From Marsupella aquatica (lineage: Eukaryota; Plantae; Marchantiophyta): DNA of 64,000 nucleotides. A program made the translations under genes and the position numbers. The stretch covers positions 11,223,875 through 11,287,874 of the forward strand of contig OZ316891.1 of assembly GCA_973895155.1 (NCBI GenBank). Direction: 5' to 3'. Shown one piece after another: positions 1 to 64,000 of the stretch (position 1 is the stretch's first letter; the number at the start of each line of letters is the position of its first letter). The notes beneath the pieces were generated by a model. That model did no database searches. It was not told the DNA's origin and was given only the letters and a program-made list of their open reading frames with translations.

Positions 1-781
1 CTAACACCTTGTAAGTACTTTGTCACAAAACTGAGTTGCTGGGAGTCTTAGCATTGCTATCTATCTAACACCTTTAAAGTGGACTTTTAACTAAGTTAGT
101 ACTTTGTCACTAGAGTTGTTGGGAATTACAATATTGCTACAATTTTAGTAATACTACCAGAATTTTATATTGTGGATGCAATACAAAACAGTAAACAAGG
201 CTAAGTAGGTGAAAAAGAAGTTCACCTGGGAGTTCACAAAGGTAATCATATGCAGAAACCATGGGAGCATTCTAGCTACTAAAAACAGGTGGCAGCATTA
301 GAATGTAGTGGCAATGTACTTAAAAATTGATCTATCTCATTGTTTTTTCATGGTCTGTTTACTACATGTCAATCTGGCACTAAGCCGCCCTAATTGTTTG
401 ATTATGGTTGCATTTTTTCTTAACCATGAGATTGATGAGCCTAAAGGTGCCCTTCTGCACCCTCATTTGCACCCAAACCCTCATTCTCTTGGCAGCTTAC
501 ACACTCCTTCACACTTAATTTCAAGACTGACTACTCAACTTCCTGTAACTTTGGATTGCCTAAAGTATTGCTTTGATATTGCTTTAATATGCTCAATACC
601 ACTTCTACTCAACATCACTTACTCTCAACATAAATGTCCAAAGCAGGGCATTGTGCTAGGTGTCACTGGTAAGTGAATGATGTTGAGTGGACCAACATGT
701 TGTGAAGCACAAGATGTCTAGGTTGGATGCTATGGGGAGTTGGCAACTTGGCCTGACAATGGATCTCAAGGAGTGTGCCAG

Positions 782-971
782 CTAGTACCCTAGCTCCCAC
801 AATGATCATAATTTTGACTTGCCTTGCAAATGTTTTTGATGAGTATATACTAGCCCCCCAAACAGTTTGGTGTCGACTCTAGTACCCTAGCTCCCACATT
901 CAATGATCATAATTTTGACTTGCCTTGCAAATGTTTTTGATGAGTATATAGCCCCCCAAACAGTTTGGTGA
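782..971. repeat. ~95-bp direct tandem duplication (2 copies)
   Basis: ctagtaccctagctcccac...caatgatcataattttgacttgccttgcaaatg...aaacagtttggtg occurs at ~782 and ~879. Confidence 0.85.
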
Positions 972-1226
972 CCTCAAACCACTGACAACTCTAGGTATTT
1001 AAGGCCCTCTTGGACTGCACTGGCAAAATTACTTGGAGAGCGCGCATATATGGAGCCAACTTAAGGACTGGGAACTGGAGTAACCAACAAACAGGTGAAC
1101 GATCATTTGGTTTATTTTGAATAGTATTAATGCATTTTGAAACAAAAAAACAGAGTTGCACCATAGATTGCATTGGCACTTAGATGGGTAAGATTTTTAG
1201 ATGTGATAAACTAGCAATGGACGCCT

Positions 1227-2205
1227 AAGATGTCGAGGAGAGGCAAAGATGTCCAAGCAAGGGCAAGATGTCAAGGGGAGGGAAATATGTCAAGGAGAGG
1301 CAAAAATGTTTAGATGAGGGCAAGATGTCAAGGCAAGGGCCAGATGTCGAGGAAAGGCAAAGATGTTAAGGGGAGGGCAAGGTGTCAAGGAAAGACAAAG
1401 ATGTCGAGGAGAAGATAAGATGTCGAGGAGATGCAAAGATGTTGAGGCGAGGGAAAGATGCCAAGGAAAGGCATAGATGTCCAGGCGAGGGCAAGATGTC
1501 GAGGGGAGGGAAAGATGTCAAGGAGAGGCAAAAATATTTAGATGAGGGCAAGATGTCAAGGCAAGGGCCAGATGTCGAGGAGAGGCAAAGATGTTGAGGC
1601 GAGGGCAAGATGTCAAGGAGAGACAAACTAAGATGTCGAGGAGAGGGTAAGATGTTGAGGGGATGCAAAGATGTTGAGGCGAGGGCAAGATGCCGAGGAG
1701 ATGCAAAGATGTTGAGGCAAGGGCAAGATGTCGAGGGGAGGGAAAGAGGTCACTTGAGGTCAAACCAAGGTCACAGGAAGGCAAAAGACAAATAATTACG
1801 GACAAAGGCAATGTTTATAAATAAATTAAAGGAAATAAAAGCAAAAAGACAGACACAAAATTAAGGCAAAGGGGGAGAAATCCGACATACCAAAAGGGAG
1901 TTAAAGGAGATGGTATCCAGAGCTATTAATGGAGGTTTGCAGATCAAGGGTCAACAAAAAACTTCTTTTCCATCCAATGGTTGAGGTTGAATCCGGCCCA
2001 ATCTTGCAATTGTAAGCAGATGATGCCCATAAATGGATGGGGTCCCGTATTGTGAGGTAGCCCCATGCCCAGAAGAATTTGAGGCGAGGCAAGGATGTCA
2101 AGGCAAAGGAAAGATGTCAAGGCAAGGCAACAATGTCGAAACGAGTGAAAATGTCAAGGTGAAAGCAAGACAAAGATGTTGAGGCAAGACAACAATGTCG
2201 AGGAG
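1227..2205. repeat. Purine-rich ~18-bp minisatellite (consensus ~GAGGGCAAGATGTCGAGG), interrupted by ~340 bp at ~1746-2080
   Basis: Dozens of aagatgtc/aagatgtt cores at ~18-bp spacing at 1227-1745 and again at 2083-2205. Confidence 0.9.
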
Positions 2206-5200
2206 GGAAACACTTTTTGTTTTAATGTACAATTTTTCAAGCTTTTGATAAATAAGTGTTTTTATGCACAAAAAACTATAAGTTTTCCATCATGGAAACG
2301 CTCTCGGGCTGGCACAAATATTATCCCCTTTAATATCCTTTTCTTGCTTTGTAGTTTTTCCATATATGTCCTCTACTTTATCTTACTTCTTCTTTTCCCT
2401 TTATCTTAGTAAACCAACCTTCTCACTCGCTCCTTGTGACTGGCTTTTCCCCTTTATCTGCGGTATTCATGATACCCTGGGAGAATAATACATAATCATC
2501 CTCTATGCAAAATCCAAAAGTTTGACATGCCCCAAAATTTTCCCCTTTATCTTCGGTATTCATGTTACCCTGGGAGGTTGGGAGAGTAATACATAATCAT
2601 ACTCTAATTATGCAAAATACAAAAAGTTTGACATGCCCCAAAAGTTTCTGGCTGGGATGTGTGTAATTTAATAAAAGAGAAAGATACATTTTAGATGATG
2701 TCACATAAGAATGTACATAAGAATTATCCCATGTAGTATGTATTCTACTATAAAGAGAAGTATATCAGTTGACACTCCTAGTCAATCAATCCAAGAGTAA
2801 ACAAAAAACTTAAAAATAATCTGACCGCTTAAGTTGATTCCCTCCATTTTCAAGTTTGTAATCAGACGAAATACTTTTTGGTGGCATTGCATATTATAGA
2901 TGTAGATATAGTTTGATAGTTTAAGTAGGTCATGGATTGGGAAAAGAACATACATAAGTTATGGGACAGATCAGTGGCATCTATGTGAGACTGTTCTGAC
3001 TTGATCTTTTGGTTGTTAGTCATCCCTGGCTAGTCCTGCTCTGGCTGACTAATTATCTGTATCCAAGTAGTTGGGTTACCAGCAGCAGGACTCTGAGTAA
3101 TATCTACTGAAGATGTGGTGCTCAATCAGAATTTTGGTATCAGATGTGAGTCCCTGGTATAAGTATCAGATTTTGGTACTGATATACTCAGATTTTGGTA
3201 TAATTGATTAGTATCAGTTGTCCTTGTGAGAAGTATATATATACAATGCTTTCCAAAAAGAGCACTCCAAAGTGTGTGCATGTGGAAGAGTTGTGTGATT
3301 GAGTGTGGGAATCGAGGTGCTATTATATGATGCCGGACATCTTCTATAACTATAGAAATGTAATACAGAGCTACTCTCAGGGCCTATTGTCTAGAGTGAG
3401 CCTCTACACTTGTTACTTTGGGGGGATAAGTATGAGTGGGTGTGGAGGAATTTGGGGGTTTTACTTTTTTTGGGGGAAAAAATCACATATTAAGGGCAAT
3501 TTCATGAAGAACTCCCTGAGTAGTTTGCACCAGCCTTGATCTACAGGTCACAAATGAGTCTAAACTGTAAGTAGTGCTATCCAAGCAGATCTTGATGTTC
3601 TGAGTCAGTCTATCCCAGCTTTGGAAATCCATGGGCCGGGGCTTCACAGAAAACCGCTCGGTCAATCCACTTTTTAAATATACACTTTTTAACCCCAAAA
3701 GGTACACTATAGTACAATACTCTACACCTACTGTAAATGGTCAATTGTAAACTTGAGAGCACAAAAATGATCTTTACTAGAACTCAAGGAGTCTCATCCT
3801 AGTTCCTTTACAAAAGATGAACATGGTGGTACATCTGACGGCCAACATCTTTATGTTTTCTCCAATTGTACAGTTTTTGAAAGCCAAAGCCAAATGTACA
3901 CTTTCTATTGCCCAAATATTCATAAATTGAATAATATAGTTTCTGAGAGTATCCACACTAGCTACTCAGTGGAATTAGCTTAGATAAGGTATTCAAGGCC
4001 TTTCTTCTTCATTTTCCAACATTGGCCTATGAAAGTGCCAATGAGAGGAAGATGATAGGAACCTCGAGGGCCTCAATCCAAATTGGTGTCCCATATCACG
4101 CTCGAAGTTTTGGAGTAATAAACACTCTAAAAGTTAAGTCAACAAAGGTTTTTTTAGGAGTTTTTTACCCCTAACTTAATGGAATATTCCAAGAATATTT
4201 CCAAATTAGATTAAAATTCTCAAAATTGGATTAAAATAACTCTAATGTTCTTCAACAAAAATTTAAAAGTATTTCACTAAACCTAATAAAAAAATCGCAT
4301 ATTTATTCGCGCATGATGGGTCGAAAGAAAAGAAGTGAAGACCCCGGAATAGGAACTTATCTCAGTGGAAAGTTTTGAGACATATGTTTGTTGTGGTCTT
4401 GATCTGCTAATCCATTATGGAATGAGGTTGCTCTACCTCACACTCTCATATATGTTTGGGCAAACATCCAATCAAGTCCGTTGGAGTACACAAAGTCTGT
4501 GGCGAGGTATTTAGAATTAATGGTAATTGATGGGAACATTTGGCGTACTAGCTATGCCCCTTGGATGCCTTGGAGTGCATTCAATGTTCCTCAGACCATG
4601 TTTGATCAATTGCATTACACGGGAGAAAGGACCGAAATTGTATTAAGAACCAAAGACAAACTGTTCACCTGCACCTCTGATGCACCTGACAAATTGTAGA
4701 TATATGACTATACTCTACTTGAAGCCTCTAGACTGTGACTAGGGCCCCACTGAAAGTTTTTTGAATGGAAAGAAACATAGGTATTATGTGTGTCTATGAT
4801 AATTTTTGCTATCAGTTCTATTAGTATTCAAAGAATGTGTATTCAGGCTCGTTTAGATAGAGACTATATTGTAGAGGGTTCCATTCCTTATCATGGAAAG
4901 CCTGAAGAACTGAGTGTAGATCGAGTACGATTGAAGGCAGGCAGGTGTTGAGTGGGGTCGGTTGAAGGAATGTCGACAATTCTAAAAGCAAGCCAGGTCA
5001 GAACCATGAACGACATGAACGAATGTGGATGGAATGAACGAGTTTGTTGTGATGAATGGCCCAGACGACAGAAACAATAAAGAACGTTTGCTCCATATGG
5101 AGCGGAATTAAGAATGATATGAATCTACTAGAAGGGAATGATGCGACTGTCAGGGATTCTGCATGGGTATTCAATGTGACCTTCGTTGGTTGCCAAGGCC

Positions 5201-6453
5201 CATATATCCGATAACTGCATGCTGCGTCAGCTTCGTGGTCTTACTACTGATCTAAGGGCCAGAATCGTATCGTAATGATTTATAGCATGTCAGTGCTGTC
5301 GATTCCATTTACCTAATAGTCATTGTCTGCTTCTACGTCAACGATTGCGGCCGAGAAATTCAATCGCAGTATCAGAACGAACTCATGGCCATCTCCTAAC
5401 TCATCTGTCATAGCCAGCTCCGGAATTTGTTCCACCATAACTTTCTGCCAGTTCAGGGTAAATTTGGTCTGTCAAAGATGTTACAACTAAATTAAAAGCT
5501 AGACGGAGAATAAATAACCGGTTCCATTCATCACATTTACTGTACTATTTTCTGTTGGGTGACTCGAGATCCATGTGTTTTTGGGGACTATCTCATTGGT
5601 CGATCATCGGTCGGTGTTGGAGACAAAATGTCATTCTGACAGTACGAGTCCGGCGTGGTTTAATTTTCATGTGCTTATGTGCACATTTATGTTCATATAT
5701 TATATATTCACCATAATGTTCCAATATATCAAAACGTTAGCACAAGTGTTCCTGGTTTCGTAACCTTTGTTGTGGTATAATCACAGATACGCTAATTTGA
5801 GCTTTCAGCGGTAGCGGAGGACTTACAAACGGGCTTATGTACAATGTCGCCTGGGCCAACCTGAGGCCAAGGCTATACTCCCACTTGATGCAGAAATATA
5901 AATGTTCAGGTACTCAATCACCGTTTGGATTACTGGCCTGAGTCAGTGCAAGGAGCTAGCTCGAGGCGATCACGTACTGGAGTGACCTAAATTTCAAAAC
6001 TGCTGTGGCCTTCCCTTAGTTATGATCCCACAGACTCAAAGTTGGGTGATTGTTGCAATTTCTGAACAAATTATGAGAATATGTAGAACTGTGGCGTTGC
6101 AAACGCAACTGTCTTGGCTTACACAGGTGGTCAGGTTCCAGCCTTGATACCTATCGCTCGGTGTTTCATAATCGGATTCAGTCGCCATTAATGTGAAATG
6201 CTATTCCAGGAAAAAATAAGGAAAGAAAAATTCAATGCAAATGTGCACTTCAGATTGAGCTCTATGCCAGAAACGTTTAGGCTACTGAACTCGGCCAGCA
6301 CTGTCGTGTCTTTGTTTTGAGATATACGGTCAACAGGAAAGCACAGTCGTCGTTGAGGGCCAAGCGCTTAGAGTTGATCCTATATCAGGATAAGTACAAA
6401 TTTGGAACTGGTCTAAAGAAAATAGGACAGTAGACAAAGTCAAGATCGCCCAA

Positions 6454-7994
6454 TGAAGCCACAGAGATCACTGGGCAGGGAGTTTCGTGTTTAGTGGAAG
6501 ACATGAAAGGGAAATTGGTGGCATGCGTAAAGTGAACAAATAGTTGACTTCAACAGTCTACAAGTCTTCTCCGTCGTAGCCTGGAGGTTATGTACGTAGT
6601 GGGAACATATACGAGAAATTCTAAACTTGTTAAATTGAATTTCAACTTTCTGGACTTGCCCCAAAGTCATTGTTCAATTTAACAAGTTTAGAAAGTTTAG
6701 AAAGTACTTTGGGGCAAGTCCAGAAAGTTGAAATATAGTGGGAACAAGCAATTTTGTGGCCACAGCATGATTACCTTTGCTTCGATACATGGAGGTTAGA
6801 GCATATTGTGCAAGAGGAGCGCCGAGTAAAGGATGTCTCATTTTCTGGCTGTTTCTTGACATTTGGATGATTTTTCAAGACCATAGTTTGCACGAACAAG
6901 GAGCCTTAAGGTGTTTCCCAGTTCCCAGCCGTATCGATCTCGACTTTTGGTTGATTCCTCCACGTCGCCACATTTGGAAAGTGTTGATACTAAATTGATT
7001 CCTAATTTTCCATTTTCTAGTCGGTCTTGATCTCAGCCTTAAAATTTGGGTGGGTGATTGCTTGCATGCCTCTCCAAGAAAAACCTCAGAAATCTTGCGC
7101 TCTTGGAACATTCGGTCATTGTTCCAGATGCTGCGCTGATCGATCAGGCCTAGAGCACGGTCATTGTTCCAGATGCTGCGCTGATCGATCAGGCCTAGAG
7201 CACGGTCCCGAGCTTTAACTTTAAGGATAGAATCTGCACCGTACGTGTAAACTGAGCAGGAGACATTCATTGTCAATGGAAGGACCACGGACATGCTGGA
7301 TACATGTTACACTCAAAATTAAACATGCATGCAAAAAGTAACGTTAAATGCATAAAAAATTCAGATCAATGATTACGCACCTCTGCAACTACGGTACGTA
7401 CGTGAGTCAGATCAGAATTCCGCTTTATTATGGAGTCAGATCAAATTCTGCTTTATGTTGATTGCTCAATGTACGAAACTCGCGGTCCCTGAAGTCGTAC
7501 AGTAGCTGATCAATGTTTTGGGTTTAGGGTTTATTACCGGTGCCCTTGAGACAAGTTCTGTCATAAGTAGTTTCCATGATCTACAGTACTGCTGTGTCGC
7601 TTTACTATAACCAAATTTCAACTTTCTGGACTTGCCCCAAAGTACTTGGAGGAATTAAGTCCAGGATGTTGTGCAAGGACTGCCCCAACAGATTTGGGGA
7701 AACACCGTGAAATCCACGTCGCTCATCGTACTACTACCGTAGTGACGTACCGTTTGGGCTGAAGCCCAGAGTACAATTTGCTTTAGACAACTTCAGAATT
7801 CTCGTATTAGCTCCTATAACAGTACTAATTAAGTTAGTCTTAATAACCTCCGAGGCTATAATTAACGGAGAAGAATTCTAAACTGATGAAGTCAACCATT
7901 TGTTCACTTTAGGCACGCCACGAATTTCCCTTTGGTATCTTCCACTAACTAGGGACGACACGAAACTCCCTGCTAAGTGGCCTCTCTGGCATCA
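6454..7994. repeat. Nested inverted-repeat (fold-back) structure, possibly a non-autonomous TIR element
   Basis: Outer arms ~6454-6625 and ~7783-7994 are imperfect reverse complements. The inner ~33-bp aagtactttggggcaagtccagaaagttgaaat (~6702-6734) is the reverse complement of ~7616-7648 and of a partial copy at ~6639-6667. Confidence 0.7.
7113..7207. repeat. 45-bp tandem duplication
   Basis: cggtcattgttccagatgctgcgctgatcgatcaggcctagagca repeated twice. Confidence 0.9.
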
Positions 7995-10900
7995 CAATTT
8001 CCCTCGACCAAAATCAGTAAATTAAGTAATCAGGATGAGTTGATTTGATGCCACCCATAGGAACACAATGAGTTGATTTGAGGCCATCCACTCGAGCGGA
8101 ATTGGTTGATGTGACGTCGTCCAGCCAATTGATGTGTATTCGCTTTTTGTCGCCCAGCCAATTGAACAATGGTAATTATGTAGGTCTGCAGTGTGCCTAT
8201 CCGAGACATCATTCTACACTTGAGATCGATGATTCAAGCTGGCCAGTTTCCAATCATCCTACTGTAGAGATCGTTCTGCTGGGGAGCTATAAGTTTTATG
8301 CATTGGCCCTGAGTTTAAAAATAAACAAGCTCTGGTGTACTTGGGTCCGATTCCATTGCAGTATTTACGACCTGTTGTACTAGCTGGTACACAGCATAGA
8401 CGGATCGGGGAAAATATTGCAAGTATACAACGCCCAGCTGAAGGTTAACGCCACCTATGAGGACAGTCGCTGACGAACTGTGTCTGGTGTGTACAATTAC
8501 AGATTTGTAAGTACTCTTCGTCGTACGCGAAAGTTCTTGGGCGACAAATCATCTTGAGTATGTATCGCCAACCTGAATTGTAACCCATTTGCAGCTGGGT
8601 TTGAGAAATGCACAACCGTTCGACATTGAAAAGAAATGAAGAAGACTATATGAAGCTAAACTGCAGAATACCTTAAGTTAGATCGACTCAGAAGGCCTTT
8701 GAACCTAAGTGATGGGAATCGTCATCCGAGCGACACGCTCAAAATAAAATAATATTTCCACTAGTCGGTGCCAGCAGGCAGGCACGCGGTAAGTGGATCA
8801 GCTTCAAAAGCTGCTGATCGAGGTCGTCCTGTACAAGGCAACGGTCGCAGATTAATTATACGTGAGTCCCCTTGCATGTCAATCAGGTCTAGCTCGTACT
8901 TCGTCAAGGTCACTGCAACAATCATACAATAAATGTTCTGACAAAGTCATTTCCATGCCATAAGGAGCGCATGTCGCCAAACCAGGGATGTTGAGTGATC
9001 TGTCGACTTCCTCGAGCATACGAAGAGTAGAAAGTATGAACTGGCGGTGTTTGGTATCCTAAAAGTCCTTCTGCAGTCCAATGAACAGGCTCTGATAATT
9101 CGGTCCGACCCCATCTCACAGGCAAGCATTTAATGCTGAATTCACTTGCAAGGATCAAGGACGGATCGATGCTAAATTGCCAATATACGTACCTGGTTCT
9201 GATCACTGTCGTTCAGAACTCGCTCGAACATGAATTGGAGATAGTCATCATTCTAATCTACGCCAAGAGTTATTGTAATTCGAAATTTGATGTCCAGAAT
9301 TGATGGAGCCATCTCGCAGACAGCTTGAATTTTCTACCCAGCAGTATCATTCAACTGGATTCTGACCAGTCAATTTTGTCAGCTAGATACATGCGTGATG
9401 ATACGGTGGATATTGTTTTCTGCCGATCAGCATTGCATGGCGCGGTACTAGCTCTGCACTGAAAGTACAGCCTCTAGCCTCATGGCATCGAGCTTACTGT
9501 GGCATTTCCGATCGTGTGATTACTGTAGAACCTTGAGCAGATTTCTTCTACTTTTCCTTTTGGCACCCACCTGGTGTTACAAACAATTAACAACAGAAAC
9601 AGTTTCGAGTGGGAGAGTTCACCGTGGCCTTATGCATGCAGACATCCCATGGACGTGCACTGATGCCCGTCGTTTTATATTGTTTCCTTCTTAGGACAGA
9701 CTTTGTATATGATAGAAAGAATCCACTACCGTAGGCCGTCACGAGAGGTACATGGGAGCCACACGGTTTCTGAGTCGAGACTCGAGCGTGTGGAGCATGT
9801 AGCATGGACTTCATGGTAGCTCTCAGGGTAGATGGTCATCAACCTACTTGCGATTGACCCACAGTGACAGCTGCATGGATCCAGGATATGATCTGATTTG
9901 TAGAATAACTTTTAGAGTGCGCCCGAAATTTATCAGCTTAAAACATTTAGACATCGATCCAGCTGACAGAAACAAATATCTCCTGCAGCAGAGTCACTCC
10001 TTTTGAGTTTCGTAGTACTGGGCTAGCTCTGCATATTCGACTTTTGACATTCCACATTTGTAGTGGAATGTTTTGCGTCGAACTTCTTTGTTTCTTTTCT
10101 CCATCTCCAGCTGCAGATCCAGGTCTCCGAGTCAGATACCACTGACATGATCTACATTCACATTACAGTAAATGGAGATCGATAATTATACATATCTATA
10201 TGTGCGTGGAGGCCGTGAGAGCCATATCTGTTTGCGCATATTTGAATGAATAGGGAACTCCAAATCAAAACGGAATCCGAACAAGGTTCAAATTAGATCA
10301 GATGTTTCAGGAGTCGGAGTGATCGAGCGATTCTTCAAGGGCCCCCGTTGGCACATTAAGCATTCAACGTCGAGGTCATTCAGGAGCAGGCCTTGCTTGT
10401 TGGGTAGACATATAGGAAACGAGATCATGTGAAAACCTCTCAAGAGCGACCGGGCAGGAAGTATTGACTGAGCGAGCTGGTGGCATCTGCTCACCTACAG
10501 CAACTGAGGAGCAAACTTGGAAAAGAATCAAGCTCTTTTGACCGAGGTCGGTGTGGCTTTGTAGCCTGGCTTTCCAGAAGTCAAGAGTAGGGATCGAGAC
10601 ACCAACCAAGAAAGTTTTTAATCGGTGAGCCGGGTCCCGTCTCCGACATTGCGCCCTCGATCAATTCTGGAACCTTGCGATGCCCTTCGGCTTCCGTAGC
10701 TATGCTCGACCAGCTCCAGATTAGCAGACAATCGCTGCAAAGTCTCTGCCAAGCTCAGGAGAACGCACGTACAGACCTGTCTCTTATCTACTGTAAGTTG
10801 TAGTTTTCTGTACCTCAGCTAGCTTGCTCTGATAGAAACGAGACTTCTGGCTCGGCTGATTTGGATTAGAAAGTCCCTCTGGTTTTTGGTTTGAACCTAG

Positions 10901-11869
10901 ATCGAAGCACGCCCAGACTCACATGAATCTCTAGCATCTAATGAGAAGGTTTTGTCCAGAGTTCTCGCTAGCTGCTTACTAGACTTGCTCCCTACCACGG
11001 TTGAACTAGCTGATCATCAGAATATAATAGGTTAGATACCGTGTCTGGTACAATGGTAGGCAGGCTAGAAGTATCACATCTGGGTACGTCTGGAAGGCAT
11101 ATATGATGCGTACACCACTTGTCAGAAAAATGTGTGACTGTCGTGACAGGTCACAGATGGGATCGAGATCTGTATCACTTTTGACTCTAGAAACTAAATG
11201 TATCCTTTCAGTGGACAGCAGCAGGGTGTGACTGCACCTACGTAGCAAAGTTTAGATAAGACGAGCAATCTCAGTGACTTTGGCGGGTTGATATTTCCAG
11301 TTGTTTGATAGTTCAGAGCCGGCGAGAAATGTCTTCTCCTATTTCTTAAGACCGGACTCCAATGCTCACCTACACAGTTAGTAGATAGTCCTCAAAGATT
11401 CATTATCACTTATCCCCCTTCGATGTACTGGACCCTCGTCCTTTTTCGGACCATTTCCTCCAGGCTATAATGCACTTATGAAGGTCCTAGCTTCCTTCTT
11501 ACCATCCTGTATTGAGATAACAGTTCCTACTACTCCTCCATGACTCAGTGCTGACATCTCCGTGATTGGAACTTGTTTTTGCAGTTCCCTGAAGTCTGTA
11601 CAACTCAGCAATCTAGCTTTCCTTTGCTACGCCTCCCTAACCGAGTTTCTACACTGTTACAGCTGGATTTAAACCTCAGTTTTAGCATTGTCACCTGCAG
11701 GCTACTCTGAAGCTGTCAGTTAGACCTTCCACATTTTTCTACAAGAATTTCAACAAAATTGTTAGCCACGTACCGCCAGCCTTGTAAATGCTAGTCTCGT
11801 CACCTAGCAGCTTTGCAAGAGATTTCATTCAAATCGGCTCGATCTAGTAGCTCATTCTACTATCTATCC

Positions 11870-12448
11870 ATGGAATATACCAAAGGTTCAAGTTATTTGC
11901 CAAGAACTACGCAGCTGCAGGAGGAGAGTCTGAAACTTCCCCTTCTAAGTGGCCCTTCAGGGAGGAGTCCCTCCAGAAGGTGTATACTGTCCGTCTCGAA
12001 AGTCCTTCCCAATTTGGTTGTAGCGCTACTACTGCTGCTCTCCATCGGTATGCTGATGTACAACTCCAACTGTTCATTTTCCATGCTGGTTTCGTTGGAC
12101 GACTCGTCGGACTCGGCCCCTCATTCCAGATCTGCTCATTACGAATCGATATCCAGTACTACAGCGGATGAAATGCGGCTCCATAGAAGGCTTCGAGGAA
12201 TCGCTCAATATTTGAGCATATCGCCAGCTGCTGCAGACCAAGTTCAGATCCAGTACGAAGTTTCCCCGCCAAATGCGCTCGAGCTTGTGCCGAAGGATTC
12301 AATACCGGACCAGGTGCTATCGTCAAAGCTATCAAGGGGCCTTGCACAAGCGGAGCAGATGGAAGGCGAGCCAAGATGGCCAAATTTAGGCTTCGAGAAG
12401 AAGATGCACCCAATGCCGAACGGCCCCGATCCTATTCACAATAGGTAG
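11870..12448 (+). CDS. CLE: CLE (CLAVATA3/ESR-related) peptide precursor, 192 aa, single exon
   Basis: First ATG at 11870; hydrophobic segment VLPNLVVALLLLLSIGMLMY; C-terminal dodecapeptide HPMPNGPDPIHN (12407-12442) fits the CLE consensus xxxPxGPxPxHN and is followed by R-stop. Confidence 0.85.
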   Translation: MEYTKGSSYLPRTTQLQEESLKLPLLSGPSGRSPSRRCILSVSKVLPNLVVALLLLLSIGMLMYNSNCSFSMLVSLDDSSDSAPHSRSAHYESISSTTADEMRLHRRLRGIAQYLSISPAAADQVQIQYEVSPPNALELVPKDSIPDQVLSSKLSRGLAQAEQMEGEPRWPNLGFEKKMHPMPNGPDPIHNR

Positions 12449-12586
12449 TACTAATCTCTCTCGAATTTGATAAATGTACTGAACTACAATACTGATGCAA
12501 AGAAACTTGAATTCATAAATATATAGCTAGTTAAGCTCGTACTCTTAAACTCGAGTCTTTCAGCTGCGTGAAGCATCTTAGTTAGC

Positions 12587-12590
<4 letters not shown>

Positions 12591-12621
<31 letters not shown>
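12591..12621. repeat. (TA)n microsatellite
   Basis: Perfect TA run. Confidence 0.95.
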
Positions 12622-12624
<3 letters not shown>

Positions 12625-12999
12625 GCACATGCGACCAGTCTGAGTTCCAGCATAATTTTAATCATAAGCATCTCAACCCTTTAATTGGTTATTCGCCGTG
12701 CTCTCTACTACCGCAGCTTGTCAAAATGACCTTCGATTAATCTTTGTGCAGATGGCCTCGGTTGCGTCTGACTTGCTTGTTGCCTCGCTGGTAACTTTAT
12801 TTTTCGTTTTTCCGCCAAATCTACAATCATCTCGGTACTTTCTATGCGTCTGTCTTCCTCGTTACCTCACTGGTCACAATGTTTGTTGCTTCCGCCAAAT
12901 CCACAATATGTCTAGCTCCACAAGGGTCCTTTCTATCCTTAGATGCGCCTTAATTGAGGAAGCGAATACCTCACAATACTAGTTCACAGACAAGGAACG

Positions 13000-13780
13000 G
13001 TATGTTTGACGGCGAGGGATAGTGTTCTTTGGAGGTTGTAAGTTGTCCAAGAAATTGTTGTAGGCCAGTGAATTGCAATTCCCTTCGACAGGAAATTTCA
13101 GAACGTGTAGTTTAGGGTAGTTGACGTATAGTTGGGCATGCCAATTGCCGGACGACCGTAGTCGAAGCCCAATCCCGTGAATTTTTGACGCAAATATAAT
13201 CGCAAGGACAGGAAGGGTATATGCCCAAAGATGAGGAAAATGTTGGGAAGTCTTCTGTAGGCCCTGCCCGGAAATTTCGTTCATAGATTGGGACTCTCTC
13301 CGGAGAAACTATCGAGAGCGGGGTCGAGAGAGAATAGGGCAGAGCTCAAAATGCACTCCACAGTCTGGAGGATCGAGGCAATCTCTGCTTAGCTTGACTC
13401 CAAAGTTAGAAATTCTGGATCATGATTCAAAGCAATTTAAAGCTCTCCCATGTCCGGAGTCGTCGAAAAGAAGGCCTTACGCAAAATTCGTGGAGGACCG
13501 GGCATTCATTGTGGAAAAACCCTCCATGGAGAGTACCTTACACACGACATTGTTCCAGAATAATCTAAAAGGATTTCAGTTCCATGAAAAGATCTTCCAC
13601 GAATTTTGGGCAATTCTCCGTAGAGAGCCCCCGAGAGAGCCATTCGATCTGTAGAGAGGTGCCTAGATTCTTTCAGGTACGGTAGGTCTTACACCATTCG
13701 AGCACTTTCAAATGTACAAGACTTGTCTACACTGTTAACCATTCTGCATCCAAAGCTTTCTCCATCCAACGCCTTCCACC
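13000..13780 (-). mobile_element. Degenerate 3' fragment of an L1-type LINE
   Basis: Minus-strand frames give broken motifs (LHGGFF, W-rich stretches) resembling the region C-terminal of plant L1 RT; many stops and frameshifts. Confidence 0.35.
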
Positions 13781-15036
13781 CATATGGTCTACTTGCAATT
13801 CAAAAATATCTTTTAATTTGGCTTTCAAAATCTGTGGCTTTGAAACAAAATGTCATATTCAGACTTTCCATGTTAAAAAGTATATCTCTCACACAAGACG
13901 AGAGATAAGTCAAGTGAAGACCGCGGAAGAAGCCATAAGGTGCCCAGGGATTTTTGTCTCCTTCTGCAAGTTACGGTTGTTCAATGATGTAATAGTCTTG
14001 TTAAATGATTTTCAAGGAAAAAGGAAAACATAAACAGCCTGCTTGAAGCTCAAAATCATGGATACTTTTCCAACGCAATCAAAAACTAGTATCACCTGAA
14101 ACTAGGAGTCTGTCAATCGTTGTGATGTTCTGAATACTTGAAGTCAGGGTCACATCAATCGTTATTGCTACATGTGAAATTTGAATCTACAAACAAAACT
14201 CGCAGATGTATGAGACAGAATATACAAGTAATGAAACGCAATCCTCAGAACTGCTTCTCAAGGTTTGCCTGATAATGCAACCAAGTGGAGACAAACTTTA
14301 ACAGAAAGAAGAACAATGACAGCTAACTACGTGACATTGATAAGTCCGGCTAATGCGAACGCTGCGTCTTCTGTCTATGTATATCTACATGGTCTTCAAT
14401 ACGTCGATCCCTTCCAGTCGTATGTTAGAAGTAAGGAAGATAGTTCAGATTGACAGAAGTATTAGGTGTTTTTCGGCCTCAAACTTTCAAATTAAAATTG
14501 CATGTCAGAACTATTGTGTTCCTTAAATGCAAAGCAACTTGTCAAGGCACCTCGTCTCCATGGCTTGTTCTAGTGATACAGCGTTGAATGAAAAAATCAA
14601 ATTCAAGATGAGTATGTACAGCACAATATGGGCTGGTGACAGGAAGCACGCGAACAGTGAAAATTTTGAAGCCTGTTTTCTCCTTAAACATTTCAAACCC
14701 TTTTCCAATCCTTTGTACAGTGTAATCCTATAGCTATCTTACATACGAGTGATAAGAAACTTCTACATTGAAAAATGGCCTTTCAGATTGCTGTCTAGGA
14801 AAGCCGGCTTTCACCACCAAATTTCGCACGCTTTGTAACTCGGGGTGACCACTACCACTCCATTAGCTCGGAATGAAACAGGGGCAGATGTTGACTTATA
14901 TTTCAACCAAGAATCAGCAGAACCCTCCGCATTGAGACCTCTGCATAATAGAAATAGCGAAGAAGTTTCCGATGGGGAAATCTAATACTTGCAACGACGT
15001 GTTGTAGAAAAGTGACATCTGCGTTAGAAAACTGTC

Positions 15037-18000
15037 TCAGGCAACTGGAACCGTAAGAGGGACGCCAGGTTCAGGTCGTAAAACCTTTATATTCGGTAGC
15101 TTTTTGCGCAGCAGCTCCTGTAAAATACAAATGTTTATTGAACATCACAAACGAGGACTTCAAGCAATTTATTTGAATTTCCTGTTACTCTCTACTTTTG
15201 CTTTCAAAAGGTACAAAAAGTGCGAAGTCGAGCTTGGAAGGAATTTTCTCAACCTCACCCAAAGTGAATGACTCACAAACATTGAAAGTATACACTCAAA
15301 AACTTCTGCTCACAAATACAGGCTACACAGTGTCCCTACTTTAGCAAACATGAACGGATCTTTCAAACATGTACCTCGAAACTGTCAGTTGTCCCTGCAG
15401 TACGAACGAGTTTGGACAGGATCCCTGTGGTAGTTAATTCCCCATTTTTCATTGTGACTACAAACCTGCGGGCAAAGCGAACAACCTCCATCGTGAAACA
15501 TTCAAGCGATCTCTACCATATCCTAATGCTTATGCTAAGATGATGGTGAGCATTGCTGTCTGACAGTTACTGTACCTAGACAGTTGTTTCCACTCGAGCT
15601 GATACTTGGCTACCAGACAGAAACACAGATGAAGCAAATAGACTAATGTTTAAGGGAAATCGCTTGATAGAAATCATCCAGTCTGATGAATTCTGAATAC
15701 TACTATTCTGAATAGAGCAGCTACGTGCACATACTTGGGTTTAAGCCACTCAGCAACTTTCACAGCATCCTCCTGTCCAGACACCAGTGTGTATGCTGGC
15801 AGAACTTGCTTGATGACGGGGGTGACAATAACGTCTACTTCTTGTTCTTGTTGTAGATTGGCATTCTCAAAAACACAGTGTGGCTCGTAATATAAACTGA
15901 ATTTGGGTTCCTTAACATCAATGAAATACCTGCACATTGTAAGAAAACATTAGTGTCCTCTATTAAATTGAGCGACGTGTTAATATAAGCTTCAGACCTC
16001 GAAAGAATTCAAATGGATTAATGACTCAATCTGTGCTACTCTAGGAAAAATCACAGATTGTTTCCAATAGAGTTCATTGATTGCAGCTTTGAAGTTTATG
16101 TTTGTTTTCAGTTTTTGCCTCGTTTGAAGTTCTTGTGTTTCTGTTGTGGTGAACGTGACACTGCATACGTATGGAGGGAACTATTTGGTTTCGACAGATG
16201 GTTGCTTACCCACTCTCTGGCCGTTGCCAAGGAGGGCCCAGAATTGGACCTGGGCTTGCCCTAACGACAACATCTGTGCCATTCTTCGCTTTCAAAGTGA
16301 TCCTCTCTCCTGCAGGCTCCAAATAAGTGACCTGTTCCAAACGAGTTCGGTCAACCTTTCTGGTACTGTAAGTATATATCTAAATTATGTACGAAACAAC
16401 ACCTTCAGCTGGCAGCTCTCATGAAAGCTAGAAAACTTTTATGGATAACAACGATGTAAAGGGAAAGTTCAGGTAAGGCAGAAGTGGAACACGTACCTTC
16501 TTAAAATATTTACTTAGAATTTTTTGAGCGTTTGGTGAGGAAATGACTTGCAAGTCAGGCATTAAGCGAGAGAGTGGTCCTATTGTATTCTCATGGCAAT
16601 GATCATCGTATCCCTGAGTTATGAGCAGATAATCTAGCTTTGGTAGATCCTCCAACTGCAGCAATGTGGACAAGAAAAAATGAGTCTGTAGCTGTCTGCC
16701 ATGATTAGATCTTCTTTTCTACAATCAAGTTGTCAGTACTTTTTTCAATCCACCAACATCTTCGAAAAATGACTTTGAATACTAGCTACTTGAAGCCCTG
16801 TACCTAATAAATACTTCATGTAAACGACAGCCCTAAGATAGTCGAGACCTTGAAATCTTTGTAGACTGTCTTTGCTCCATCGTAAAGCCATGGAATTCCG
16901 AAGTCAAGATTTCCCACTAAGACTGGATCAACCAGAACTTTTAGTCCCATAATCTCCCAAAGCCAACTGTTACCCTGCAAGAATCATTCAAAAACCCAAG
17001 GCACTTTTAGAAACAAGACCGAATTAGTATTGAGCACAACATTCCGCGCCATATTCAATTAAACTAATTACACAACCTTCCTGCTGTCCAGAATCATCTA
17101 TGAAAACTGAGCCCACCATGTACGTGGTAGTCACAGAGAGTTGGTGTTAACCTCGAGATATGTCATCACCAAGGGAGAACCAGTCTCCGGAAGCAGTTCC
17201 TCAGTTTGAATTGCACCTTCAGTAGTAGAACTCTGAGCAGTAGCCATAGTTCTGCTCCTGTAGTTTGAATTCGACCGGCTGCGAACAACAACGACAACAT
17301 CTCTGTAGTGTTAGTCCATTGGCTCCCACTCACTCTAGTTGAAGATAAGAGTACGTCCATTACAAAATAATTGGCAACTTCTGATGAGTGCATGCAAACA
17401 CACAACTAATTCATAGCCAGGTACCAGGCCAACCATGAACTCCACGATGGAAAGTCTCATCCTGTGGCAATTGCGCGTTAGAGATCAATTCTCGCAGTCT
17501 CAATACCTCAACAGCCCCCACGACCACTATCTCTCGCTCGTTGTCAGATCAAGCACCACAATCTAGGAATTGTACTAGTAGTTCACTCAGGACAATAGTA
17601 AAAATCTTTTATTATATAAATTGCTTTTCATTGCAATGAAGGTGAACTGTAGGTCAGTATATTTGAAAGATTTCAATGAGGTCATTGATGACCTGTCCAG
17701 AGTAGGAGTGGAAATCAATGCACAATTTCAACATTGGTATAATAGTCAGGGTTTCGCATATATTGGGGAGCAATTCTAAATCAGCAGAAACCTTCTTGAA
17801 TAAAGCAATCAATGCTGTCTTTCAAATAGTTATGAACTACTTTCAGCTCATGTGCCTGCTCAAATAACGAACACCAAATCAAGAAGGTGGAATCTAGAAG
17901 TAGAAAAGCGACATAAAATATTTATCAAATGAAATGAGGAAATCTTGAAGGAATTCCGTGAATGAATTCTGAAAATAATTTGAAGTTTAGACGAGAAGCG

Positions 18001-18278
18001 ACTTGTGATTTCATGTCCAAGGAGACTCCAGCGGGGAATGGGACAGAGTCGACAGAGCGACAGAGAGCATGATACCTGGGAGGAAATCTGCAGCTCGCGC
18101 GGCTCCAAGTCAAAGCCCCTCGTTCAGACGCATGAGAAATAGGCAGACTAAGACAGGGGATCGAAGAGCATGCCAACGAAGAAGCAGAACGAAACGACGA
18201 CTGAGGCAAAAGTGAGCAGACTGCCGGCGAACACAAAGACGAAAGATACCCAGCCACTGTTCCCGTTCCTGCTGCCAT
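15037..18278 (-). CDS. Metallo-beta-lactamase-fold hydrolase with probable plastid transit peptide; 8 exons: 18278-18076, 17278-17152, 16974-16849, 16655-16497, 16331-16210, 15929-15735, 15465-15375, 15117-15037
   Basis: All introns GT-AG and phases join in frame. Motifs MTYLE-GNSWLW, VLVDPVLVGNLDFGIPWLY, LLITQGYDDHCH, GPILGPPWQRPESGY, YYEPH, LVSGQEDAV; Ser-rich N-terminus; TGA at 15037-15039. Confidence 0.92.
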
Positions 18279-20324
18279 GGCAGCAATCCTCCGTCGTCTC
18301 CTCTACTACACTACAACCTCGAGAAATTCCTTCAAACTCAAGGTCTCTGGAGGTTGCTTTTAAAATTCCTTTTCCTAGGCCTGTTCTTTCCAATTCTTCC
18401 TCTGCAATTCGTTCAATTGGGTTATTGTCTGCTCTGATTCCTCTTCCTCTGTCTCCGTCGCCTCATGCGCCGCGCCCTCTCTGTCGATGAGACACCTCGT
18501 CTCGACCTTTGATCGAGCAGCATGCTGTTGTTCGGTGGTGGAAGCTCTGAGCTCGAACAAATGGCTCAGCTTCGATGGAGGCTCGTGGCGCAGAAACGGC
18601 CGTTTATCCTAACTAATTTTGTGCCAAGTGGAAATGGATGAGAGCCGGTCTGCCGGTCTGGCCCGGTCTGTGGAGCAGAGCGCGGGTGCGGTCGGCGAGG
18701 TTTGAACGCGAGACCACTGTTGGCTTCACGGACGGGCCCCACATTTATTTTTTCTAGGCTTTTTGACGTTAGCTGTTGCCTTTGTTTTGTTTTGTTTGTT
18801 TTGAGGTATGCATTTGTGCTCTTCTTTTAATTAAACCACAACTCCCGGTATTTAAGGGCCCTGCCGTGCAACCGGGGGTCCTTTCATTCTATACTCTGCT
18901 GCCCGGGCCCACCCACTGCTGCTGCCCGAGCCCACCGTCCTGCAATGCTCTGGGCCCCACCTTTCTGACGCGCAATATTTGTTTGTGATCGTATGCTAGT
19001 CCTGGGCCCTCTCGTGTGCTTGTCCTGTGAAGGACTCGACTATTTTACAAAGAGATTTAAATTTTTGCACAGATGTTCAGGAATTGCATCCTGCCAGTTG
19101 TGTTGTCCCTTCGTCCTCCATGGCGGATGCTTCAAAGCTGTCCTCCTCCATGGCGGATGCATCAAGGTTGTCGTCCTCCTGTCCGCCTCCATATCCAGTG
19201 CTCAATAGGAGGAGTTGCAGCATAAAGCCTGCAGCTCGATGCAAGTTCTCACAATGTCTCCCTTCTAATTTCTTGATGTCTGAAGTTTGAAGTGACGAAG
19301 GTCCCAGGCATCTATCTTGAAGCTGTCCGAAGTTGTCCCGTTTCTGTGAAGAGCGATCTGCAATCTAGACTCTCAGGTGATCAGCCGCTGAAAATTCTTG
19401 AATCTATTTCTCTTGCTTGGTTGCTTTGTGCCGATGCATCGTTGCTTTTATGCAGCTCTTTCATTCAGGAGTGGGATGAGATATAAGGACATGAGCTACG
19501 CTGTGAGAAGGAAGAGTGAGAGTGATTTCTCTTTTTTAGTTCATAGACCATGATACGGGGATGAAGCTCTTGGAGTTATGATAACTCCTGAAGCCTAAAG
19601 GCAAGGATTGATGAGGGCGCAGCTATCCTCACAACTCATATAATTTCCTATTTCGCAGTCTGAGACAGCCACTGTACAACGATGGCTTCCTTTTCCAACA
19701 TCTCTCGTGGACTTTGAGAGATATGAGGAAAGTCAGTTCTCACCATAGAATCAAGACTTTCCTGATAGCTGCAGAGATCTCTCCTGATAGAGCGAAATTA
19801 TCTCTTTGTAGCCAATTTCTATGGTGAGAACCCAAGAGCAATGCTCTGAGAATGCAGAATGCAGGTTTTCCTTCCTGGCTATGGCCGCCGACCGCGGAGT
19901 AGTAGTCGTGCCGTGCTCAACTCGCGGACTCTTTTGAGTAATCCTGCGCAGGGTGAATGTCGACGTCCTTGCATCCTTCTATGATCCCCTGCATTTGTTC
20001 ATAAGCCTAAAACATTTCACACTCACCAATACCTCCTAAGGGAGCCACTGGTATCTCACTCTCACAAGCACAGCCCCGACCCAGGTTCAAGGCCCGACAG
20101 CGACACTTCAACTACGGCTTCATCAGCAAATCAACTTTTGTCCCCTCCACAAGGCCACAAGTTCGGACCCCTCTAGAATACCACAAGATTAGACTATTTT
20201 TGTCCCTTCTAGAAAGCCACAGGTTTAGACTACATTGTAGAAGTTGAAACAAGGGCTCATAATAGTCCTTTTATTTAGGAAAAAACTTTATTGTGCCTTT
20301 AGGCATAAAGTAAATTTTTGCCAT

Positions 20325-20515
20325 TGTGCCTAGGTTACTAACATGTGACCCATGCACTAATTTCTTGTAGTCAAGTGAAATAAGTAGTTTTTGCCTTTGT
20401 GCCTTGGTTACTAACATGTGAGCCATGCACTCGGTTGATAGTCTTGAAATGGAATAAAGTAGTTTCATTGGGCCTTTGTGCCTTGGTTTAATTACTAACA
20501 TGTGAGCCATGCACT
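20325..20515. repeat. Three copies of a ~75-90 bp unit containing ttactaacatgtgagccatgcact, upstream of the KolX-like ORF
   Basis: Motif at ~20335, 20408 and 20492. Confidence 0.8.
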
Positions 20516-20737
20516 AATTGTTTTGTCTTCAAGTGGAATAAACTGGGGAGCGCCTTTGTGTCTCTCTTACTAATTGTTTTTTTGTCTTCAAGTGACATTA
20601 TATCTTTTGAAGTGGGATATACAATAAACTGTCTTTTATAGATTTGTGTTATACTCCTTATTTTTTGAAAGTAGTAAAATACTTCAGGATCCCTTGACAT
20701 GTGCTATGCAATTTTTATTTTTTTGTCTTCAAGTGAC

Positions 20738-20738
<1 letters not shown>

Positions 20739-20797
<59 letters not shown>
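20739..20797. repeat. (TA)n microsatellite
   Basis: ~29 TA units. Confidence 0.95.
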
Positions 20798-20801
<4 letters not shown>

Positions 20802-20941
20802 TCTGGGGTTTAGTGTCAACATTTTTTGTGTTATTCTTTGAAATGGGGATCAACCCTTCAAAGGTTTACATGTGCGTTTAGGGTAACCCCTGTTTAGAAA
20901 CCTGCCTCACCTCTTCAACATGAGTGTTCCTATGCAGCAAC

Positions 20942-21322
20942 ATGGATCGCAAGCGTGGTGTCCGTGTCAAAATGACTAAACTCAATGATGGGCTATACAA
21001 GTTGAGCTGGCAAGAGCTCAATTCACCCGACCATGCCCCTTTCATGAACCGCACCACTTCCTTAGTGGAAATCCAGAGAGACTTCCCTGAGTGGTGGACT
21101 GTAGTTCAATATTACCATCTTGCCCTCAACCATACAGGTCCCTTGTCAGACCTTTGGACTTGTGCCGCATATAGTTATTGCGAGTCATTCATGCGACGGA
21201 AAAGATTTCAAGTCTCTACACACTTGGCTGATGTTTGTGGATCAACAAATAGAGCCACCTTACCCCAACCTATCAAGGATGTCATACTTGCGACTTGGCC
21301 GGGTGAGGGTGAAGAGGAATAA
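20942..21322 (+). CDS. KolX-like protein (P2X7 intracellular-domain-like), second ORF of a Kolobok-like transposon
   Basis: WTCAAYSYCESFM...CGSTNRATLPQPIKDVILATWP resembles the KolX/P2RX7-C pattern R-x-AAY...LG-x2-NR-x2-LP-x-C-x3-IR-x2-FP; convergent with the transposase. Confidence 0.6.
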   Translation: MDRKRGVRVKMTKLNDGLYKLSWQELNSPDHAPFMNRTTSLVEIQRDFPEWWTVVQYYHLALNHTGPLSDLWTCAAYSYCESFMRRKRFQVSTHLADVCGSTNRATLPQPIKDVILATWPGEGEEE

Positions 21323-21730
21323 TAGTACCCATGGCACTAGACCTTATGTAAGTCATTCGCACCTATCCTATTTGACATTACATAATAATTAAGGGAACAT
21401 TATTTTTATATTATGGTGCTAAGTCTATTATGGGGACCCTTGTTGCTTGCACTATGATCTAATATTCCCATATGGGGTTTTCTCATTGAATTGAGCTATT
21501 TATAAGAGTGTTCCTCAAAAGATACATGTTGCAAGCATCATCACTAAACACTTTATGTTATTGCTTTATTTCCTACAATTAATTGTGTTTGGGATCATAT
21601 CTACATATATAAAAGTGAAGTTTTGGCACATCTTTTCAATTTTCAAGAATACCAAATATGTGGAATTGGTCAACTTTTTGCAATCAAGTTCCAAATTTAC
21701 AACCTAATACTCCAAAGGGTTTTACATGAC

Positions 21731-23763
21731 TGATGTTGAAAGTCAAAACTATGAAAACCTATGGTAGCTAGACTGAGTATTTTGCTATTGAGGATGGTGA
21801 CTGGGTATTGCCCAAATCTGACACCCTCCTTGTAAGTAGTGGGTAATTCCAAAAGCATGAAGAAACTGAAAATTTTTAAATTTTTTACGGTGTTTAGACT
21901 GCAATTATTGCTAACTGTAACTAAAACAGCATTCAAAGTTACTAAGTTCCTAAGTTACGAGTAAACTCAGTTTACGAGTTTACTAGTTCACTGCTTTACG
22001 AGTTACACCTTAAGATTTGGCGACTCTGTGATCGTGACATCTTACAACTAGTTCAACGGGACTCCACAACGGATGAAGAGCTCACCTTGAAAGGGAAGGA
22101 ATGCAAGACATAGGCGCTCATTACTGACTTCTCTTCCACCTTACCTCTCAAACTCTGCCCAGCTTCAACCGGTATTTCAGAGATGTCAAATGGAGACTTC
22201 GACCCTTCTATTCCAGGATGATGAGTAGTGATGAGTTCCTGTTTCATTATCCTCAAGTGTATGCTGCTACCTGCAACAACTATGATGTGATCGGGATGTA
22301 CAGAGAAGCTCTTCGTATAGATTCATGTTATTTGATGAAGAGAATGCCTTTGATGTACCCTGAGAGACAACTGAGGTGCCTACCATACTCCAGAGGATCC
22401 CCACGCCAAGCTAAGCTGATAGAGGTTACCCAGAACCGAATTGTTACCCTTGTGGAGTTACTAGAACCAGAGGACATCCGACAGCAAGCTTGAAGAAGTC
22501 TCTAAGTGTTCTTAGTTAGTTTTTAGAGTAGTGCATCTTATCTGATTTTTAGAAATGTGTTCTAGAGCTTTAGAAGCTGTCATACTTCTTTAGTGTATAG
22601 TCTGTACCTAGGAAAACCTCCTGGCAAAATCTCAGAGTTTTCTGACTTATAGTTAGGAAGTTAAAAATAGTTGAATTCATCAAGTCTTTACTTTACCGCG
22701 ATTACGAGTTACGACTTAGCTTTTACTAGTTTAAGAGTTACTAGTTTCCGATTACGAGTTCCGATAGACAACCGATTACGAGTTAATAGTTACTAGTTAC
22801 GAGTTCATACTTAGCCATTTTTCCGGCTTTTCACTTACTGAATCGCCATTTTAAAATTTTGAGGGGTATGAAGAGGCATGTCTCTTCGACCCTGTGACCT
22901 CTCACTCAGTAGATTTTTACTATAAGACCCCTCTACCACTAGTGTAGATGATGGTTAAGTTTTGCAGTTTTGCCTCTCCCTTGTGTTAAACTAGTTGATC
23001 ATGAATCTATGAGTTCGAGATCAGGTTTAACATTTGGAGAGACTTACCTCCTTCTTGTATTTTGGAACCCAAATACTTGAAGTAAAACCTCAGTTATGAA
23101 TCTCGTGAATTATAATGTCAGATTCCGCTTTGGTGACACATTGTAATCTCACAAGTTCTTAGAGTTAACTCATTGAGTTTAAGTTGCATTGGAAATGATG
23201 TTTTCACCTTCATGTTGCTTAGTACCATCTAAATGCTGAAGTATTTATCCTTTTAGATCTTGACTAAGTATCACTTAGGAAGAAAGGTCAAGACATGTTG
23301 CCGGCATTTTAAAAGGATACTCTAGTATGCAGTTTAGATCTGAAAAGCCGTGTGGATTTGGATTCCCTTAAAGTTATTCCATTATTACTTATGTCTAAGG
23401 AGTAACCTTGGTCTATTCCAGACTCCCTTAGCATACTCTAAGAGATTTTTCCTTGTGTTTCGTTAATTGCAACCTTTTGCTTAATTGATGGTTATATGAT
23501 GTTGAGTTATCATCAAAAACTGCTCACCGCTGTGGAGCGATCTTCAAAATACCTTAGTAAAGTAATCAATCCTGATTACTATGTGTTAAAGAGAGTCTTT
23601 AAACTCTCATTTGTGTTTTTATGTATCAAATCAACCCCATCTTGTTCTTTACAGGAACGAATACCGAGTTTGAAGACCTTTAAATGTGTTTTTGGTTCTT
23701 CATAGCAAACTACACTCCTAAACACAACCGCACCCAAGAAATCATTCTGCAGGAGATTCAACA
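21731..23763. mobile_element. Probable ~2-kb solo LTR inserted between the KolX and transposase 3' ends
   Basis: Begins TGATGTTGAA and ends TTCAACA; CATGA on both flanks (21725-21729, 23764-23768; one-base offset on the left); internal ttacgagtt/ttactagtt motif arrays and a TATA-like tataaga at 22921. Confidence 0.5.
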
Positions 23764-23854
23764 CATGAAGACATTAGTGTAAATTCTACATGCCCAAAGT
23801 CAAGCAAATATTTCAGTCCAAATATGACAACAAAGCTATACCTGGGAAAAAATA

Positions 23855-26800
23855 CTAGGATCTTGGAGGTGTGACTCCATAAAGACGCTGGCTAGTACAA
23901 TACTTCCAGCGTTTGCTTGGCTCCACCATTACCCGAACCCGGGCCGGTCTCTCCCTAACAGCAGTGTTCACCGGCACACGAGAGTAGATCTTCCACACAG
24001 GACGACCAATGTTTTCATTCCAGTCCAGAGCAGCACAAAACAACCGTGCTTCGTGAGATGCTGGAAAGTGAATGCGTTTGGTGGCAAACTTCCCCATCAC
24101 AGAATGAAAAGTCTCGGACATGAAGTTTTCTCTTGCCATCGTGTAAAAAGCCATCTTTGTAGGAGTAACGTACTTCACCATGAAGTTCTTCACAGCTACA
24201 TGTGTTACTGAATCTGAATATGGGACATAAACAAAAAATGAAGCATTATTTAAGTATCTCCAAAATGAGATAGTAGGAAGACATACAAAATAGCTCGGAA
24301 TGTTTTAGTATATTATGCACTAACCTCGTGCATAATATAAATCCACCTGTGGAGAGGCTCCATCTTCCTGAAGATGGTGGCATGGTCGATCGGAGAAAGC
24401 CATGCATTTACTATGATCACCCGCCCAATGGTCTGCGCAATTACCAAACTCAGAAGCCAATGATGTACCATCTCCTCCCCTGCACCACAACATAATGTCA
24501 AAGCTTAGTGCTACATAATTTGCCAATTTCAATAATGCCCTATGCCAAGTTCAAAATACACAAAAAGTAGTTCAACTTACATGTTCTTGGCCCTCCTAGC
24601 ACAAACATAGAACCAAGTCTTAACCTTGGTTGCAATATGATGTAGGGTAAGCTCAGGGTGCTTTAGCCCATGAGTGACTATGGCTACCAAAGTCTCCTCA
24701 GGTGCCAGTCCTCTCATGTCTGCCACCAAATGAAGCAAGCCATCTTTTTTGAGTCTAGAATACCCTCTCACCCTCCTTGCCTTCAGCCAAGCTTTCAAGG
24801 CACTTGCAGTGGCTGCTTGCAGCTGCGACCTGGTTGTCATGTATACCCACTCAGTACAAGTAAAGTTTAGGGGAAATAAATAAAACTTTGGGGAAAACAA
24901 GTCCAAATACCAAATTGCATAAATTCGCTTACCTAGTGGTGGCAGTATCAATATCAATGTGCAAGGTGAACTTGGCTTTTACCAACTTGTCTACAAACTT
25001 CTTGACCAAGTTTTTTGCCTTGTGCCACAAATCCTTTTGGTTCGCAATCCCAAGGTCCTCAATGATAGAGTCTACTGTAGAATTGTCATCATGAATGACC
25101 TCCTTGATGATAATCCCATTGTCGCGAAGTCTCTCAAGGGCTTTCCTGGTCCCAATCTCCTCATGGGTCCATGAGTTGGACTTCTCCTTCCTACTTGTAG
25201 TCACAATCTCTATGACCTTGTTATCTTCCATATTGATAACTGAGACAGTGCCATGGTAACCGCTACGAGATGAATCCCATCGACAATCCAGGTACACCAC
25301 TAGGCCAGGATCTGTCAACAATTCAAGCAATATTCACAAGTCACCTTCAGATATTAAACTGGTCATTGAAAAGACAACAACACCCAACCACAAAGGTAGA
25401 TTGAGAGAGAACTAAACCCTCACTAACGTTCTTTGCCAATTTGTAGTTGTGTCTGTAGCCCCTCACAAAGCTTGTGCCACAAGTCCCTCTTGGTTTTCTC
25501 CCATTCATCCTTGATTGCTTGAATCCATCCAACTCTGAGGGAATCCCCGGTCTGAAAATCATACCAATGACGTGAAGTAGGGACATATAGACCCAAGTGC
25601 GATGTGATACCCACAAGAGCTGTATATGTCAACCCTGTGCATAATGTGGAATGATAAAGTTGAGAAGTAACCAAAGGTGATCCCCCCCGTGGCTCTAACT
25701 CACCTGTAATGAAAGGCCAGTCATGACCACTCTCCCCACAACCAACTCGGATGGACCAGAGTTGTTGGAACTCTCTAATATGCTGCACCCTAGGAGTCAA
25801 AGAGCAACCGGGGATGTGACATGTAGGAAGGAGTTTATCAACAAAGTCAGACACCAAGTGTCGTTGTATGAACCCTACTCTAGCAGGCTTGCGTGGACGT
25901 GCTCTCGATGTAGGCTGGGAGTCTAGTACCACATCCGCCTGGGAATCCACCACCTCAGCAAGAATAGGTTGAGAATCCAACACAATCTCTGGGTCATGTT
26001 GATGTACTCCGGAACCAACTGGGGCAGTCTACAATTAATTGGTAGGCAACAAACATAAGCCACCAAAAGTATTTGGCCAACAGAAACAGTCACAATAGAG
26101 CATCTCAAAAACTTGATAATAACTGGTAAATACAAACATATTTTCATATACACTCAATTTGTAAAGACTTCTTTCATTCAAGTACTCAAAACATGAAATT
26201 GAGTAATTGTGGACAAAGGTAGCACGTGTGAAATACCTCCATCCCTAGAGCCACCAAAGCATCAGGATCATCATCTCCAAAAAATTTCTCGTCCTCACTC
26301 ACAAATGATCCATACTCATCCTCATGGACGTCGTACTGATCAGGATTCCAATCAACCCCTAAATATAAGATTTTAGTTTCACAAAGGAAATCAAAAGCCC
26401 ACATAGGAAATGACATGTAGTTGGACATTCTAGAATAGAATATTGACAACCTCTGAGAAGAGACCCTCCTCGAATAGACCTTCTGAAAATAGTGGCTCTA
26501 AAACAGGGGGCGGTTGCTGAAGCTCAGCTTGAGCATGCCTAGCAGTGTCGGGGTCTCTCATCTCCTCCATCTGAATTGTGCCACCAAATAAGCTCAGGTG
26601 ATTGGTATTTGAGAAATCCCAATAGGAGGTATACTACTTATGTGTTTGGGTGGTGTTTAGTTGTGAGTTAAACATGGTATTACAAATATTGAAACAAAAG
26701 GAACCCTAAACTGTTTTCAAATTGAACCTTATTTCGTGACGGACATACACCCCTAACAGACAATAAAAACAAACATCAATTGAGGGCTCTTGGAGAATAC

Positions 26801-27241
26801 CTGGAACCACCTCATAAGATCTATGGTGTGGCTCGTTGGATCTGGCTCCAAGGTTTGTGCTATGGCTACACTGGGTGGACCCCCCTGCTCAACGGGTCCC
26901 TCAGGTGCAAATGCCTCCTCTAAGATTGATCCTGCCTCTGCAGCTCGGTACCTCCTCAAGTGCTCAATATGCTCATGCGACATGTCAAGTAGCCAATGAA
27001 TAATCGTGGCATGTGTCGTATCCGGATCACCTCCCAATAAAAGCCTCAACTCCTCCCACTCATCCCACCGCTCAAGTGGGACCCGGATCGGAGGCTTGGC
27101 ATCTGGTCTCCTCCTCTTCTTGTAATCTATGTCATCGCTTGGATACTTTGGTCTCGAAGGACCACCACCCCGAGGAGGACATCTACGACGGGCAGCCAGA
27201 AGGTCAGGTGGCTGTCCCTCGGGATCACCTGCTGTACTCAT
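23855..27241 (-). CDS. Multi-exon Kolobok-type DDE transposase with N-terminal Cys/His finger and an inserted Rho-N/SAP-like helical motif
   Basis: C-x4-C...C-x4-H finger (25423-25983 ORF); YLDCRWDSSRSGYHGT (D1), EVIHDDNS (D2), KDLWHKAK, SETFHSVMGKFATKRIHF..ARLFCAALDWNEN (E). GT-AG junctions between the catalytic-region exons (~25427/25312, 24933/24829, ~24581/24479, ~24324/24212) keep the frame; 5' exons less certain. Confidence 0.8.
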
Positions 27242-29974
27242 CGCTAAACTACCTACAAAGAAAGAAAGTGTAAAATGGAGACCAAATGCCAAGCCCCTCC
27301 AGTGACTACAAGAACAAAGTGGAAAAAAAATTACAAAAATGGTATCCTAATCACTCCTATGTGGAAGCAAAGCCTTTGCATAAAGATATTATGCTCTTGG
27401 GTTTGTGCATTTCTGGCCCTTATATCCCCTTCCCATTGGACCCTTGCCTCTAATTGGCTAGCCTAAAATGATTGAGGATGGTTGGATATGAGATCCAAGG
27501 GCCAGAATGTTGTACTAATTGGAACTCTTCGAATTGACTATTATGTCACGATCATCCTATGCTATGCACTGGGCTATTCAGAATGGTCGGATCGTGGATC
27601 GGAGGGCCAAAATTGAGTCTTACCCCCAAATTGGTCAAGGATTCATTTTCCACTATTCTCTTAGTGCTTGGCAATTTGAAGGACTGTCCCGTCATGGCAA
27701 AACGAGTCAAAGTAAGCCAGTCTTGATCCGAAGACCTCTGGCTCTACAGCCAACCAACCCAACCGGTACACCGATGCGTACTGTTGTATGTAGAAAATTC
27801 AAAATAAATAAAGTACCATAAACTTTGAGGCTGGGTCGTGCCCCCTAAGGTGCCCGGAGCGCTGCCCGTTCTATTTGAAATTCAAAAAAAATGATCGGAC
27901 CAATCAGATTGCAGGAAAACTAAAATCAACGTTTCTCCCTTACTTTTACTCAAAAACATCCGTGATTTTTCCCACTCGTAGATCTCCGCATGATCTTTCT
28001 TTCGAGCCAGAGATCACATCGAACGGACCAAAATTGACGTCAGGGCGACCAAAAATCGTGCAACCCAAAACAGGCGCTGAGTCCGAAAATCGAAACCGGC
28101 AGTCGATGCTCCTAAAGAATGCGAGCTCCGGGTTACCCGGAGTGCTTTGTACTCGGACTTGCGGCCCGACTTGCGGTTTAAGGGCGGTCTTGCAGAGTCT
28201 TTTGGTTTCCCGCCCTGAAATGAACCCCTGGCGTCCCTTCATGAAGTGACAGTTTGGCAGTCCCGAGTGGGTCCTTGGTTGAGATGCAAGGGCAAGGGCC
28301 AGTGCATTTCTGGCCCTTGAGGTCCCAAGTCTTCAAATCTCAATAAAACAAAACAGCAAATATAGCACGAGTAGCTGCGACTGAGTGGGCAAGTCACAAA
28401 GCTGTTCTTGATTGTGTTTAGATCCTTCATACACTTTTTCCCTACATATGTGGGCAGCTATAGGGGCCCACATGCAATACAGCCTTAAGGCTCAGTTTGC
28501 TGGTTTTAGAGTCTCTAGACAAATGTTCTTTAGTGACCCTCCTACACAATTTACTCTATGGCTTTACCAGACCTTTCAGTTTGTTGCCCAATAGGGCTTT
28601 CTAAGGTCTTTTTGCAACTGGCGGTGACTAAGGGCTTAGTGCATCTTTTAACTTTTCAGGTTTTTCCTTTGTTTTTTCCCTTTTGTTGGGTTTCTTATTT
28701 TTGGGATGTTTGGGGCTTTCTGTTCTTTGGCACTGTGATATAGATAGTTTGTCCTCTTACTTTGGACCTATTTTTGGCTCTCTTAATTTTACTTTGTTTG
28801 GCTTGTTTTGGTAAATTGGTCTGTTTCTCCACTGTTATTCTCTAAGTGGAAACTTTGCTGGTCAAGTTAGAGCCCAGGGAAGCACCAAGAAAGGTGATCC
28901 CCAAGAGTCATGGTGAATCAATTTGCTTCAGGCAAAGCTAATGTGGACTGCTAGATATTATTATGAGTGTGTAGCCAAAAGAATATACGGGAGATGTACA
29001 ACCAACAGAGAGTAACTTGGCATGAAAATCAGAACTCCTATTGAGAGCAAAGGATGTGAATTTCTATCCATTGTTTCTGTTTTTGCAAGGTAGTAATACT
29101 GTGGAATATTGCTAACATTTATTAGCCAGCTTCCTAAGAGTCATTCGCACCACATCTTGGTGAAATTTAAATCTAGGTTTGGTTATTAGATTAGGAGAGC
29201 AAGTATCTTTGATTTATCATTCACTGTAGATGTTGTGAGGCTTAAGGACTACAACTTGTTGAGTAGGACTACATACAGGATTATTGGCAGCACATAATGC
29301 ACAGTCAGTGAAAGTGTATGAAGCGTATGCAATGTTTTATACCACCACTGTCCCGGAGCTATGAGGACAATATAGTTACTTTTTTCACTTGAGAATATTT
29401 TGACTAATTGTGGTAATCTGGATCCAACAGGTTTTGCTTCGAGTACAGTGGAGGAGAGAGACTTGCGAAGACTTTAATTAGAAATGTGTACAATAACCGG
29501 GATTATGTGAAGTAGTCACCAAGGGCAGTCAACAAAAATAACGCTCCAAAAGCTAGAGGGGAGGAATAGTTACTTAGTGTAAACCTTTGGGGTTTCACTT
29601 TAATTCACAAAAATGACACATCTGCCACAAAGGATAAAGTTATTTTATTGATTCAAAGGAAGACTTTGGAAAAATTCTGGAAAAAAATTAATAATTAGGG
29701 TCTTTTAAATACAATTTTTAGACTTATAAGAATATTAGAGTCTTTTTATCAAAATTTTGGAAGATTTCAAGAATTTTCCAACTTTATAGAAATTAGAAAT
29801 TAATTTGTTTCTCTTACATTTGGCACTGATTTGTTCAATACGTGACTTGGATCATTCCCCGCTTGGATCCTTTGGTGTGATGGGTTCCCGCTCATAGTGG
29901 GTCTTTTTGCATACATATAATTTTCTCTAAGTTTCTGGAAGACAGATCCAGCATGCACTAAACCAGGTGTTTTA

Positions 29975-30225
29975 TTCCTTGATAAGCACATGACCCCTAA
30001 AAAGTGCACTTATTGATAAGTGTACATATTTACACCCGTTTTGTTAAATGTGTAATGGGCCCGTCCCTCAGTGAGTCAGTGAGCAGCCTTGTCATTCATG
30101 TCCCTACCCTAAGTGCTGCATGTGACCAAACTCCCTAAGTGCATTTTAATTTATTTTGTACCAAGAATGGGGATGCATTTATCAATAAATGCAATTTTAT
30201 GGGATTGTGCGTTTACCAATAAGTG
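29975..30225. repeat. Imperfect inverted repeat / MITE-like hairpin
   Basis: gataagcacatgacccctaaaaagtgcacttattgataagtg (~29981-30022) is the near reverse complement of catttatcaataaatgcaattttatgggattgtgcgtttacc (~30176-30217). Confidence 0.5.
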
Positions 30226-30854
30226 CATATAGAGCACTTATCTAAGAGGGTAAGCCCTTGTAAAGTTGTACTTTAGCAAAATGATTTCAGGCCTGTGTGA
30301 ATACTGAATACTAAAGATGTCTAAAAAGCGCATTTATTCAGAGTCAAATAAAAGGGCAGAACAGTACGTTCTGAGGCTCTTTAACCACGTAATGCCCTTA
30401 TGGAGTGTGCGCTTCGACAGAGCAGACTGTAATCGCCACTCGATAAATCAGAACGATACAGTTCCTCAGTCTCTGCTGCAATTCTTGTTGAGTCTGTCTG
30501 CCGATGCCTGATGTCCGCAGAGCTATATGTCCAGTAGTGCAGCCCTGAGCTTCGTACTCACAAGTAATGACTGTCATGAGGTGGTCATCAGCCACTCCAT
30601 GAAATCCAATCGAGATCCCTTCGTACTCTCAAGTAATGACCGTCAGGAGATGGTCAGCTGCCACTCCATCTCGATCGAGAGCATAAACGCTCTCCGAAAC
30701 TCTCAGGTACGTGTCGCTGATCGATCTTCGGCCAACGTATTAAGCTTCTTTGCCTTTGGCATGTGCAGCCGATCGAGATGGAATCAAGGCCTGTTTGAAG
30801 CGTAGCTTCATCGTTGAGTTGAAGACTCGATATAATTATGACCGAAATCGCCTT

Positions 30855-31145
30855 TTCTCATGCATTCAATCCGACCCAGCGGCGTGAATGCATATCATCC
30901 AAAACCCGGAGTATAGCTAGGGAAGGGATCACGAAAGATGACTGATCGGTAAATCTTTCTCCAATTCATAGTGTTGAGGAAGTTTCGGCAGTACGTGAGC
31001 TTGATTGCCTTCAATTTCTCGTGCATTCTGTCCGACCCAGAGGCGTCTTCAACTGCATATCATCCAAAACCCGGAGTAGGGAAGGGATCACGAAAGCTGA
31101 CTGATCGGCAAATCTTTCTCCAGTTCATAGAGTTGATCGAGGAAG
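30855..31145. repeat. ~160-bp tandem duplication downstream of the MFS gene
   Basis: tgcatatcatccaaaacccggagta...gggaagggatcacgaaag..gactgatcgg.aaatctttctcca at ~30889 and ~31054. Confidence 0.8.
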
Positions 31146-31256
31146 TCTCGGCTTTCGATTCACCACCTGGACGACTGCAAAAGGTGTAGACAAATTCAGG
31201 GTTGCAGTCATCGATCAGCTAGCCATTAGTTTAGGGAGCTGGAGCTGAACCCAGCC

Positions 31257-34200
31257 CTATCGTTCTAATGTCATGGTTTGTACGTGAGCATATTGGGTCC
31301 TCAGACTCAAAGGCACGTGCACAGCATAATTGTCAGAATTTGATTTCGAAGACACTTCCACACTACTTTTGATCATGTTTGCATCCTGATACAAACTAAT
31401 GTCCGTAGACGACCCCGCTTCAAAATCTTGCTGCTTAGTTATGGTGACAAAGACCATTAATATGGAGGCCAGCAGGAGTGCAACGGCCATGACGACGAAA
31501 GTGTAGCGCAGATCCCCGTTGTAGCTGACGAAGAGGAACACCTCTATGCTACCAACAAAAGTGCTGAACTGATTGACTAGGGCCAAGAGAGAAAAGTAGG
31601 CACCTACTAAGGTCGGCGCTGGAATGCAAGTGGGAATACAAGCGATAAACAATGCTCTGATGTAGGAGCGGTGAGCACCTAAGCACACACCGTAGGCGAA
31701 GGCAAAGATCAGAAACTCCCACTCGGTGTTCAGCCCGAGCAGTTTCGACGTCCTCCTGGACGTCGCATTAAAGAATAGGCCTAAACAAGCATAGATCGGG
31801 AGCAGAAGATGAAGAAGCAGTGCTATGAGCATCATGACCTTGTTGCTCCAGGAAAGTGCAATCTGGACGACGAGGAAGAGGATGCTTCCTGCAAGAGAGG
31901 AGACCTGAGACACCACCGCAAACCTGATGAAGTTTCTCGGCGAGAAGCATAAGAATCCAGCATGGAACACGGTGGCGTTACCCATGGACGATAGAAAACA
32001 AATCAGGAGAAGCAATAATCCACTTCGCCCCTTTCCCGCCTGCCCGATCCTCAGCCCCAAAACCGCCATCAGCAAATGCTTCGTTGCTGGATGTGGGATG
32101 TATTTCAAGCCCGGCCCGGGCCTGTCTTTGAGAAAGAATGCGCTGGAGATCACCGTCCAACTAAACAACCAAATCCCTCCGATGCAGCAAGCTATGCGCA
32201 AAGACCAGTTGTTAGGGTCACTCCCCATGAGCTTAGGCACCAATGAAGATCGGAGAAAGAAATAGGCTGCCAAAGTGCAGAGAGCCGTCGACAAACACCC
32301 AAAACTGGATCCTGTTAGGGAAACCTTATATATAAATCGAATCCTCACGCTCTGAAATATCTGCACTTCGTCGAACAATCGTGTTTTCAGGATAGGAACG
32401 CCGCTTGCGAGGGACGAGAGATGCGAGTCGAGCCAAGTGGACAACAGCCCGACACTGACGGTGGAGAACAAGAAGAGAATGCCGCCAATCCACCACCATT
32501 CTGCGCGGAAGAGATTGATCGTTATCGCAGAGGCGACTACGCCAGTTCCTGCTCCCAACCATAACAGAAAACTTGGGTATTTGCTGTAGTCCAACAAAGG
32601 GCTGGTGACAGTGAACTGTAACAATTGTATGACTACGGACGCTCCTAGCATAGCTGTGATCAACAGTGCTGGTTGCCATGACCTGGTGCTGAGGATCTCC
32701 AAGATGGTGACGCCAGATGACCTGAATAGAGTCCAGATTGAACCCAGTCAGTAAGTAATACCGTAAAAAAACTCGATAACGTAATGGACATCAATCATTA
32801 TCATCACAAGCGGATCCTTGAAATTCAGTCCATCAGAGACAATCGTTGGCTCTGTTCTAGCAATCTTGGCGGAAACTCTAGGCACCCCTGACGTGCTTGA
32901 TGAGCGAAATTGGCTGAATTAATGATAACAAGAGAGGCATCTAAGCACGGTTTCCAACGCCGTAAGTTACTATGAAGGTTTCGACAAATTGTTAAGCGGT
33001 CACCTTCACATTCCACGCGCTGCCTCAAAAGAGCCTCAGTACTCTGACATAGTTATTACTGAACTGCCATAATTATATCACTTAAAAAAGAGATTCTTTT
33101 CAAGATGAGCGACTTAACCAAAGTCCATAAGATTGGCTTTCAAGATCCGATTGCCCGCGACGGTTTGCAACCTCTCAATTGTGGTGATCGATCAATCGCA
33201 ATAACATCTTTCTGTCTTTAGTAATTTAAATCTTCATGATAGTCCAGACTTCTAGTCAGATGATTCAAACCAAGATTTTTATTACAATTCATTTGCACAG
33301 CACAACAAATTCTTAGGTCAACGTAACAATCAACTTAACGAGCGTGAATTGGAAGATTTCAACTTATCACGTACATGGCAAGAGATCCACTCCACAATCC
33401 AGTACTTTAGGTGAATTTTAGTGGCATTATCATGGACAGTCCGGGCCGGCCATGAACCGCGAAGAGCACGGATAAAAAATAGAGTGCAACTATGCCGTTA
33501 AATTCGGGAGATGATCTATCAGTTCCCAGAAATCTATTGATGCTCATGCTCAGCTCAACCCATTGATTCGTATTAATTTGTAGCACCAGCGACAGATACT
33601 AAGTTGTGGATCGAACTGGTCAGCAGGAAAGGACAAATGTTGTGCACGCACCTTGTGGCGTTGCCGCCCAAACTGTCAGTAGTCCAACTGGTAAGATCCT
33701 CTGTGAAGGAGTCACACACTTTTAAACATCTCGGATCTCGATCCGTCACATTATACGGGCAATGCACAGCATCTGCTACAGTCCCTTTACCGTCCATGAA
33801 ACTCCTCGAAGCTGCAAAGAGACTAAATATGAGCAGAGGGAAGAACACCCAGAGCGCAGCCTTAAACCCGCATATTCCAACGTCACAAAGTAACCATCCC
33901 CAGACTTCGGTCGTCGTTGGCTGGACGGGCCCAGTGTCGTCAGGCTTGGCCACCCTTATCTTGTTCTCGATCCTGTTGCCCCTACCCAATCTAGTGAACG
34001 GATGAGCAGCCGACGGTCCACGTCCTGGGTAAGATACATTATCAGGTCTGGAGTCATAATCCTTTGAAAGGATATCAGAGCTCCCCTGCAGAATAACGCT
34101 CCTTGAACTTTCCTTCCAAGACGTCGTCTGGCTGGATGCAGATGTGGACTGTGAATGCTCAGATTGCAACGAATTTTCCTTCCTACGCGTCGCTTGGCTG

Positions 34201-34577
34201 GATGCAGATGTGAACTGTGAATGCTCAGATTGCAACGAATTTTCCTTCCTACGGGTCACTTGGCTGGATGCAGATGTGGACTGTGAATCCTCAGATTGCA
34301 ACGAATTTTCCTTCCTATGCGTCGCCTCGCTGGATGCAGAGGTGGGCAATGAATAATTAGATCGCGACGAAGAAGAACCTGAAACAGCGCTCTCTGTGAC
34401 GAATTTATAGGAACGTAAAATACTTCTAGTCGCACTAATGTCGGACGTTTCCTCCGGAGAGGGCTCTACTCGTAACTGAGGTGTACGTGTAGCTTGAAAG
34501 AGAACTGCCTGGAATCGGCTGAAATCGTCGCTGATCGATTGCGATCGACTCCAGTTATCGATATCTGGTATGTTCAT
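31257..34577 (-). CDS. Atg22-like MFS permease (vacuolar amino-acid efflux family); exons 34577-33652 and 32721-31257, ~796 aa
   Basis: TTTEVWGWLLCD, Cys-rich first loop, SVVIQ...LLDY, LPIYACLG, LGLNTEWEF..FAFAYGVCLGAHRSYIRALF, YFSLLAL; many TM segments. Donor AG|GTGCGT and acceptor ttcag| join in frame (926+1465 nt). An upstream exon is possible. Confidence 0.75.
34130..34345 (-). repeat. Coding 60-bp repeat x3 (SASSQATRRKENSLQSEHSQ) in the Atg22-like N-terminus
   Basis: tggatgcagatgtg.actgtgaat.ctcagattgcaacgaattttccttcctac at 60-bp period. Confidence 0.9.
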
Positions 34578-34644
34578 AACTGCGTACTATACAATGTAAG
34601 GAAATCATTAAGAAAGACAGTGTTGAACCTTTAACAACATGTAC

Positions 34645-34718
34645 CCGTGTACCGGCTAGGAATTGAATCTAGGACATCCTTTGTACATGGTAATGCTCTA
34701 CCACTCAGCTATGGGCTC
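34645..34718 (-). pseudogene. Degenerate tRNA-like sequence / tRNA-derived SINE head
   Basis: Minus strand reads gagcccatagctgagtggtagagc (A box) ... cctagattcaattcctag (decayed B box/T-arm); acceptor and anticodon stems poor. Confidence 0.5.
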
Positions 34719-37135
34719 TTCATGCCTGGCTACACCGTCTCTGGTTCGAGTGTGCTTCATGGTTCATTTCCAACAGATAGGTCATAATCAACTGAGCTCT
34801 AGCTGAAAACTGTTATTGCTGCTCAACAGTTCTCCGGAAGAAAGTTCTTCAGTCCAACTGGTTCCGCTGCCGTCCTCGCTGACTCCTCCTGATCGAGTAA
34901 ACCAGAACACGCGTACTCTTACGGTCATTCATAAACCTTTGGCCGGTCGGCACTTGATCCGCGCTAAGCCTGTGGAATTCCTGCCGCATTTCAATTCTTC
35001 GAGAGAGCAAATTAATCGATCCAGGCAGATCAATTATATTGGAGCTAATTGGATCCATGACAGCAGTAGGTGGAGCGTATCTCACATCTCAATCATCAAT
35101 GGAATCATGCAATGGGAATTCTCAGTCAAGCTAGTGCAATGGATTCCGTGTGATGACGAAAGTTTAACAGCTGTGCCGTATCAACTCCCAATGATCGACT
35201 GTCAATCGTCTTCATATCTCAAGCTACGTCCAGACGTACGACTTCGTAGGCTGGCCAGAGCTTCAGGTCCTGGTCGAAAGTTGAGTCTAGAGATTGCAAA
35301 GTCAAGATCCAATTCCCTAAAGTCTGGTGCGCAGATGGTATACTAGTTAACGCTCCACTGGTAGTTTAGACTTCGGACACTTTCCCGCTGTAGAACTATG
35401 TCAATATCCGGATTCAAAGTGCCAATTATCGGTCTGCAGTAGAGCCTGTCCTATGACGTTTGATCCCGCTCGATCATTAAGAATCGTCTTGCGACCTCTT
35501 CCGCCACTTGGCGCTCAGAATCAGGCTCTGGATTGATCAATACGACAACACCACTCCTAAGCTCTTTTCAGATCCCCGAAATCCGACTTCGACTGTTAGT
35601 TTCAAAGCACTCCTGTACTTACCCAGACTATTTTATGCATACCCACCCACTCTTCACTCTGACTAGGTCATGAACGGTAGACTTAGACGCAGAATTAAAT
35701 AGCGAATTAATGTTTTAGATCTTGTTGGTCACGTAGGTGCGATGTCGAATTCATGCATGTATTGGACTCGCACATCTGAATTTCTGGGTCGTTCTTACCG
35801 ATGCGGTCAGGCCTTCCGATGCCGATAGAATCAGAACATCACCTGGAGTATAGTGTGATCTAGGGGGAGATCAGACATTAAAAGTTTCAATACTACAGTA
35901 AATCTCACGGCAATAGGGTGTGGTTCCGAAAGTACCAGGATGCAAATGCTTGCATGTACGACAAGCATTAACGCGCTTTGAACAGTCGTGGCTGGTCTTG
36001 CATTGCGCACATCATCTATTTTCACGGCCTCAGATAGATCCATAACACCTCGATCATGCTGCAAGCCTGGGCCCCGTTTAAAAATCGTATTGCTTCAATA
36101 TGGTCTTCAACGGCGTTGATTCGCCACATGTAACGACAATTTCTCCTATGTTGGTCAGGTTGAGCGACAACTTCGAGGCAGAGGTGGACTGGAAGTTGTT
36201 TGTACGGGTCCTCAGCTTGGGCCAAAGCAGGCCATATATGTGGTGTGTGCGTAATGCAAATGCCTGAAAAATGCCAAATTGAGATCGAAGCTTTCAGATC
36301 GAAGCTTTCAGAGGAGCACCAGTATTGGCATCATTCTCCAGATTGCAATGGATGTTACTCTACTCTGACTGTCTGACTTGCATGATGTACATGCCTGTCA
36401 ATAGCGCTTCCGAGCTGTCCAAATCCTGCTTGCAATTCTTGTCATCAACAAACAATCCATCATTTTCATAGCCTATTCTTTCATAGCCTCTTCATTGCCG
36501 GCCGAATCGATCCGTCATGGCAAGCACAGGCCAGGTCTTTCTAAAATATTGTCGGTCATGACTAAACCAATCGAGGCTGCTCCATACGAAAATTGACCAA
36601 GTCTCCAGAATTGGAACAGTAAGAGAATGAGACCCTACTCTGTGGGGAATGCAAAATAATGACACGTGGCAAAGTGTTTGACTAGTCTCCCTTCAATCTA
36701 CTGGGGAACACAATTAATAGTCACTGGTACCAGGATATGGGAGCCAATCTTGGGCCTACCCTAAGGAAAGCATGCTAGCCAATGACCTTGATAACTTTCT
36801 AGCTCATAATTTTAAACAAAATCCGGAAATACGCACCTGGGCTTTGGGAAGCTCCAAAGTGGTGATGGCTGCATTTGAGATGGCAACTCTCTCAGAATGA
36901 AATATATTTTTTCTCAATGGTGTCTTGGTCGACATGACATATTTTTTCTCAACGGCCTCACTCTTGGCCGACACGACATCTTTTACTCAACGACGTACAT
37001 CCTTGGCTGACACATCTTTTTTCTCAATGAGCTCTGATTTGGCCAAAATGACATATTGGCTGACACAAAAAAAAATTCTTAACAACATCTTGGCCGAGAC
37101 GACATTTTTTGTGCAACGCACGAGTATTGAGCTAG

Positions 37136-37170
<35 letters not shown>

Positions 37171-38159
37171 CATGATATTGAGGGTGAGACAGACTCATGC
37201 TTTAAGGGGCGGGTCATGCAATGCTACCTTCCCCCATAATTTGTTATTAAGTTCCCTCAGTCCCTGAAGCAAAGTTACAGCCTGTCCATCCACTTTCAGT
37301 CACAGCCTATCTTTGAGATGCCCTATTGTACCAGGACTTTGCCTGAGTTATGCTTAGTCATGGCCTATCGATCTTTGAGACTCTCTATTGTACTAAGACT
37401 TTGCCTGAGTTATGCTAGGCTGGGGTCTTCAGTCTCAAAATCTGATATATGACAGAAAAAGCTATCAACTACCATTTTTGTAGTCCACATCCATGAAGAT
37501 TGGTAATTTGTCATGACCATGTAAGTCACTGTAGAGGCTAGTCCAAATAACCAGACCTATGAAAAAGCTATGGCCATTTGTTTGTGGCTAGCCATCATCC
37601 GCTTTGAAACACCATATATTAAAAGAGAAATGACTTTATGGCCCCTTCAAACCCTCACGGTCCACTTCATTTGAAAGGGACTTGCTGGCCCAATTCATCC
37701 CAATCATAATTATCCGCAGCAACTCTAGCCCCTCTAGCCTATGCAATGCTCCAGTGTCAACCAGCTTAGTTGGTACCATGCATCTATTAGTGTAAGTCCC
37801 TATCAGCCTATTTTTAGTTTTAACCCTAGTGTCCCTACCAGTCAATTTTTTAGGTCTTTTCTTTTCTTCCAAAGTGGGGAGTGTCACCTACTGTGAATTA
37901 AATAGAGGGTTCTAAAAATATTTCTTATATAATTCTCTTAGTTCTGTAGTTAATTGGTTATTGTCACTAATGTGAAGTAGAAGATTCTAAAAACATTCAC
38001 TGGTTCGGTCAAAAGGTCGCAGGTAAGGATTTCCCATAGGGCCTGACCACAAAGAGAAAAGGGAACAGGTTTGTTTTGCCCTTTCCAATAGACACCGGAC
38101 TGTATTGTTTAATATTCTCTTATTGCTGCTCATGGAACTTGTTTGTTTAGTAATTACAA

Positions 38160-38530
38160 TGTCAAGTTTCAATTTACTCATCTAATTAACAATGTTCAGC
38201 TTCGATTTTAGTAAAGTCTTGTACATTGGGTGACTCACATAATTAATCTAATAATCCAACCTGACTTGTTTTGATGTATAAATCACATTAATTTGTTTGT
38301 TTATCGATGCCAACCTGGATGCCAGCCGAACACGTTTCAAATACGTTACAGCCAAAGCACAAGACACTGCCCTCGGGTATGCTCCCTTTTTATAAACACT
38401 GGTTTAAAATGTCTAGCTAATTGACAAATGTCAACTTTCATCTTACTCAATCATCTAATTACTAATGTCAAGCTTCATTTCAGTTTAGTAAATGCTTGAA
38501 CCCCCGCTTGAACCTTGGGTAACTCAGCCA
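38160..38530. repeat. Degenerate ~270-bp-spaced direct duplication
   Basis: tgtcaa.tttca...tactca.tctaatta..aatgt..agcttc...tttagtaaa at ~38160 and ~38428. Confidence 0.6.
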
Positions 38531-41500
38531 ATTCAATGATCCAACTTTGAAAAACCAAAACAACTCTTTGATGTCTATGGAAAGCCTTTACCAGCTAAAA
38601 TTTCTGACCACCTAAGGGGGTAAGCCCAATTCAACTGTGTGGTAGAGCACCTCACAAGCTCAGGTACTAGGAGTGGGCCAGGCTAGGAGGTGAAACTCTG
38701 AAACTTTTGTTCCATCCAAGCAGACAGTCTCTCCAAGAGGTCCACTGAGTTTCAAGTGCCAACTGTACTAGGAATGGGCCAGGAGGTGAGAATGTGAAAC
38801 TTTTGGTCCATCTGTACAGAAAATCTCTTCAAGAGGTCCACTATCAAGCTAAGTCTATCTTCCCCCAAACACAGCCTCATGGTGTTGTGTTCAAAAAATA
38901 ATGGCAATTTGTGTTGCGTTGTGTACGGAATACCAAATGTTGCACATTGTTTTTCTTAGTAAAACACTCATATTTTACAAAATATATAAGATAAAGGGTA
39001 TTGTATTTTATTTAAATTGTGAAATCATACAAGTTCCAACAAAAAAAATCAATCTCCTTTGTTAAAAAAGGGGAGATATTTAGGGAGTATGAATAATAGG
39101 TTGGACAAAACAATTTCATAGGGTTCAATGGTGGGTAATAAAAGTTTGTTTTTTTAGATTTAGGCTTGAAAATTTTGTAAAAATGTTGGACATATTATGT
39201 TCTGGAAGTGCGGATCACTTTTATGGAAGAAGTGAAGATGGCAAGGAAACATCAAGGAGAATATTTATAGGGTGACTTTTAATTCAAAACAAAAGGTTTA
39301 AAAGAGTGACATCAAAAACAAATTAACAATATACAATGATGTATGAATATTTTACTTTCCAACAAAAAATTTGCACAAAAAAATGTTTATGCAAAAGAAA
39401 CCTCAAAAATAAAAGTATGTGACCGCATAACCACAAATAAATTAAAGTTTTGACCAGTGCACCAAACAAAAAATTGCACCGCCATACAAAAAAAAGTTTG
39501 CACACAAAACTCGCACTAAAAAAAACCCGCCCCATCAAAAAATATGTGCATGTGAACCTATAAATTTTGGGATGATAATTTTACTCAATGTGTTTTATTT
39601 CTACGCGCAAAAAAAACAAACCACCCACCCTAACATTCAGGGACCAATGGGGAGACAGCCAATGATTACATTTAACTATGGTTACATGACATGGATTTCA
39701 CTAGACATTGTATTTTGTATAGTATTGTATACATTGTACCTCTTTGCTATAATGGAATCAATGCATTCTTTCTCCAACATGTTGTGGTTATTTGGTGAAA
39801 GAATACCAAGCCTACTTACTTGCTTGGCCAATTATTTGTGTTACTTTGGCTTATTGGCATGAATATTGCATATTACCAGTGAAGAAATAAGTGATAGAGG
39901 TTACAATTGCTTAGTGACATGAGAGGGACTAATTGGATGTAGAGACTACCAATGGAGAGACTTCACCAAAATGAACCAATGATGAAGTATCTCAAGATTT
40001 TGCTAGGAAGTAGACTCTGTAGTTGCCAATTTGAGAGGTCAGAGCCCATTTGGGGAGTTGCTTAATGTAAAGTCCCCCACAAGTACGTGAGAATAAACAA
40101 TTATTCTACATACAAAATGTATCAATTAAATTCAAAACCATTTGCATCTTTTTTATACAAATTTGAAAAAAAAATGAGTACCTTAATAATTCATAATTTT
40201 GTCAAAATTAGATTATTAAATATCTTTGGTACAGTCAAGTCTTTGGTTATAATTAGTAGCCCAACTATATTTAAAAGATTAGCCTTCTCTTTTTGCATCA
40301 CATTCTAATAATCTAACTTGCCAATGATTCCCTAGGGTAGAGTCCAAAACATCTTTGAATCTACTCCTACTTGGCCTAGCTACTAATGTTCATATATAGA
40401 AGACGAGGAACAATGTGAGTGAAGGTGATATTAATTGGCAGATGAAAGTAGTAGTGGATTTCATTCATCTGCACCTAGTACTGAGAGGTGCCCCCCCCCC
40501 CCACCGGGTTTCCCCAATCCTTCTATGGTACCAATTAAGAGAGGATAAACTTGAAACTGAAAGACATGAAGAACTGAATTTCCAGACCTTAAGTGTTGAT
40601 CAAACCCGTTCTACAATCTACTATTGCAATAAGGAAATGAAGATGAGAAGATTCAACTCATACCCGCTCATATGTCCTTGGAGCTCTTAAGTATCCAGAA
40701 TGGGACGAGTTCTTAATTGGCTCACAAGAATAACCAATAAACTATGGTGAGCATGTTGTAGATTGATTAACCATAATTTCTTACATTATGCACTTGAGGG
40801 CATTACTTCTCGCTTTGGAGGATCTCAAAGCCATTTTTGCAACTATCATAGCTCTTGAGCCATAACAACATCACTACCCTTTAACCCTACTTTCATTGAC
40901 ACAAGAACCCATACTTAGAGGGTCTTTTGCTATAATTGATGATGAATTATTATTTGTTGCACCTATGATCTATAAAATGACAAAGTTCAGAAGCAATCAA
41001 GGCCTAACTTGAGTATGAACTCTCCTACTTGATTTGGATGCTGCTGTTGGAACGTAGACTAATTTACTTTCCTCAGTGCAAGCTATATCTCTAGTTCATA
41101 TTCCTTTGTTAGATGTGTCTTCTAAGAAGAAAGATGCAAATAGGATTACGACAAAGATACAAGAGGAAATAATGGAGGTTAGGGGGGGGACCGCAAACCT
41201 AGTCAAACCATTTTCAGAAGAGCAATTGTTTCTATCTTCCATTGCAGTGTGCTACAATTTGGTAGACATTGTAAATAAAGTTGTACAAATTAAAGGCTTA
41301 ATCTACTATGGTTGCCTCATCATCTCACCTAGCTTATTGCATGACTGTGGGCATATTGTTAAGAACTCCCATCGTACGAATCATACACATACCTTGTAAC
41401 AAAAATGTGAGCCATTTTATTATGATTTACCTTCTTAGTGTTTGGTTCACAGCCTTTTCAAAAATTTCTAGGTTGCTCCACTTTTTTGAGGGGCAGCTCC

Positions 41501-42171
41501 TTCCTTTCACTTTCATAAACCATTCATGTTGTAAATTAAAATTGTGTCCTATATAGCCCTTGTTTTTCTGCATATATTGGACAGCATGGCTGTAGTACGA
41601 GCAGCTAAAAATTAATAATAAAGGTGTTTCATGCAACGGTGCTCCATATGGAAAACTTGGGGTCCAACAACTTAGCACGTATGGATGAATAGTTTAATTT
41701 GCAAAATAACCTCAAATAATCGATGTTTACACTAGGTCTTTTTGATGCACAAATTAAAAGAGCCCACCCTCCTCTGCTCTACTCTACTTTTAATTTTTCG
41801 GCCAAATTCAAAGCCTTGTTGCTCGGATGATTCTCTTGCGACTACTGTATGTTGAAGGTGAGCCCCAACAAGCTCTTCTTGATAATATCCTCTTGTCCAA
41901 CTAAGATCATCAGTACATTGTCAAATAACAAAAATAATTGCAATAGTCCTGATCACTATATAGAGAACTAACTTTTAACGTCTGATAGCAAGTTGGTCCA
42001 CCTCCATGCCAAGGTGCTAACTAAGCCATGCAGAGGTGGCACTCCACAACTATTGCTCACAAAAAGGCCTCTACTTAGACAAATTTAATGACTCTTGCAT
42101 TCGGAGGGTTAAGATATGCATACTCAATGATTTGAGAAAGAGCGTTACCAAAATGCAGATTCAGGGAAACA

Positions 42172-42820
42172 TTGGATTTGAGGGACGCGGAGGATTAATT
42201 TCATGAAAATTTAAGACAAACAAATGAGGCACAATGTATGGTCTAAAATAATATTTTGGCAGTTGGGGGCAGTATGAACTATCAGGGGGCGCGCAGGCGG
42301 TGTGTGATAAAGTGATTATTCCTAGAAGGGGTTTAAGTATGAAATTGAGAAATTTCCAAACTTTTCAAACCTTACATAGTGCATTATGGGGACGGAAAGA
42401 TCTTTGAGTAACGTCAAGACCCAAATATTAGTGATGTCCCTTGAGTAGGGAGGTCCAGCCTATGACCAAAGAATGGCTTTTGCTTAAAGCAATATTGGAT
42501 TTGAGGGACAAGAGTATTTCATGCAAATTTAAGACAAACAAACGAGGCAGAGTGTATGGTCTAAAATAATATTTTGGCAGTTTGGGGCATTGTGAACTAT
42601 CAACTATTGCTAGGGGCAGGAGGTGTGTGATATAGTGGTTATTCCTAGAAGGGGTATAAAGTATTAAATTGAGAAATTTTTAAACTTTTCAAACCTTACA
42701 TGGTGTTTAATGAGGACGGCAATATCTTTGGGTAAAGTCAAGATGACAAAGACATTGTGGTCGGCCCAAATATTAGTTATGTTCCTTGAGTAGGGAGGTC
42801 CAGCCTATGACCAAAGAACA
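42172..42820. repeat. ~320-bp tandem duplication
   Basis: attggatttgagggac...gtatggtctaaaataatattttggcagtt...gagtagggaggtccagcctatgaccaaagaa at ~42172 and ~42494. Confidence 0.9.
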
Positions 42821-43949
42821 GACTTAATTCGCTTAACCCAAGGCAGTCAGGACGGCAAGAAGGTTAAGTCCCCTTTGTAAAGACATCTGAGTGGGACGTC
42901 CACCATTTCTCAGCATAAACGGCCAAGAGAGACCGGGAGGAGCCAAAAGAGGCTTGGATTTTACCTTGCACATATGTAAGCTTCCACAGTCCTAGTGGAT
43001 CAATTGTTTGAGTTTTTCTTGTCTACATTGTATTAAGGCCAAAGTAACCTTGGAAGATTACATGAATAGATACAAAAGACTTTTGTTATAGTTTCATTTA
43101 TCATAGTGAATTGTTGTCCATGATCCACAAAGAAGGTTGTTAGTTTGTCACCTTGATCAGCTTGCCCAACCAAAGGGCCCAATGTGTAGGCACAACCACA
43201 TCAGCTAACAAGGGGAATTTACAAACGATAGCAAACAGATAACAGTAACAGGAAACAGATTCTGGTACCAGTTAAAAGGAGCTGTTACCAGTGAACAGTG
43301 TTTGGATGGTCGTGAACAGTTATCTTAAAAAAGGTCTCAAAATCTCCATTTGAAAGTACAAGAATAGAAAACAAAACCACCAAACCCTCGTGATAAATAA
43401 AAGAACAACAAGGAAACAATTTTTTGAAACATAAAAGACGGTTGCCAATTGAGATACACAAAATCCAAGACAAATACAAGTAGAAAAGAAAGGCCAGAAA
43501 AAACATTCGCATATATTATCGCAAAATAGAAAATGCGCTCGGCTTAAGTGATACAAAATGCAGTTATCAACATCAACAATCTGGCCTAAAAATCCCATCC
43601 ATGAAGTCACGGTCGACACCGTTGGAGGTTTTCGACTAATACATGAACAGCGCTCGGCGCTAGCCAAAAACTAACTAGAAAACTAGTCGTTTCTTGGAGA
43701 CAAGATGCGTCCAAACCCAGACAACATAGTCAAGATCCATTCCCTCCCACAAAATCCATTGTCGTTTCAATAGTGCCCGGCGCTAGCCAAAACCTAAATA
43801 GTAGACAACCGGGAAAACTCTAACACCAGAGCTGAGGTCGACTTCAATGCCACAAAATCCGGAAAACTTTAGCAGCGCCCGGCGCTAGCTTAAAGCGATC
43901 AGCAAAAAAAAAATTCCATCTAGCTTTTCGAGTTGCAATCATCATCCAC

Positions 43950-44381
43950 TCATGCTGCTTCTCTCCGCCGATCTTTCTTGAAGCCGAGACCACGCAAACA
44001 AATGTATCCCTCTGAAGGTCCTCGACGAACAGCCCTCATAAAATGTTCATTAGGAATATTACTGTCCTTAAAATCAACTCGCCCGAACATTTCTTGTACT
44101 CTTCGATCGATTGGGAGTACCCCATCAACAAGAACTCCCGGGTGAGACGAAAACTGACTAGAGAACGGAGGCGCAGGGGAATCGACAATCCAAGGGATGT
44201 TCTTCTCTCCAGGACTAATAGCCTCATCATACAGGAGAGCATGACGGTTCCGAAAAGTGGAAGTTTCAGTTTCTTTAGTCTCCATCCGCGATTCAAAAGA
44301 GCTGAAATGGCTCTCTTCCGGACGCACACGAGAAGGACGAAAAGCTGCCTCCCAATCCATTGGCTCATATTGACTCACCAT
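43950..44381 (-). CDS. Hypothetical 143-aa ORF inside the MULE (unknown function)
   Basis: ATG-initiated ORF located between a palindrome cluster and the 13-bp array; no recognisable domain. Confidence 0.35.
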   Translation of the reverse strand: MVSQYEPMDWEAAFRPSRVRPEESHFSSFESRMETKETETSTFRNRHALLYDEAISPGEKNIPWIVDSPAPPFSSQFSSHPGVLVDGVLPIDRRVQEMFGRVDFKDSNIPNEHFMRAVRRGPSEGYICLRGLGFKKDRRREAA

Positions 44382-44529
44382 GTTTCAAAGATCCCGATCT
44401 AATATGTAACCTCTCCTCCCGTAAGAACGTCGTCCGCGAGTGCTATAGCCGACAAAGGTCAAAGAAAGGTCCGCGAAGACTAAGACGCCAGATAAAGGTC
44501 CGCGTACACTACCATTCCGAAACGACCAT

Positions 44530-44880
44530 CAAACTATCATCGTCCCATTCTATTGCCTCCCGTAACTATCTTCGCCTTGGTAACAGGTATCGTCCTGTTC
44601 TATCGCCCTGCTCTAACATCCCGTTCTATCGTCTTCCCAAAACAAAGTCTTCCCAAACAAACTATCATCCCGTTCTATCGTCACGTTCTATCGTCCTCCC
44701 GAAACAAAGTCTCCCCTCCCGTTCTATTATCCCATTCTATCGTCCCGTTCTATCGTCCCGTTCTATCGTCCCGTTCTATCGTCCCGTTCTATCATCCTCC
44801 CGAAACTATCGTCGTCCTCAACTATCGACGTCCCCAACTCTCATCGTCCCAAACAAACCTAAACTGAAACTATAGTCGTC
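44530..44880. repeat. Tandem array of a ~13-bp unit (CTATCGTCCCGTT)
   Basis: Near-perfect copies at ~44738-44795, degenerate copies either side. Confidence 0.9.
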
Positions 44881-45217
44881 CCTTCCGCCCGGTCCCTAAA
44901 CTATGGAATCATCGTCCAGAAACTATGGTCCCCAATGGCTTTCCGACGACTGACTAAAGAACACAATCCAAATGGCAGTTGGTATCCAATGACGATGACC
45001 GTTGACCCCGCCGTTGACAGGAAACGACAAAGACTAAACGGCCATTTAGAGATTCCATTTGGCGAGCGCCAGGCGCTTGTAAAGAACAAAAGTCAAAAGT
45101 AATCAACAAGTAGAGAGAAATCAACAATTTAAAAGGACCCTCAACAGAGAAAAATAATACAGATGTTACAAGCGCCGGGCGCTGCTAAAAGATTTAGCCT
45201 CAACTACCCACTACTTC

Positions 45218-48200
45218 TCACGGCTCTGAAGATTCTGAGTCGCAACCAGAATCTGTACTCTGGGATCTGTCCGTGGACACAGCCTCATCATCTACGTACT
45301 GGCTGCGGGAGAAGTCATCAACATAAGGATGTTTAATGAACTTTCGGTCAACACCCCTTCGTAACCGAAGACCTTTGTTTTCCCAGCAGAGTGTCCTTGC
45401 ACTTTCTGCTTTCCTTGCGGCTTTCTCTGCATAGGAGGGAAGAACAAACCGTTTTTCCGGTGTTTCTACGTTGTGTCTCGCGATCTTCCTCCGCAGTTTG
45501 AATCGTCTCCTTGCATTCCACTCTGACCTGATAGAACAAAGTCCATTTTGTAAGGCGCCTTTCCCCAAAACAACAAAAGAAATGTTATGAATTGACGGGA
45601 ATGGAGAAAGAAGCTTACGAGTTTCATCTGCAGTTGCACGACGCTCTCCCTTTTCCTCCTCGGAGTTTCTTGTACCTTGTTCCTCTCCACCTTCACTCAA
45701 TTCATCATCAGAATCAAAATTGAGAACCGACCAAAGCTTATCTCTCTTTTTTCTGTCGGCAGTAGGAACAGGTGGAGGTAACACTGCAATCTCTTTGGGA
45801 GACAACAAATCCATGAAAACCTTTGAAGCGGTTTCAATAAATTCTTTCCGGTGTTCTATCCTGAGTACAAATCGTCCAGAGAAGTCGCCAACAATGTAAG
45901 AGCTTCCAGCCCCAACAGTCCAATCCATAAAAATATCACGAGGCCGTGTGACAAGCTCTATAACAGATTGCATAAAACCCACAGACAGACGAGCATTTCT
46001 AGCAAACTCCATTTGCGGGAATGGATCTAATTTGAGTGAAGAGAGTCCGATGAAATTGGTAACCGAAGGGTCCTCACTGATGGACAGCGGCCGAAATTTG
46101 GGGTCTTTGGGAATTTTACATTTCCCATTAATTCGGCCAAATATGTCGAGCCTGAGGGTAAACATCTCTCGATCTGTCTTTGCCGCATACATCGGGTCAG
46201 ACATCACAATATTATGCGAGCATATACACTGAAATTTCCTTGACTCCTGACAGGCAGCAATGACTTGCGACATGGGATCGTACTCCCTATTGTGTAGAAT
46301 TACAAGGAACCCATCATCTGATAAAAATGGATCCATGGATTTGAAAAAAGATCTAGCCATTGAGTGATCTGGAATGTTCCATTTAGGAACCTTCTTATCA
46401 ATGATAGATGGTTTGAACCCGGTCGGTAGGTAAATGAAGCCGGCATCCACTCCAAACGATCTTACTTTTCCCCCCCGAACAACTCCCTTCTCTTTAAATC
46501 CCAACTTAACGAGGTCTTTTCCCCATTTCTCCACATCACTAACCCACTCGGGCTTCTCCTCCTTGTTGAACGTCGAGTCAAAAAATTCAGAAAGGCTTGT
46601 CTCAACCATGCAATGGCGAGACACAGTTGTTTTGAAGTTTCCAACTTCACGTTGGAAACCAGAAGCTATAACACACTCCCTTAAAGATTGTCCACCTTCG
46701 ACAGCTCTCTTTCGTTTCTTCCTGGTACTCGTGGCGTCGATAGGAACTATAACCTTCCCTTTGTCGATTGGAGTAATGGGGTCCGATCAAGCTCCCATGT
46801 TTGCCTCGGAAACTTCAGGTGTAGCATCCTTTTTCGTATCTCCCGTTCCCACCGTATTAGACTTCCTCCCTCCTAAAATATAACCAGGTCGTAGTTAGAA
46901 TAAGTACTTTTAAAGTATTGAAAGAAGCTAGCGCCTGGCGCTAACCAAATGCAATTCACTTAAGTCGCAACCGAAGCCTAATAACCAAGAAAGAGAATAC
47001 CCTCAACATAATATTTTTTGCCAGCGCTTGGCGCTGGCAAAATCATGGATAGCAATACTTACTCTTCTTTCCAGATTTAGTAGACTCGCTCGGTGCTGCT
47101 AGCTCCACTTTGGCTTTCGCGCGAGGTTTGCGACTCCGGTCCACATGCACAACAGTTGTTTCACAGATAGTTTGCAAGTTTGTGGCAGACTTGTCTACAT
47201 CGTCAAGTAGACCCTGCTTCATGTCGGACACAAGTTTTGCTGGCATCTGAGACTTTGAAAGCTTATGGAAGGCATCTTTTTCCCTTTGATCAAAAGGAGA
47301 ATCCCATCTATCTGTATCTAGATACCAGGGGCAGTGAGTTCTCTCCCATTCTGTCATTGGTCTCGGAGGAAATATGCCCTCCGTGGGGTACATAGAGTAC
47401 AAATCAGCCAAGGCATCATCTTCACTTATTGAAATCCACTTCATAAAAGCTGCAGGATATGCCCAGAAGTAATCAGGTTTGGTTACCTCCATGTGCATGT
47501 AGAACCTATACACAAACCTCTTCGCTCGCTTCTGGTTTCTCTGGGTGTAATCTTCTTTGTCAGGGTACTTTGAAGGCCACATAGTGTGAAAGAACTTATT
47601 CTTCATGGAATCACCAAATCTCTTGAATTCATTTGTAACAAACTGAACTAGATCATCAAACAAACTACAATTCCACTCTTCCAATCTAATCGCGGGCATG
47701 GTTTGCTCAACTTCACGTAGACATGAATGTAACATGCCAGCAACAATTCCCTCCACACTATTCCAAGTGATCCAAGTGTGGCACCACTGTTTGACTGGAT
47801 CATCGTTAACACTTGCTGGGTGAAAAAACTGTCTCCGCAGCTCAGGATTGCAATGTGCCACAAGTAAAGTGCTTCGTAACTTTGGGTCTAGAGCAGAAAC
47901 AGCGGTGAACAATCGTGCGCGGTCCATCGTACATACAACGGTGTCAGGCTTCTTCTCTCTCTTGTTTCTCTCTGTGACAGCATACATTTCTGCACATGTA
48001 CCGAGGAAATCTTCAAATTCAGGACTTAATAAGGGCATAATTTTTGAAGACTTCACTGCCCAATCTTTGGTTGCGTCTTTCATCATGGCCGCATGCCGTT
48101 TTGAAATCTCATCCGCCGACCATGGACTCCCTTGAGCCTCCGCTGCCTCCATGTCGAGTTTGAATTGATGCGAGTATGACTTTATCTTATTCTCACAAAG

Positions 48201-49272
48201 AATGTAAACAAGTGCTTCTTGTGGCATCTTCTTCGTATACCATGACTCCTTTCGAGTTTTCAGCCGAATGCTTTCAAACTTCTTGAAATTACCCGGGTCA
48301 ATCAGTTTACTGTAATACTCAAGGTCATGCGCCAGAATTCGTTTGATTCTGTCCGCATCCAGGATCCAGGAAGGCTCTACAACTGCTTGGCCAAGCCTAC
48401 ACGAACAAACGTTGAGAGTAAGAGTCAATGAAAAACAATTCATATATAAGCAGCGCCGAGCGCTAGTAAATACAACACTCGCAAGATTTAAGGAAAGAAC
48501 TGGAAATCATGAGAACTTACTGATTCACGGTGTGCATAGCTGCCTCAATTTCAATGAGAGATCCCTTGTCTCCTTTAAATATTGTACAGAGCACACAAGG
48601 ATGATATTTTGGATTGTCCGGGTTCTCCTCTGTTACAAGCGTCCAGGAGTACAGCCTGTGATTTCCATCGAATACAGAGAACATCTTATCCTTCAAGACG
48701 AGAAAATCCGGGTCAGCCTCGCATTCAGCCTCAAACTTCTCATTCTCCAATTGCCATATTGGATCCCATGAATCACGAATGTCCTGGGTACAGGTCAGAA
48801 CAATTCCGTTCTCATCCGTTGGCTGCACATAGAAACGCATCCCTATCGAAGAGTTGTAACCCATACTACGAAAAGAGTCTTTCAGCTTCTTGATGGAAGA
48901 GCTATCTTTCTGCAGAGTACGAACCACCTCCATGTGAACCAATCGATACAGAGGGATTCGAGGCGGCTCCTTGTCAAATCCACGAGAATCCTTTCCAAAA
49001 GACATGACATGTTTCGAAATGAGATCAGTCTCAGCAAGCGCGCAATCCACAACATCCTGGATCGCAATTGTGTCTACGTTGTCCATCTTTCTTCGCAAAG
49101 GATTTGGACCCAAAACACCGCTGACAGAAGTGAGCGGCAACAACTTTGAGGAACGAGTTACACGACGTGTATAGACTGAACCAGTAAACGAAGACTGCGA
49201 AGATTCAGAATAAGCTCGCTCCTGGTCAGGAACCGCACTATACCCTCTGGAAGAAGAGGGGAATACCTCCAT
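45218..49272 (-). pseudogene. ParB/sulfiredoxin N-domain + helical region + beta-class DNA amino-methyltransferase-fold protein; exons ~49272-48521, 48396-47063, 46872-45218; one premature TGA
   Basis: IPLYRLV..VVRTL...IKKLKDSF...FSVFDGNHRLYSW (ParB-N). VDAGFIYLPTG sits at the DPPY position, followed by VIELVTRPRDIFMDWTVGAGSSYIVGDFSGRFVLRIE (motifs X-I-II). GT-AG introns in frame; in-frame TGA at 46787-46789. Confidence 0.75.
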
Positions 49273-50182
49273 CGTCTTCCTTCTAGAAGCGTATGAACTA
49301 TCGTACAATGAAATTATGGAACTATAATCATCTCTGAACGTGTAATATATTCTAGCGGGAGGATGACATAACCTAGAGGAAAGCCATTAGCTCTGATGTT
49401 TGGCGGTTTCCAACGTCTGTATACGGAAGGTTTAATTACCAAAATCAAACGGTAGAAGATGCGTAACACACACGGAAGTCATAAGTTACCGTTGAATGTT
49501 ACCGTTAAAGACATTTCCTAACATCATATCAATACTAGCGTCGGGCGCTAGCATTAATGATGACCATCAAGGTGAAAAATTTAGAGTATGCTTATAATAG
49601 CGCCCGACGCTAGTATAAACTGGAAGAAATTTAGAGGTCTTTTTTGAAGGAGCTATGACATAAATTTCGGCCTTTCCACCCCCATATTTTATTAAAGTAT
49701 CCTTCAGTACATCGTTTACGGAGAAATATTCCTCAAATGTAATACTAGCACCCGACGCTAGTATAAATGTTCATTTATCATCCATAATCCATCAAAACCA
49801 TCCTTTGAAGGCACCATTTATTCCCAATTACCACCTGGTATGTGGTCATAATGTTCATTTTCAGGGAATTTATTCTATACTAGCGCCCGGCGCTAGTTTG
49901 GAATGTCGAGATTTCAGACACATTTTTAGTGGCGTATTTTAGTTAGCGCCAGGCGCTACTAAAATTTGACAATACCTTGTCATATCTTATGGTCTGTTTA
50001 AGTAAGGTTGGTGATCATTTTAGCAATATGTTCGTGTCTGACATCCGGACTTCTCGGGGAAAAAACGACAAAAATCATTTATGGTGCCAACGGATCCTCC
50101 ATCGTCAATGTTTTATGTCGTATACAAACGGATCGGTTAACGTCAAATTCCCAGGTTCGACAGATATAAGCTGAACAATACC

Positions 50183-53100
50183 ATGATTTTTTCTTCTTTC
50201 AAACGCTATAGCCCTCGGTTTTTGTTTTTGTTCACCATGTCTCGGTCTATCATTCTTTCTCGATTCGGTTCTAAAGATATTGTGACTATCCCTGTCCCCA
50301 TGAAAGATACGTACAAGCAGGTCCGGGAGAGGTATCTCTGCGGGAGATTTGATTTGAAGATGAATGACATTGAGGCCATTGGTCGAGAGCTCGAATCCAT
50401 TGATGATATCGAGGATGCTGCAACGTTCAATGTCAATGACGGTGAACGGTTTTGGCATCTCTACGCAGGGATCTCGTACTCGGTTCGTTTAAGACAGCAT
50501 GCAGGATTGTCCAGTTTCCCACCAGTTCCATGTGATGTGGTTGAGATTTCTTCAAGTGAGGATGGAGATCGTACTCTAAGTCCACCGTCAAAGAAGAAAA
50601 GCCCGCTCCCTACTGTCATGAAAGCTGAGACTTCGGGAAGCTGTAAGCAGTTGGAGGTCGTGTACCGGCGCAGTGCGATGGATACGTTACTCAAATCAAC
50701 TGGTCATAGTGAGTTGTCACGGTTCATATCAGCGGGTGATTTCAGGCATGAACAAGTGTCCTGTCTGCCAGCTAAGTACAATGGTAACGTCGTGTTTGAG
50801 TTGCCGCCCATTGATAAGATGCTCTCTAAAGGCTCTAGGCTTAGGGACATGGATCGTGCCAAAGATTGTTACATTTGGACACGCATATTTCCAACAATTG
50901 CAACTGTTCATCCTAAAAACCTTTGGCAGTTTGGGAAGGTTACCTGTACGGGATTCATTGAATGCAGGAACAAGTCCTGCGACTATTTCCAAAGGAAGAA
51001 GAAGGCAAATGCTAAGGCATGGCAGGGTACTCCAAAGCTCAGTGGTCAGTATGCTGTGGGATCTTTCATCGAAGAGGGAGGTGTTGTTTGTCATTACTGC
51101 GAACAGATTCCTTTTTGTGTGAAGTACTGCCCTGCCCGTTTGTTTTACATGTACCCCCAAGTATTACTTGATGCGGAAACATGTAGTCATATGTCCCGCC
51201 TGGCAATTCATATAGGTGAGCACAACCATCCAGGTAGAAAAACCTTTTGTAGGAGTGCGGAGAAGATAGCTGAGGATCTAATTAAAAAAACATGAAGCCA
51301 ATCCTCTATCAAAACCGGCAGGGATCTTGAATTCTACTACAGGGTCCTTAGTGAAATCTCTCTGCGAACATGTTGACGACATGGTCGATATCGAAGAAAC
51401 TGAAATATGGAAGTCTCTGATGGTCCTTTCCACTCCGCAGAAGTTTGCATCTCTTTGTCGGAGCGTTAGGATAGACCAAAAAGGTCGGGGTGAATTAGAT
51501 TTTCTCTCGCAAATGCAGAGGAGGATTCATGTGTCATTTCTCCAGAGGTATTTGCTTCCAGGTCAGGGATGTTAGAACGATAGGCCTCACATCTTTAAAA
51601 TGACCGTGAAAGGTCACGGTTCCGGTGTGGATCTTTTGAGGCAGATGCAACTGGGTGGAAGACTCGAAGGAGCCTGGGTAAGTTTTGATGTGATGCAGCG
51701 TGTCACTACGGATTGGTTTACTTTCAGCACACATGTCTACGACCACAATTTCCGTGCACTGTGTACAATTTTCACATGCGAGTTGAAAGGTGAAGACACT
51801 GAGTCTTTTGAAAAGGCATGGAGAGTGATGATTGAGGTTTGCAAAGAAAATGAACTTCAGGAGGTTGTCATCCAAGGATTTATGGCCGACAATGCACAAG
51901 CTGGATGGAATGCAGTGCAAAATGTTTTTTTTGGTGGACACCCGGACCCGGAGAGGGAGCGCTCTGATGCATTTCACTTTTATCAATCTTTTCATTGTCA
52001 TTCCAAGGAAGGAGTACTGGAAGAATGTCAATCGGAGCATCGGAGACTTTGGGAGAAACTGAGAAATGCTCCATCATTTGAAGTAGCATACCGGGTGTCC
52101 CGAGAGATTGTTGTGTGGTGGCAATCAGGAAACTGTGTCCCCGGAAAGTTGAAGATGCTGCAAAGCTGGATATCTTGGTGGGTTGTTCGCTGGCGCCAGT
52201 GGGGCAATTTTATTTGAGTGGTAAGGCATCCATCTATCTAGACTGTAATGTTCATCAACTTCATATTAGCGCCAGGCGCTGGTTATTTTCTCCATACACG
52301 TCAAAACAAGTAGTACAAGAAATTGAAGCAAATATGTAGTTAGAATTCAGTATTAAACATTGAAATTGTATTTCAGGCCTGTTCTACATATTTATGTTGC
52401 CAGCGCCGGGCGCTGGTAATAGAATACTACTTACGGTTGACATTTTCGTATGGCAGAGCAAAAGCGCTGAGGAAGGTGCCTTGATCCCCAACTGTACAGG
52501 GTCAGAATCAAGGCATGCGTCCATGAAAGCCTCGGCTACAAAGAAAAAGGTCGGTCTTTATGAAGCTTGCAAAGTTGACCAAAACCGCGTCATCCGCGTC
52601 GTGGTGTTCAGAAGCTTCCTCCTTTTCCTGACATTTTGCCTGTTCTGAAGGGTCTTCTGAAATTACATTCCTGGAAGAGCAAGGACTTGTCTTAGTGTGA
52701 ACAACAGGATTGAGTCGATCTGCGCCATCTGCTTTTGACCTCAGGATAAATGTTAACGTGTTCCCAGAAACAATAAGGTTTTTGGAGCCGAATCTCCAAC
52801 TTGGTAGTCGGAATGGGAGGAACTCAAGGCCTCGGTCTAATCTCACTGTGGGTCACATGAAGCGAATGGAGTTTGCACGACAAGAAGTGATGAGTTTGGA
52901 TGGGGAATGGAATGTTCAGACCGGAAATGCTTTTGGAAAGCAATTTCGAATTCAAACCCATGAGAACCATCGATCACCAAGCACATACTTCGTCCAAATT
53001 TGTATCTTCCCCGCTTGCTCTTGTGAAGACTTCTTCCTCCGACATTCGCGTGGCAAGTTGTACATGCCTTGCAAACATCTATACTGGGTGTACATAAATG

Positions 53101-53204
53101 TTTTCAAACTTGAGATTGAGGAGTCGACTCTTTGTAGCCAACCTATTTTGACTTTAGGCAAAGTCAGGCTTGTGCTGGAGAGGCAGAACTTGAATGGCTT
53201 ATGA
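50183..53204 (+). pseudogene. MULE-type transposase with GCM/WRKY-like N-terminal Zn domain, DDE core and SWIM finger; disrupted
   Basis: CTGFIECRNKSC...CHYC...CPAR...HIGEHNHP; WVSFDVM, FMADNAQAGWNAV, FHFYQS, SESRHASMK; CSCEDF..CKHLYWV. Frameshift in the A-run near 51285-51295 and in-frame TAG at 51573-51575; intron(s) at ~52220-52456 and ~52550-52745. Confidence 0.85.
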
Positions 53205-54775
53205 GAGAGATCAAAACTGCCCAATAGGTCGTCGTTCAATATAACGGTTATTCCCTATTTTGTCTTTTTCCAACGAATATTTTAGTTGTTTTATTGAGAC
53301 TTTGTTGGTTAGCGCCGGGCGCTGGTTCTAGGAAACCGAATATTCATTGCTTCATTATGTACGTGCATTGTGGAAGAATGACCTCTTGTTTTATTTAAAA
53401 TGTGTAAGTTGATTAAATTGTCTACTGTCTTCAAAGCCTCGAGGATGTGATTTGTCATTTGTTTGTGACGTTACAAGGTCCATTTAATCAACTCCTTTAG
53501 ATTGGGTTGATTTGGACTCCACGATTGACATGTGCTATGGTGGGTCCCACTCTAAGGGTCACTATTTGGCGATGAAAATAGATTGATTTGCATGAATGTT
53601 TCTTTAGGCACACTCCTAATACCATGTTTTTTATCTTCTACAATAAATTGTTGTGTCAATGGAGGATTGATAGTACACTTCATCCATCGGATGGCACAAA
53701 ATAATTGTTTGTTTTAAACTTTATTGCCCCCCGAAAAATTATGCCATTAGAGTGGTGGATATGCACGTTATGGTTCAGGCAAAACTGGTAACAGGGACAA
53801 GCTTACTGGTAACAGGTACAATTTCCCTGTTAACAGAAAATAAACCCCTGGTAACAGGTTTTCTGTTTTCTGTTTTCTGTCATGGCTATCATACCCGCTA
53901 ACAACTATCATGGCTAGCAAAAGCCACAACTCAAGAGGTCCACATTACTGATTAACAAAAATAAATGAAGAATGAATTTGAGTAGTGCAGATCTATCAAA
54001 CGAGGATCGTCTTGGTAGTAAGCATGTGTGTTTGTGAGTGGCAAACTAAATGTGGACTTGGTTGTATTCTAACTGTTTCAATACTAACTCGTGCTTGTCT
54101 TTGAAACCCACTTTGTTTACCCACTTCGGAATGCATTTATATGCATGCCCATTGCATTATTTACCTTGTGTTAATATTTCAAAACATAATTATAGCTTAG
54201 GTGGCCCCAATTCATGCACATTTTTCCCTAAAAAGTGCCTATCTATGGCAAATTAATAGTAAGATGTGCCCCGGTCAGTCAGAACTGAATCAACTGCACA
54301 ACTATTTGGGAGATGTATAATATAATAAATGAAGTAGCTGACCGGGTTACAAAAATTACAAATGACTAAACATAGTCTAAATTCAAGTTCATGTCAATTA
54401 TATAGGTCAGATTCATTTCTTCTCTGGCTATGGAAAATTCAAAGACATTCTGATTAATGAACTAATTTAGTAACCTAGGTGTCCCTTGTTCATGACGCCC
54501 ACCTTGGAAAGAAGGCGTGAGTCTCTCAAGTACTAACATGTCTCATCACAACATTTACCTGCAAAATAGAAAGTAAGGTAATTGTTAAACAAACAATAAG
54601 AGTTCAATCAAAGGCAAGACAAACAAAGAGTCTAATCCATAGCGAACTAACAGACACATGCAATATACATTAAACCCAAACTAATAAAGATAATACAACT
54701 AGCAATTATATCTACTTTAAGATTAAAATAAAATGTAATACGTCATATTTTATAAGTTCCCTATAAAAACTTACT

Positions 54776-56625
54776 TCATGTGTGGCCAGTTCTATTTCTG
54801 ATAGTCTGGAGTGTCTGGTCCAAGGTATTCAAAGCCCATGACCTTTCTTTTGGCAAATCATTGAAATTTAGTTGTTGATGTACATAGGCTGTCAACCCCA
54901 TAGTGGCACAAGAACTACTTTCACATTCAAGAGAAAGCAGCAAATGCATTCTGAACTTGTCCTCCTCCGATGAGACTCCAATCTGATTAGTTTCATATGC
55001 AAAATCACGAATATCACGAAGACTCTGCACCAAAAAAAAAAATTTGGTGAATTGGAAATTAATAAAAAAGAATATGCAACCAAATAAAATACATTTTTCT
55101 TCACTTACCTCATCGTCTAAATCTTTAACACCATGTTCAAAGTTTCCATGATCATCATTATGATTCCAATAATCAGTGCCAATAGTCTCGATAATATCAT
55201 CTGCATCTTGAATATCAACTTGACCTTCTTCAGGATATGGTGGAGTTAAAACTATTTTAGATTCTCTCTCTCTTGCTTGAAAAGCAAGTTGAGGAATGTG
55301 TGATGGCCTGTTCACACCTCGTTCTCGCACCGCTCTCACTGTATGGGCATTCCATGTTAGAATGATATCATTTACAGTATTCTGAATGAATGGAAGAAGT
55401 ACAGTAACAATGGAGTATCTATGCAAGGGATTATCCATTTGCAAAAATCCTTCCTCGTATGATAGAGTACGAAATAAGTCCTTATAATGACCCAATCCTT
55501 GTTTCTTCAAGAATCCCCAAAATGCTTCGATCCTCTGTAAAAATCACAATGATTGTAAAAAATTAGTATGTTCCTTGAAATTATTTTTCCTTTTATAAGT
55601 TAAAGCCACAAAAACCCCGTGGCAGAGGGGCAACCAGGCCATCAAAAAGCCAGCTAAACAACATGACCCCTGGGAGGGCGGGCATAAAGCATTAACAACG
55701 TACACAGACAACAAATCAGCATCGCGGCCAATGCAACATTGGGCCCCCATAAGTCCCATAGGCAAAAACTTAGTATGTTACTAAACATATCAAGCAAATA
55801 ATTTTGATAACATATAGTTGAGTTTAAGTACTACCTGATTATGAACTGAAGAACCTTTGCAAAAACAATGAGTATTTGGTCTTGCCCTTTCAAGATTATT
55901 TTGGACCAAAATATGCTCAGTCACATAATCAGAACGAATTAATAAAGGATGACCAAATCTTTGAACCGCATTTTTATACACTTCATAAATAGTCCGGGCT
56001 TTCTTATTTAATGCAACATGCATATAATATAATGTGTAGCTCCATCGATAGCTCCATGAATTATAATTCCATAATTTGCTAATTTGTCATATGCAACACA
56101 AGAAATTAAACAAAATTAGTACATCATTTCATGATCATGAACAAACTATCTGAATCATATATAGTCAAAAAATGATTGATTCAATCTAAATAAAAGGATA
56201 TAAATACTTGAATTTTACTCACAGTCCATATGCCAAATATGCATTGCTTTGGTGACATCGTAAACCCGACGTATTAGACATCCGTGTGCTCTTGATGCAA
56301 GTAATCCTGGAACTAAAACATCCAAGGCATCACGTACAAGCGTTCTTGGAACTTTGTATCCATCTCTTTGTAATCGTGCCTTTATCATTCTTATTCCCCA
56401 ATCTTTTGCATATCCATATATGGGAATAAACTCTAGAATCAATTGTCGAACCTCCTCAAGCGTATATGTTGGATACATTTTCTCTCCATTATTAAATACT
56501 TTCAACCATCGCCATAAAGTAATTCGATCTATTCCAAGTGCTAATGCACATTCCTTCATAGTGTAACCAATGTGAAGTGCTGCCATCACATCTTCACACA
56601 TTGAATTGATGTTTGTTGCATCCAT
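54776..56625 (-). pseudogene. IS3EU-like (HTH + integrase-core DDE) transposase, spliced, disrupted
   Basis: HTH ALALGIDRITLWRW; GIRMIKARL..G.KVPR; RRVYDV...WHMD; YDKLANYGIIIHGAIDGATH; GHPLLIRSD..TE; GSSVHNQ|RIEAFW; WNAHTVR. Frameshift at ~56025 and a non-canonical acceptor at ~56095. Confidence 0.8.
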
Positions 56626-56998
56626 ATATTTCCCAAATATTCTCCAAAACTCCAATGAACTAATACTTTATTTTGCCAGTGTATAATTCCACCTTTTTTA
56701 GAACAATTAGAGAACTCTGTCAGAAAAACAAAGGTCACAAGACAAAAAAACCAAGGCTAGTTAGAAAATGTACACTAAGTTGCCATTGCACATACAATAA
56801 AGTAGGAATATTTTTAGCAAAAGATACCATGGATTTACAAAGGATTTGAAAACTATGGAGGATTCTTTGGTATATTCAATGCCCCAATTTAAGCTCTTGA
56901 GAGCATCTATTACAAAAATAAGCAAAGATACAAATGGGCAAACAAAATCAATATATAACATTAAAAATTCTGCTCATTATCATGACTATGAATCATGT

Positions 56999-58330
56999 TT
57001 ATGCATTTTCATTTGAAAATGTGTAGGCACCACCTAGCTTCTCATTAATTGCAATCCCAACTACGTATACCGGTTCTATAGGGGAACATCTGTACGAGGT
57101 GGCGTGCATATCTTTTCCACAAATAAAGAAAATATCCCCATCTAATATTGGAATCTTTATTCCATACTCAATAACAACTAGATGTCCACCTCGTTCCTCC
57201 ATTGAAGGATTTGATGCCATGAACATAGTGTATTTACTACAATCATGATCATTATGAACTATATTACAATAGTTCTTTGTAAGAAATAGAGGATATGTTG
57301 GTACAGCATGTTTCACAACGTTGGGCTTGGAAAAGTATTGAAGTAATTCTTTGCTTAGATCCATGAAAGGATCTTTGCAATCCAAAAATTCCCTCACTAC
57401 CGGCCAAAAATAATCACAAAATAGTAGGAAAATAATTTCAAATAAGATTCGATGGGAGCATTGCTCATGAATTAACTCCAATTGCAATGTGCTAATTGGA
57501 GTTGTTAACTTATCCCTGTAGTAACTCACAAAATGTGCTCATTTTCCTTCTCTCCACTTCATAAGTGGCCCCACAGCTCGGATTATTTCAATCAATGCTG
57601 ATCTCGAATCAGCTCTACGAACAGTCCATTTGTGATTGTAGGCATCAATTATTGAATGCCTTAGAAATGCTCGATCGCCCTCTGGAACAACTCCTTTCAT
57701 TCGTCCCCCTATTATTTCATTGGTAGACCTATCTTTCCAAATTTCAATAGATGACAAGGGATCCATAACATAAAAGTTACTTAGTATCACCTTCCATACA
57801 ATATGTCGTTCTGTTTTGGGTGGGCTAAATCCTCTCTCAATCAAGAAAGCATTTTTATGTTTCACAAGAAACTTAGGGCTTCTCTTCGCAAATGTCTTTA
57901 CTGGGATTTTATGTTCTTCAAATTTTTCAAAATGATCTGCCTTCCGATTTATATATAAAATTGGATCTTTACGAAACTTTCAGACCCTGGTGGCAATCTC
58001 ATTCCCAAGCGAAGATAGATTGTACCGGAAAGTGATCAAGTGGACTATTGTTTTCCACTGATTGGCAGTAAAATACTCAGACCAACGACTGGTTTTCCCC
58101 AAGAAGTGAAAACCAGAATAAAATTTTGATAACTCTCCCTTCATTTTCCCACCGGAAAAGATGTGCAGACCATATTCAAAGAGTAACCAATCACTGAGCA
58201 ACCATTTCAGTAAAAACTGAATATGTAATTTTCCCAACTGAGATGTAAGAGTGATGAGCTCATAGAAATAAATAGCAGTAGGGAAGACCAACAATTGTTT
58301 CTTTGACATAGAGGCTGCATTTAGCGTCAA
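56999..58330 (-). pseudogene. TET/JBP-like 2OG-Fe(II) dioxygenase gene (~440 codons, one frame, two premature TGA)
   Basis: ORFs 57980-58330, 57539-57865 and 56999-57529 share one frame, separated only by TGA at 57980-57982 and 57539-57541. C-terminal VHNDHD (HxD)...GGHLVVIEYGIKIPILDGDIFFI...MH fits the DSBH pattern HxD..GGxL..G...GD...H. Confidence 0.6.
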
Positions 58331-58569
58331 CCTGTGTTTTCAGTTGAAGACTATCTAAGAATGCGAACAATTCAAGCCGGGAAGCAAGCATTGTGGACCA
58401 ACGATGACAACATAATCAAAGAAATCAATTTGTAGTGGCTAAGTTTGTGACGGTGACGAGATTGTGATATCTCTTAATCGAGAAAGGGTTTCCAATGAGC
58501 CTCAATTTGACAAATTTTGTCAAGTTCCATATGAGTTTTTGAATTTCTTTGACTTTCCAATGAGTATGA

Positions 58570-58960
58570 GTATAATAAATTTTGATCATGAGTTCATGAA
58601 TTCTTTTAGCTTTCTAACATTGAGTCCAACATTGACAAATTCATGTCAGATTTTGTCACGGTACTCAAGAGATCAGGAGATTTTCAATCTCTTTAACTTT
58701 CTAATGTGTGACATTGAGATTATTTGTCAAGAAATAGAGAGATCATGAATATCTAAATTTCTCTAACTTTCCAATGAACCTAACATTGATAGATTTTGTC
58801 ACTATTAAGGAGATGATGAGTTTTTAATTTTACTCTAACTTTCTAATGAGTGTGACATTGAGAGATTTTATCACTTGAGACATTACTAAAGAGATCATGA
58901 GTTTCTAAATCTTGATCTTGAATTTTCTAATGAATCAAACATTGGCAGATTTTATCAAGT
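58570..58960. repeat. Degenerate ~75-bp tandem repeat upstream of the dioxygenase-like gene
   Basis: gagatca(t/g)gag...ctctaactttctaatga...acattga recurring at ~58585, 58670, 58740, 58810, 58891. Confidence 0.75.
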
Positions 58961-59710
58961 ACTAAGCGAATTTATTATTTAGTTTTACAATGTGAAGCCA
59001 AAGGGATTTTAAGTATCTACATTTACAATTAAAAAATACAAGAATTTTGATATAAAACACTAATATATTTGTGACAAATATCAAAATGGTAACTTTGTTT
59101 TACTAAATGACATCTCTTCCTTTGTATTTTGGTTTTTTTTACGTTTAATATTTACGGCATGGCGCCCCAAAAATTACGTTGCTTTTGCCACAAACAGGAA
59201 TTGCACGTTTGTTAAAAGTAGGATCATTCCTGTTTGTGGCTGGTTGTGATGATGTGGCGCAACCTCATGGCAGACAATTTGCAAGAGACCCCTAATGGGG
59301 GTCCGTAATTACTTTATATAGCCTAATCTTTAGGTATGTCTATTTCTTGACATAATTATTTTGGATATTGTTTGTATTAACGTATTCCAAACTCCATCAA
59401 CAAATACAAAATTGAAGTATGCAAATTGCATGCATGCAACAATAGATGAGGCAAAAAGAGAAATGGTCACCTCGTCACCACAAATTAGCCAGTTTTCCAA
59501 ATCCAAAGTTGTCTTCAAAATTGATATCTCTACACTTTCCAAAAAATATATCAAGCTTAAGGTCCCATTGGCCATAATACAAAATCTAGTGGATCCAAGT
59601 TACTATGAGTCCTCCAAAATATTCTCAATAAAATTTAGAATTTTTCACTCTTTTGTCCTTTCCTAATTTGATGGCCTATGGTTTTAGTCAAAGAGTCTAT
59701 TGGATAAACT

Positions 59711-60397
59711 TTAGAGCCAAGAAATATGATTACGAACAGGGGTCTGCAAAGTGGGATCAATGGGATGGAGATGACAATAGAAGAACCATTTGTCAACTCC
59801 ATGGGCACTATGATCATATATCTTTTGATCGCAAGCATATCCTTCTGCCTGACATTCCTTCAAACAATAAAAATGCCACATTGTGGGGCATCAAATGCAA
59901 TGGACAATATCTGTCCAATTTAGGGCATCATGTTCACCACATGCCTTGCATGTATGTAACGGGCAGATAGGGGTGTGTGATGGCAGACACGCACCGCAAA
60001 AAAACCTTACACAAAATCTATCTGAACATTTTTGAACATATTGTGGAGAGTCAAGAGAACCCTCCAAATTCCCTAACTTTCCACATTGGGCACACTTTGC
60101 ATGTTTATGCATGCAGTCTTTGCACTTCCACTTCCCATGTTGGCCAGAAGGTGGGGGAAGGCCGACTCTTGGACAATTATTCTCTGCTGCATGCAAAGAT
60201 TGTGCATTGAGATGGAAGTGCCTCAAGCATGGTCCATCACAAATGACTAACTCTCCACCATCATCACAAATGGCACAACAATGGGCTGCTTTTTGGTAGA
60301 TTTGTTCGCGTGAAAACTTCAAAACATGTGGTCCAAACACAGCTGAATGTCTCACCTCGCCCTTATCTTTTCTACATGGTTGTTTAGGACGAGCCAT
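59711..60397 (-). pseudogene. EDM2/NSD-type tandem PHD-finger region (one premature TGA)
   Basis: CAICDDGGELVICDGPCLRHFH...WKCKDC...CAQCGKLG...CPLHTCKACG...CI*CPTMWH..C...FFYCHLHPIDPTLQTPVRNHI; the last part matches the EDM2 motif YC.xH.ID..L.TP.R.HI. TGA at 59891-59893, TAA at 59711. Confidence 0.8.
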
Positions 60398-60554
60398 GCC
60401 TACACATCCATAAAAAAAATTAATTGTTAGAAATCATAAAAAATTAGGATAAACTCAGAACTAACAAATCATCAAAAATACACAATAATACTACTATTCA
60501 ATGAGCTATTCAAGATTCATGTACAAATTAGTTGCATACTTCAATCTATATAAC

Positions 60555-61985
60555 AAGTCCAAGTACATGTTGTTCTCTTAGCCATGCAGGTCTCACACAA
60601 GATGCTGGTATGATAAGAGTCGCGGCTGCCAAATGTCCCTTCTTTGAACTACTCATTAACAAAATTAATATTCACTAAGGAAAGCATGGTTTGAGAGATG
60701 GAACGCAAAATTTCTAGAGCCACATTCCCTTACCAGAATGGGACCAAACTTTGGTTGCACATACCCCAGGTAGTAGACAACGTGCTCGTGAAGTAAGAGC
60801 ACCAACAAAGCTTTGGTTGAGAAATGAAAAATCAGAGCCTTTGTGGGGTACTCTTGCCTCCTAAGCAACCTCTGACTTCTCTCCCTTGCCACTATTCAAA
60901 CCAGCTCTGACTTGCTAAATCTGCAACCAAGTCCAAGTGCATGTTTTCCTCTTAGCCAGGTCCCTAACAAGATGGTGGTTCATAAGAGTCGTAGCTGTCA
61001 AATGTCCCTACTTTGAAGTACTCAAAAACTATCGTTCGTTAAGGGAAGAAACATTTAAGAGATGGAAGCAGAGGGCGAGGAATTTCTGGAGCCACATTCC
61101 CTGGGCTGAATGGCACCAAACTTGGCCAGCACGTACCTCAAGTAGTAGACAATGTCTTGGCAAAGTAACAGGATGAAGGGAGATTTCAGTGAGAAAATGA
61201 AAAATTGGATGCTCCGAGGCGGTCCTCCTGCCTCCCAAGCCACCTTTGAATCCTCTCCCTTGCCACTACTTCGATCAGCTCGTACTTGCTAGACCTGCAA
61301 ACAAGTCCAACTACATTGTGTTCTCTTAGCCACTTCCCTAACAAGATGGTGGTGTCACAAGAGTCGCAGCTGTTGAACGTTACTGCTTTGAAGTACTCAG
61401 AAATCAATCGTTCTGTAAGGGAAGTAACATTTAAGAGATGAAAGCTGGGAGCGTGGAATTTCTGGAGCCACATTCCCTAGGCAGAATGGGACCAAACTCG
61501 GCCAGCACGTACCTCAAGTAGTAGACAATGTCCTGGTAAAGTTACAGCATGAACAAAGATTTCAGTGAGAAATGAAAAATCGGATGCTCCGAGGTGGTCC
61601 TCCTGCCTCCCAAGCCACCTTCGAATCCTCTCCTTTGCCACTACTTCGATCAGCTCGTACTTGCTAGACCTGCAAACGAGTCTAGCTACATTGTGTTCTC
61701 TTAGCCATGTCCCTAACAAGATGACAGTATCACAAGAGTCGTAGCTGTTGAACATCACTGCTTTGAAGTACTCAGAAATCAATCGTTCAATAAGGGAAGC
61801 AATGTTGAAGAGATGGAAGCAGGGAGCATGAAATTTCTGGAGCCACATTCCCTAGGCGGAATGGGACCAAACTCGGCCAGCACGTACCTCAAGTAGTAGA
61901 CAATATCCTGGTAAAGTTACAGCATGAACGGAGATTTCAGTGAGAAATGAAAAATCAGATGCTCCGAGGAGGTCCTCCTGCCTCC
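60555..61985 (-). repeat. ~375-bp tandem repeat (~4 copies), open as a 125-codon repeat on the minus strand
   Basis: Marker cacattccct at 60721, 61093, 61469, 61844 (periods 372-376). Confidence 0.9.
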
Positions 61986-63399
61986 TTACCAGCTTCAACT
62001 TCTGCTACTTGCCAAGTCTATTTCGACTTCTCTCTTGCAAGGATTCAAAGGAGTGTTCGACCAAGTTTGAGGGTGTGTCATCAGGTTCAATAACTTTAGT
62101 GTGTGACAAATGTTGGCCGCTGATTTTGTTGGCAGCTCATCTCCCTCCTCAGGTTGGGTTGAAATGAATTGCACTCCTGATACGTACGCTTGAAAGCCCT
62201 AGAAATAAAAACACATATAAGAAATCTCAATGGGTATGGCTACCTTGTTTGGGAGCCTACTGAAGTTACTTAATTTGTCCTATTGAGATTTTGTGTTTGT
62301 GTTTTTGTTTTGAATTATTTTGTAAGATAACCATAAGGAACATAACCATGAAAGGCTTAGTTTACAAGGTTCCTTAGTTTTGGTTACCTTATGTTAATTA
62401 AAGAACATCACCATCAAACCCAAACCCAACCACCCGACATTAGTGGATATCAATGTCATAAACCCGGAGGACGTTGCAAGAATTTTGTTAGTTAATTAAG
62501 TTCATATGAAACCAAATTAAACTGTTCCTGAAGACCTGGACCCACGTATTGGTTATTGGTGAGAGTAAGGACTACCAGAATATATTTTATATAGAAAGCA
62601 GGTGCAACTTTGATTTAATTTTATTTAATAATGAGAGTGGTTATGCTTTTGTTTGATTACACTTTTCTTCTATGTGAAAGTGATGTGTCCTTTGTGACTG
62701 GCCCTTAGAGGAAAAGTAACTGGGAAGTCCAATATGGAAGTAAGAACCCAGTATGTTCTTGGTGGATGATCAACAATCCTGGGTCACGTCAATCCTATGG
62801 TGGAAGAGGTCCAAATTCCATTCACCAATGATGACTACAATAATTTCCCACCGGGATAGAAATTTCCACTTGTACCCAATCTTTATCCTCTGGTTTTAAT
62901 TGAGTTGTAGGGTGAGTAGGGAACTAAAGATGCATATGGTTGGCACAATATGCTTGCAGTGTTATTTTCAGATTAGAAAGGGAACAAATATAATTGACTT
63001 GTTGAGGAAGCACGGGTGGGCAAAGTTTTTATCAAATTTAAGTTTTTGAAAGTATTTAACTAACATTGGGGCACATTTGATTGATTATATTCTGAACTTT
63101 CTTGATATCTCAAGGAAATCATTTTTAGATCATAATTTAATATCTAGAATCAAATCTGAATAAAATAGTTTAACTACTTTAATGAAAAGGTTCAATCACA
63201 TAAAAAAAAGTTCTCGTCCTTCTGAAAATTTTCCAGGGAACCAAAAGAAACTTGTCGCTACTAGGGAAATAGTTTAGGGTTAGCCAAATTTTTTGCTTAG
63301 CGCGCCCTAACCTATTAGCCTTCAATCAATAAATAAAGTGGGTTTATTTATTTGTGGTGTTTGTTGGATTGTTCAGATGACAAGTATAACCACCTTATT

Positions 63400-64000
63400 C
63401 ACTACAACACTACCTACACCTTTTGCGAACTTGAAAGCATCGCAAACAACAAAGGAAATCAAAAAACAAAACTTGCCTTTGCGAAGTATTGCGCATCGCA
63501 ATAGAATCGCAAACTGCGAAGCCCAAAGGTTCGCATCCGGTCTTTCGCAAGACCTTCGCAACGCCTTCGCAACTTGCGACACTAATAGAATCACAAAGGA
63601 CTCACATTTAAGCGACTCCGTGGGTGTCGCGAGAGGCTTGCGATAATAATCAAGCAGTTCAATATTTGCAATCCCAGGAGTTTGGTAATATGTTTGCGAT
63701 ATTAAGTGAATGGTAGTTATGCCATGAAGATCGCTTCGCATTTTTGTGAACTTATGTGGTTTGCATAATGTTTGCGATACCTTCAGTATGGTAAATATGC
63801 GATTTGGGTTGTTCGCATAGGTTTCACAAGATGTCTTGAGGCTAGGGTTTAGATTTAGAGTTTTGAATTATGGTTGGGGTCTTGTTGTCCAACACGGAGA
63901 ATGAGGTCTGAATCAAAATTGCTTTATAGAAAATTGATAGGTACACAAAAATTAGGGTTTCCTAAACCCTAAACCCTAGATGGGTGTCATATGACAAGCT
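63400..64000. mobile_element. Left terminus of a CACTA (EnSpm) element
   Basis: CACTACAACA at 63400 followed by many direct and inverted TTCGCA/TGCGAA subterminal motifs to ~63820; runs off the window. Confidence 0.65.
63953..63979. repeat. Short telomere-like (TTTAGGG/CCCTAAA) tract
   Basis: tagggtttcctaaaccctaaaccctag; a similar tttgggtttagggttt tract at ~7516-7531. Confidence 0.6.

Follow-up and report, generated by a model that had tools for sequence, protein, structure and literature searches.

A decayed two-gene transposon of the liverwort Marsupella aquatica with a candidate ParB-methyltransferase-type cargo gene and element-specific palindromes

Published algal transposons already include cargo with ParB and methyltransferase domains, as well as ParB genes that lie next to inverted repeats. 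The accessible text of two 2025 algal genome papers proposes that ParB-type cargo binds and modifies its own transposons, and reports no test of this (PMC12477816; 10.1101/2025.02.11.637652). In Ectocarpus, the element Sola1-1_Ec32 is described as carrying, opposite to its transposase, a gene for a 1,104-aa protein with ParB and N4C/N6A methyltransferase domains, for which binding and modification of the element that carries it were proposed (PMC12477816). In Bostrychia, the sections available describe Plavaka (EnSpm) elements with the accessory genes PAG2 and PAG3, ParB-like cargo and element-specific inverted repeats, proposed as its binding sites, and homologues of these accessory genes in Mutator elements of Chondrus (10.1101/2025.02.11.637652). 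For the VANDAL elements of Arabidopsis, motif binding and demethylation by VANC proteins were demonstrated, and the motifs, as the accessible text has it, differ from one family to the next, show co-evolution, and are found within introns, between genes and in the non-coding DNA of the ends (PMC5735166).

The window analysed here, a 64-kb stretch of Marsupella aquatica DNA, contains an element that fits the algal layout by description, with a gene for ParB and N4C/N6A methyltransferase domains in a DNA transposon, opposite to the transposase. As far as the available description of Sola1-1_Ec32 goes, the likeness lies in one protein with both domains (1,246 aa here and 1,104 aa there) on the opposite strand. 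The differences are the host and the transposase, a brown alga and Sola in that case and a land plant and a Mutator-like transposase in this one; in addition, palindromes and a catalytic motif are not mentioned in the accessible text, whereas here the palindromes are present and the motif is non-canonical (PMC12477816). Plavaka, in the sections available, shares ParB-like cargo, inverted repeats and a PF01555 methylase among its cargo, but there the ParB part is joined to a 2OG oxygenase and the methylase to SET, each in a gene of its own, and the repeats are tandem arrays beside PAG3; the Marsupella element has one ParB-methylase fusion and single sites through all introns and both ends. The sequence-only reading had presented the locus as a candidate self-marking or anti-silencing system, and its novelty was overstated in view of the Sola1-1_Ec32 and Plavaka parallels (PMC12477816; 10.1101/2025.02.11.637652).

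With VANDAL and VANC, to the extent that the source is accessible, the element has in common its likely Mutator type, weak terminal repeats, the presence of an accessory gene, and a short non-coding motif specific to the family. The comparison with VANC placement made in the same reading also holds, since the palindromes occupy the same kinds of place, namely introns, the spaces between genes and the non-coding DNA of the ends (PMC5735166). VANC motifs, as described there, are asymmetric tandem repeats in the same orientation, whereas the motif here is palindromic and its binding is putative. No VANC-type Pfam match was found in any cargo exon. The two end-domain folds are like those of bacterial ParB, Noc and KorB and of the beta-class enzymes CcrM, M1.HpyAVI, M.BceJIV and rotifer N4CMT. 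The target of ParB, parS, is also palindromic and of similar size. Bacterial ParB systems include a ParA partner, whereas the cargo here has no ParA, has spliceosomal introns and has a changed catalytic motif.

The element comprises 10,685 bp (43212-53896) and is bounded, as the sequence-only reading had described, by target-site duplications; these are 8 bp long (GCTAACAA) and lie at 43204-43211 and 53897-53904 (forward strand). It is a real mobile unit: contigs of the sequencing runs X2 and X3 contain the empty site and join position 43203 to 53897, with 10,693 bases skipped and 8 letters that fit either side. The family is multi-copy and the window copy is decayed; copies without its lesions exist. 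Among the other copies, no contig spanned the cargo and transposase genes together. The ends are weakly inverted, with 25 of the first 40 bases identical (19 at the next best shift), and their gapped alignment scores 53, the maximum over 200 shuffles being 52. In the left end (43212-43311, forward strand), which forms an imperfect terminal inverted repeat, a single subterminal copy of CTGTTACCAG lies at 43282; the right end (53784-53896, reverse strand) presents three copies of CTGGTAACAG at 53785, 53806 and 53848, inverted relative to the left-end copy and distinct from the palindrome. These terminal repeats are likely the sites of the transposase.

The transposase gene is on the forward strand. 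Exon 1 (50237-52220) encodes a Cys/His-rich N-terminus and the motifs FDVMQ, MADNA and DAFHF; the 236-bp intron (52221-52456) carries palindromes at 52268 and 52402; and exon 2 (52457-53204) encodes an ES-x-H-type Glu motif and a CxC..CxH SWIM-like finger. The lesions are a frameshift at an A-run near 51284 and stops at 51573 and 52215 in exon 1, and a broken frame near 52650-52700 in exon 2; other copies differ from the window at 51283 and 51573. We take FDVMQ and MADNA to be the first two catalytic Asp motifs, and the D, D, D-x-x-H and E motifs, read by eye, presumably fit the MULE layout. The transposase had no Pfam MULE (PF10551) match, and its comparison with Pfam SWIM (E 0.61) fell short of the cut-off, with CxC..CxH present. 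The designation Mutator-like given earlier thus stands for the presence of a transposase whose motifs fit by eye, and not at the level of profiles. An 8-bp duplication with an empty site fits the 8-11 bp of Mutator/MULE elements (PMC6446971), and the terminal inverted repeats fit the degenerate type (25/40 bases); the element likely belongs to the Mutator superfamily. Duplications of 8 bp also occur in the hAT and Zisupton groups, which were considered; the motif layout, by eye, suits Mutator better. No transposase relatives were found in viral contigs, phages, plasmids or the PDB.

The cargo gene is divergent to the transposase gene and its three exons, all on the reverse strand, join into a reading frame of 1,246 codons that is interrupted once, by a premature stop at codon 724. 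Exon 1 (48521-49272) encodes the ParB/sulfiredoxin-type domain (49014-48523), including DGNHR (48669-48655); intron 1 (48397-48520, 124 bp) has a palindrome at 48452; exon 2 (47063-48396) encodes a conserved region of 445 aa of no known family; intron 2 (46873-47062, 190 bp) has palindromes at 46930 and 47023; and exon 3 (45218-46872) encodes the methyltransferase fold (46660-45761), with the premature stop at 46789-46787. The divergent spliced gene with ParB and amino-methyltransferase parts recognised in the sequence-only reading was recovered, with its three exons, DGNHR and a structural match for both folds. A candidate in-frame intron of 90 nt was also observed in exon 3 (45618-45529). 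The union of both domains in one protein is predicted from the splicing in the window and from the exon 1-exon 2 junction in a related family, L001; a word search among 1,647 candidates returned no longer relatives of the cargo methyltransferase. The named relatives of the cargo are liverwort proteins.

Structural models give moderate support to a ParB/sulfiredoxin-type fold in exon 1. In a comparison with 48,161 chains, 11 of the 12 with Z of at least 2 belong, judged by their titles, to the ParB/Srx superfamily, and the best match has Z 5.8 (below 8), rmsd 2.8 and 94 aligned residues; one of five models was good. The Foldseek comparison proposed in the earlier reading placed only ParB, Noc, KorB, PadC or sulfiredoxin at ranks 1-30 among the matches listed, where E never fell below 0.001 and sulfiredoxin was the top match; sulfiredoxin is not known to bind DNA. 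DGNHRL is invariant in 9 of 9 sequences, and G-x-x-R is the nucleotide-binding motif of the superfamily. Sequence profiles gave no match for ParB identity, and scans of the cargo exons with NCBIfam, Pfam and PHROG gave a weak DGQHR match (E 0.11). Clusters of the ESM Atlas with DUF3723 (31% of members) and ParB_N (11%) are leads only. A search of viral and prokaryotic contigs turned up no relative of the ParB exon, and a paired-motif scan of prokaryotic genomes gave 0 matches.

Exon 3 is clearly modelled as a beta-class N6A/N4C methyltransferase fold. The model has pLDDT 91.7 and matches CcrM with E 2.8e-13, and the structural match has Z 19.4, rmsd 3.6 and 228 aligned residues. The order is that of the permuted beta class, in which motif IV (YLPT, residue 843; 46432-46421, reverse strand) precedes motif I (DWTVGAG, residue 1012; 45925-45905, reverse strand). 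DWTVGAG aligns with D-P-F-M-G-S-G of M1.HpyAVI, the SAM-binding motif I, and most of the 45 relatives that span this region retain it. Profile matches of the window exons were weak (N6_N4_Mtase, E 0.089; a DNA methyltransferase PHROG, E 0.27). The catalytic consensus of the class is (D/N/S)PP(Y/F/W), and TSPPY is an example from the literature. In the window, Tyr takes the place of the catalytic Asp/Asn/Ser; none of the 43 aligned relatives has the canonical motif or an aromatic fourth residue, while seven have Asp at the first position, one of them as DPPT (P0050, in the same alignment columns, which anchors the register). As the motif is non-canonical in the window and in 43 of 43 relatives, self-methylation is doubtful, and the earlier proposal that the cargo marks its element by methylation is not supported. 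By their sequences, the plant cargo proteins probably write no 6mA or 4mC.

The conserved region of exon 2 has two homologues, at 47% and 33% identity, and no match in profile searches; we infer that it is a candidate DNA-binding part. No helix-turn-helix profile matched exon 2, in a test that is low in power because it also missed the ParB domain, and the score against nine plasmid ParB/KorB proteins was within the shuffled controls.

The palindrome AGCGC-N3-GCGCT, a 13-bp site with a core better written AGCGCCNGGCGCT, has 12 exact matches in the window, all of them within the element, and none in 100 dinucleotide shuffles. With at most one mismatch, there are 15 sites inside and one outside (6356), which is not palindromic; the 16th site, at 49747, has two mismatches, a level at which 18 matches inside and 11 outside represent background. 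Counting worn copies, the 16 element-specific palindromes of the sequence-only reading were all recovered. All 16 sites lie outside the five exons, which make up 61% of the element, and the distance between one site and the next ranges from 62 bp to 2.3 kb; all three confident introns carry sites. The left end has five, three in terminal non-coding DNA (43649, 43772 and 43874; 43649-43886) and two just downstream of the cargo stop (45065 and 45171; 45065-45183); cargo intron 2 has two and cargo intron 1 one; five lie between the divergent genes (49537, 49599, 49747, 49882 and 49945; 49537-49957); the transposase intron has two; and the right end has one, downstream of the transposase (53311-53323).

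In the 16 sites, all eight worn positions show C>T or G>A changes in a CG/CHG context, which indicates that the palindrome was methylated at some time. Between 49500 and 49990, six of the nine places variable among copies lie in palindromes, which occupy 65 of the 491 bases; together with the wear, this indicates that the sites are methylated in at least some copies. The short contigs of run X5 cover little beyond the palindromes of this segment, with flanks that diverge and the motif kept, and the major contigs of runs X1-X3 have the perfect palindrome base at 49541 and 49750.

The cargo of L001 is 47% identical over exon 2 residues 1-252. At the same position, its intron 1 holds AAGCC-N4-GGCTT in six exact copies and 12 near ones, against a shuffle mean of 0.01, and a search of L001 for the window palindrome gave no match within one mismatch. 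A family-specific non-coding motif that differs between families is what a VANC-like system would present, and the data fit in this one comparison family, a single short contig without its transposase. The different palindrome in the same intron would be expected if motif and binder co-evolve; the L001 array could also be an unrelated inserted repeat.

We propose, with a probability of about 0.45, that the locus is the decayed remnant of a plant DNA transposon with two genes, present in many copies, whose cargo binds the element's own palindromes and counters silencing without methylating. By analogy, the cargo is likely a non-catalytic, VANC-like self-binding helper. A cargo dimer would read the two-fold symmetric palindrome, probably through exon 2; the ParB domain would bind nucleotide and may let the cargo slide or bridge from 16 loading sites over the element; and the methyltransferase fold would serve as a SAM- or DNA-binding module. 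The protein would cover the element and preserve its activity in the face of host silencing while writing no methyl marks, with family-specific relief from CG/CHG silencing as the outcome, as VANC does for VANDAL, and the separate 10-bp end repeats would be left to the transposase. A wider version, doubtful at present, is a parS/ParB-like self-recognition in land-plant transposons, in which a nucleotide-dependent clamp would load at family-specific palindromes set in every intron, extend along the element and, by way of a catalytically rewired methyltransferase fold, block or reverse CG/CHG silencing; clamp and motif would change together between families, in a second, independent arms race of the VANC type made of phage-like parts.

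The palindromes spread from end to end, and bacterial ParB condenses DNA around parS. It is therefore conceivable, though unlikely, that the cargo loads, slides or bridges to condense the 10.7-kb element and pair its ends for transposition, leaving silencing unaffected. The end match of only 25/40 bases would suit this role, and so would the giant elements, of 17-21 kb, in which ParB cargo is described in the accessible text of the algal reports (PMC12477816; 10.1101/2025.02.11.637652). Five sites, however, lie between the two promoters and one near the right end, a clustering that fits transcriptional control better than end synapsis. We consider it improbable that the palindromes serve the transposase or a host factor as binding sites and the cargo has another job. 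In the case of AtMu1, the transposase can by itself recognise motifs and remove methylation from its own family, the window transposase has a Cys/His N-terminal region, and L001 cannot tell cargo from transposase; but the binding peaks of AtMu1 lie at terminal repeats, while the palindromes here are internal and intronic and the ends carry a separate repeat. Moreover, Plavaka, an EnSpm-type element with a different transposase, also has inverted-repeat arrays beside a ParB gene, according to the sections available (10.1101/2025.02.11.637652).

That the cargo is an active 4mC/6mA methyltransferase, working through an unusual active site and marking its own element, is quite improbable. The complete beta-class fold, the SAM-binding motif of most relatives, the seven with the first catalytic Asp and the existence of liverwort 4mC enzymes speak for it; against it, the fourth residue and the Tyr described above depart from the consensus, the mutation pattern at the palindromes points to 5mC, and DIRS1 elements have known inactive methyltransferase domains. 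Very improbable is the neutral case, in which local duplication would have produced the palindromes and the cargo would merely ride along without any relation to them. Flanks are shared between some neighbouring sites, and further tandem arrays are present in the element; but the same 13-mer recurs in six non-coding segments that lie apart and whose flanks are otherwise unrelated, is absent from exons, and has persisted despite the mutability of methyl-C and across organisms.

The element allows a sharp test of the algal proposal that ParB-type cargo binds and modifies its own transposon, in a plant with CG/CHG methylation, with a 13-bp site, the site of a second family and lesion-free copies. 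It also corrects the bind-and-modify proposal, as the plant proteins are without the usual catalytic motif. Should the cargo turn out to relieve silencing, anti-silencing of the sequence-specific kind would extend beyond the VANC of Brassicaceae, and a bacterial-type sliding clamp would be at work on eukaryotic chromatin. The CpG ratio of the element (0.83; flanks 0.31 and 0.46) was considered as a sign of shielding and rejected, because the window reaches 0.65-0.93 elsewhere and young age explains the value equally well. In the left part of the element, a candidate open frame of 144 codons (43950-44384, reverse strand) had no Pfam or PHROG match, and its stop reads differently in other copies (43952 A>C); beside it, a tandem array (44588-44854, forward strand) has a 13-bp unit and higher-order units of 16 and 62 bp.

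A copy of GCTAACAA lies on either side of the 10,685-bp element (43212–53896). In contigs from two runs, each from a different study, position 43203 is joined directly to 53897, 8 letters being common to both sides; this is the empty site, and it bears out the duplication-bounded element of the sequence-only reading. Because the flanking DNA is itself a repeat, the joined contigs could represent a paralogous empty site; the element ends are fixed in either case. These ends are weakly inverted (25/40 identical) and have their own 10-bp repeat, and the flanks are depleted of CG and CHG. The family is clearly multi-copy: 2,475 contigs of sequencing run X3 and 2,043 of X2 align here, at identities from 99% down to below 90%, and the summed contig depth, which does not equal copy number, is much higher inside the element than outside in both runs. 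The lesions at 51283 and 51573 read differently in other copies, and no run contig spans both transposase and cargo. In the left arm, a 144-codon open frame (43950–44384, minus strand) is deeply covered in other copies, where its stop reads differently, and is possibly a third gene or exon. A 13-bp tandem array (44588–44854), with higher-order units of 16 and 62 bp, is unrelated to the palindrome.

The broken, two-exon transposase (50237–53204) combines acidic motifs with D-x-x-H and a CxC..CxH finger, an arrangement that by eye is that of Mutator transposases. Profile searches returned no MULE match for it, and the SWIM profile reached only E 0.61. The 8-bp duplication of the element falls in the MULE range, as given in the available part of PMC6446971. 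We call the element Mutator-like and do not treat its membership as proven. A deep joint in X2 and X3 omits 1,088 bases of the 3′ part of this gene (52213–53302), with 24 other letters between, and is a deleted or diverged subfamily.

Once its three exons are joined, the divergent cargo gene (49272–45218, minus strand) comprises 1,246 codons, one of them a premature stop. The proposed ParB fold with its DGNHR motif finds moderate support: DGNHRL is invariant, and the N-terminal model (pLDDT 82.6; of five models, one was good) matches almost exclusively ParB/sulfiredoxin-superfamily chains, with modest scores, while sequence profile searches did not find ParB identity. The ESM Atlas look-alikes of this exon (48523–49014, minus strand) include fungal DUF3723 clusters (31% of members); no DUF3723–ParB connection was found in the literature searched. 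The conserved middle exon (445 aa) had no profile match to a known family; by eye it follows the ParB helix order, and in a ParB-helix profile test of too little power, its scores were not above shuffles.

The C-terminal model (pLDDT 91.7) resembles beta-class amino-methyltransferases, and structure comparison with CcrM (E 2.8e-13, Z 19.4) agrees with the fold read from the sequence; phage and giant-virus methylases also match, and the SAM-binding motif aligns with that of the beta class. A search of 1.84 billion proteins gave 83 relatives of this domain. The named relatives of the cargo come from Calypogeia fissa and Riccia sorocarpa: of ten looked up, nine had names, four of them from Calypogeia, four from Riccia and one a spurious bacterial match. 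With the CG and CHG depletion of the flanks, they suggest a land plant, probably of liverwort type. The catalytic position reads YLPT. Among 86 proteins examined, the site was covered in 43; none has the canonical motif or an aromatic fourth residue, and seven retain the Asp. Marking of the element by cargo methylation, as had been suggested, is therefore disfavoured. Since the non-canonical motif holds across sequences about 20–64% identical, it characterises the family and does not reflect decay in the window copy. In the alignment of these relatives, many start or stop at one point within the domain, which suggests an intron there, absent from the window copy.

All 12 exact AGCGC-N3-GCGCT matches in the 64-kb window lie inside the element, and 100 shuffles gave none; the word ranks first among the element's gapped palindromes, any such word reaching at most 3 in shuffles. 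With one mismatch allowed, three more sites lie inside the element and one outside it; the sixteenth site of the sequence-only reading (49747) has two mismatches. None of the 16 falls in an exon, although exons span 61% of the element. They are found in every one of its six non-coding segments, the three confident introns among them.

Within 49500–49990, the sites at 49541 and 49750 are perfect palindromes in the major contigs of runs X1–X3, and 49755 in X1 and part of X3; short deep contigs of X5, a run from another organism, cover little besides the palindromes. The 16 sites depart from consensus at eight positions, each time by C>T or G>A in a CG or CHG context, and six of the nine listed variable places lie in palindromes. 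It follows that, in some copies at least, 5mC is placed on the palindrome, which counts against constant shielding; selection probably holds the palindrome in the active lineage. A related cargo, on one short contig without its transposase, has intron 1 at the same place (about 820 bp); in this intron a different palindrome, AAGCC-N4-GGCTT, has 6 exact and 12 near matches, and the window palindrome has none within one mismatch.

Part of this arrangement has precedents. As described in the accessible text of PMC12477816, Sola1-1_Ec32 of Ectocarpus carries, opposite its transposase, a gene for a 1,104-aa ParB plus N4C/N6A methyltransferase, proposed to bind and modify its own element. The portion of 10.1101/2025.02.11.637652 consulted reports ParB cargo adjoining inverted-repeat arrays in Bostrychia Plavaka elements, and homologues of Plavaka accessory genes in Chondrus Mutator elements. 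The feature is real, and no land-plant case was found in the literature searched, which omits most subscription papers. What is new here is the land-plant, Mutator-like carrier, a cargo that is fused and probably non-catalytic, palindromes dispersed through introns, and an initial indication that the motif changes from one family to another.

In the simplest account, to which we give a probability of about 0.45, the cargo would bind the palindromes as a predicted dimer, its ParB domain would serve loading or spreading, the methyltransferase fold would work without catalysis, and the element would be kept transcribed and mobile; VANC, the anti-silencing protein of Arabidopsis VANDAL elements, offers the functional model (PMC5735166, in part). 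A mechanical role, in which the cargo brings the weak element ends together, is unlikely; it would suit the 25/40 inversion, and the palindromes are spread through every non-coding segment. Somewhat less probable is a transposase or host factor as the palindrome binder, for which the available part of 10.64898/2026.08.24.746577 gives the AtMu1 precedent. An active, unusual methylase keeps the fold and SAM-binding motif on its side, and with the canonical motif in 0/43 relatives we consider it improbable. That the palindromes are neutral repeats is very doubtful.

The repeat hosting the insertion runs on into ORFs (54776–57979, minus strand), among them an rva_4 integrase core (E 3e-8), an HTH ORF and a 179-aa frame (56999–57538) whose H-x-D...H pattern recalls 2OG-Fe dioxygenases, with no profile match; this is possibly another transposon with DNA-modifying cargo. 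A transposase-like ORF cluster at 23855–27346 (minus strand) has no Pfam match. The ATG22-like transporter ORF at 31257–34586 (minus strand; E 1.5e-31) is apparently a host gene, and the frame upstream of it contains a 66-bp repeat; at 59891–61985 an NSD-type PHD finger ORF adjoins a 375-bp tandem repeat of 3.4 copies.

Follow-up and report, generated by a model that had tools for sequence, protein, structure and literature searches.

Why does one short palindrome recur through the non-coding parts of a single locus, and what would read it? We addressed this in a 64,000-nt stretch of the Marsupella aquatica genome (hereafter the window), in which a first-pass annotation had noted an AGCGC-N3-GCGCT palindrome in the introns and spacers of a mobile element, and had interpreted it as the binding site of a dimeric protein.

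The palindromes lie within a multicopy transposon

Contigs from three of four runs (X1, X2 and X3, which carry two organism labels, come from two studies and may include the window's own source as one run) passed directly from position 43203 to 53897, with 8 letters that match either side, representing an empty site. The insertion therefore spans 43212-53896 (10,685 bp) and is flanked by an 8-bp target-site duplication, the left copy of which (43204-43211, plus strand) is identical to the right (53897-53904, plus strand). Summed contig depth in X1-X3 was approximately tenfold or more above that of the flanks, a figure that is not a copy number but indicates that the transposon belongs to a multicopy family. 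Its GGG...CCC ends are short and imperfect: their alignment scored 53, against a 95th percentile of 47 and a maximum of 67 among 200 random pairs. A subterminal motif, CTG(G/T)TAACAG, lies no more than 110 bp from each end, in two copies on the left (43262-43291) and in four copies with a 21-bp period on the right (53785-53857). This motif is unlike the palindrome, and the nearest palindromes are located 437 and 573 bp inside the element ends at 43212 and 53896. With another motif occupying the ends, the palindrome is no TIR, just as the first-pass annotation had maintained; its identity as a subterminal transposase site was rejected on the same evidence.

Two genes, here termed the transposase gene and the cargo gene, diverge from a shared promoter region, and both are broken in this copy. 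Their predicted introns rest on GT-AG ends and frame continuity. The element also contains a 143-codon ORF on the minus strand (43950-44381) without a Pfam match and, upstream of it, a 13/16-bp tandem array (44530-44880, plus strand) that contains no palindrome.

Exon 1 of the transposase gene (50183-52220, plus strand) encodes a Cys/His-rich N-terminal part and a DDE-like core that is MULE-like by eye; in this copy it is interrupted by a frameshift near 51283 and by stops at 51573 and 52215. It is followed by an intron predicted from splice signals (52221-52456, plus strand) and by exon 2 (52457-53204, plus strand), which is frameshifted in this copy and ends in a SWIM-like finger. The corresponding Pfam profile (SWIM, PF04434) matched below its cut-off (E = 2; 8.5 bits vs 19.6). 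No MULE match was returned by Pfam up to E = 10 or by PDB sequences, and the core had no relative in metagenome scans and nothing in phage and plasmid searches. Pfam likewise gave no match for the GCM domain assigned on first reading. By eye, the acidic motifs of the core and a downstream His fit what we take to be the MULE DDE pattern. The 8-bp duplication, seen with an empty site in three of four runs, falls in the 8-11 bp range given for Mutator/MULE elements (PMC6446971). In Mutator/MULE elements a C-terminal SWIM finger occurs in many groups, and terminal inverted repeats may be long, short or missing. Membership of Mutator is likely, duplication length being the sole character on which the assignment is firm.

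A 13-bp palindrome is restricted to non-coding DNA

A pattern scan of the 64-kb window yielded 12 exact matches to AGCGC-N3-GCGCT, all between 43649 and 53323, against a mean of 0.00 and a largest count of 0 in 100 shuffles. The same scan returned no exact palindrome from the other 53 kb of the window, gene-like stretches included. Allowing one mismatch gave 16 matches (shuffle mean 0.32), comprising 15 in the element, three of them beyond the exact ones, and one stray at 6356. The site at 49747 has two mismatches and brings the element to 16 sites, 12 exact and 4 decayed.

The sites had originally been described with a varying 3-nt spacer. Instead, only the centre base varies (C in 6, G in 5, A in 3 and T in 2 of the 16 sites); the spacer reads C-N-G at 13 of 16 sites and differs from this by single transitions at the other three (TCG, TTG and CGA), which rules out a free 3-nt spacer. 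The motif is therefore a 6-1-6 palindrome, refined to AGCGCC-N-GGCGCT, 13 bp in length with A/T-rich shoulders. Read outward from the centre, the 32 half-sites give GGCGCT-R-G-Y-W-W-A-A. All eight deviations from the core are G-to-A or C-to-T.

Three sites are found near the left end (43649, 43772 and 43874; span 43649-43886), two downstream of the cargo gene (45065 and 45171; span 45065-45183), two in predicted cargo intron 2 (46930 and 47023, within 46873-47062), one in predicted cargo intron 1 (48452, within 48397-48520), five in the divergent promoter region (49537, 49599, 49747, 49882 and 49945; span 49537-49957), two in the transposase intron (52268 and 52402) and one downstream of the transposase (53311-53323). 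The count and placement (3+2+2+1+5+2+1) match the original description exactly, as does the exclusion from exons: no site overlaps a predicted exon (0/16), all 16 being in introns, intergenic spacers or the promoter. With non-coding DNA forming 35 % of the element, this avoidance has P = 6e-8 when sites are counted and P = 7e-4 if the seven clusters are taken as independent. The statement that both introns of the cargo gene contain the palindrome holds for introns 1 and 2 but does not extend to a possible, uncertain third intron (45528-45618), which has no site. Predicted exons make up 65 % of the element and are richer in G+C than its non-coding part.

The sequences flanking the sites are mostly unrelated, with shared flanks that are short and confined to the left trio and the promoter group, and lone exact half-sites are absent from the element, with six in the other 53 kb. 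On both counts the palindrome is not a simple repeat, and in this the initial description was correct. No tandem array covers any of the sites.

Every site can be folded into a short stem, at -2.4 to -14.9 kcal/mol under DNA parameters, and five are intronic, which would be in keeping with an RNA hairpin placed in introns and untranslated regions. We consider such a role most improbable, given that the conserved C-N-G is unable to pair across a one-base loop, that arms of the same site agree beyond the core hardly more than arms of different sites (4.4 vs 4.0 of 10; permutation P = 0.16) and that Rfam returned no match. The dyad symmetry extends as far as the centre base and agrees more readily with a dimeric DNA-binding protein than with a hairpin.

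The palindromes appear to be kept as a set rather than base by base

In X1, X2 and X3, contigs join 52213 to 53302, and the letters between show the transposase exon followed by another splice donor at the corresponding intron position; the 22-letter side of this joint would end precisely at a motif end. A second joint, from 46950 to 47054 in cargo intron 2, was present in X2, with a 21-letter side that would start precisely where a motif does. Contig sides of fewer than 30 letters often stem from repeats, and which side is the short one, with its fit to a motif, we infer from arithmetic. Read in this way, the joints suggest that diverged relatives keep the palindrome in otherwise unlike introns.

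Comparison among copies gave a different view of individual sites. Positions 49541 and 49750, decayed in this copy, are perfect in other copies, and position 49886 is changed in other copies where this one is perfect. Four of the six promoter differences between this copy and those in X2 and X3 fall inside motifs, which cover 65 of 511 bp (P = 0.003). Single sites are therefore not tightly conserved: individual palindromes change quickly, and what appears to be kept is the set, not each base. The first-pass view that the motif is kept by selection has partial support from the two joints, which suggest retention in diverged introns, but would hold for the set and not for each site.

The motif was also found apart from the element. 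In run X5, 31 bases around the site at 49537 reached a summed depth of 2,800-8,600 whilst neighbouring bases were at 0, and the motif is therefore far commoner than the element in the organism labelled C, where it occurs with a few flanking bases in close arrays as well. Loose contig ends coincide with motifs in X2 and X3. A search of viral contigs with a two-site palindrome pattern returned nothing. The abundance in organism C fits non-autonomous derivatives or related families, and also an independent repeat.

The latter would be a minute selfish repeat that conversion or a high-copy non-autonomous element has spread, functionless and tolerated only outside exons. In organism C the motif is present at high copy and in close arrays, which agrees with this, as does the clustering of changes in motifs, and exons would exclude any insertion. 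We nevertheless judge it decidedly improbable. No exact copy lies outside the element in the window, though most of the other 53 kb is without a long ORF; the sites have no common boundaries or duplications around them, conservation instead fading step by step into the A/T shoulders; and the motif is apparently kept in diverged introns.

The element had further been thought to show probable C-to-T decay. With the motifs and the tandem array removed, its coding and non-coding DNA have CpG observed/expected ratios of 0.73 and 0.85, respectively; the flanks have 0.37 and 0.48. This contradicts that view and rules out strong CpG decay; gene-like parts of the window have ratios of 0.77 and 0.86. 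CHG displayed the same trend. A CpG gradient around the sites was also rejected, none being seen with distance from the palindrome (coding ratios of 0.68, 0.74, 0.77 and 0.66). As judged from base composition, the CpG content is in keeping with a family largely spared methylation, and could equally reflect a young or newly arrived one.

The cargo gene encodes a putative ParB-like domain and a probable pseudo-methyltransferase

The cargo gene runs on the minus strand. Exon 1 (48521-49272; start codon uncertain) encodes a putative ParB/sulfiredoxin-like domain with the sequence DGNHR. Its Atlas language-model features scored 0.95 against a ParB/Sulfiredoxin cluster, 0.94 against one in which 31 % of members carry DUF3723 and 0.92 against one in which 11 % carry ParB_N; Pfam, PHROG, NCBIfam and PDB sequences gave no match to ParB, and phage and plasmid searches returned nothing. 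Exon 2 (47063-48396) encodes a 444-aa domain predicted to be all-helical, with one homologue (47 %) and a low-confidence model (pLDDT 48), for which no fold match was usable and no Atlas match reached 0.9. With exon 2 modelled at this low confidence, no DNA-binding domain, including a helix-turn-helix, was assigned in the cargo protein. Exon 3 (45619-46872) has a beta-class amino-methyltransferase fold with a non-canonical catalytic motif and contains an in-frame stop at 46787-46789 in this copy. A possible last exon (45218-45527), with splice signals identified by eye, would lie beyond the uncertain third intron.

A search with exon 3 gave 84 relatives at E values of 0.001 or lower. Of 20 representatives examined, the 10 that bear names are all from the liverworts Calypogeia fissa and Riccia sorocarpa. 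By eye, the longer Riccia proteins open with a stretch like the end of exon 2, which suggests that they and the cargo protein share their architecture. Searches for longer, full-length cargo proteins were blank, which is weak evidence; the methyltransferase exon had no relative in metagenome scans, and in phage and plasmid searches two Riccia relatives gave no more than weak methyltransferase matches.

A profile of 32 exon 3 relatives matched beta-class amino-methyltransferases (E = 4e-8), and the exon 3 model (pLDDT 83) found its best Foldseek matches in DNA-binding enzymes of this class (CcrM, E = 1.7e-13). The Rossmann order is permuted, motif IV preceding motif I (positions 114 and 284). 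By sequence, the SAM site is retained (motif I D in 46/51 and G in 45/51 rows; motif II E/D in 41/51 rows). Catalytic [DNS]PP[YFW] is present in none of the 47 covering rows, the usual form being xLPT with D kept in 9/47, where rows gapped in a motif were left out of that motif's count; nor does it occur anywhere in the query or 88 homologues. Since the catalytic motif is non-canonical in 47/47 rows, the cargo methyltransferase is probably a pseudo-enzyme. The gene had been introduced as a ParB-MTase, a name that remains apt for the methyltransferase fold but probably not for a working enzyme.

The cargo protein might still be an active N4-cytosine methyltransferase, with the central CCNGG or the CpGs in the palindrome as its targets, and thereby block host 5mC. 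The retained fold and SAM site and the CCNGG at the motif centre would suit this role, and 4mC enzymes function in Marchantia and rotifers, according to two reports (10.1101/2021.02.12.428880, PMC8885841). Against it, beyond the lack of [DNS]PP[YFW] in all 47 rows, changing SPPY to APPA is described as abolishing the activity of rotifer N4CMT (PMC8885841), and an enzyme with a five-base target would not require 12 fixed bases; we consider the idea very improbable. The cargo gene was not filed with MpDN4MT1 or N4CMT: the beta-class fold is present but the SPPY motif is missing.

Candidate readers of the palindrome

The transposase itself could bind the palindromes through its Cys/His-rich N-terminal domain and activate the genes of the element, leaving the cargo with another job. 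A precedent is the AtMu1 transposase, reported to activate cognate copies in a sequence-specific manner (10.64898/2026.08.24.746577); moreover, five sites cluster in the promoter region and the transposase has a large N-terminus that is zinc-finger-like by eye. The ends, where a transposase must bind, nonetheless hold a different motif and have no palindrome within 430 bp, and we regard this reading as unlikely, if worth serious attention.

A dimeric host transcription or chromatin factor is another candidate, in which case the element would have gathered sites for cell-type expression. That the motif is common to other sequences, as seen from the loose ends in X2 and X3 and the very high depth in X5, speaks for such a factor. 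Its involvement appears quite unlikely to us, given the lack of an exact site in 53 kb of flanking DNA with gene-like stretches and the intronic placement of sites in both genes; 12 fixed bases with shoulders would also be long for a plant factor.

The reading we prefer, to which we assign slightly less than an even chance, is a VANC-like form of self-recognition, in which a dimer of the cargo protein would sit on the palindromes so that the element stays unsilenced. It draws on the layout of two motifs and two proteins, the VANC-like placement of the sites, the chromatin-type domains found in the cargo and the CpG content; the apparent retention in diverged introns, the two decayed positions that other copies have intact, the resemblance of the cargo fold to DNA-binding beta-class enzymes and the retained SAM site also speak for it. 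Against it count the loose conservation of single sites, the lack of a clear CpG gradient, the possibility that the CpG content reflects a young or newly arrived family, the abundance of the motif in organism C, the cargo protein having no assigned DNA-binding domain, the breakage of both genes in this copy and the difference from the tandem array of VANDAL. The cargo protein would dock on the two-fold palindrome as a dimer, its methyltransferase domain serving as a pseudo-enzyme that retains the SAM pocket and adds no methyl group. From sites spread along the element, the bound protein would be able to shield or reopen the two genes and the promoter they share, in the manner of VANC on VANDAL, whilst the transposase would be served by the terminal motif and not by the palindrome. 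Bound cargo protein would in this way mark family members as self, away from host methylation silencing. With a precisely predicted site and a candidate protein encoded in the same element, the idea is directly testable.

In the boldest reading, a eukaryotic transposon would have assembled an anti-silencing device out of bacterial components: a ParB-type dimer would load on parS-like palindromes, then clamp and spread over the 10.7-kb element via its nucleotide-binding domain, with the dead amino-methyltransferase occupying or flipping cytosines and so blocking host 5mC. We hold this to be quite improbable.

Comparison with known systems

In the literature covered, which left most subscription papers and repeat databases outside its scope, we found no Mutator-like element with a ParB/methyltransferase cargo and no record of this palindrome. 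Sequence-specific anti-silencing by an accessory gene is already well worked out for VANDAL/VANC in Arabidopsis. If cargo binding is true, the strategy would have arisen independently in a land plant of an early-diverging lineage, out of ParB-like and methyltransferase parts gained by horizontal transfer. The pseudo-methyltransferases of liverworts, a large family without a name, would then have a function, and there would be a lead on DUF3723-like ParB domains; plant epigenome work could also make use of a protein able to read a 13-bp site and to remove or block silencing.

The occurrence of a putative ParB/Srx-like domain in the cargo beside repeated palindromic sites is reminiscent of bacterial ParB-parS. 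Bacterial ParB carries a GxxRxxA patch, however, whereas the cargo protein has DGNHR, lacks a detected helix-turn-helix, has no ParA and resides in a nuclear transposon. In phage ParB-terminase loci, ParB has been linked to amino-methyltransferases (PMC4738411).

With the beta-class enzymes CcrM, M1.HpyAVI, M.MboIIA, M.RsrI and M.PvuII, the cargo shares fold, motif order and SAM-binding motifs. It departs from them in its xLPT motif, its ParB/Srx-like and helical fusions, its introns and its eukaryotic transposon carrier. MpDN4MT1 of Marchantia and N4CMT of bdelloid rotifers provide a closer parallel in that a bacterial-type beta-class domain is found in a eukaryote, in the case of MpDN4MT1 a liverwort. 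Both are host genes with TSPPY/SPPY and demonstrated activity (10.1101/2021.02.12.428880, PMC8885841), and MpDN4MT1 is described there as having no extra domains (PMC8885841). Transposons with a methyltransferase domain are also known from DIRS/LTR elements with DAM (10.64898/2026.05.21.726589) and from DNMT retrotransposons (PMC5890265), and the methyltransferase domains of DIRS1 have been termed likely inactive (PMC4738411). These are retrotransposons with other methyltransferase classes, and the accessible parts of the reports mention no dispersed target palindrome.

The resemblance to VANDAL/VANC consists of a large Mutator-like element with an accessory gene and a short family-specific motif in non-coding DNA. 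VANC-family proteins have a DUF1985 domain; the three main cargo exons gave no Pfam match to VANC/DUF1985 up to E = 1, and the fold of cargo exon 3 is that of a methyltransferase. VANC21 binds introns and intergenic and terminal non-coding regions (PMC5735166), and VANC motifs are 8-9 bp long, non-palindromic, in one orientation and made by tandem repeats (PMC5735166; PMC10398659). Here, by contrast, the motif is a 13-bp palindrome with mostly unrelated flanks and without one-orientation tandem arrays. By this reading, the element would work like VANDAL/VANC, yet it is no member of that system, as both protein and motif architecture differ.

Subterminal motif and internal features of the element

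A second motif, the near-palindromic CTG(G/T)TAACAG, lies in subterminal position at both ends of the element (43262-43291 and 53785-53857), where it recurs with a period of 20-21 bp, and is likely a site for the transposase. The element also holds, at 43950-44880, a 143-codon ORF preceded upstream by a tandem array of 13/16-bp units, both covered at family-level depth. A Pfam search with this ORF returned no match.

Palindromes outside the full-length element

In run X5 (organism C), 31 bases around one copy of the AGCGCC-N-GGCGCT palindrome (49527-49560) reached a summed contig depth in the thousands, which is not a copy number, whilst the adjoining bases were uncovered. Loose contig ends contained several palindromes near one another. 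The abundance of the palindrome in organism C possibly reflects a high-copy non-autonomous derivative. At 49869, a loose end from run X2 adjoining a palindrome carried the 10 letters with which the element begins on its left side. This is a hint that a short derivative may exist in which a palindrome lies near the terminus, though the match may be due to chance.

Flanking sequence

Immediately left of the insertion site is a direct duplication of approximately 320 bp (42168-42818). The right flank contains three ORFs (54776-57538), one with an integrase core (PF24764, E = 3e-8) and another with an HTH, a trio that perhaps represents a separate, older mobile element. Further along are a very high-copy repeat of 72-bp units (58281-58900; summed contig depth, as opposed to copy number, of up to 46,000 in run X2) and a PHD-finger ORF (PF23011, E = 1e-5) with a 375-bp tandem repeat of 3.4 copies (59891-62026).

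Relatives of the cargo protein

Many members of the probable pseudo-methyltransferase family, relatives of cargo exon 3, were found in Riccia sorocarpa (P0050, P0053, P0072, P0075, P0077, P0081 and P0085-P0088). Several carry the automatically assigned name 'trimethylguanosine synthase', and most retain the D of motif IV (DLPS, DPPT). DUF3723 is a cargo family of fungal Starship elements, and our literature search found no paper containing both terms together. The ParB/Srx-like domain of the cargo protein (48521-49083) scored 0.94 against a fungal cluster, 31 % of whose members carry DUF3723.

What the first reader, a model, noticed from the sequence alone, without database searches (positions are those of the whole stretch)
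54776..62150. IS3EU-like integrase co-oriented with a TET/JBP-like dioxygenase and a PHD chromatin reader
Seen: three to four consecutive minus-strand genes (125-aa repeat ORF, EDM2-like PHD fingers, HxD...H dioxygenase, HTH-DDE integrase), all lightly pseudogenised to a similar degree. Established: TET/JBP genes travel with Kyakuja/Dileera/Zisupton and Plavaka transposons in fungi; land plants are generally regarded as lacking TET enzymes; EDM2 PHD fingers read methylated H3 tails including H3K9me. Inference: one mobile unit with a heterochromatin reader plus a base-oxidising enzyme, i.e. a transposon-borne anti-silencing kit. Termini were not found, so physical unity is unproven.
Basis: partly seen in the sequence, partly recalled or inferred. 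Interest (0 to 1): 0.86.

Follow-up and report, generated by a model that had tools for sequence, protein, structure and literature searches.

The report
Liverwort transposon carrying TET-like enzyme gene
A broken jumping gene in what is likely a liverwort sits directly beside a broken gene whose intact relative is predicted to fold like the TET enzymes that oxidise methylated DNA, a class reported as missing from land plants, and the two likely travel together, although the ends of the element were not found.

Summary
Partly confirmed. On the minus strand there is an intron-split HTH-DDE integrase of the IS3EU/GingerRoot type (Pfam rva_4). It starts 373 bp downstream of a dioxygenase pseudogene. 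An intact 54%-identical relative of that dioxygenase, modelled at pLDDT 80.7, matches TET2, CMD1, NgTET1 and CcTet ahead of all other solved oxygenases. The host is probably a liverwort: a flanking gene is 71% identical to Calypogeia fissa. The family keeps HxD...H, but by alignment it lacks the Arg that anchors 2-oxoglutarate (1 of 20 rows, the outgroup), so its chemistry may be non-canonical. The PHD gene is real (NSD/EDM2 type). However, a very high-copy 1-kb segment separates it from the dioxygenase and clips that gene's 5' end, and PHD-like DNA is far more abundant than the integrase. The 125-aa repeat ORF is not supported as a gene. No TIR or TSD was found, so one unit is likely but unproven. 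TET-carrying IS3EU elements are known in fungi, and IS3EU/GingerRoot is known in mosses and lycophytes. I found no report of a land-plant TET. Anti-silencing is inferred, and the unit is CpG-depleted.

The parts
54776..56625 (-). IS3EU/GingerRoot-type HTH-DDE transposase pseudogene; predicted exons 56625-56223, ~56094-55835, 55534-55109, 55024-54776; D-D-E in WHMD, RSD, RIE; frameshift near 56025
   Evidence: Pfam HTH_23 and rva_4; three-frame reading and landmark coordinates; exon model inferred from GT-AG sites, no RNA support
56999..58273 (-). TET/JBP-fold dioxygenase pseudogene, 5' end clipped; in-frame TGA at 57982 and 57541; codons for invariant R (57616), H (57256), D (57250), D (57244), H (57106)
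   Evidence: fold of intact relative P0003
58281..59307 (.). Very high-copy segment with 72-bp internal repeats, interrupting the gene row; right end approximate; no TIR or TSD found
   Evidence: depth spike and loose ends at 58281 in 3 of 4 runs; repeats; end tests
59711..60397 (-). Stand-alone, intronless NSD/EDM2-type multi-PHD gene, 228 codons, one in-frame TGA at 59893
   Evidence: the EDM2 likeness beyond the Pfam NSD-type hits is recalled, not tested
60552..62014 (-). 375-bp tandem array (about 4 units, 70-92% alike); coding status unresolved, not supported as a 125-aa gene

Best explanation
This is a decayed copy of a likely low-copy IS3EU/GingerRoot DNA transposon in a probable liverwort, which likely carries as its own passenger a gene for an enzyme predicted to have the TET/JBP fold and inferred to act on methylated cytosine in DNA. 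Shown: the integrase and the dioxygenase gene lie head to tail 373 bp apart, both are broken here, and the dioxygenase belongs to a diverse family with an intact member and a nearly invariant iron-binding triad. Inferred: intact copies would express the enzyme to oxidise or otherwise modify 5mC and so loosen methylation silencing of the element, as proposed for fungal TET+ transposons. The co-substrate may not be bound as in TET2, because the anchoring Arg is absent by alignment. The PHD gene probably lies inside the same amplified unit (about 55%), but it belongs to a much more abundant gene family, so a dedicated reader-plus-eraser partnership is the weakest step (about 25%).
For: Fold: AF2 model of P0003, pLDDT 80.7, pTM 0.77. 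Foldseek lists only TET-family chains down to rank 26 (CcTet 3.5e-9, CMD1 1.8e-7, NgTET1 2.1e-7, TET2 2.3e-5); the first other oxygenase is at 1.5e-4. VIA-align over 48,161 chains ranks TET2 (Z 16.3, rmsd 4.6, 256 aligned), CMD1 (15.9, 4.2, 246), NgTET1 (13.7, 4.0, 217) and CcTet (13.0, 4.6, 252) first; next is 12.1. The profile's only PDB hit is CMD1, E 0.0026. Triad: H 27 of 27, D 26 of 27, distal H 24 of 24, upstream R 14 of 14 rows with a residue. Linkage hints: integrase, dioxygenase and repeat bins share one depth tier (X3 207-364). In X1 one contig runs from the dioxygenase 3' end to 55 bp before the integrase ATG (56680-57250, depth 304). In X5 a diverged contig joins that spacer to integrase exon 1 (56308-56925). 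In X3, near-identical contigs over the integrase 3' end and the PHD 3' end have similar depth (144, 126). Precedent: every TET+ IS3EU in fungi has the TET gene next to the transposase (PMC12730594). IS3EU/GingerRoot occurs in mosses and lycophytes and carries passengers (PMC6839031; PMC10045372). Host.
Against: No TIR pair or TSD. The TATGG at 53769 is spanned by a contig at the depth of the neighbouring MULE-like element (X3 record 13, depth 604), so it is probably not this element's end. No single contig spans both open reading frames, and the tool warns that depth is no copy number. The fold was computed on P0003, not on the window's broken protein. The window's own piece has no Pfam TET hit, and family members stay below the cut-offs (6 of 23 PF20515, 2 of 23 PF12851). 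The canonical second Arg is present in 1 of 20 rows and the 5mC-stacking aromatic in 0 of 21. CpG o/e is 0.52 (dioxygenase), 0.57 (integrase) and 0.31 (PHD), against 0.70-0.76 in the neighbouring MULE and 0.77-0.93 in three host genes (only 10-33 CpG per region of the unit). PHD-bin depth is 1951 against 207-302 for the integrase in X3, and 162 against 3-9 in X5. The genomic neighbours of all 34 relatives are unknown.
Confidence: 0.6

Rival explanations
1. Only integrase plus dioxygenase form the element. The PHD gene and the high-copy segment are a piece of a different, abundant transposon (or a captured host EDM2-like fragment) that landed on the 5' end of the dioxygenase gene, so the 'reader plus eraser kit' is an accident of nesting.
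For: Sharp loose ends at 58281 in 3 of 4 runs; depth over 59823-60423 is several- to tens-fold above the integrase; loose ends at 59737 and 59745 show PHD-like DNA in other contexts. Dioxygenase homology starts 8 bp from that junction. GingerRoot elements often pick up gene fragments (PMC6839031).
Against: The repeat array beyond the PHD gene returns to the integrase depth tier, and near-identical PHD 3' and integrase 3' contigs have similar depth in X3 (126, 144), which fits co-amplification. The PHD gene is intronless with its own ATG.
Confidence: 0.4
2. The genes are a pile-up of unrelated decayed elements in a TE-rich region, later copied together by segmental duplication; the dioxygenase is not a passenger of this integrase.
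For: No termini. MULE-like, high-copy and Kolobok-like elements crowd the window. Duplication would also give one depth tier.
Against: Co-orientation with a 373-bp spacer, a diverged copy that keeps spacer and integrase joined (X5), and the same pairing in fungal IS3EU.
Confidence: 0.2
3. The enzyme is TET-fold but not a 5mC eraser. It would use another co-substrate (ascorbate, as CMD1 does) or another base, and write a hypermodified mark. This concerns chemistry and is compatible with the best explanation's anatomy.
For: Missing second Arg and stacking aromatic; family-specific Asp four residues after the first His (27 of 27) and Asn in the last strand (18 of 21). The best sequence match among solved structures is CMD1, which cannot use 2-oxoglutarate because no basic residue holds its C5 carboxyl (PMC7854593).
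Against: An Arg five residues after the distal His (16 of 21 rows) might replace the missing one. Several fungal PU-type proteins also show His rather than Arg at that place (read by eye in Table S1 rows). Residue equivalences rest on spacing and on the P0035 row, not on a superposition that I inspected.
Confidence: 0.35
4. The stretch is fungal, protist or algal DNA misassembled into a liverwort contig, so there is no land-plant TET.
For: The only named relative is from an amoeba (Planoprotostelium fungivorum, E 3e-4). Atlas look-alikes are mostly fungal (weak recognition score). The assembly could not be inspected.
Against: The same public runs hold this stretch at about 99% identity together with the flanking high-copy elements, in runs of two coded organisms. 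GC and CpG depletion resemble the surrounding repeats. The amoebal protein is a long-branch outgroup.
Confidence: 0.05

Closest known systems
TET+ IS3EU transposons of rust fungi and Tuber indicum (Kojima 2025, PMC12730594)
   Same: IS3EU-type transposase with a TET/JBP gene next to it, co-oriented in some families; weak matches of this family to PF20515, and similar motifs around HxD and the last strand (by eye against Table S1 rows).
   Different: Host is a probable liverwort. No alpha-kinase gene was recognised in the window; a PHD gene lies upstream instead. TAYGG..CCRTA termini and 6-bp TSD not found. The protein stays below the Pfam cut-offs.
GingerRoot (IS3EU/GingerRoot) of Selaginella lepidophylla and mosses (PMC6839031; PMC10045372)
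   Same: Integrase-like DDE transposase in non-seed land plants; carries passenger sequence.
   Different: The passages read describe host gene fragments, not a TET/JBP gene; 'liverwort' and 'Marchantia' have 0 occurrences in its main text.
CMD1 on DNA-1_cRei, and Helitron-borne TET/JBP genes, of Chlamydomonas (PMC7854593; bioRxiv 2022.06.16.496473)
   Same: Green-lineage, transposon-borne TET-fold enzyme; best profile hit and second structural hit; non-canonical co-substrate site.
   Different: CMD1 keeps Arg410, Phe416 and Arg418, which align here to Val/Ala/Thr, small residues and Asn; its element has no recognisable transposase; 14% identity in the structural alignment.
EDM2 and NSD-type PHD cassettes (PMC7529245)
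   Same: Tandem atypical PHD fingers with NSD-type Pfam matches.
   Different: Stand-alone 228-codon gene without the methyltransferase-like ELP domain; histone specificity unknown.

Membership tests
IS3EU/GingerRoot DNA transposons | HTH plus integrase-like DDE transposase | tested here: met
   HTH_23 and rva_4 hits; D-D-E motifs
IS3EU/GingerRoot DNA transposons | TIRs with TA..TA (TAYGG..CCRTA) ends | tested here: inconclusive
   No inverted pair above the shuffled null; the far end may lie outside the window or be lost
IS3EU/GingerRoot DNA transposons | 6-bp target site duplication | not testable with these tools
   ends unknown; no genome held
IS3EU/GingerRoot DNA transposons | Phylogenetic placement among curated IS3EU transposases | not tested
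TET/JBP dioxygenases | DSBH core with TET-type surrounding structure | tested here: met
   on intact relative P0003:
TET/JBP dioxygenases | HxD...H iron triad | tested here: met
   27 of 27, 26 of 27 and 24 of 24 rows with a residue (two distal-His rows are ragged ends); present in the window
TET/JBP dioxygenases | First co-substrate/base Arg (TET2 R1261, CMD1 R244) | tested here: inconclusive
   an upstream Arg is invariant, 14 of 14; its structural equivalence is inferred
Canonical 2-oxoglutarate-using TET | Second Arg anchoring the C5 carboxyl (TET2 R1896, NgTET1 R289) | tested here: not met
   Arg in 1 of 20 rows, the amoebal outgroup; sequence alignment only
TET/JBP dioxygenases | Pfam PF12851 or PF20515 above the gathering score | tested here: not met
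   best E 2.9e-4 and 1.4e-3, below cut-off; the window's piece has no hit
TET/JBP dioxygenases | Activity on 5-methylpyrimidines in DNA | not testable with these tools
   needs biochemistry
Fungal TET+ IS3EU | Order transposase - TET - alpha-kinase | tested here: inconclusive
   TET beside the transposase; no kinase hit among the ORFs scanned upstream; the element may extend past the window
EDM2-like proteins | Tandem atypical PHD fingers | tested here: inconclusive
   NSD-type PHD hits below cut-off; NSD3 E 0.08 over residues 37-176; no direct comparison with EDM2
EDM2-like proteins | C-terminal methyltransferase-like ELP domain | tested here: not met
   the frame ends at 59711 and downstream ORFs have no such hit
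EDM2-like proteins | H3K9me2 binding | not testable with these tools
   needs peptide binding assays

The most novel reading that the evidence does not exclude
Liverworts, and perhaps other bryophytes, harbour an old, diverse clade of transposon-borne TET-fold enzymes that lack the 2-oxoglutarate anchor and write a CMD1-like or new cytosine mark on plant DNA, steered to heterochromatin by a PHD reader carried on the same element: the first TET-type DNA base modification system in land plants.
Probability: 0.17. Interest if true: 0.93.

Novelty: new variant of a known kind. Interest (0 to 1): 0.72.

Why it matters
[quoted passage not shown] A TET-fold family in a land plant, with at least one intact member (P0003, host unnamed), names a candidate enzyme and makes that question testable in liverworts. 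It would extend TET-carrying transposons from fungi and green algae to embryophytes. The altered co-substrate site raises the chance of unusual chemistry, as happened with CMD1. If the PHD gene proves to be part of the element, it would be a transposon with both a histone-mark reader and a DNA-modifying enzyme.

Tried and rejected
No whole genome is held, so copies could not be compared. The first structure model from a two-row alignment failed (pLDDT 31). A phmmer search of the window's C-terminal piece against PDB gave only noise. A profile of alignment A3 gave no hit under E 0.07. The word-indexed search with A3 returned only two known rows. Scans for related loci found nothing confirmed: metagenome contigs, viral contigs, prokaryote genomes; tblastn of phages had no match. 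No RNA holder was listed, which is not evidence either way. P0033 was dropped as a false hit (Ig-like and secretion domains). P0009, P0018, P0023 and P0029 were left out of the folding alignment A5 as poorly aligned fragments. P0038 and P0040 were dropped before the counts as near-copies of P0028. P0010, P0032, P0036, P0041 and P0042 were left out of the tree. The candidate terminus TATGG at 53769 was rejected as unproven: TAYGG occurs 2.7 times per kb, its best inverted partner scored 19 against a null mean of 21, and a MULE-depth contig spans it. No TIR or TSD at the ends of the high-copy segment. The repeat ORF gave no Atlas, Pfam or PDB hit. No Rfam match in 53000-64000. The N-terminal 145 residues of the model were barely tested by the fold searches. 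Iyer et al. 2009, 2013 and 2014 are not held.
Full report
Host. No genome is held for the window. An ATG22-like gene at 31257-32747 has one relative at E <= 1e-20 among the 7,998 candidates scored: a Calypogeia fissa protein, 71% identical over 97% of the query. An ORF at 11795-12448 ends in a CLE-like peptide (motif recalled, not tested). The host is therefore probably a liverwort. Six public runs hold part of the stretch, the best four at 0.45-0.47 of sampled words, in coded organisms A and B.

Integrase. The minus-strand gene starts at 56625. It has an HTH_23 match (E 6.8e-4) and two rva_4/PF24764 matches above the cut-off (E 2.8e-9, 3.2e-8). Three-frame reading gives four predicted exons, the residues D (WHMD), D (RSD) and E (RIE), a frameshift near 56025 and no AG at the expected first acceptor. 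It is a pseudogene of the IS3EU/GingerRoot type. That lineage has TA..TA ends and 6-bp TSDs (PMC10045372, passages) and is reported from mosses and lycophytes (PMC6839031, abstract and passages).

Dioxygenase. The frame 58273-56999 has two TGA codons and ends 373 bp before the integrase ATG. One intact relative, P0003 (479 aa, 54% identity, E 4e-154, unnamed Logan contig), was found among 1,637 candidates. A profile search of 1.84 billion representatives gave 34 hits at E <= 0.001. One, P0033, is false. Of 20 clusters looked up, only P0035 names an organism, the amoeba Planoprotostelium fungivorum. In a 22-row tree the window groups with P0003-P0006 (97/97), two other deep groups exist, and P0035 is a long outgroup branch. 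The family is old and diverse, but its hosts and neighbours are unknown.

Is it TET/JBP? Sequence evidence alone is weak: 6 of 23 members touch PF20515 and 2 of 23 touch PF12851, all under the cut-offs. The Atlas look-alikes with a family share the TET/JBP clan, but at a low recognition score. The C-terminal profile has one PDB hit, CMD1, E 0.0026 (E 0.047 with the full-length profile). Structure is clearer. P0003 folded with 33 rows gives pLDDT 80.7. Foldseek lists CcTet, CMD1, NgTET1 and TET2 before any other oxygenase. VIA-align ranks TET2 (Z 16.3), CMD1 (15.9), NgTET1 (13.7) and CcTet (13.0) above the next entry (12.1) among 48,161 chains. The best named viral models are phage JBP1/TET proteins. 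The model is of the intact relative, not of the window's broken product.

Active site. Among rows with a residue, the first His is 27 of 27, the Asp 26 of 27, a further Asp two residues on 27 of 27, the distal His 24 of 24 and an upstream Arg 14 of 14. The position of the Arg that anchors 2-oxoglutarate in TET2 and NgTET1 (PMC7854593, passages) holds Arg in 1 of 20 rows, the outgroup. The base-stacking aromatic position is small in 21 of 21 rows, and the last base-contact position is Asn in 18 of 21. An Arg five residues after the distal His occurs in 16 of 21, a count that includes one misaligned fragment and the outgroup shifted by one. These equivalences rest on spacing, not on an inspected superposition. 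I therefore call it a divergent TET/JBP-fold enzyme, not a canonical TET.

PHD gene. 60397-59711 is an intronless 228-codon frame with one TGA. It matches PHD-1st_NSD (E 2.7e-5) and PHDvar_NSD (E 2.3e-3), both below cut-off, and AIRE and NSD3 fingers in PDB. EDM2 has 2.5 atypical PHD fingers, binds H3K9me2 and has a methyltransferase-like domain (PMC7529245, passages); the last is absent here. A closer likeness to EDM2 is my recollection and was not tested.

Repeat. The 375-bp array has about four units, 70-92% alike. Its pN/pS runs from 0.39 to 1.16, no frame stands out, and searches found nothing. It may be an exon-intron repeat or non-coding; it should not be counted as a gene.

One unit? 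No TIR pair or TSD was found. The evidence is from Logan contigs of four runs laid on 46000-64000 at 80% likeness, where depth is only a hint. Integrase, dioxygenase and repeat bins lie in one tier (X3 207-364; X1 306-1336). The bins covering 58020-59221 reach 27,586-48,050 in X3, with loose ends at 58281 in three runs, 8 bp from where dioxygenase homology begins: a high-copy segment clips the gene. The PHD bin is intermediate (X3 1951, X1 7576, X5 162), so PHD-like DNA is common elsewhere. Yet near-identical X3 contigs over the PHD 3' end and the integrase 3' end have similar depth (126, 144). An X1 contig joins the dioxygenase 3' end to the spacer up to 56680, and a diverged X5 contig joins the spacer to integrase exon 1. 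No listed contig spans both coding regions, and the tables were cut. I put dioxygenase-plus-integrase as one element at about 75% and the PHD gene inside it at about 55%.

Function. Anti-silencing is borrowed from fungi, where it is also not validated experimentally (PMC12730594, parts 1-5 of 7 read; Table S1 rows for 14 IS3EU families). Against effective protection in cis, CpG o/e is 0.31-0.57 in the unit, 0.70-0.76 in the neighbouring MULE-like element and 0.77-0.93 in host genes (small counts, and these copies are dead).

Novelty. TET+ IS3EU elements are published for rusts and a truffle. CMD1 and other Chlamydomonas TET/JBP genes sit on transposons (bioRxiv 2022.06.16.496473, passages). 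[quoted passage not shown] Six full-text searches for a land-plant, moss or liverwort TET/JBP listed no such report; from those listings I read passages of PMC4738411 and PMC13519894, and passages of the review PMC11065753, and judged the rest by title and abstract start. Iyer et al. 2009, 2013 and 2014 could not be read. I have an unverified recollection that those surveys may mention a moss, which would lower the novelty. Supplements of the bioRxiv preprint and of the papers other than PMC12730594 were not seen and could bear on this. Earlier notes of this scan show TET-bearing transposons in fungi, diatoms and Naegleria, none in a land plant; they are unchecked leads.

Verdict. A real TET/JBP-fold pseudogene beside an IS3EU/GingerRoot transposase in a probable liverwort; a new variant of a known kind, in a lineage said to lack such enzymes, with a possibly unusual active site. 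The four-gene anti-silencing kit is not shown. Interest 0.72.

Noticed in passing
window 43600-53330: High-copy MULE-like element (transposase pieces 50141-53204, +). On the opposite strand it has ORFs with a ParB-like DGNHR motif (48517-49386; motif recalled), an unknown 487-aa frame (47043-48506) and a weak N6/N4 DNA methylase match (45218-46786, E 0.089). It is a possible transposon-borne DNA methyltransferase next to a transposon-borne TET-like gene. Ends marked by an inverted 13-bp motif near 43650 and 53310.
   Followed up: partly
window 23855-27346 (-): Intron-split transposase pieces that resemble Kolobok DDE motifs (recalled; no Pfam hit).
   Followed up: no
window 11795-12448 (+): ORF ending in a CLE/TDIF-like dodecapeptide after a hydrophobic segment (motif recalled, no Pfam hit).
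   Followed up: no
window 31257-32747 (-): Intronless ATG22-like MFS transporter frame, 71% identical to a 721-aa Calypogeia fissa protein.
   Followed up: partly
window 58281-59307: Segment of the order of 100 times the integrase depth, with 72-bp repeats and two imperfect hairpins (59044-59087, 59187-59240); family unidentified.
   Followed up: partly
The array may be an exon-intron repeat.
   Followed up: partly
window 1227-1751: Purine-rich 19-bp tandem array, 27 copies.
   Followed up: no
window 63300-64000: Another high-copy element begins here (depth 6,000+ in X1 and X3) and may hide the far end of the unit.
   Followed up: no
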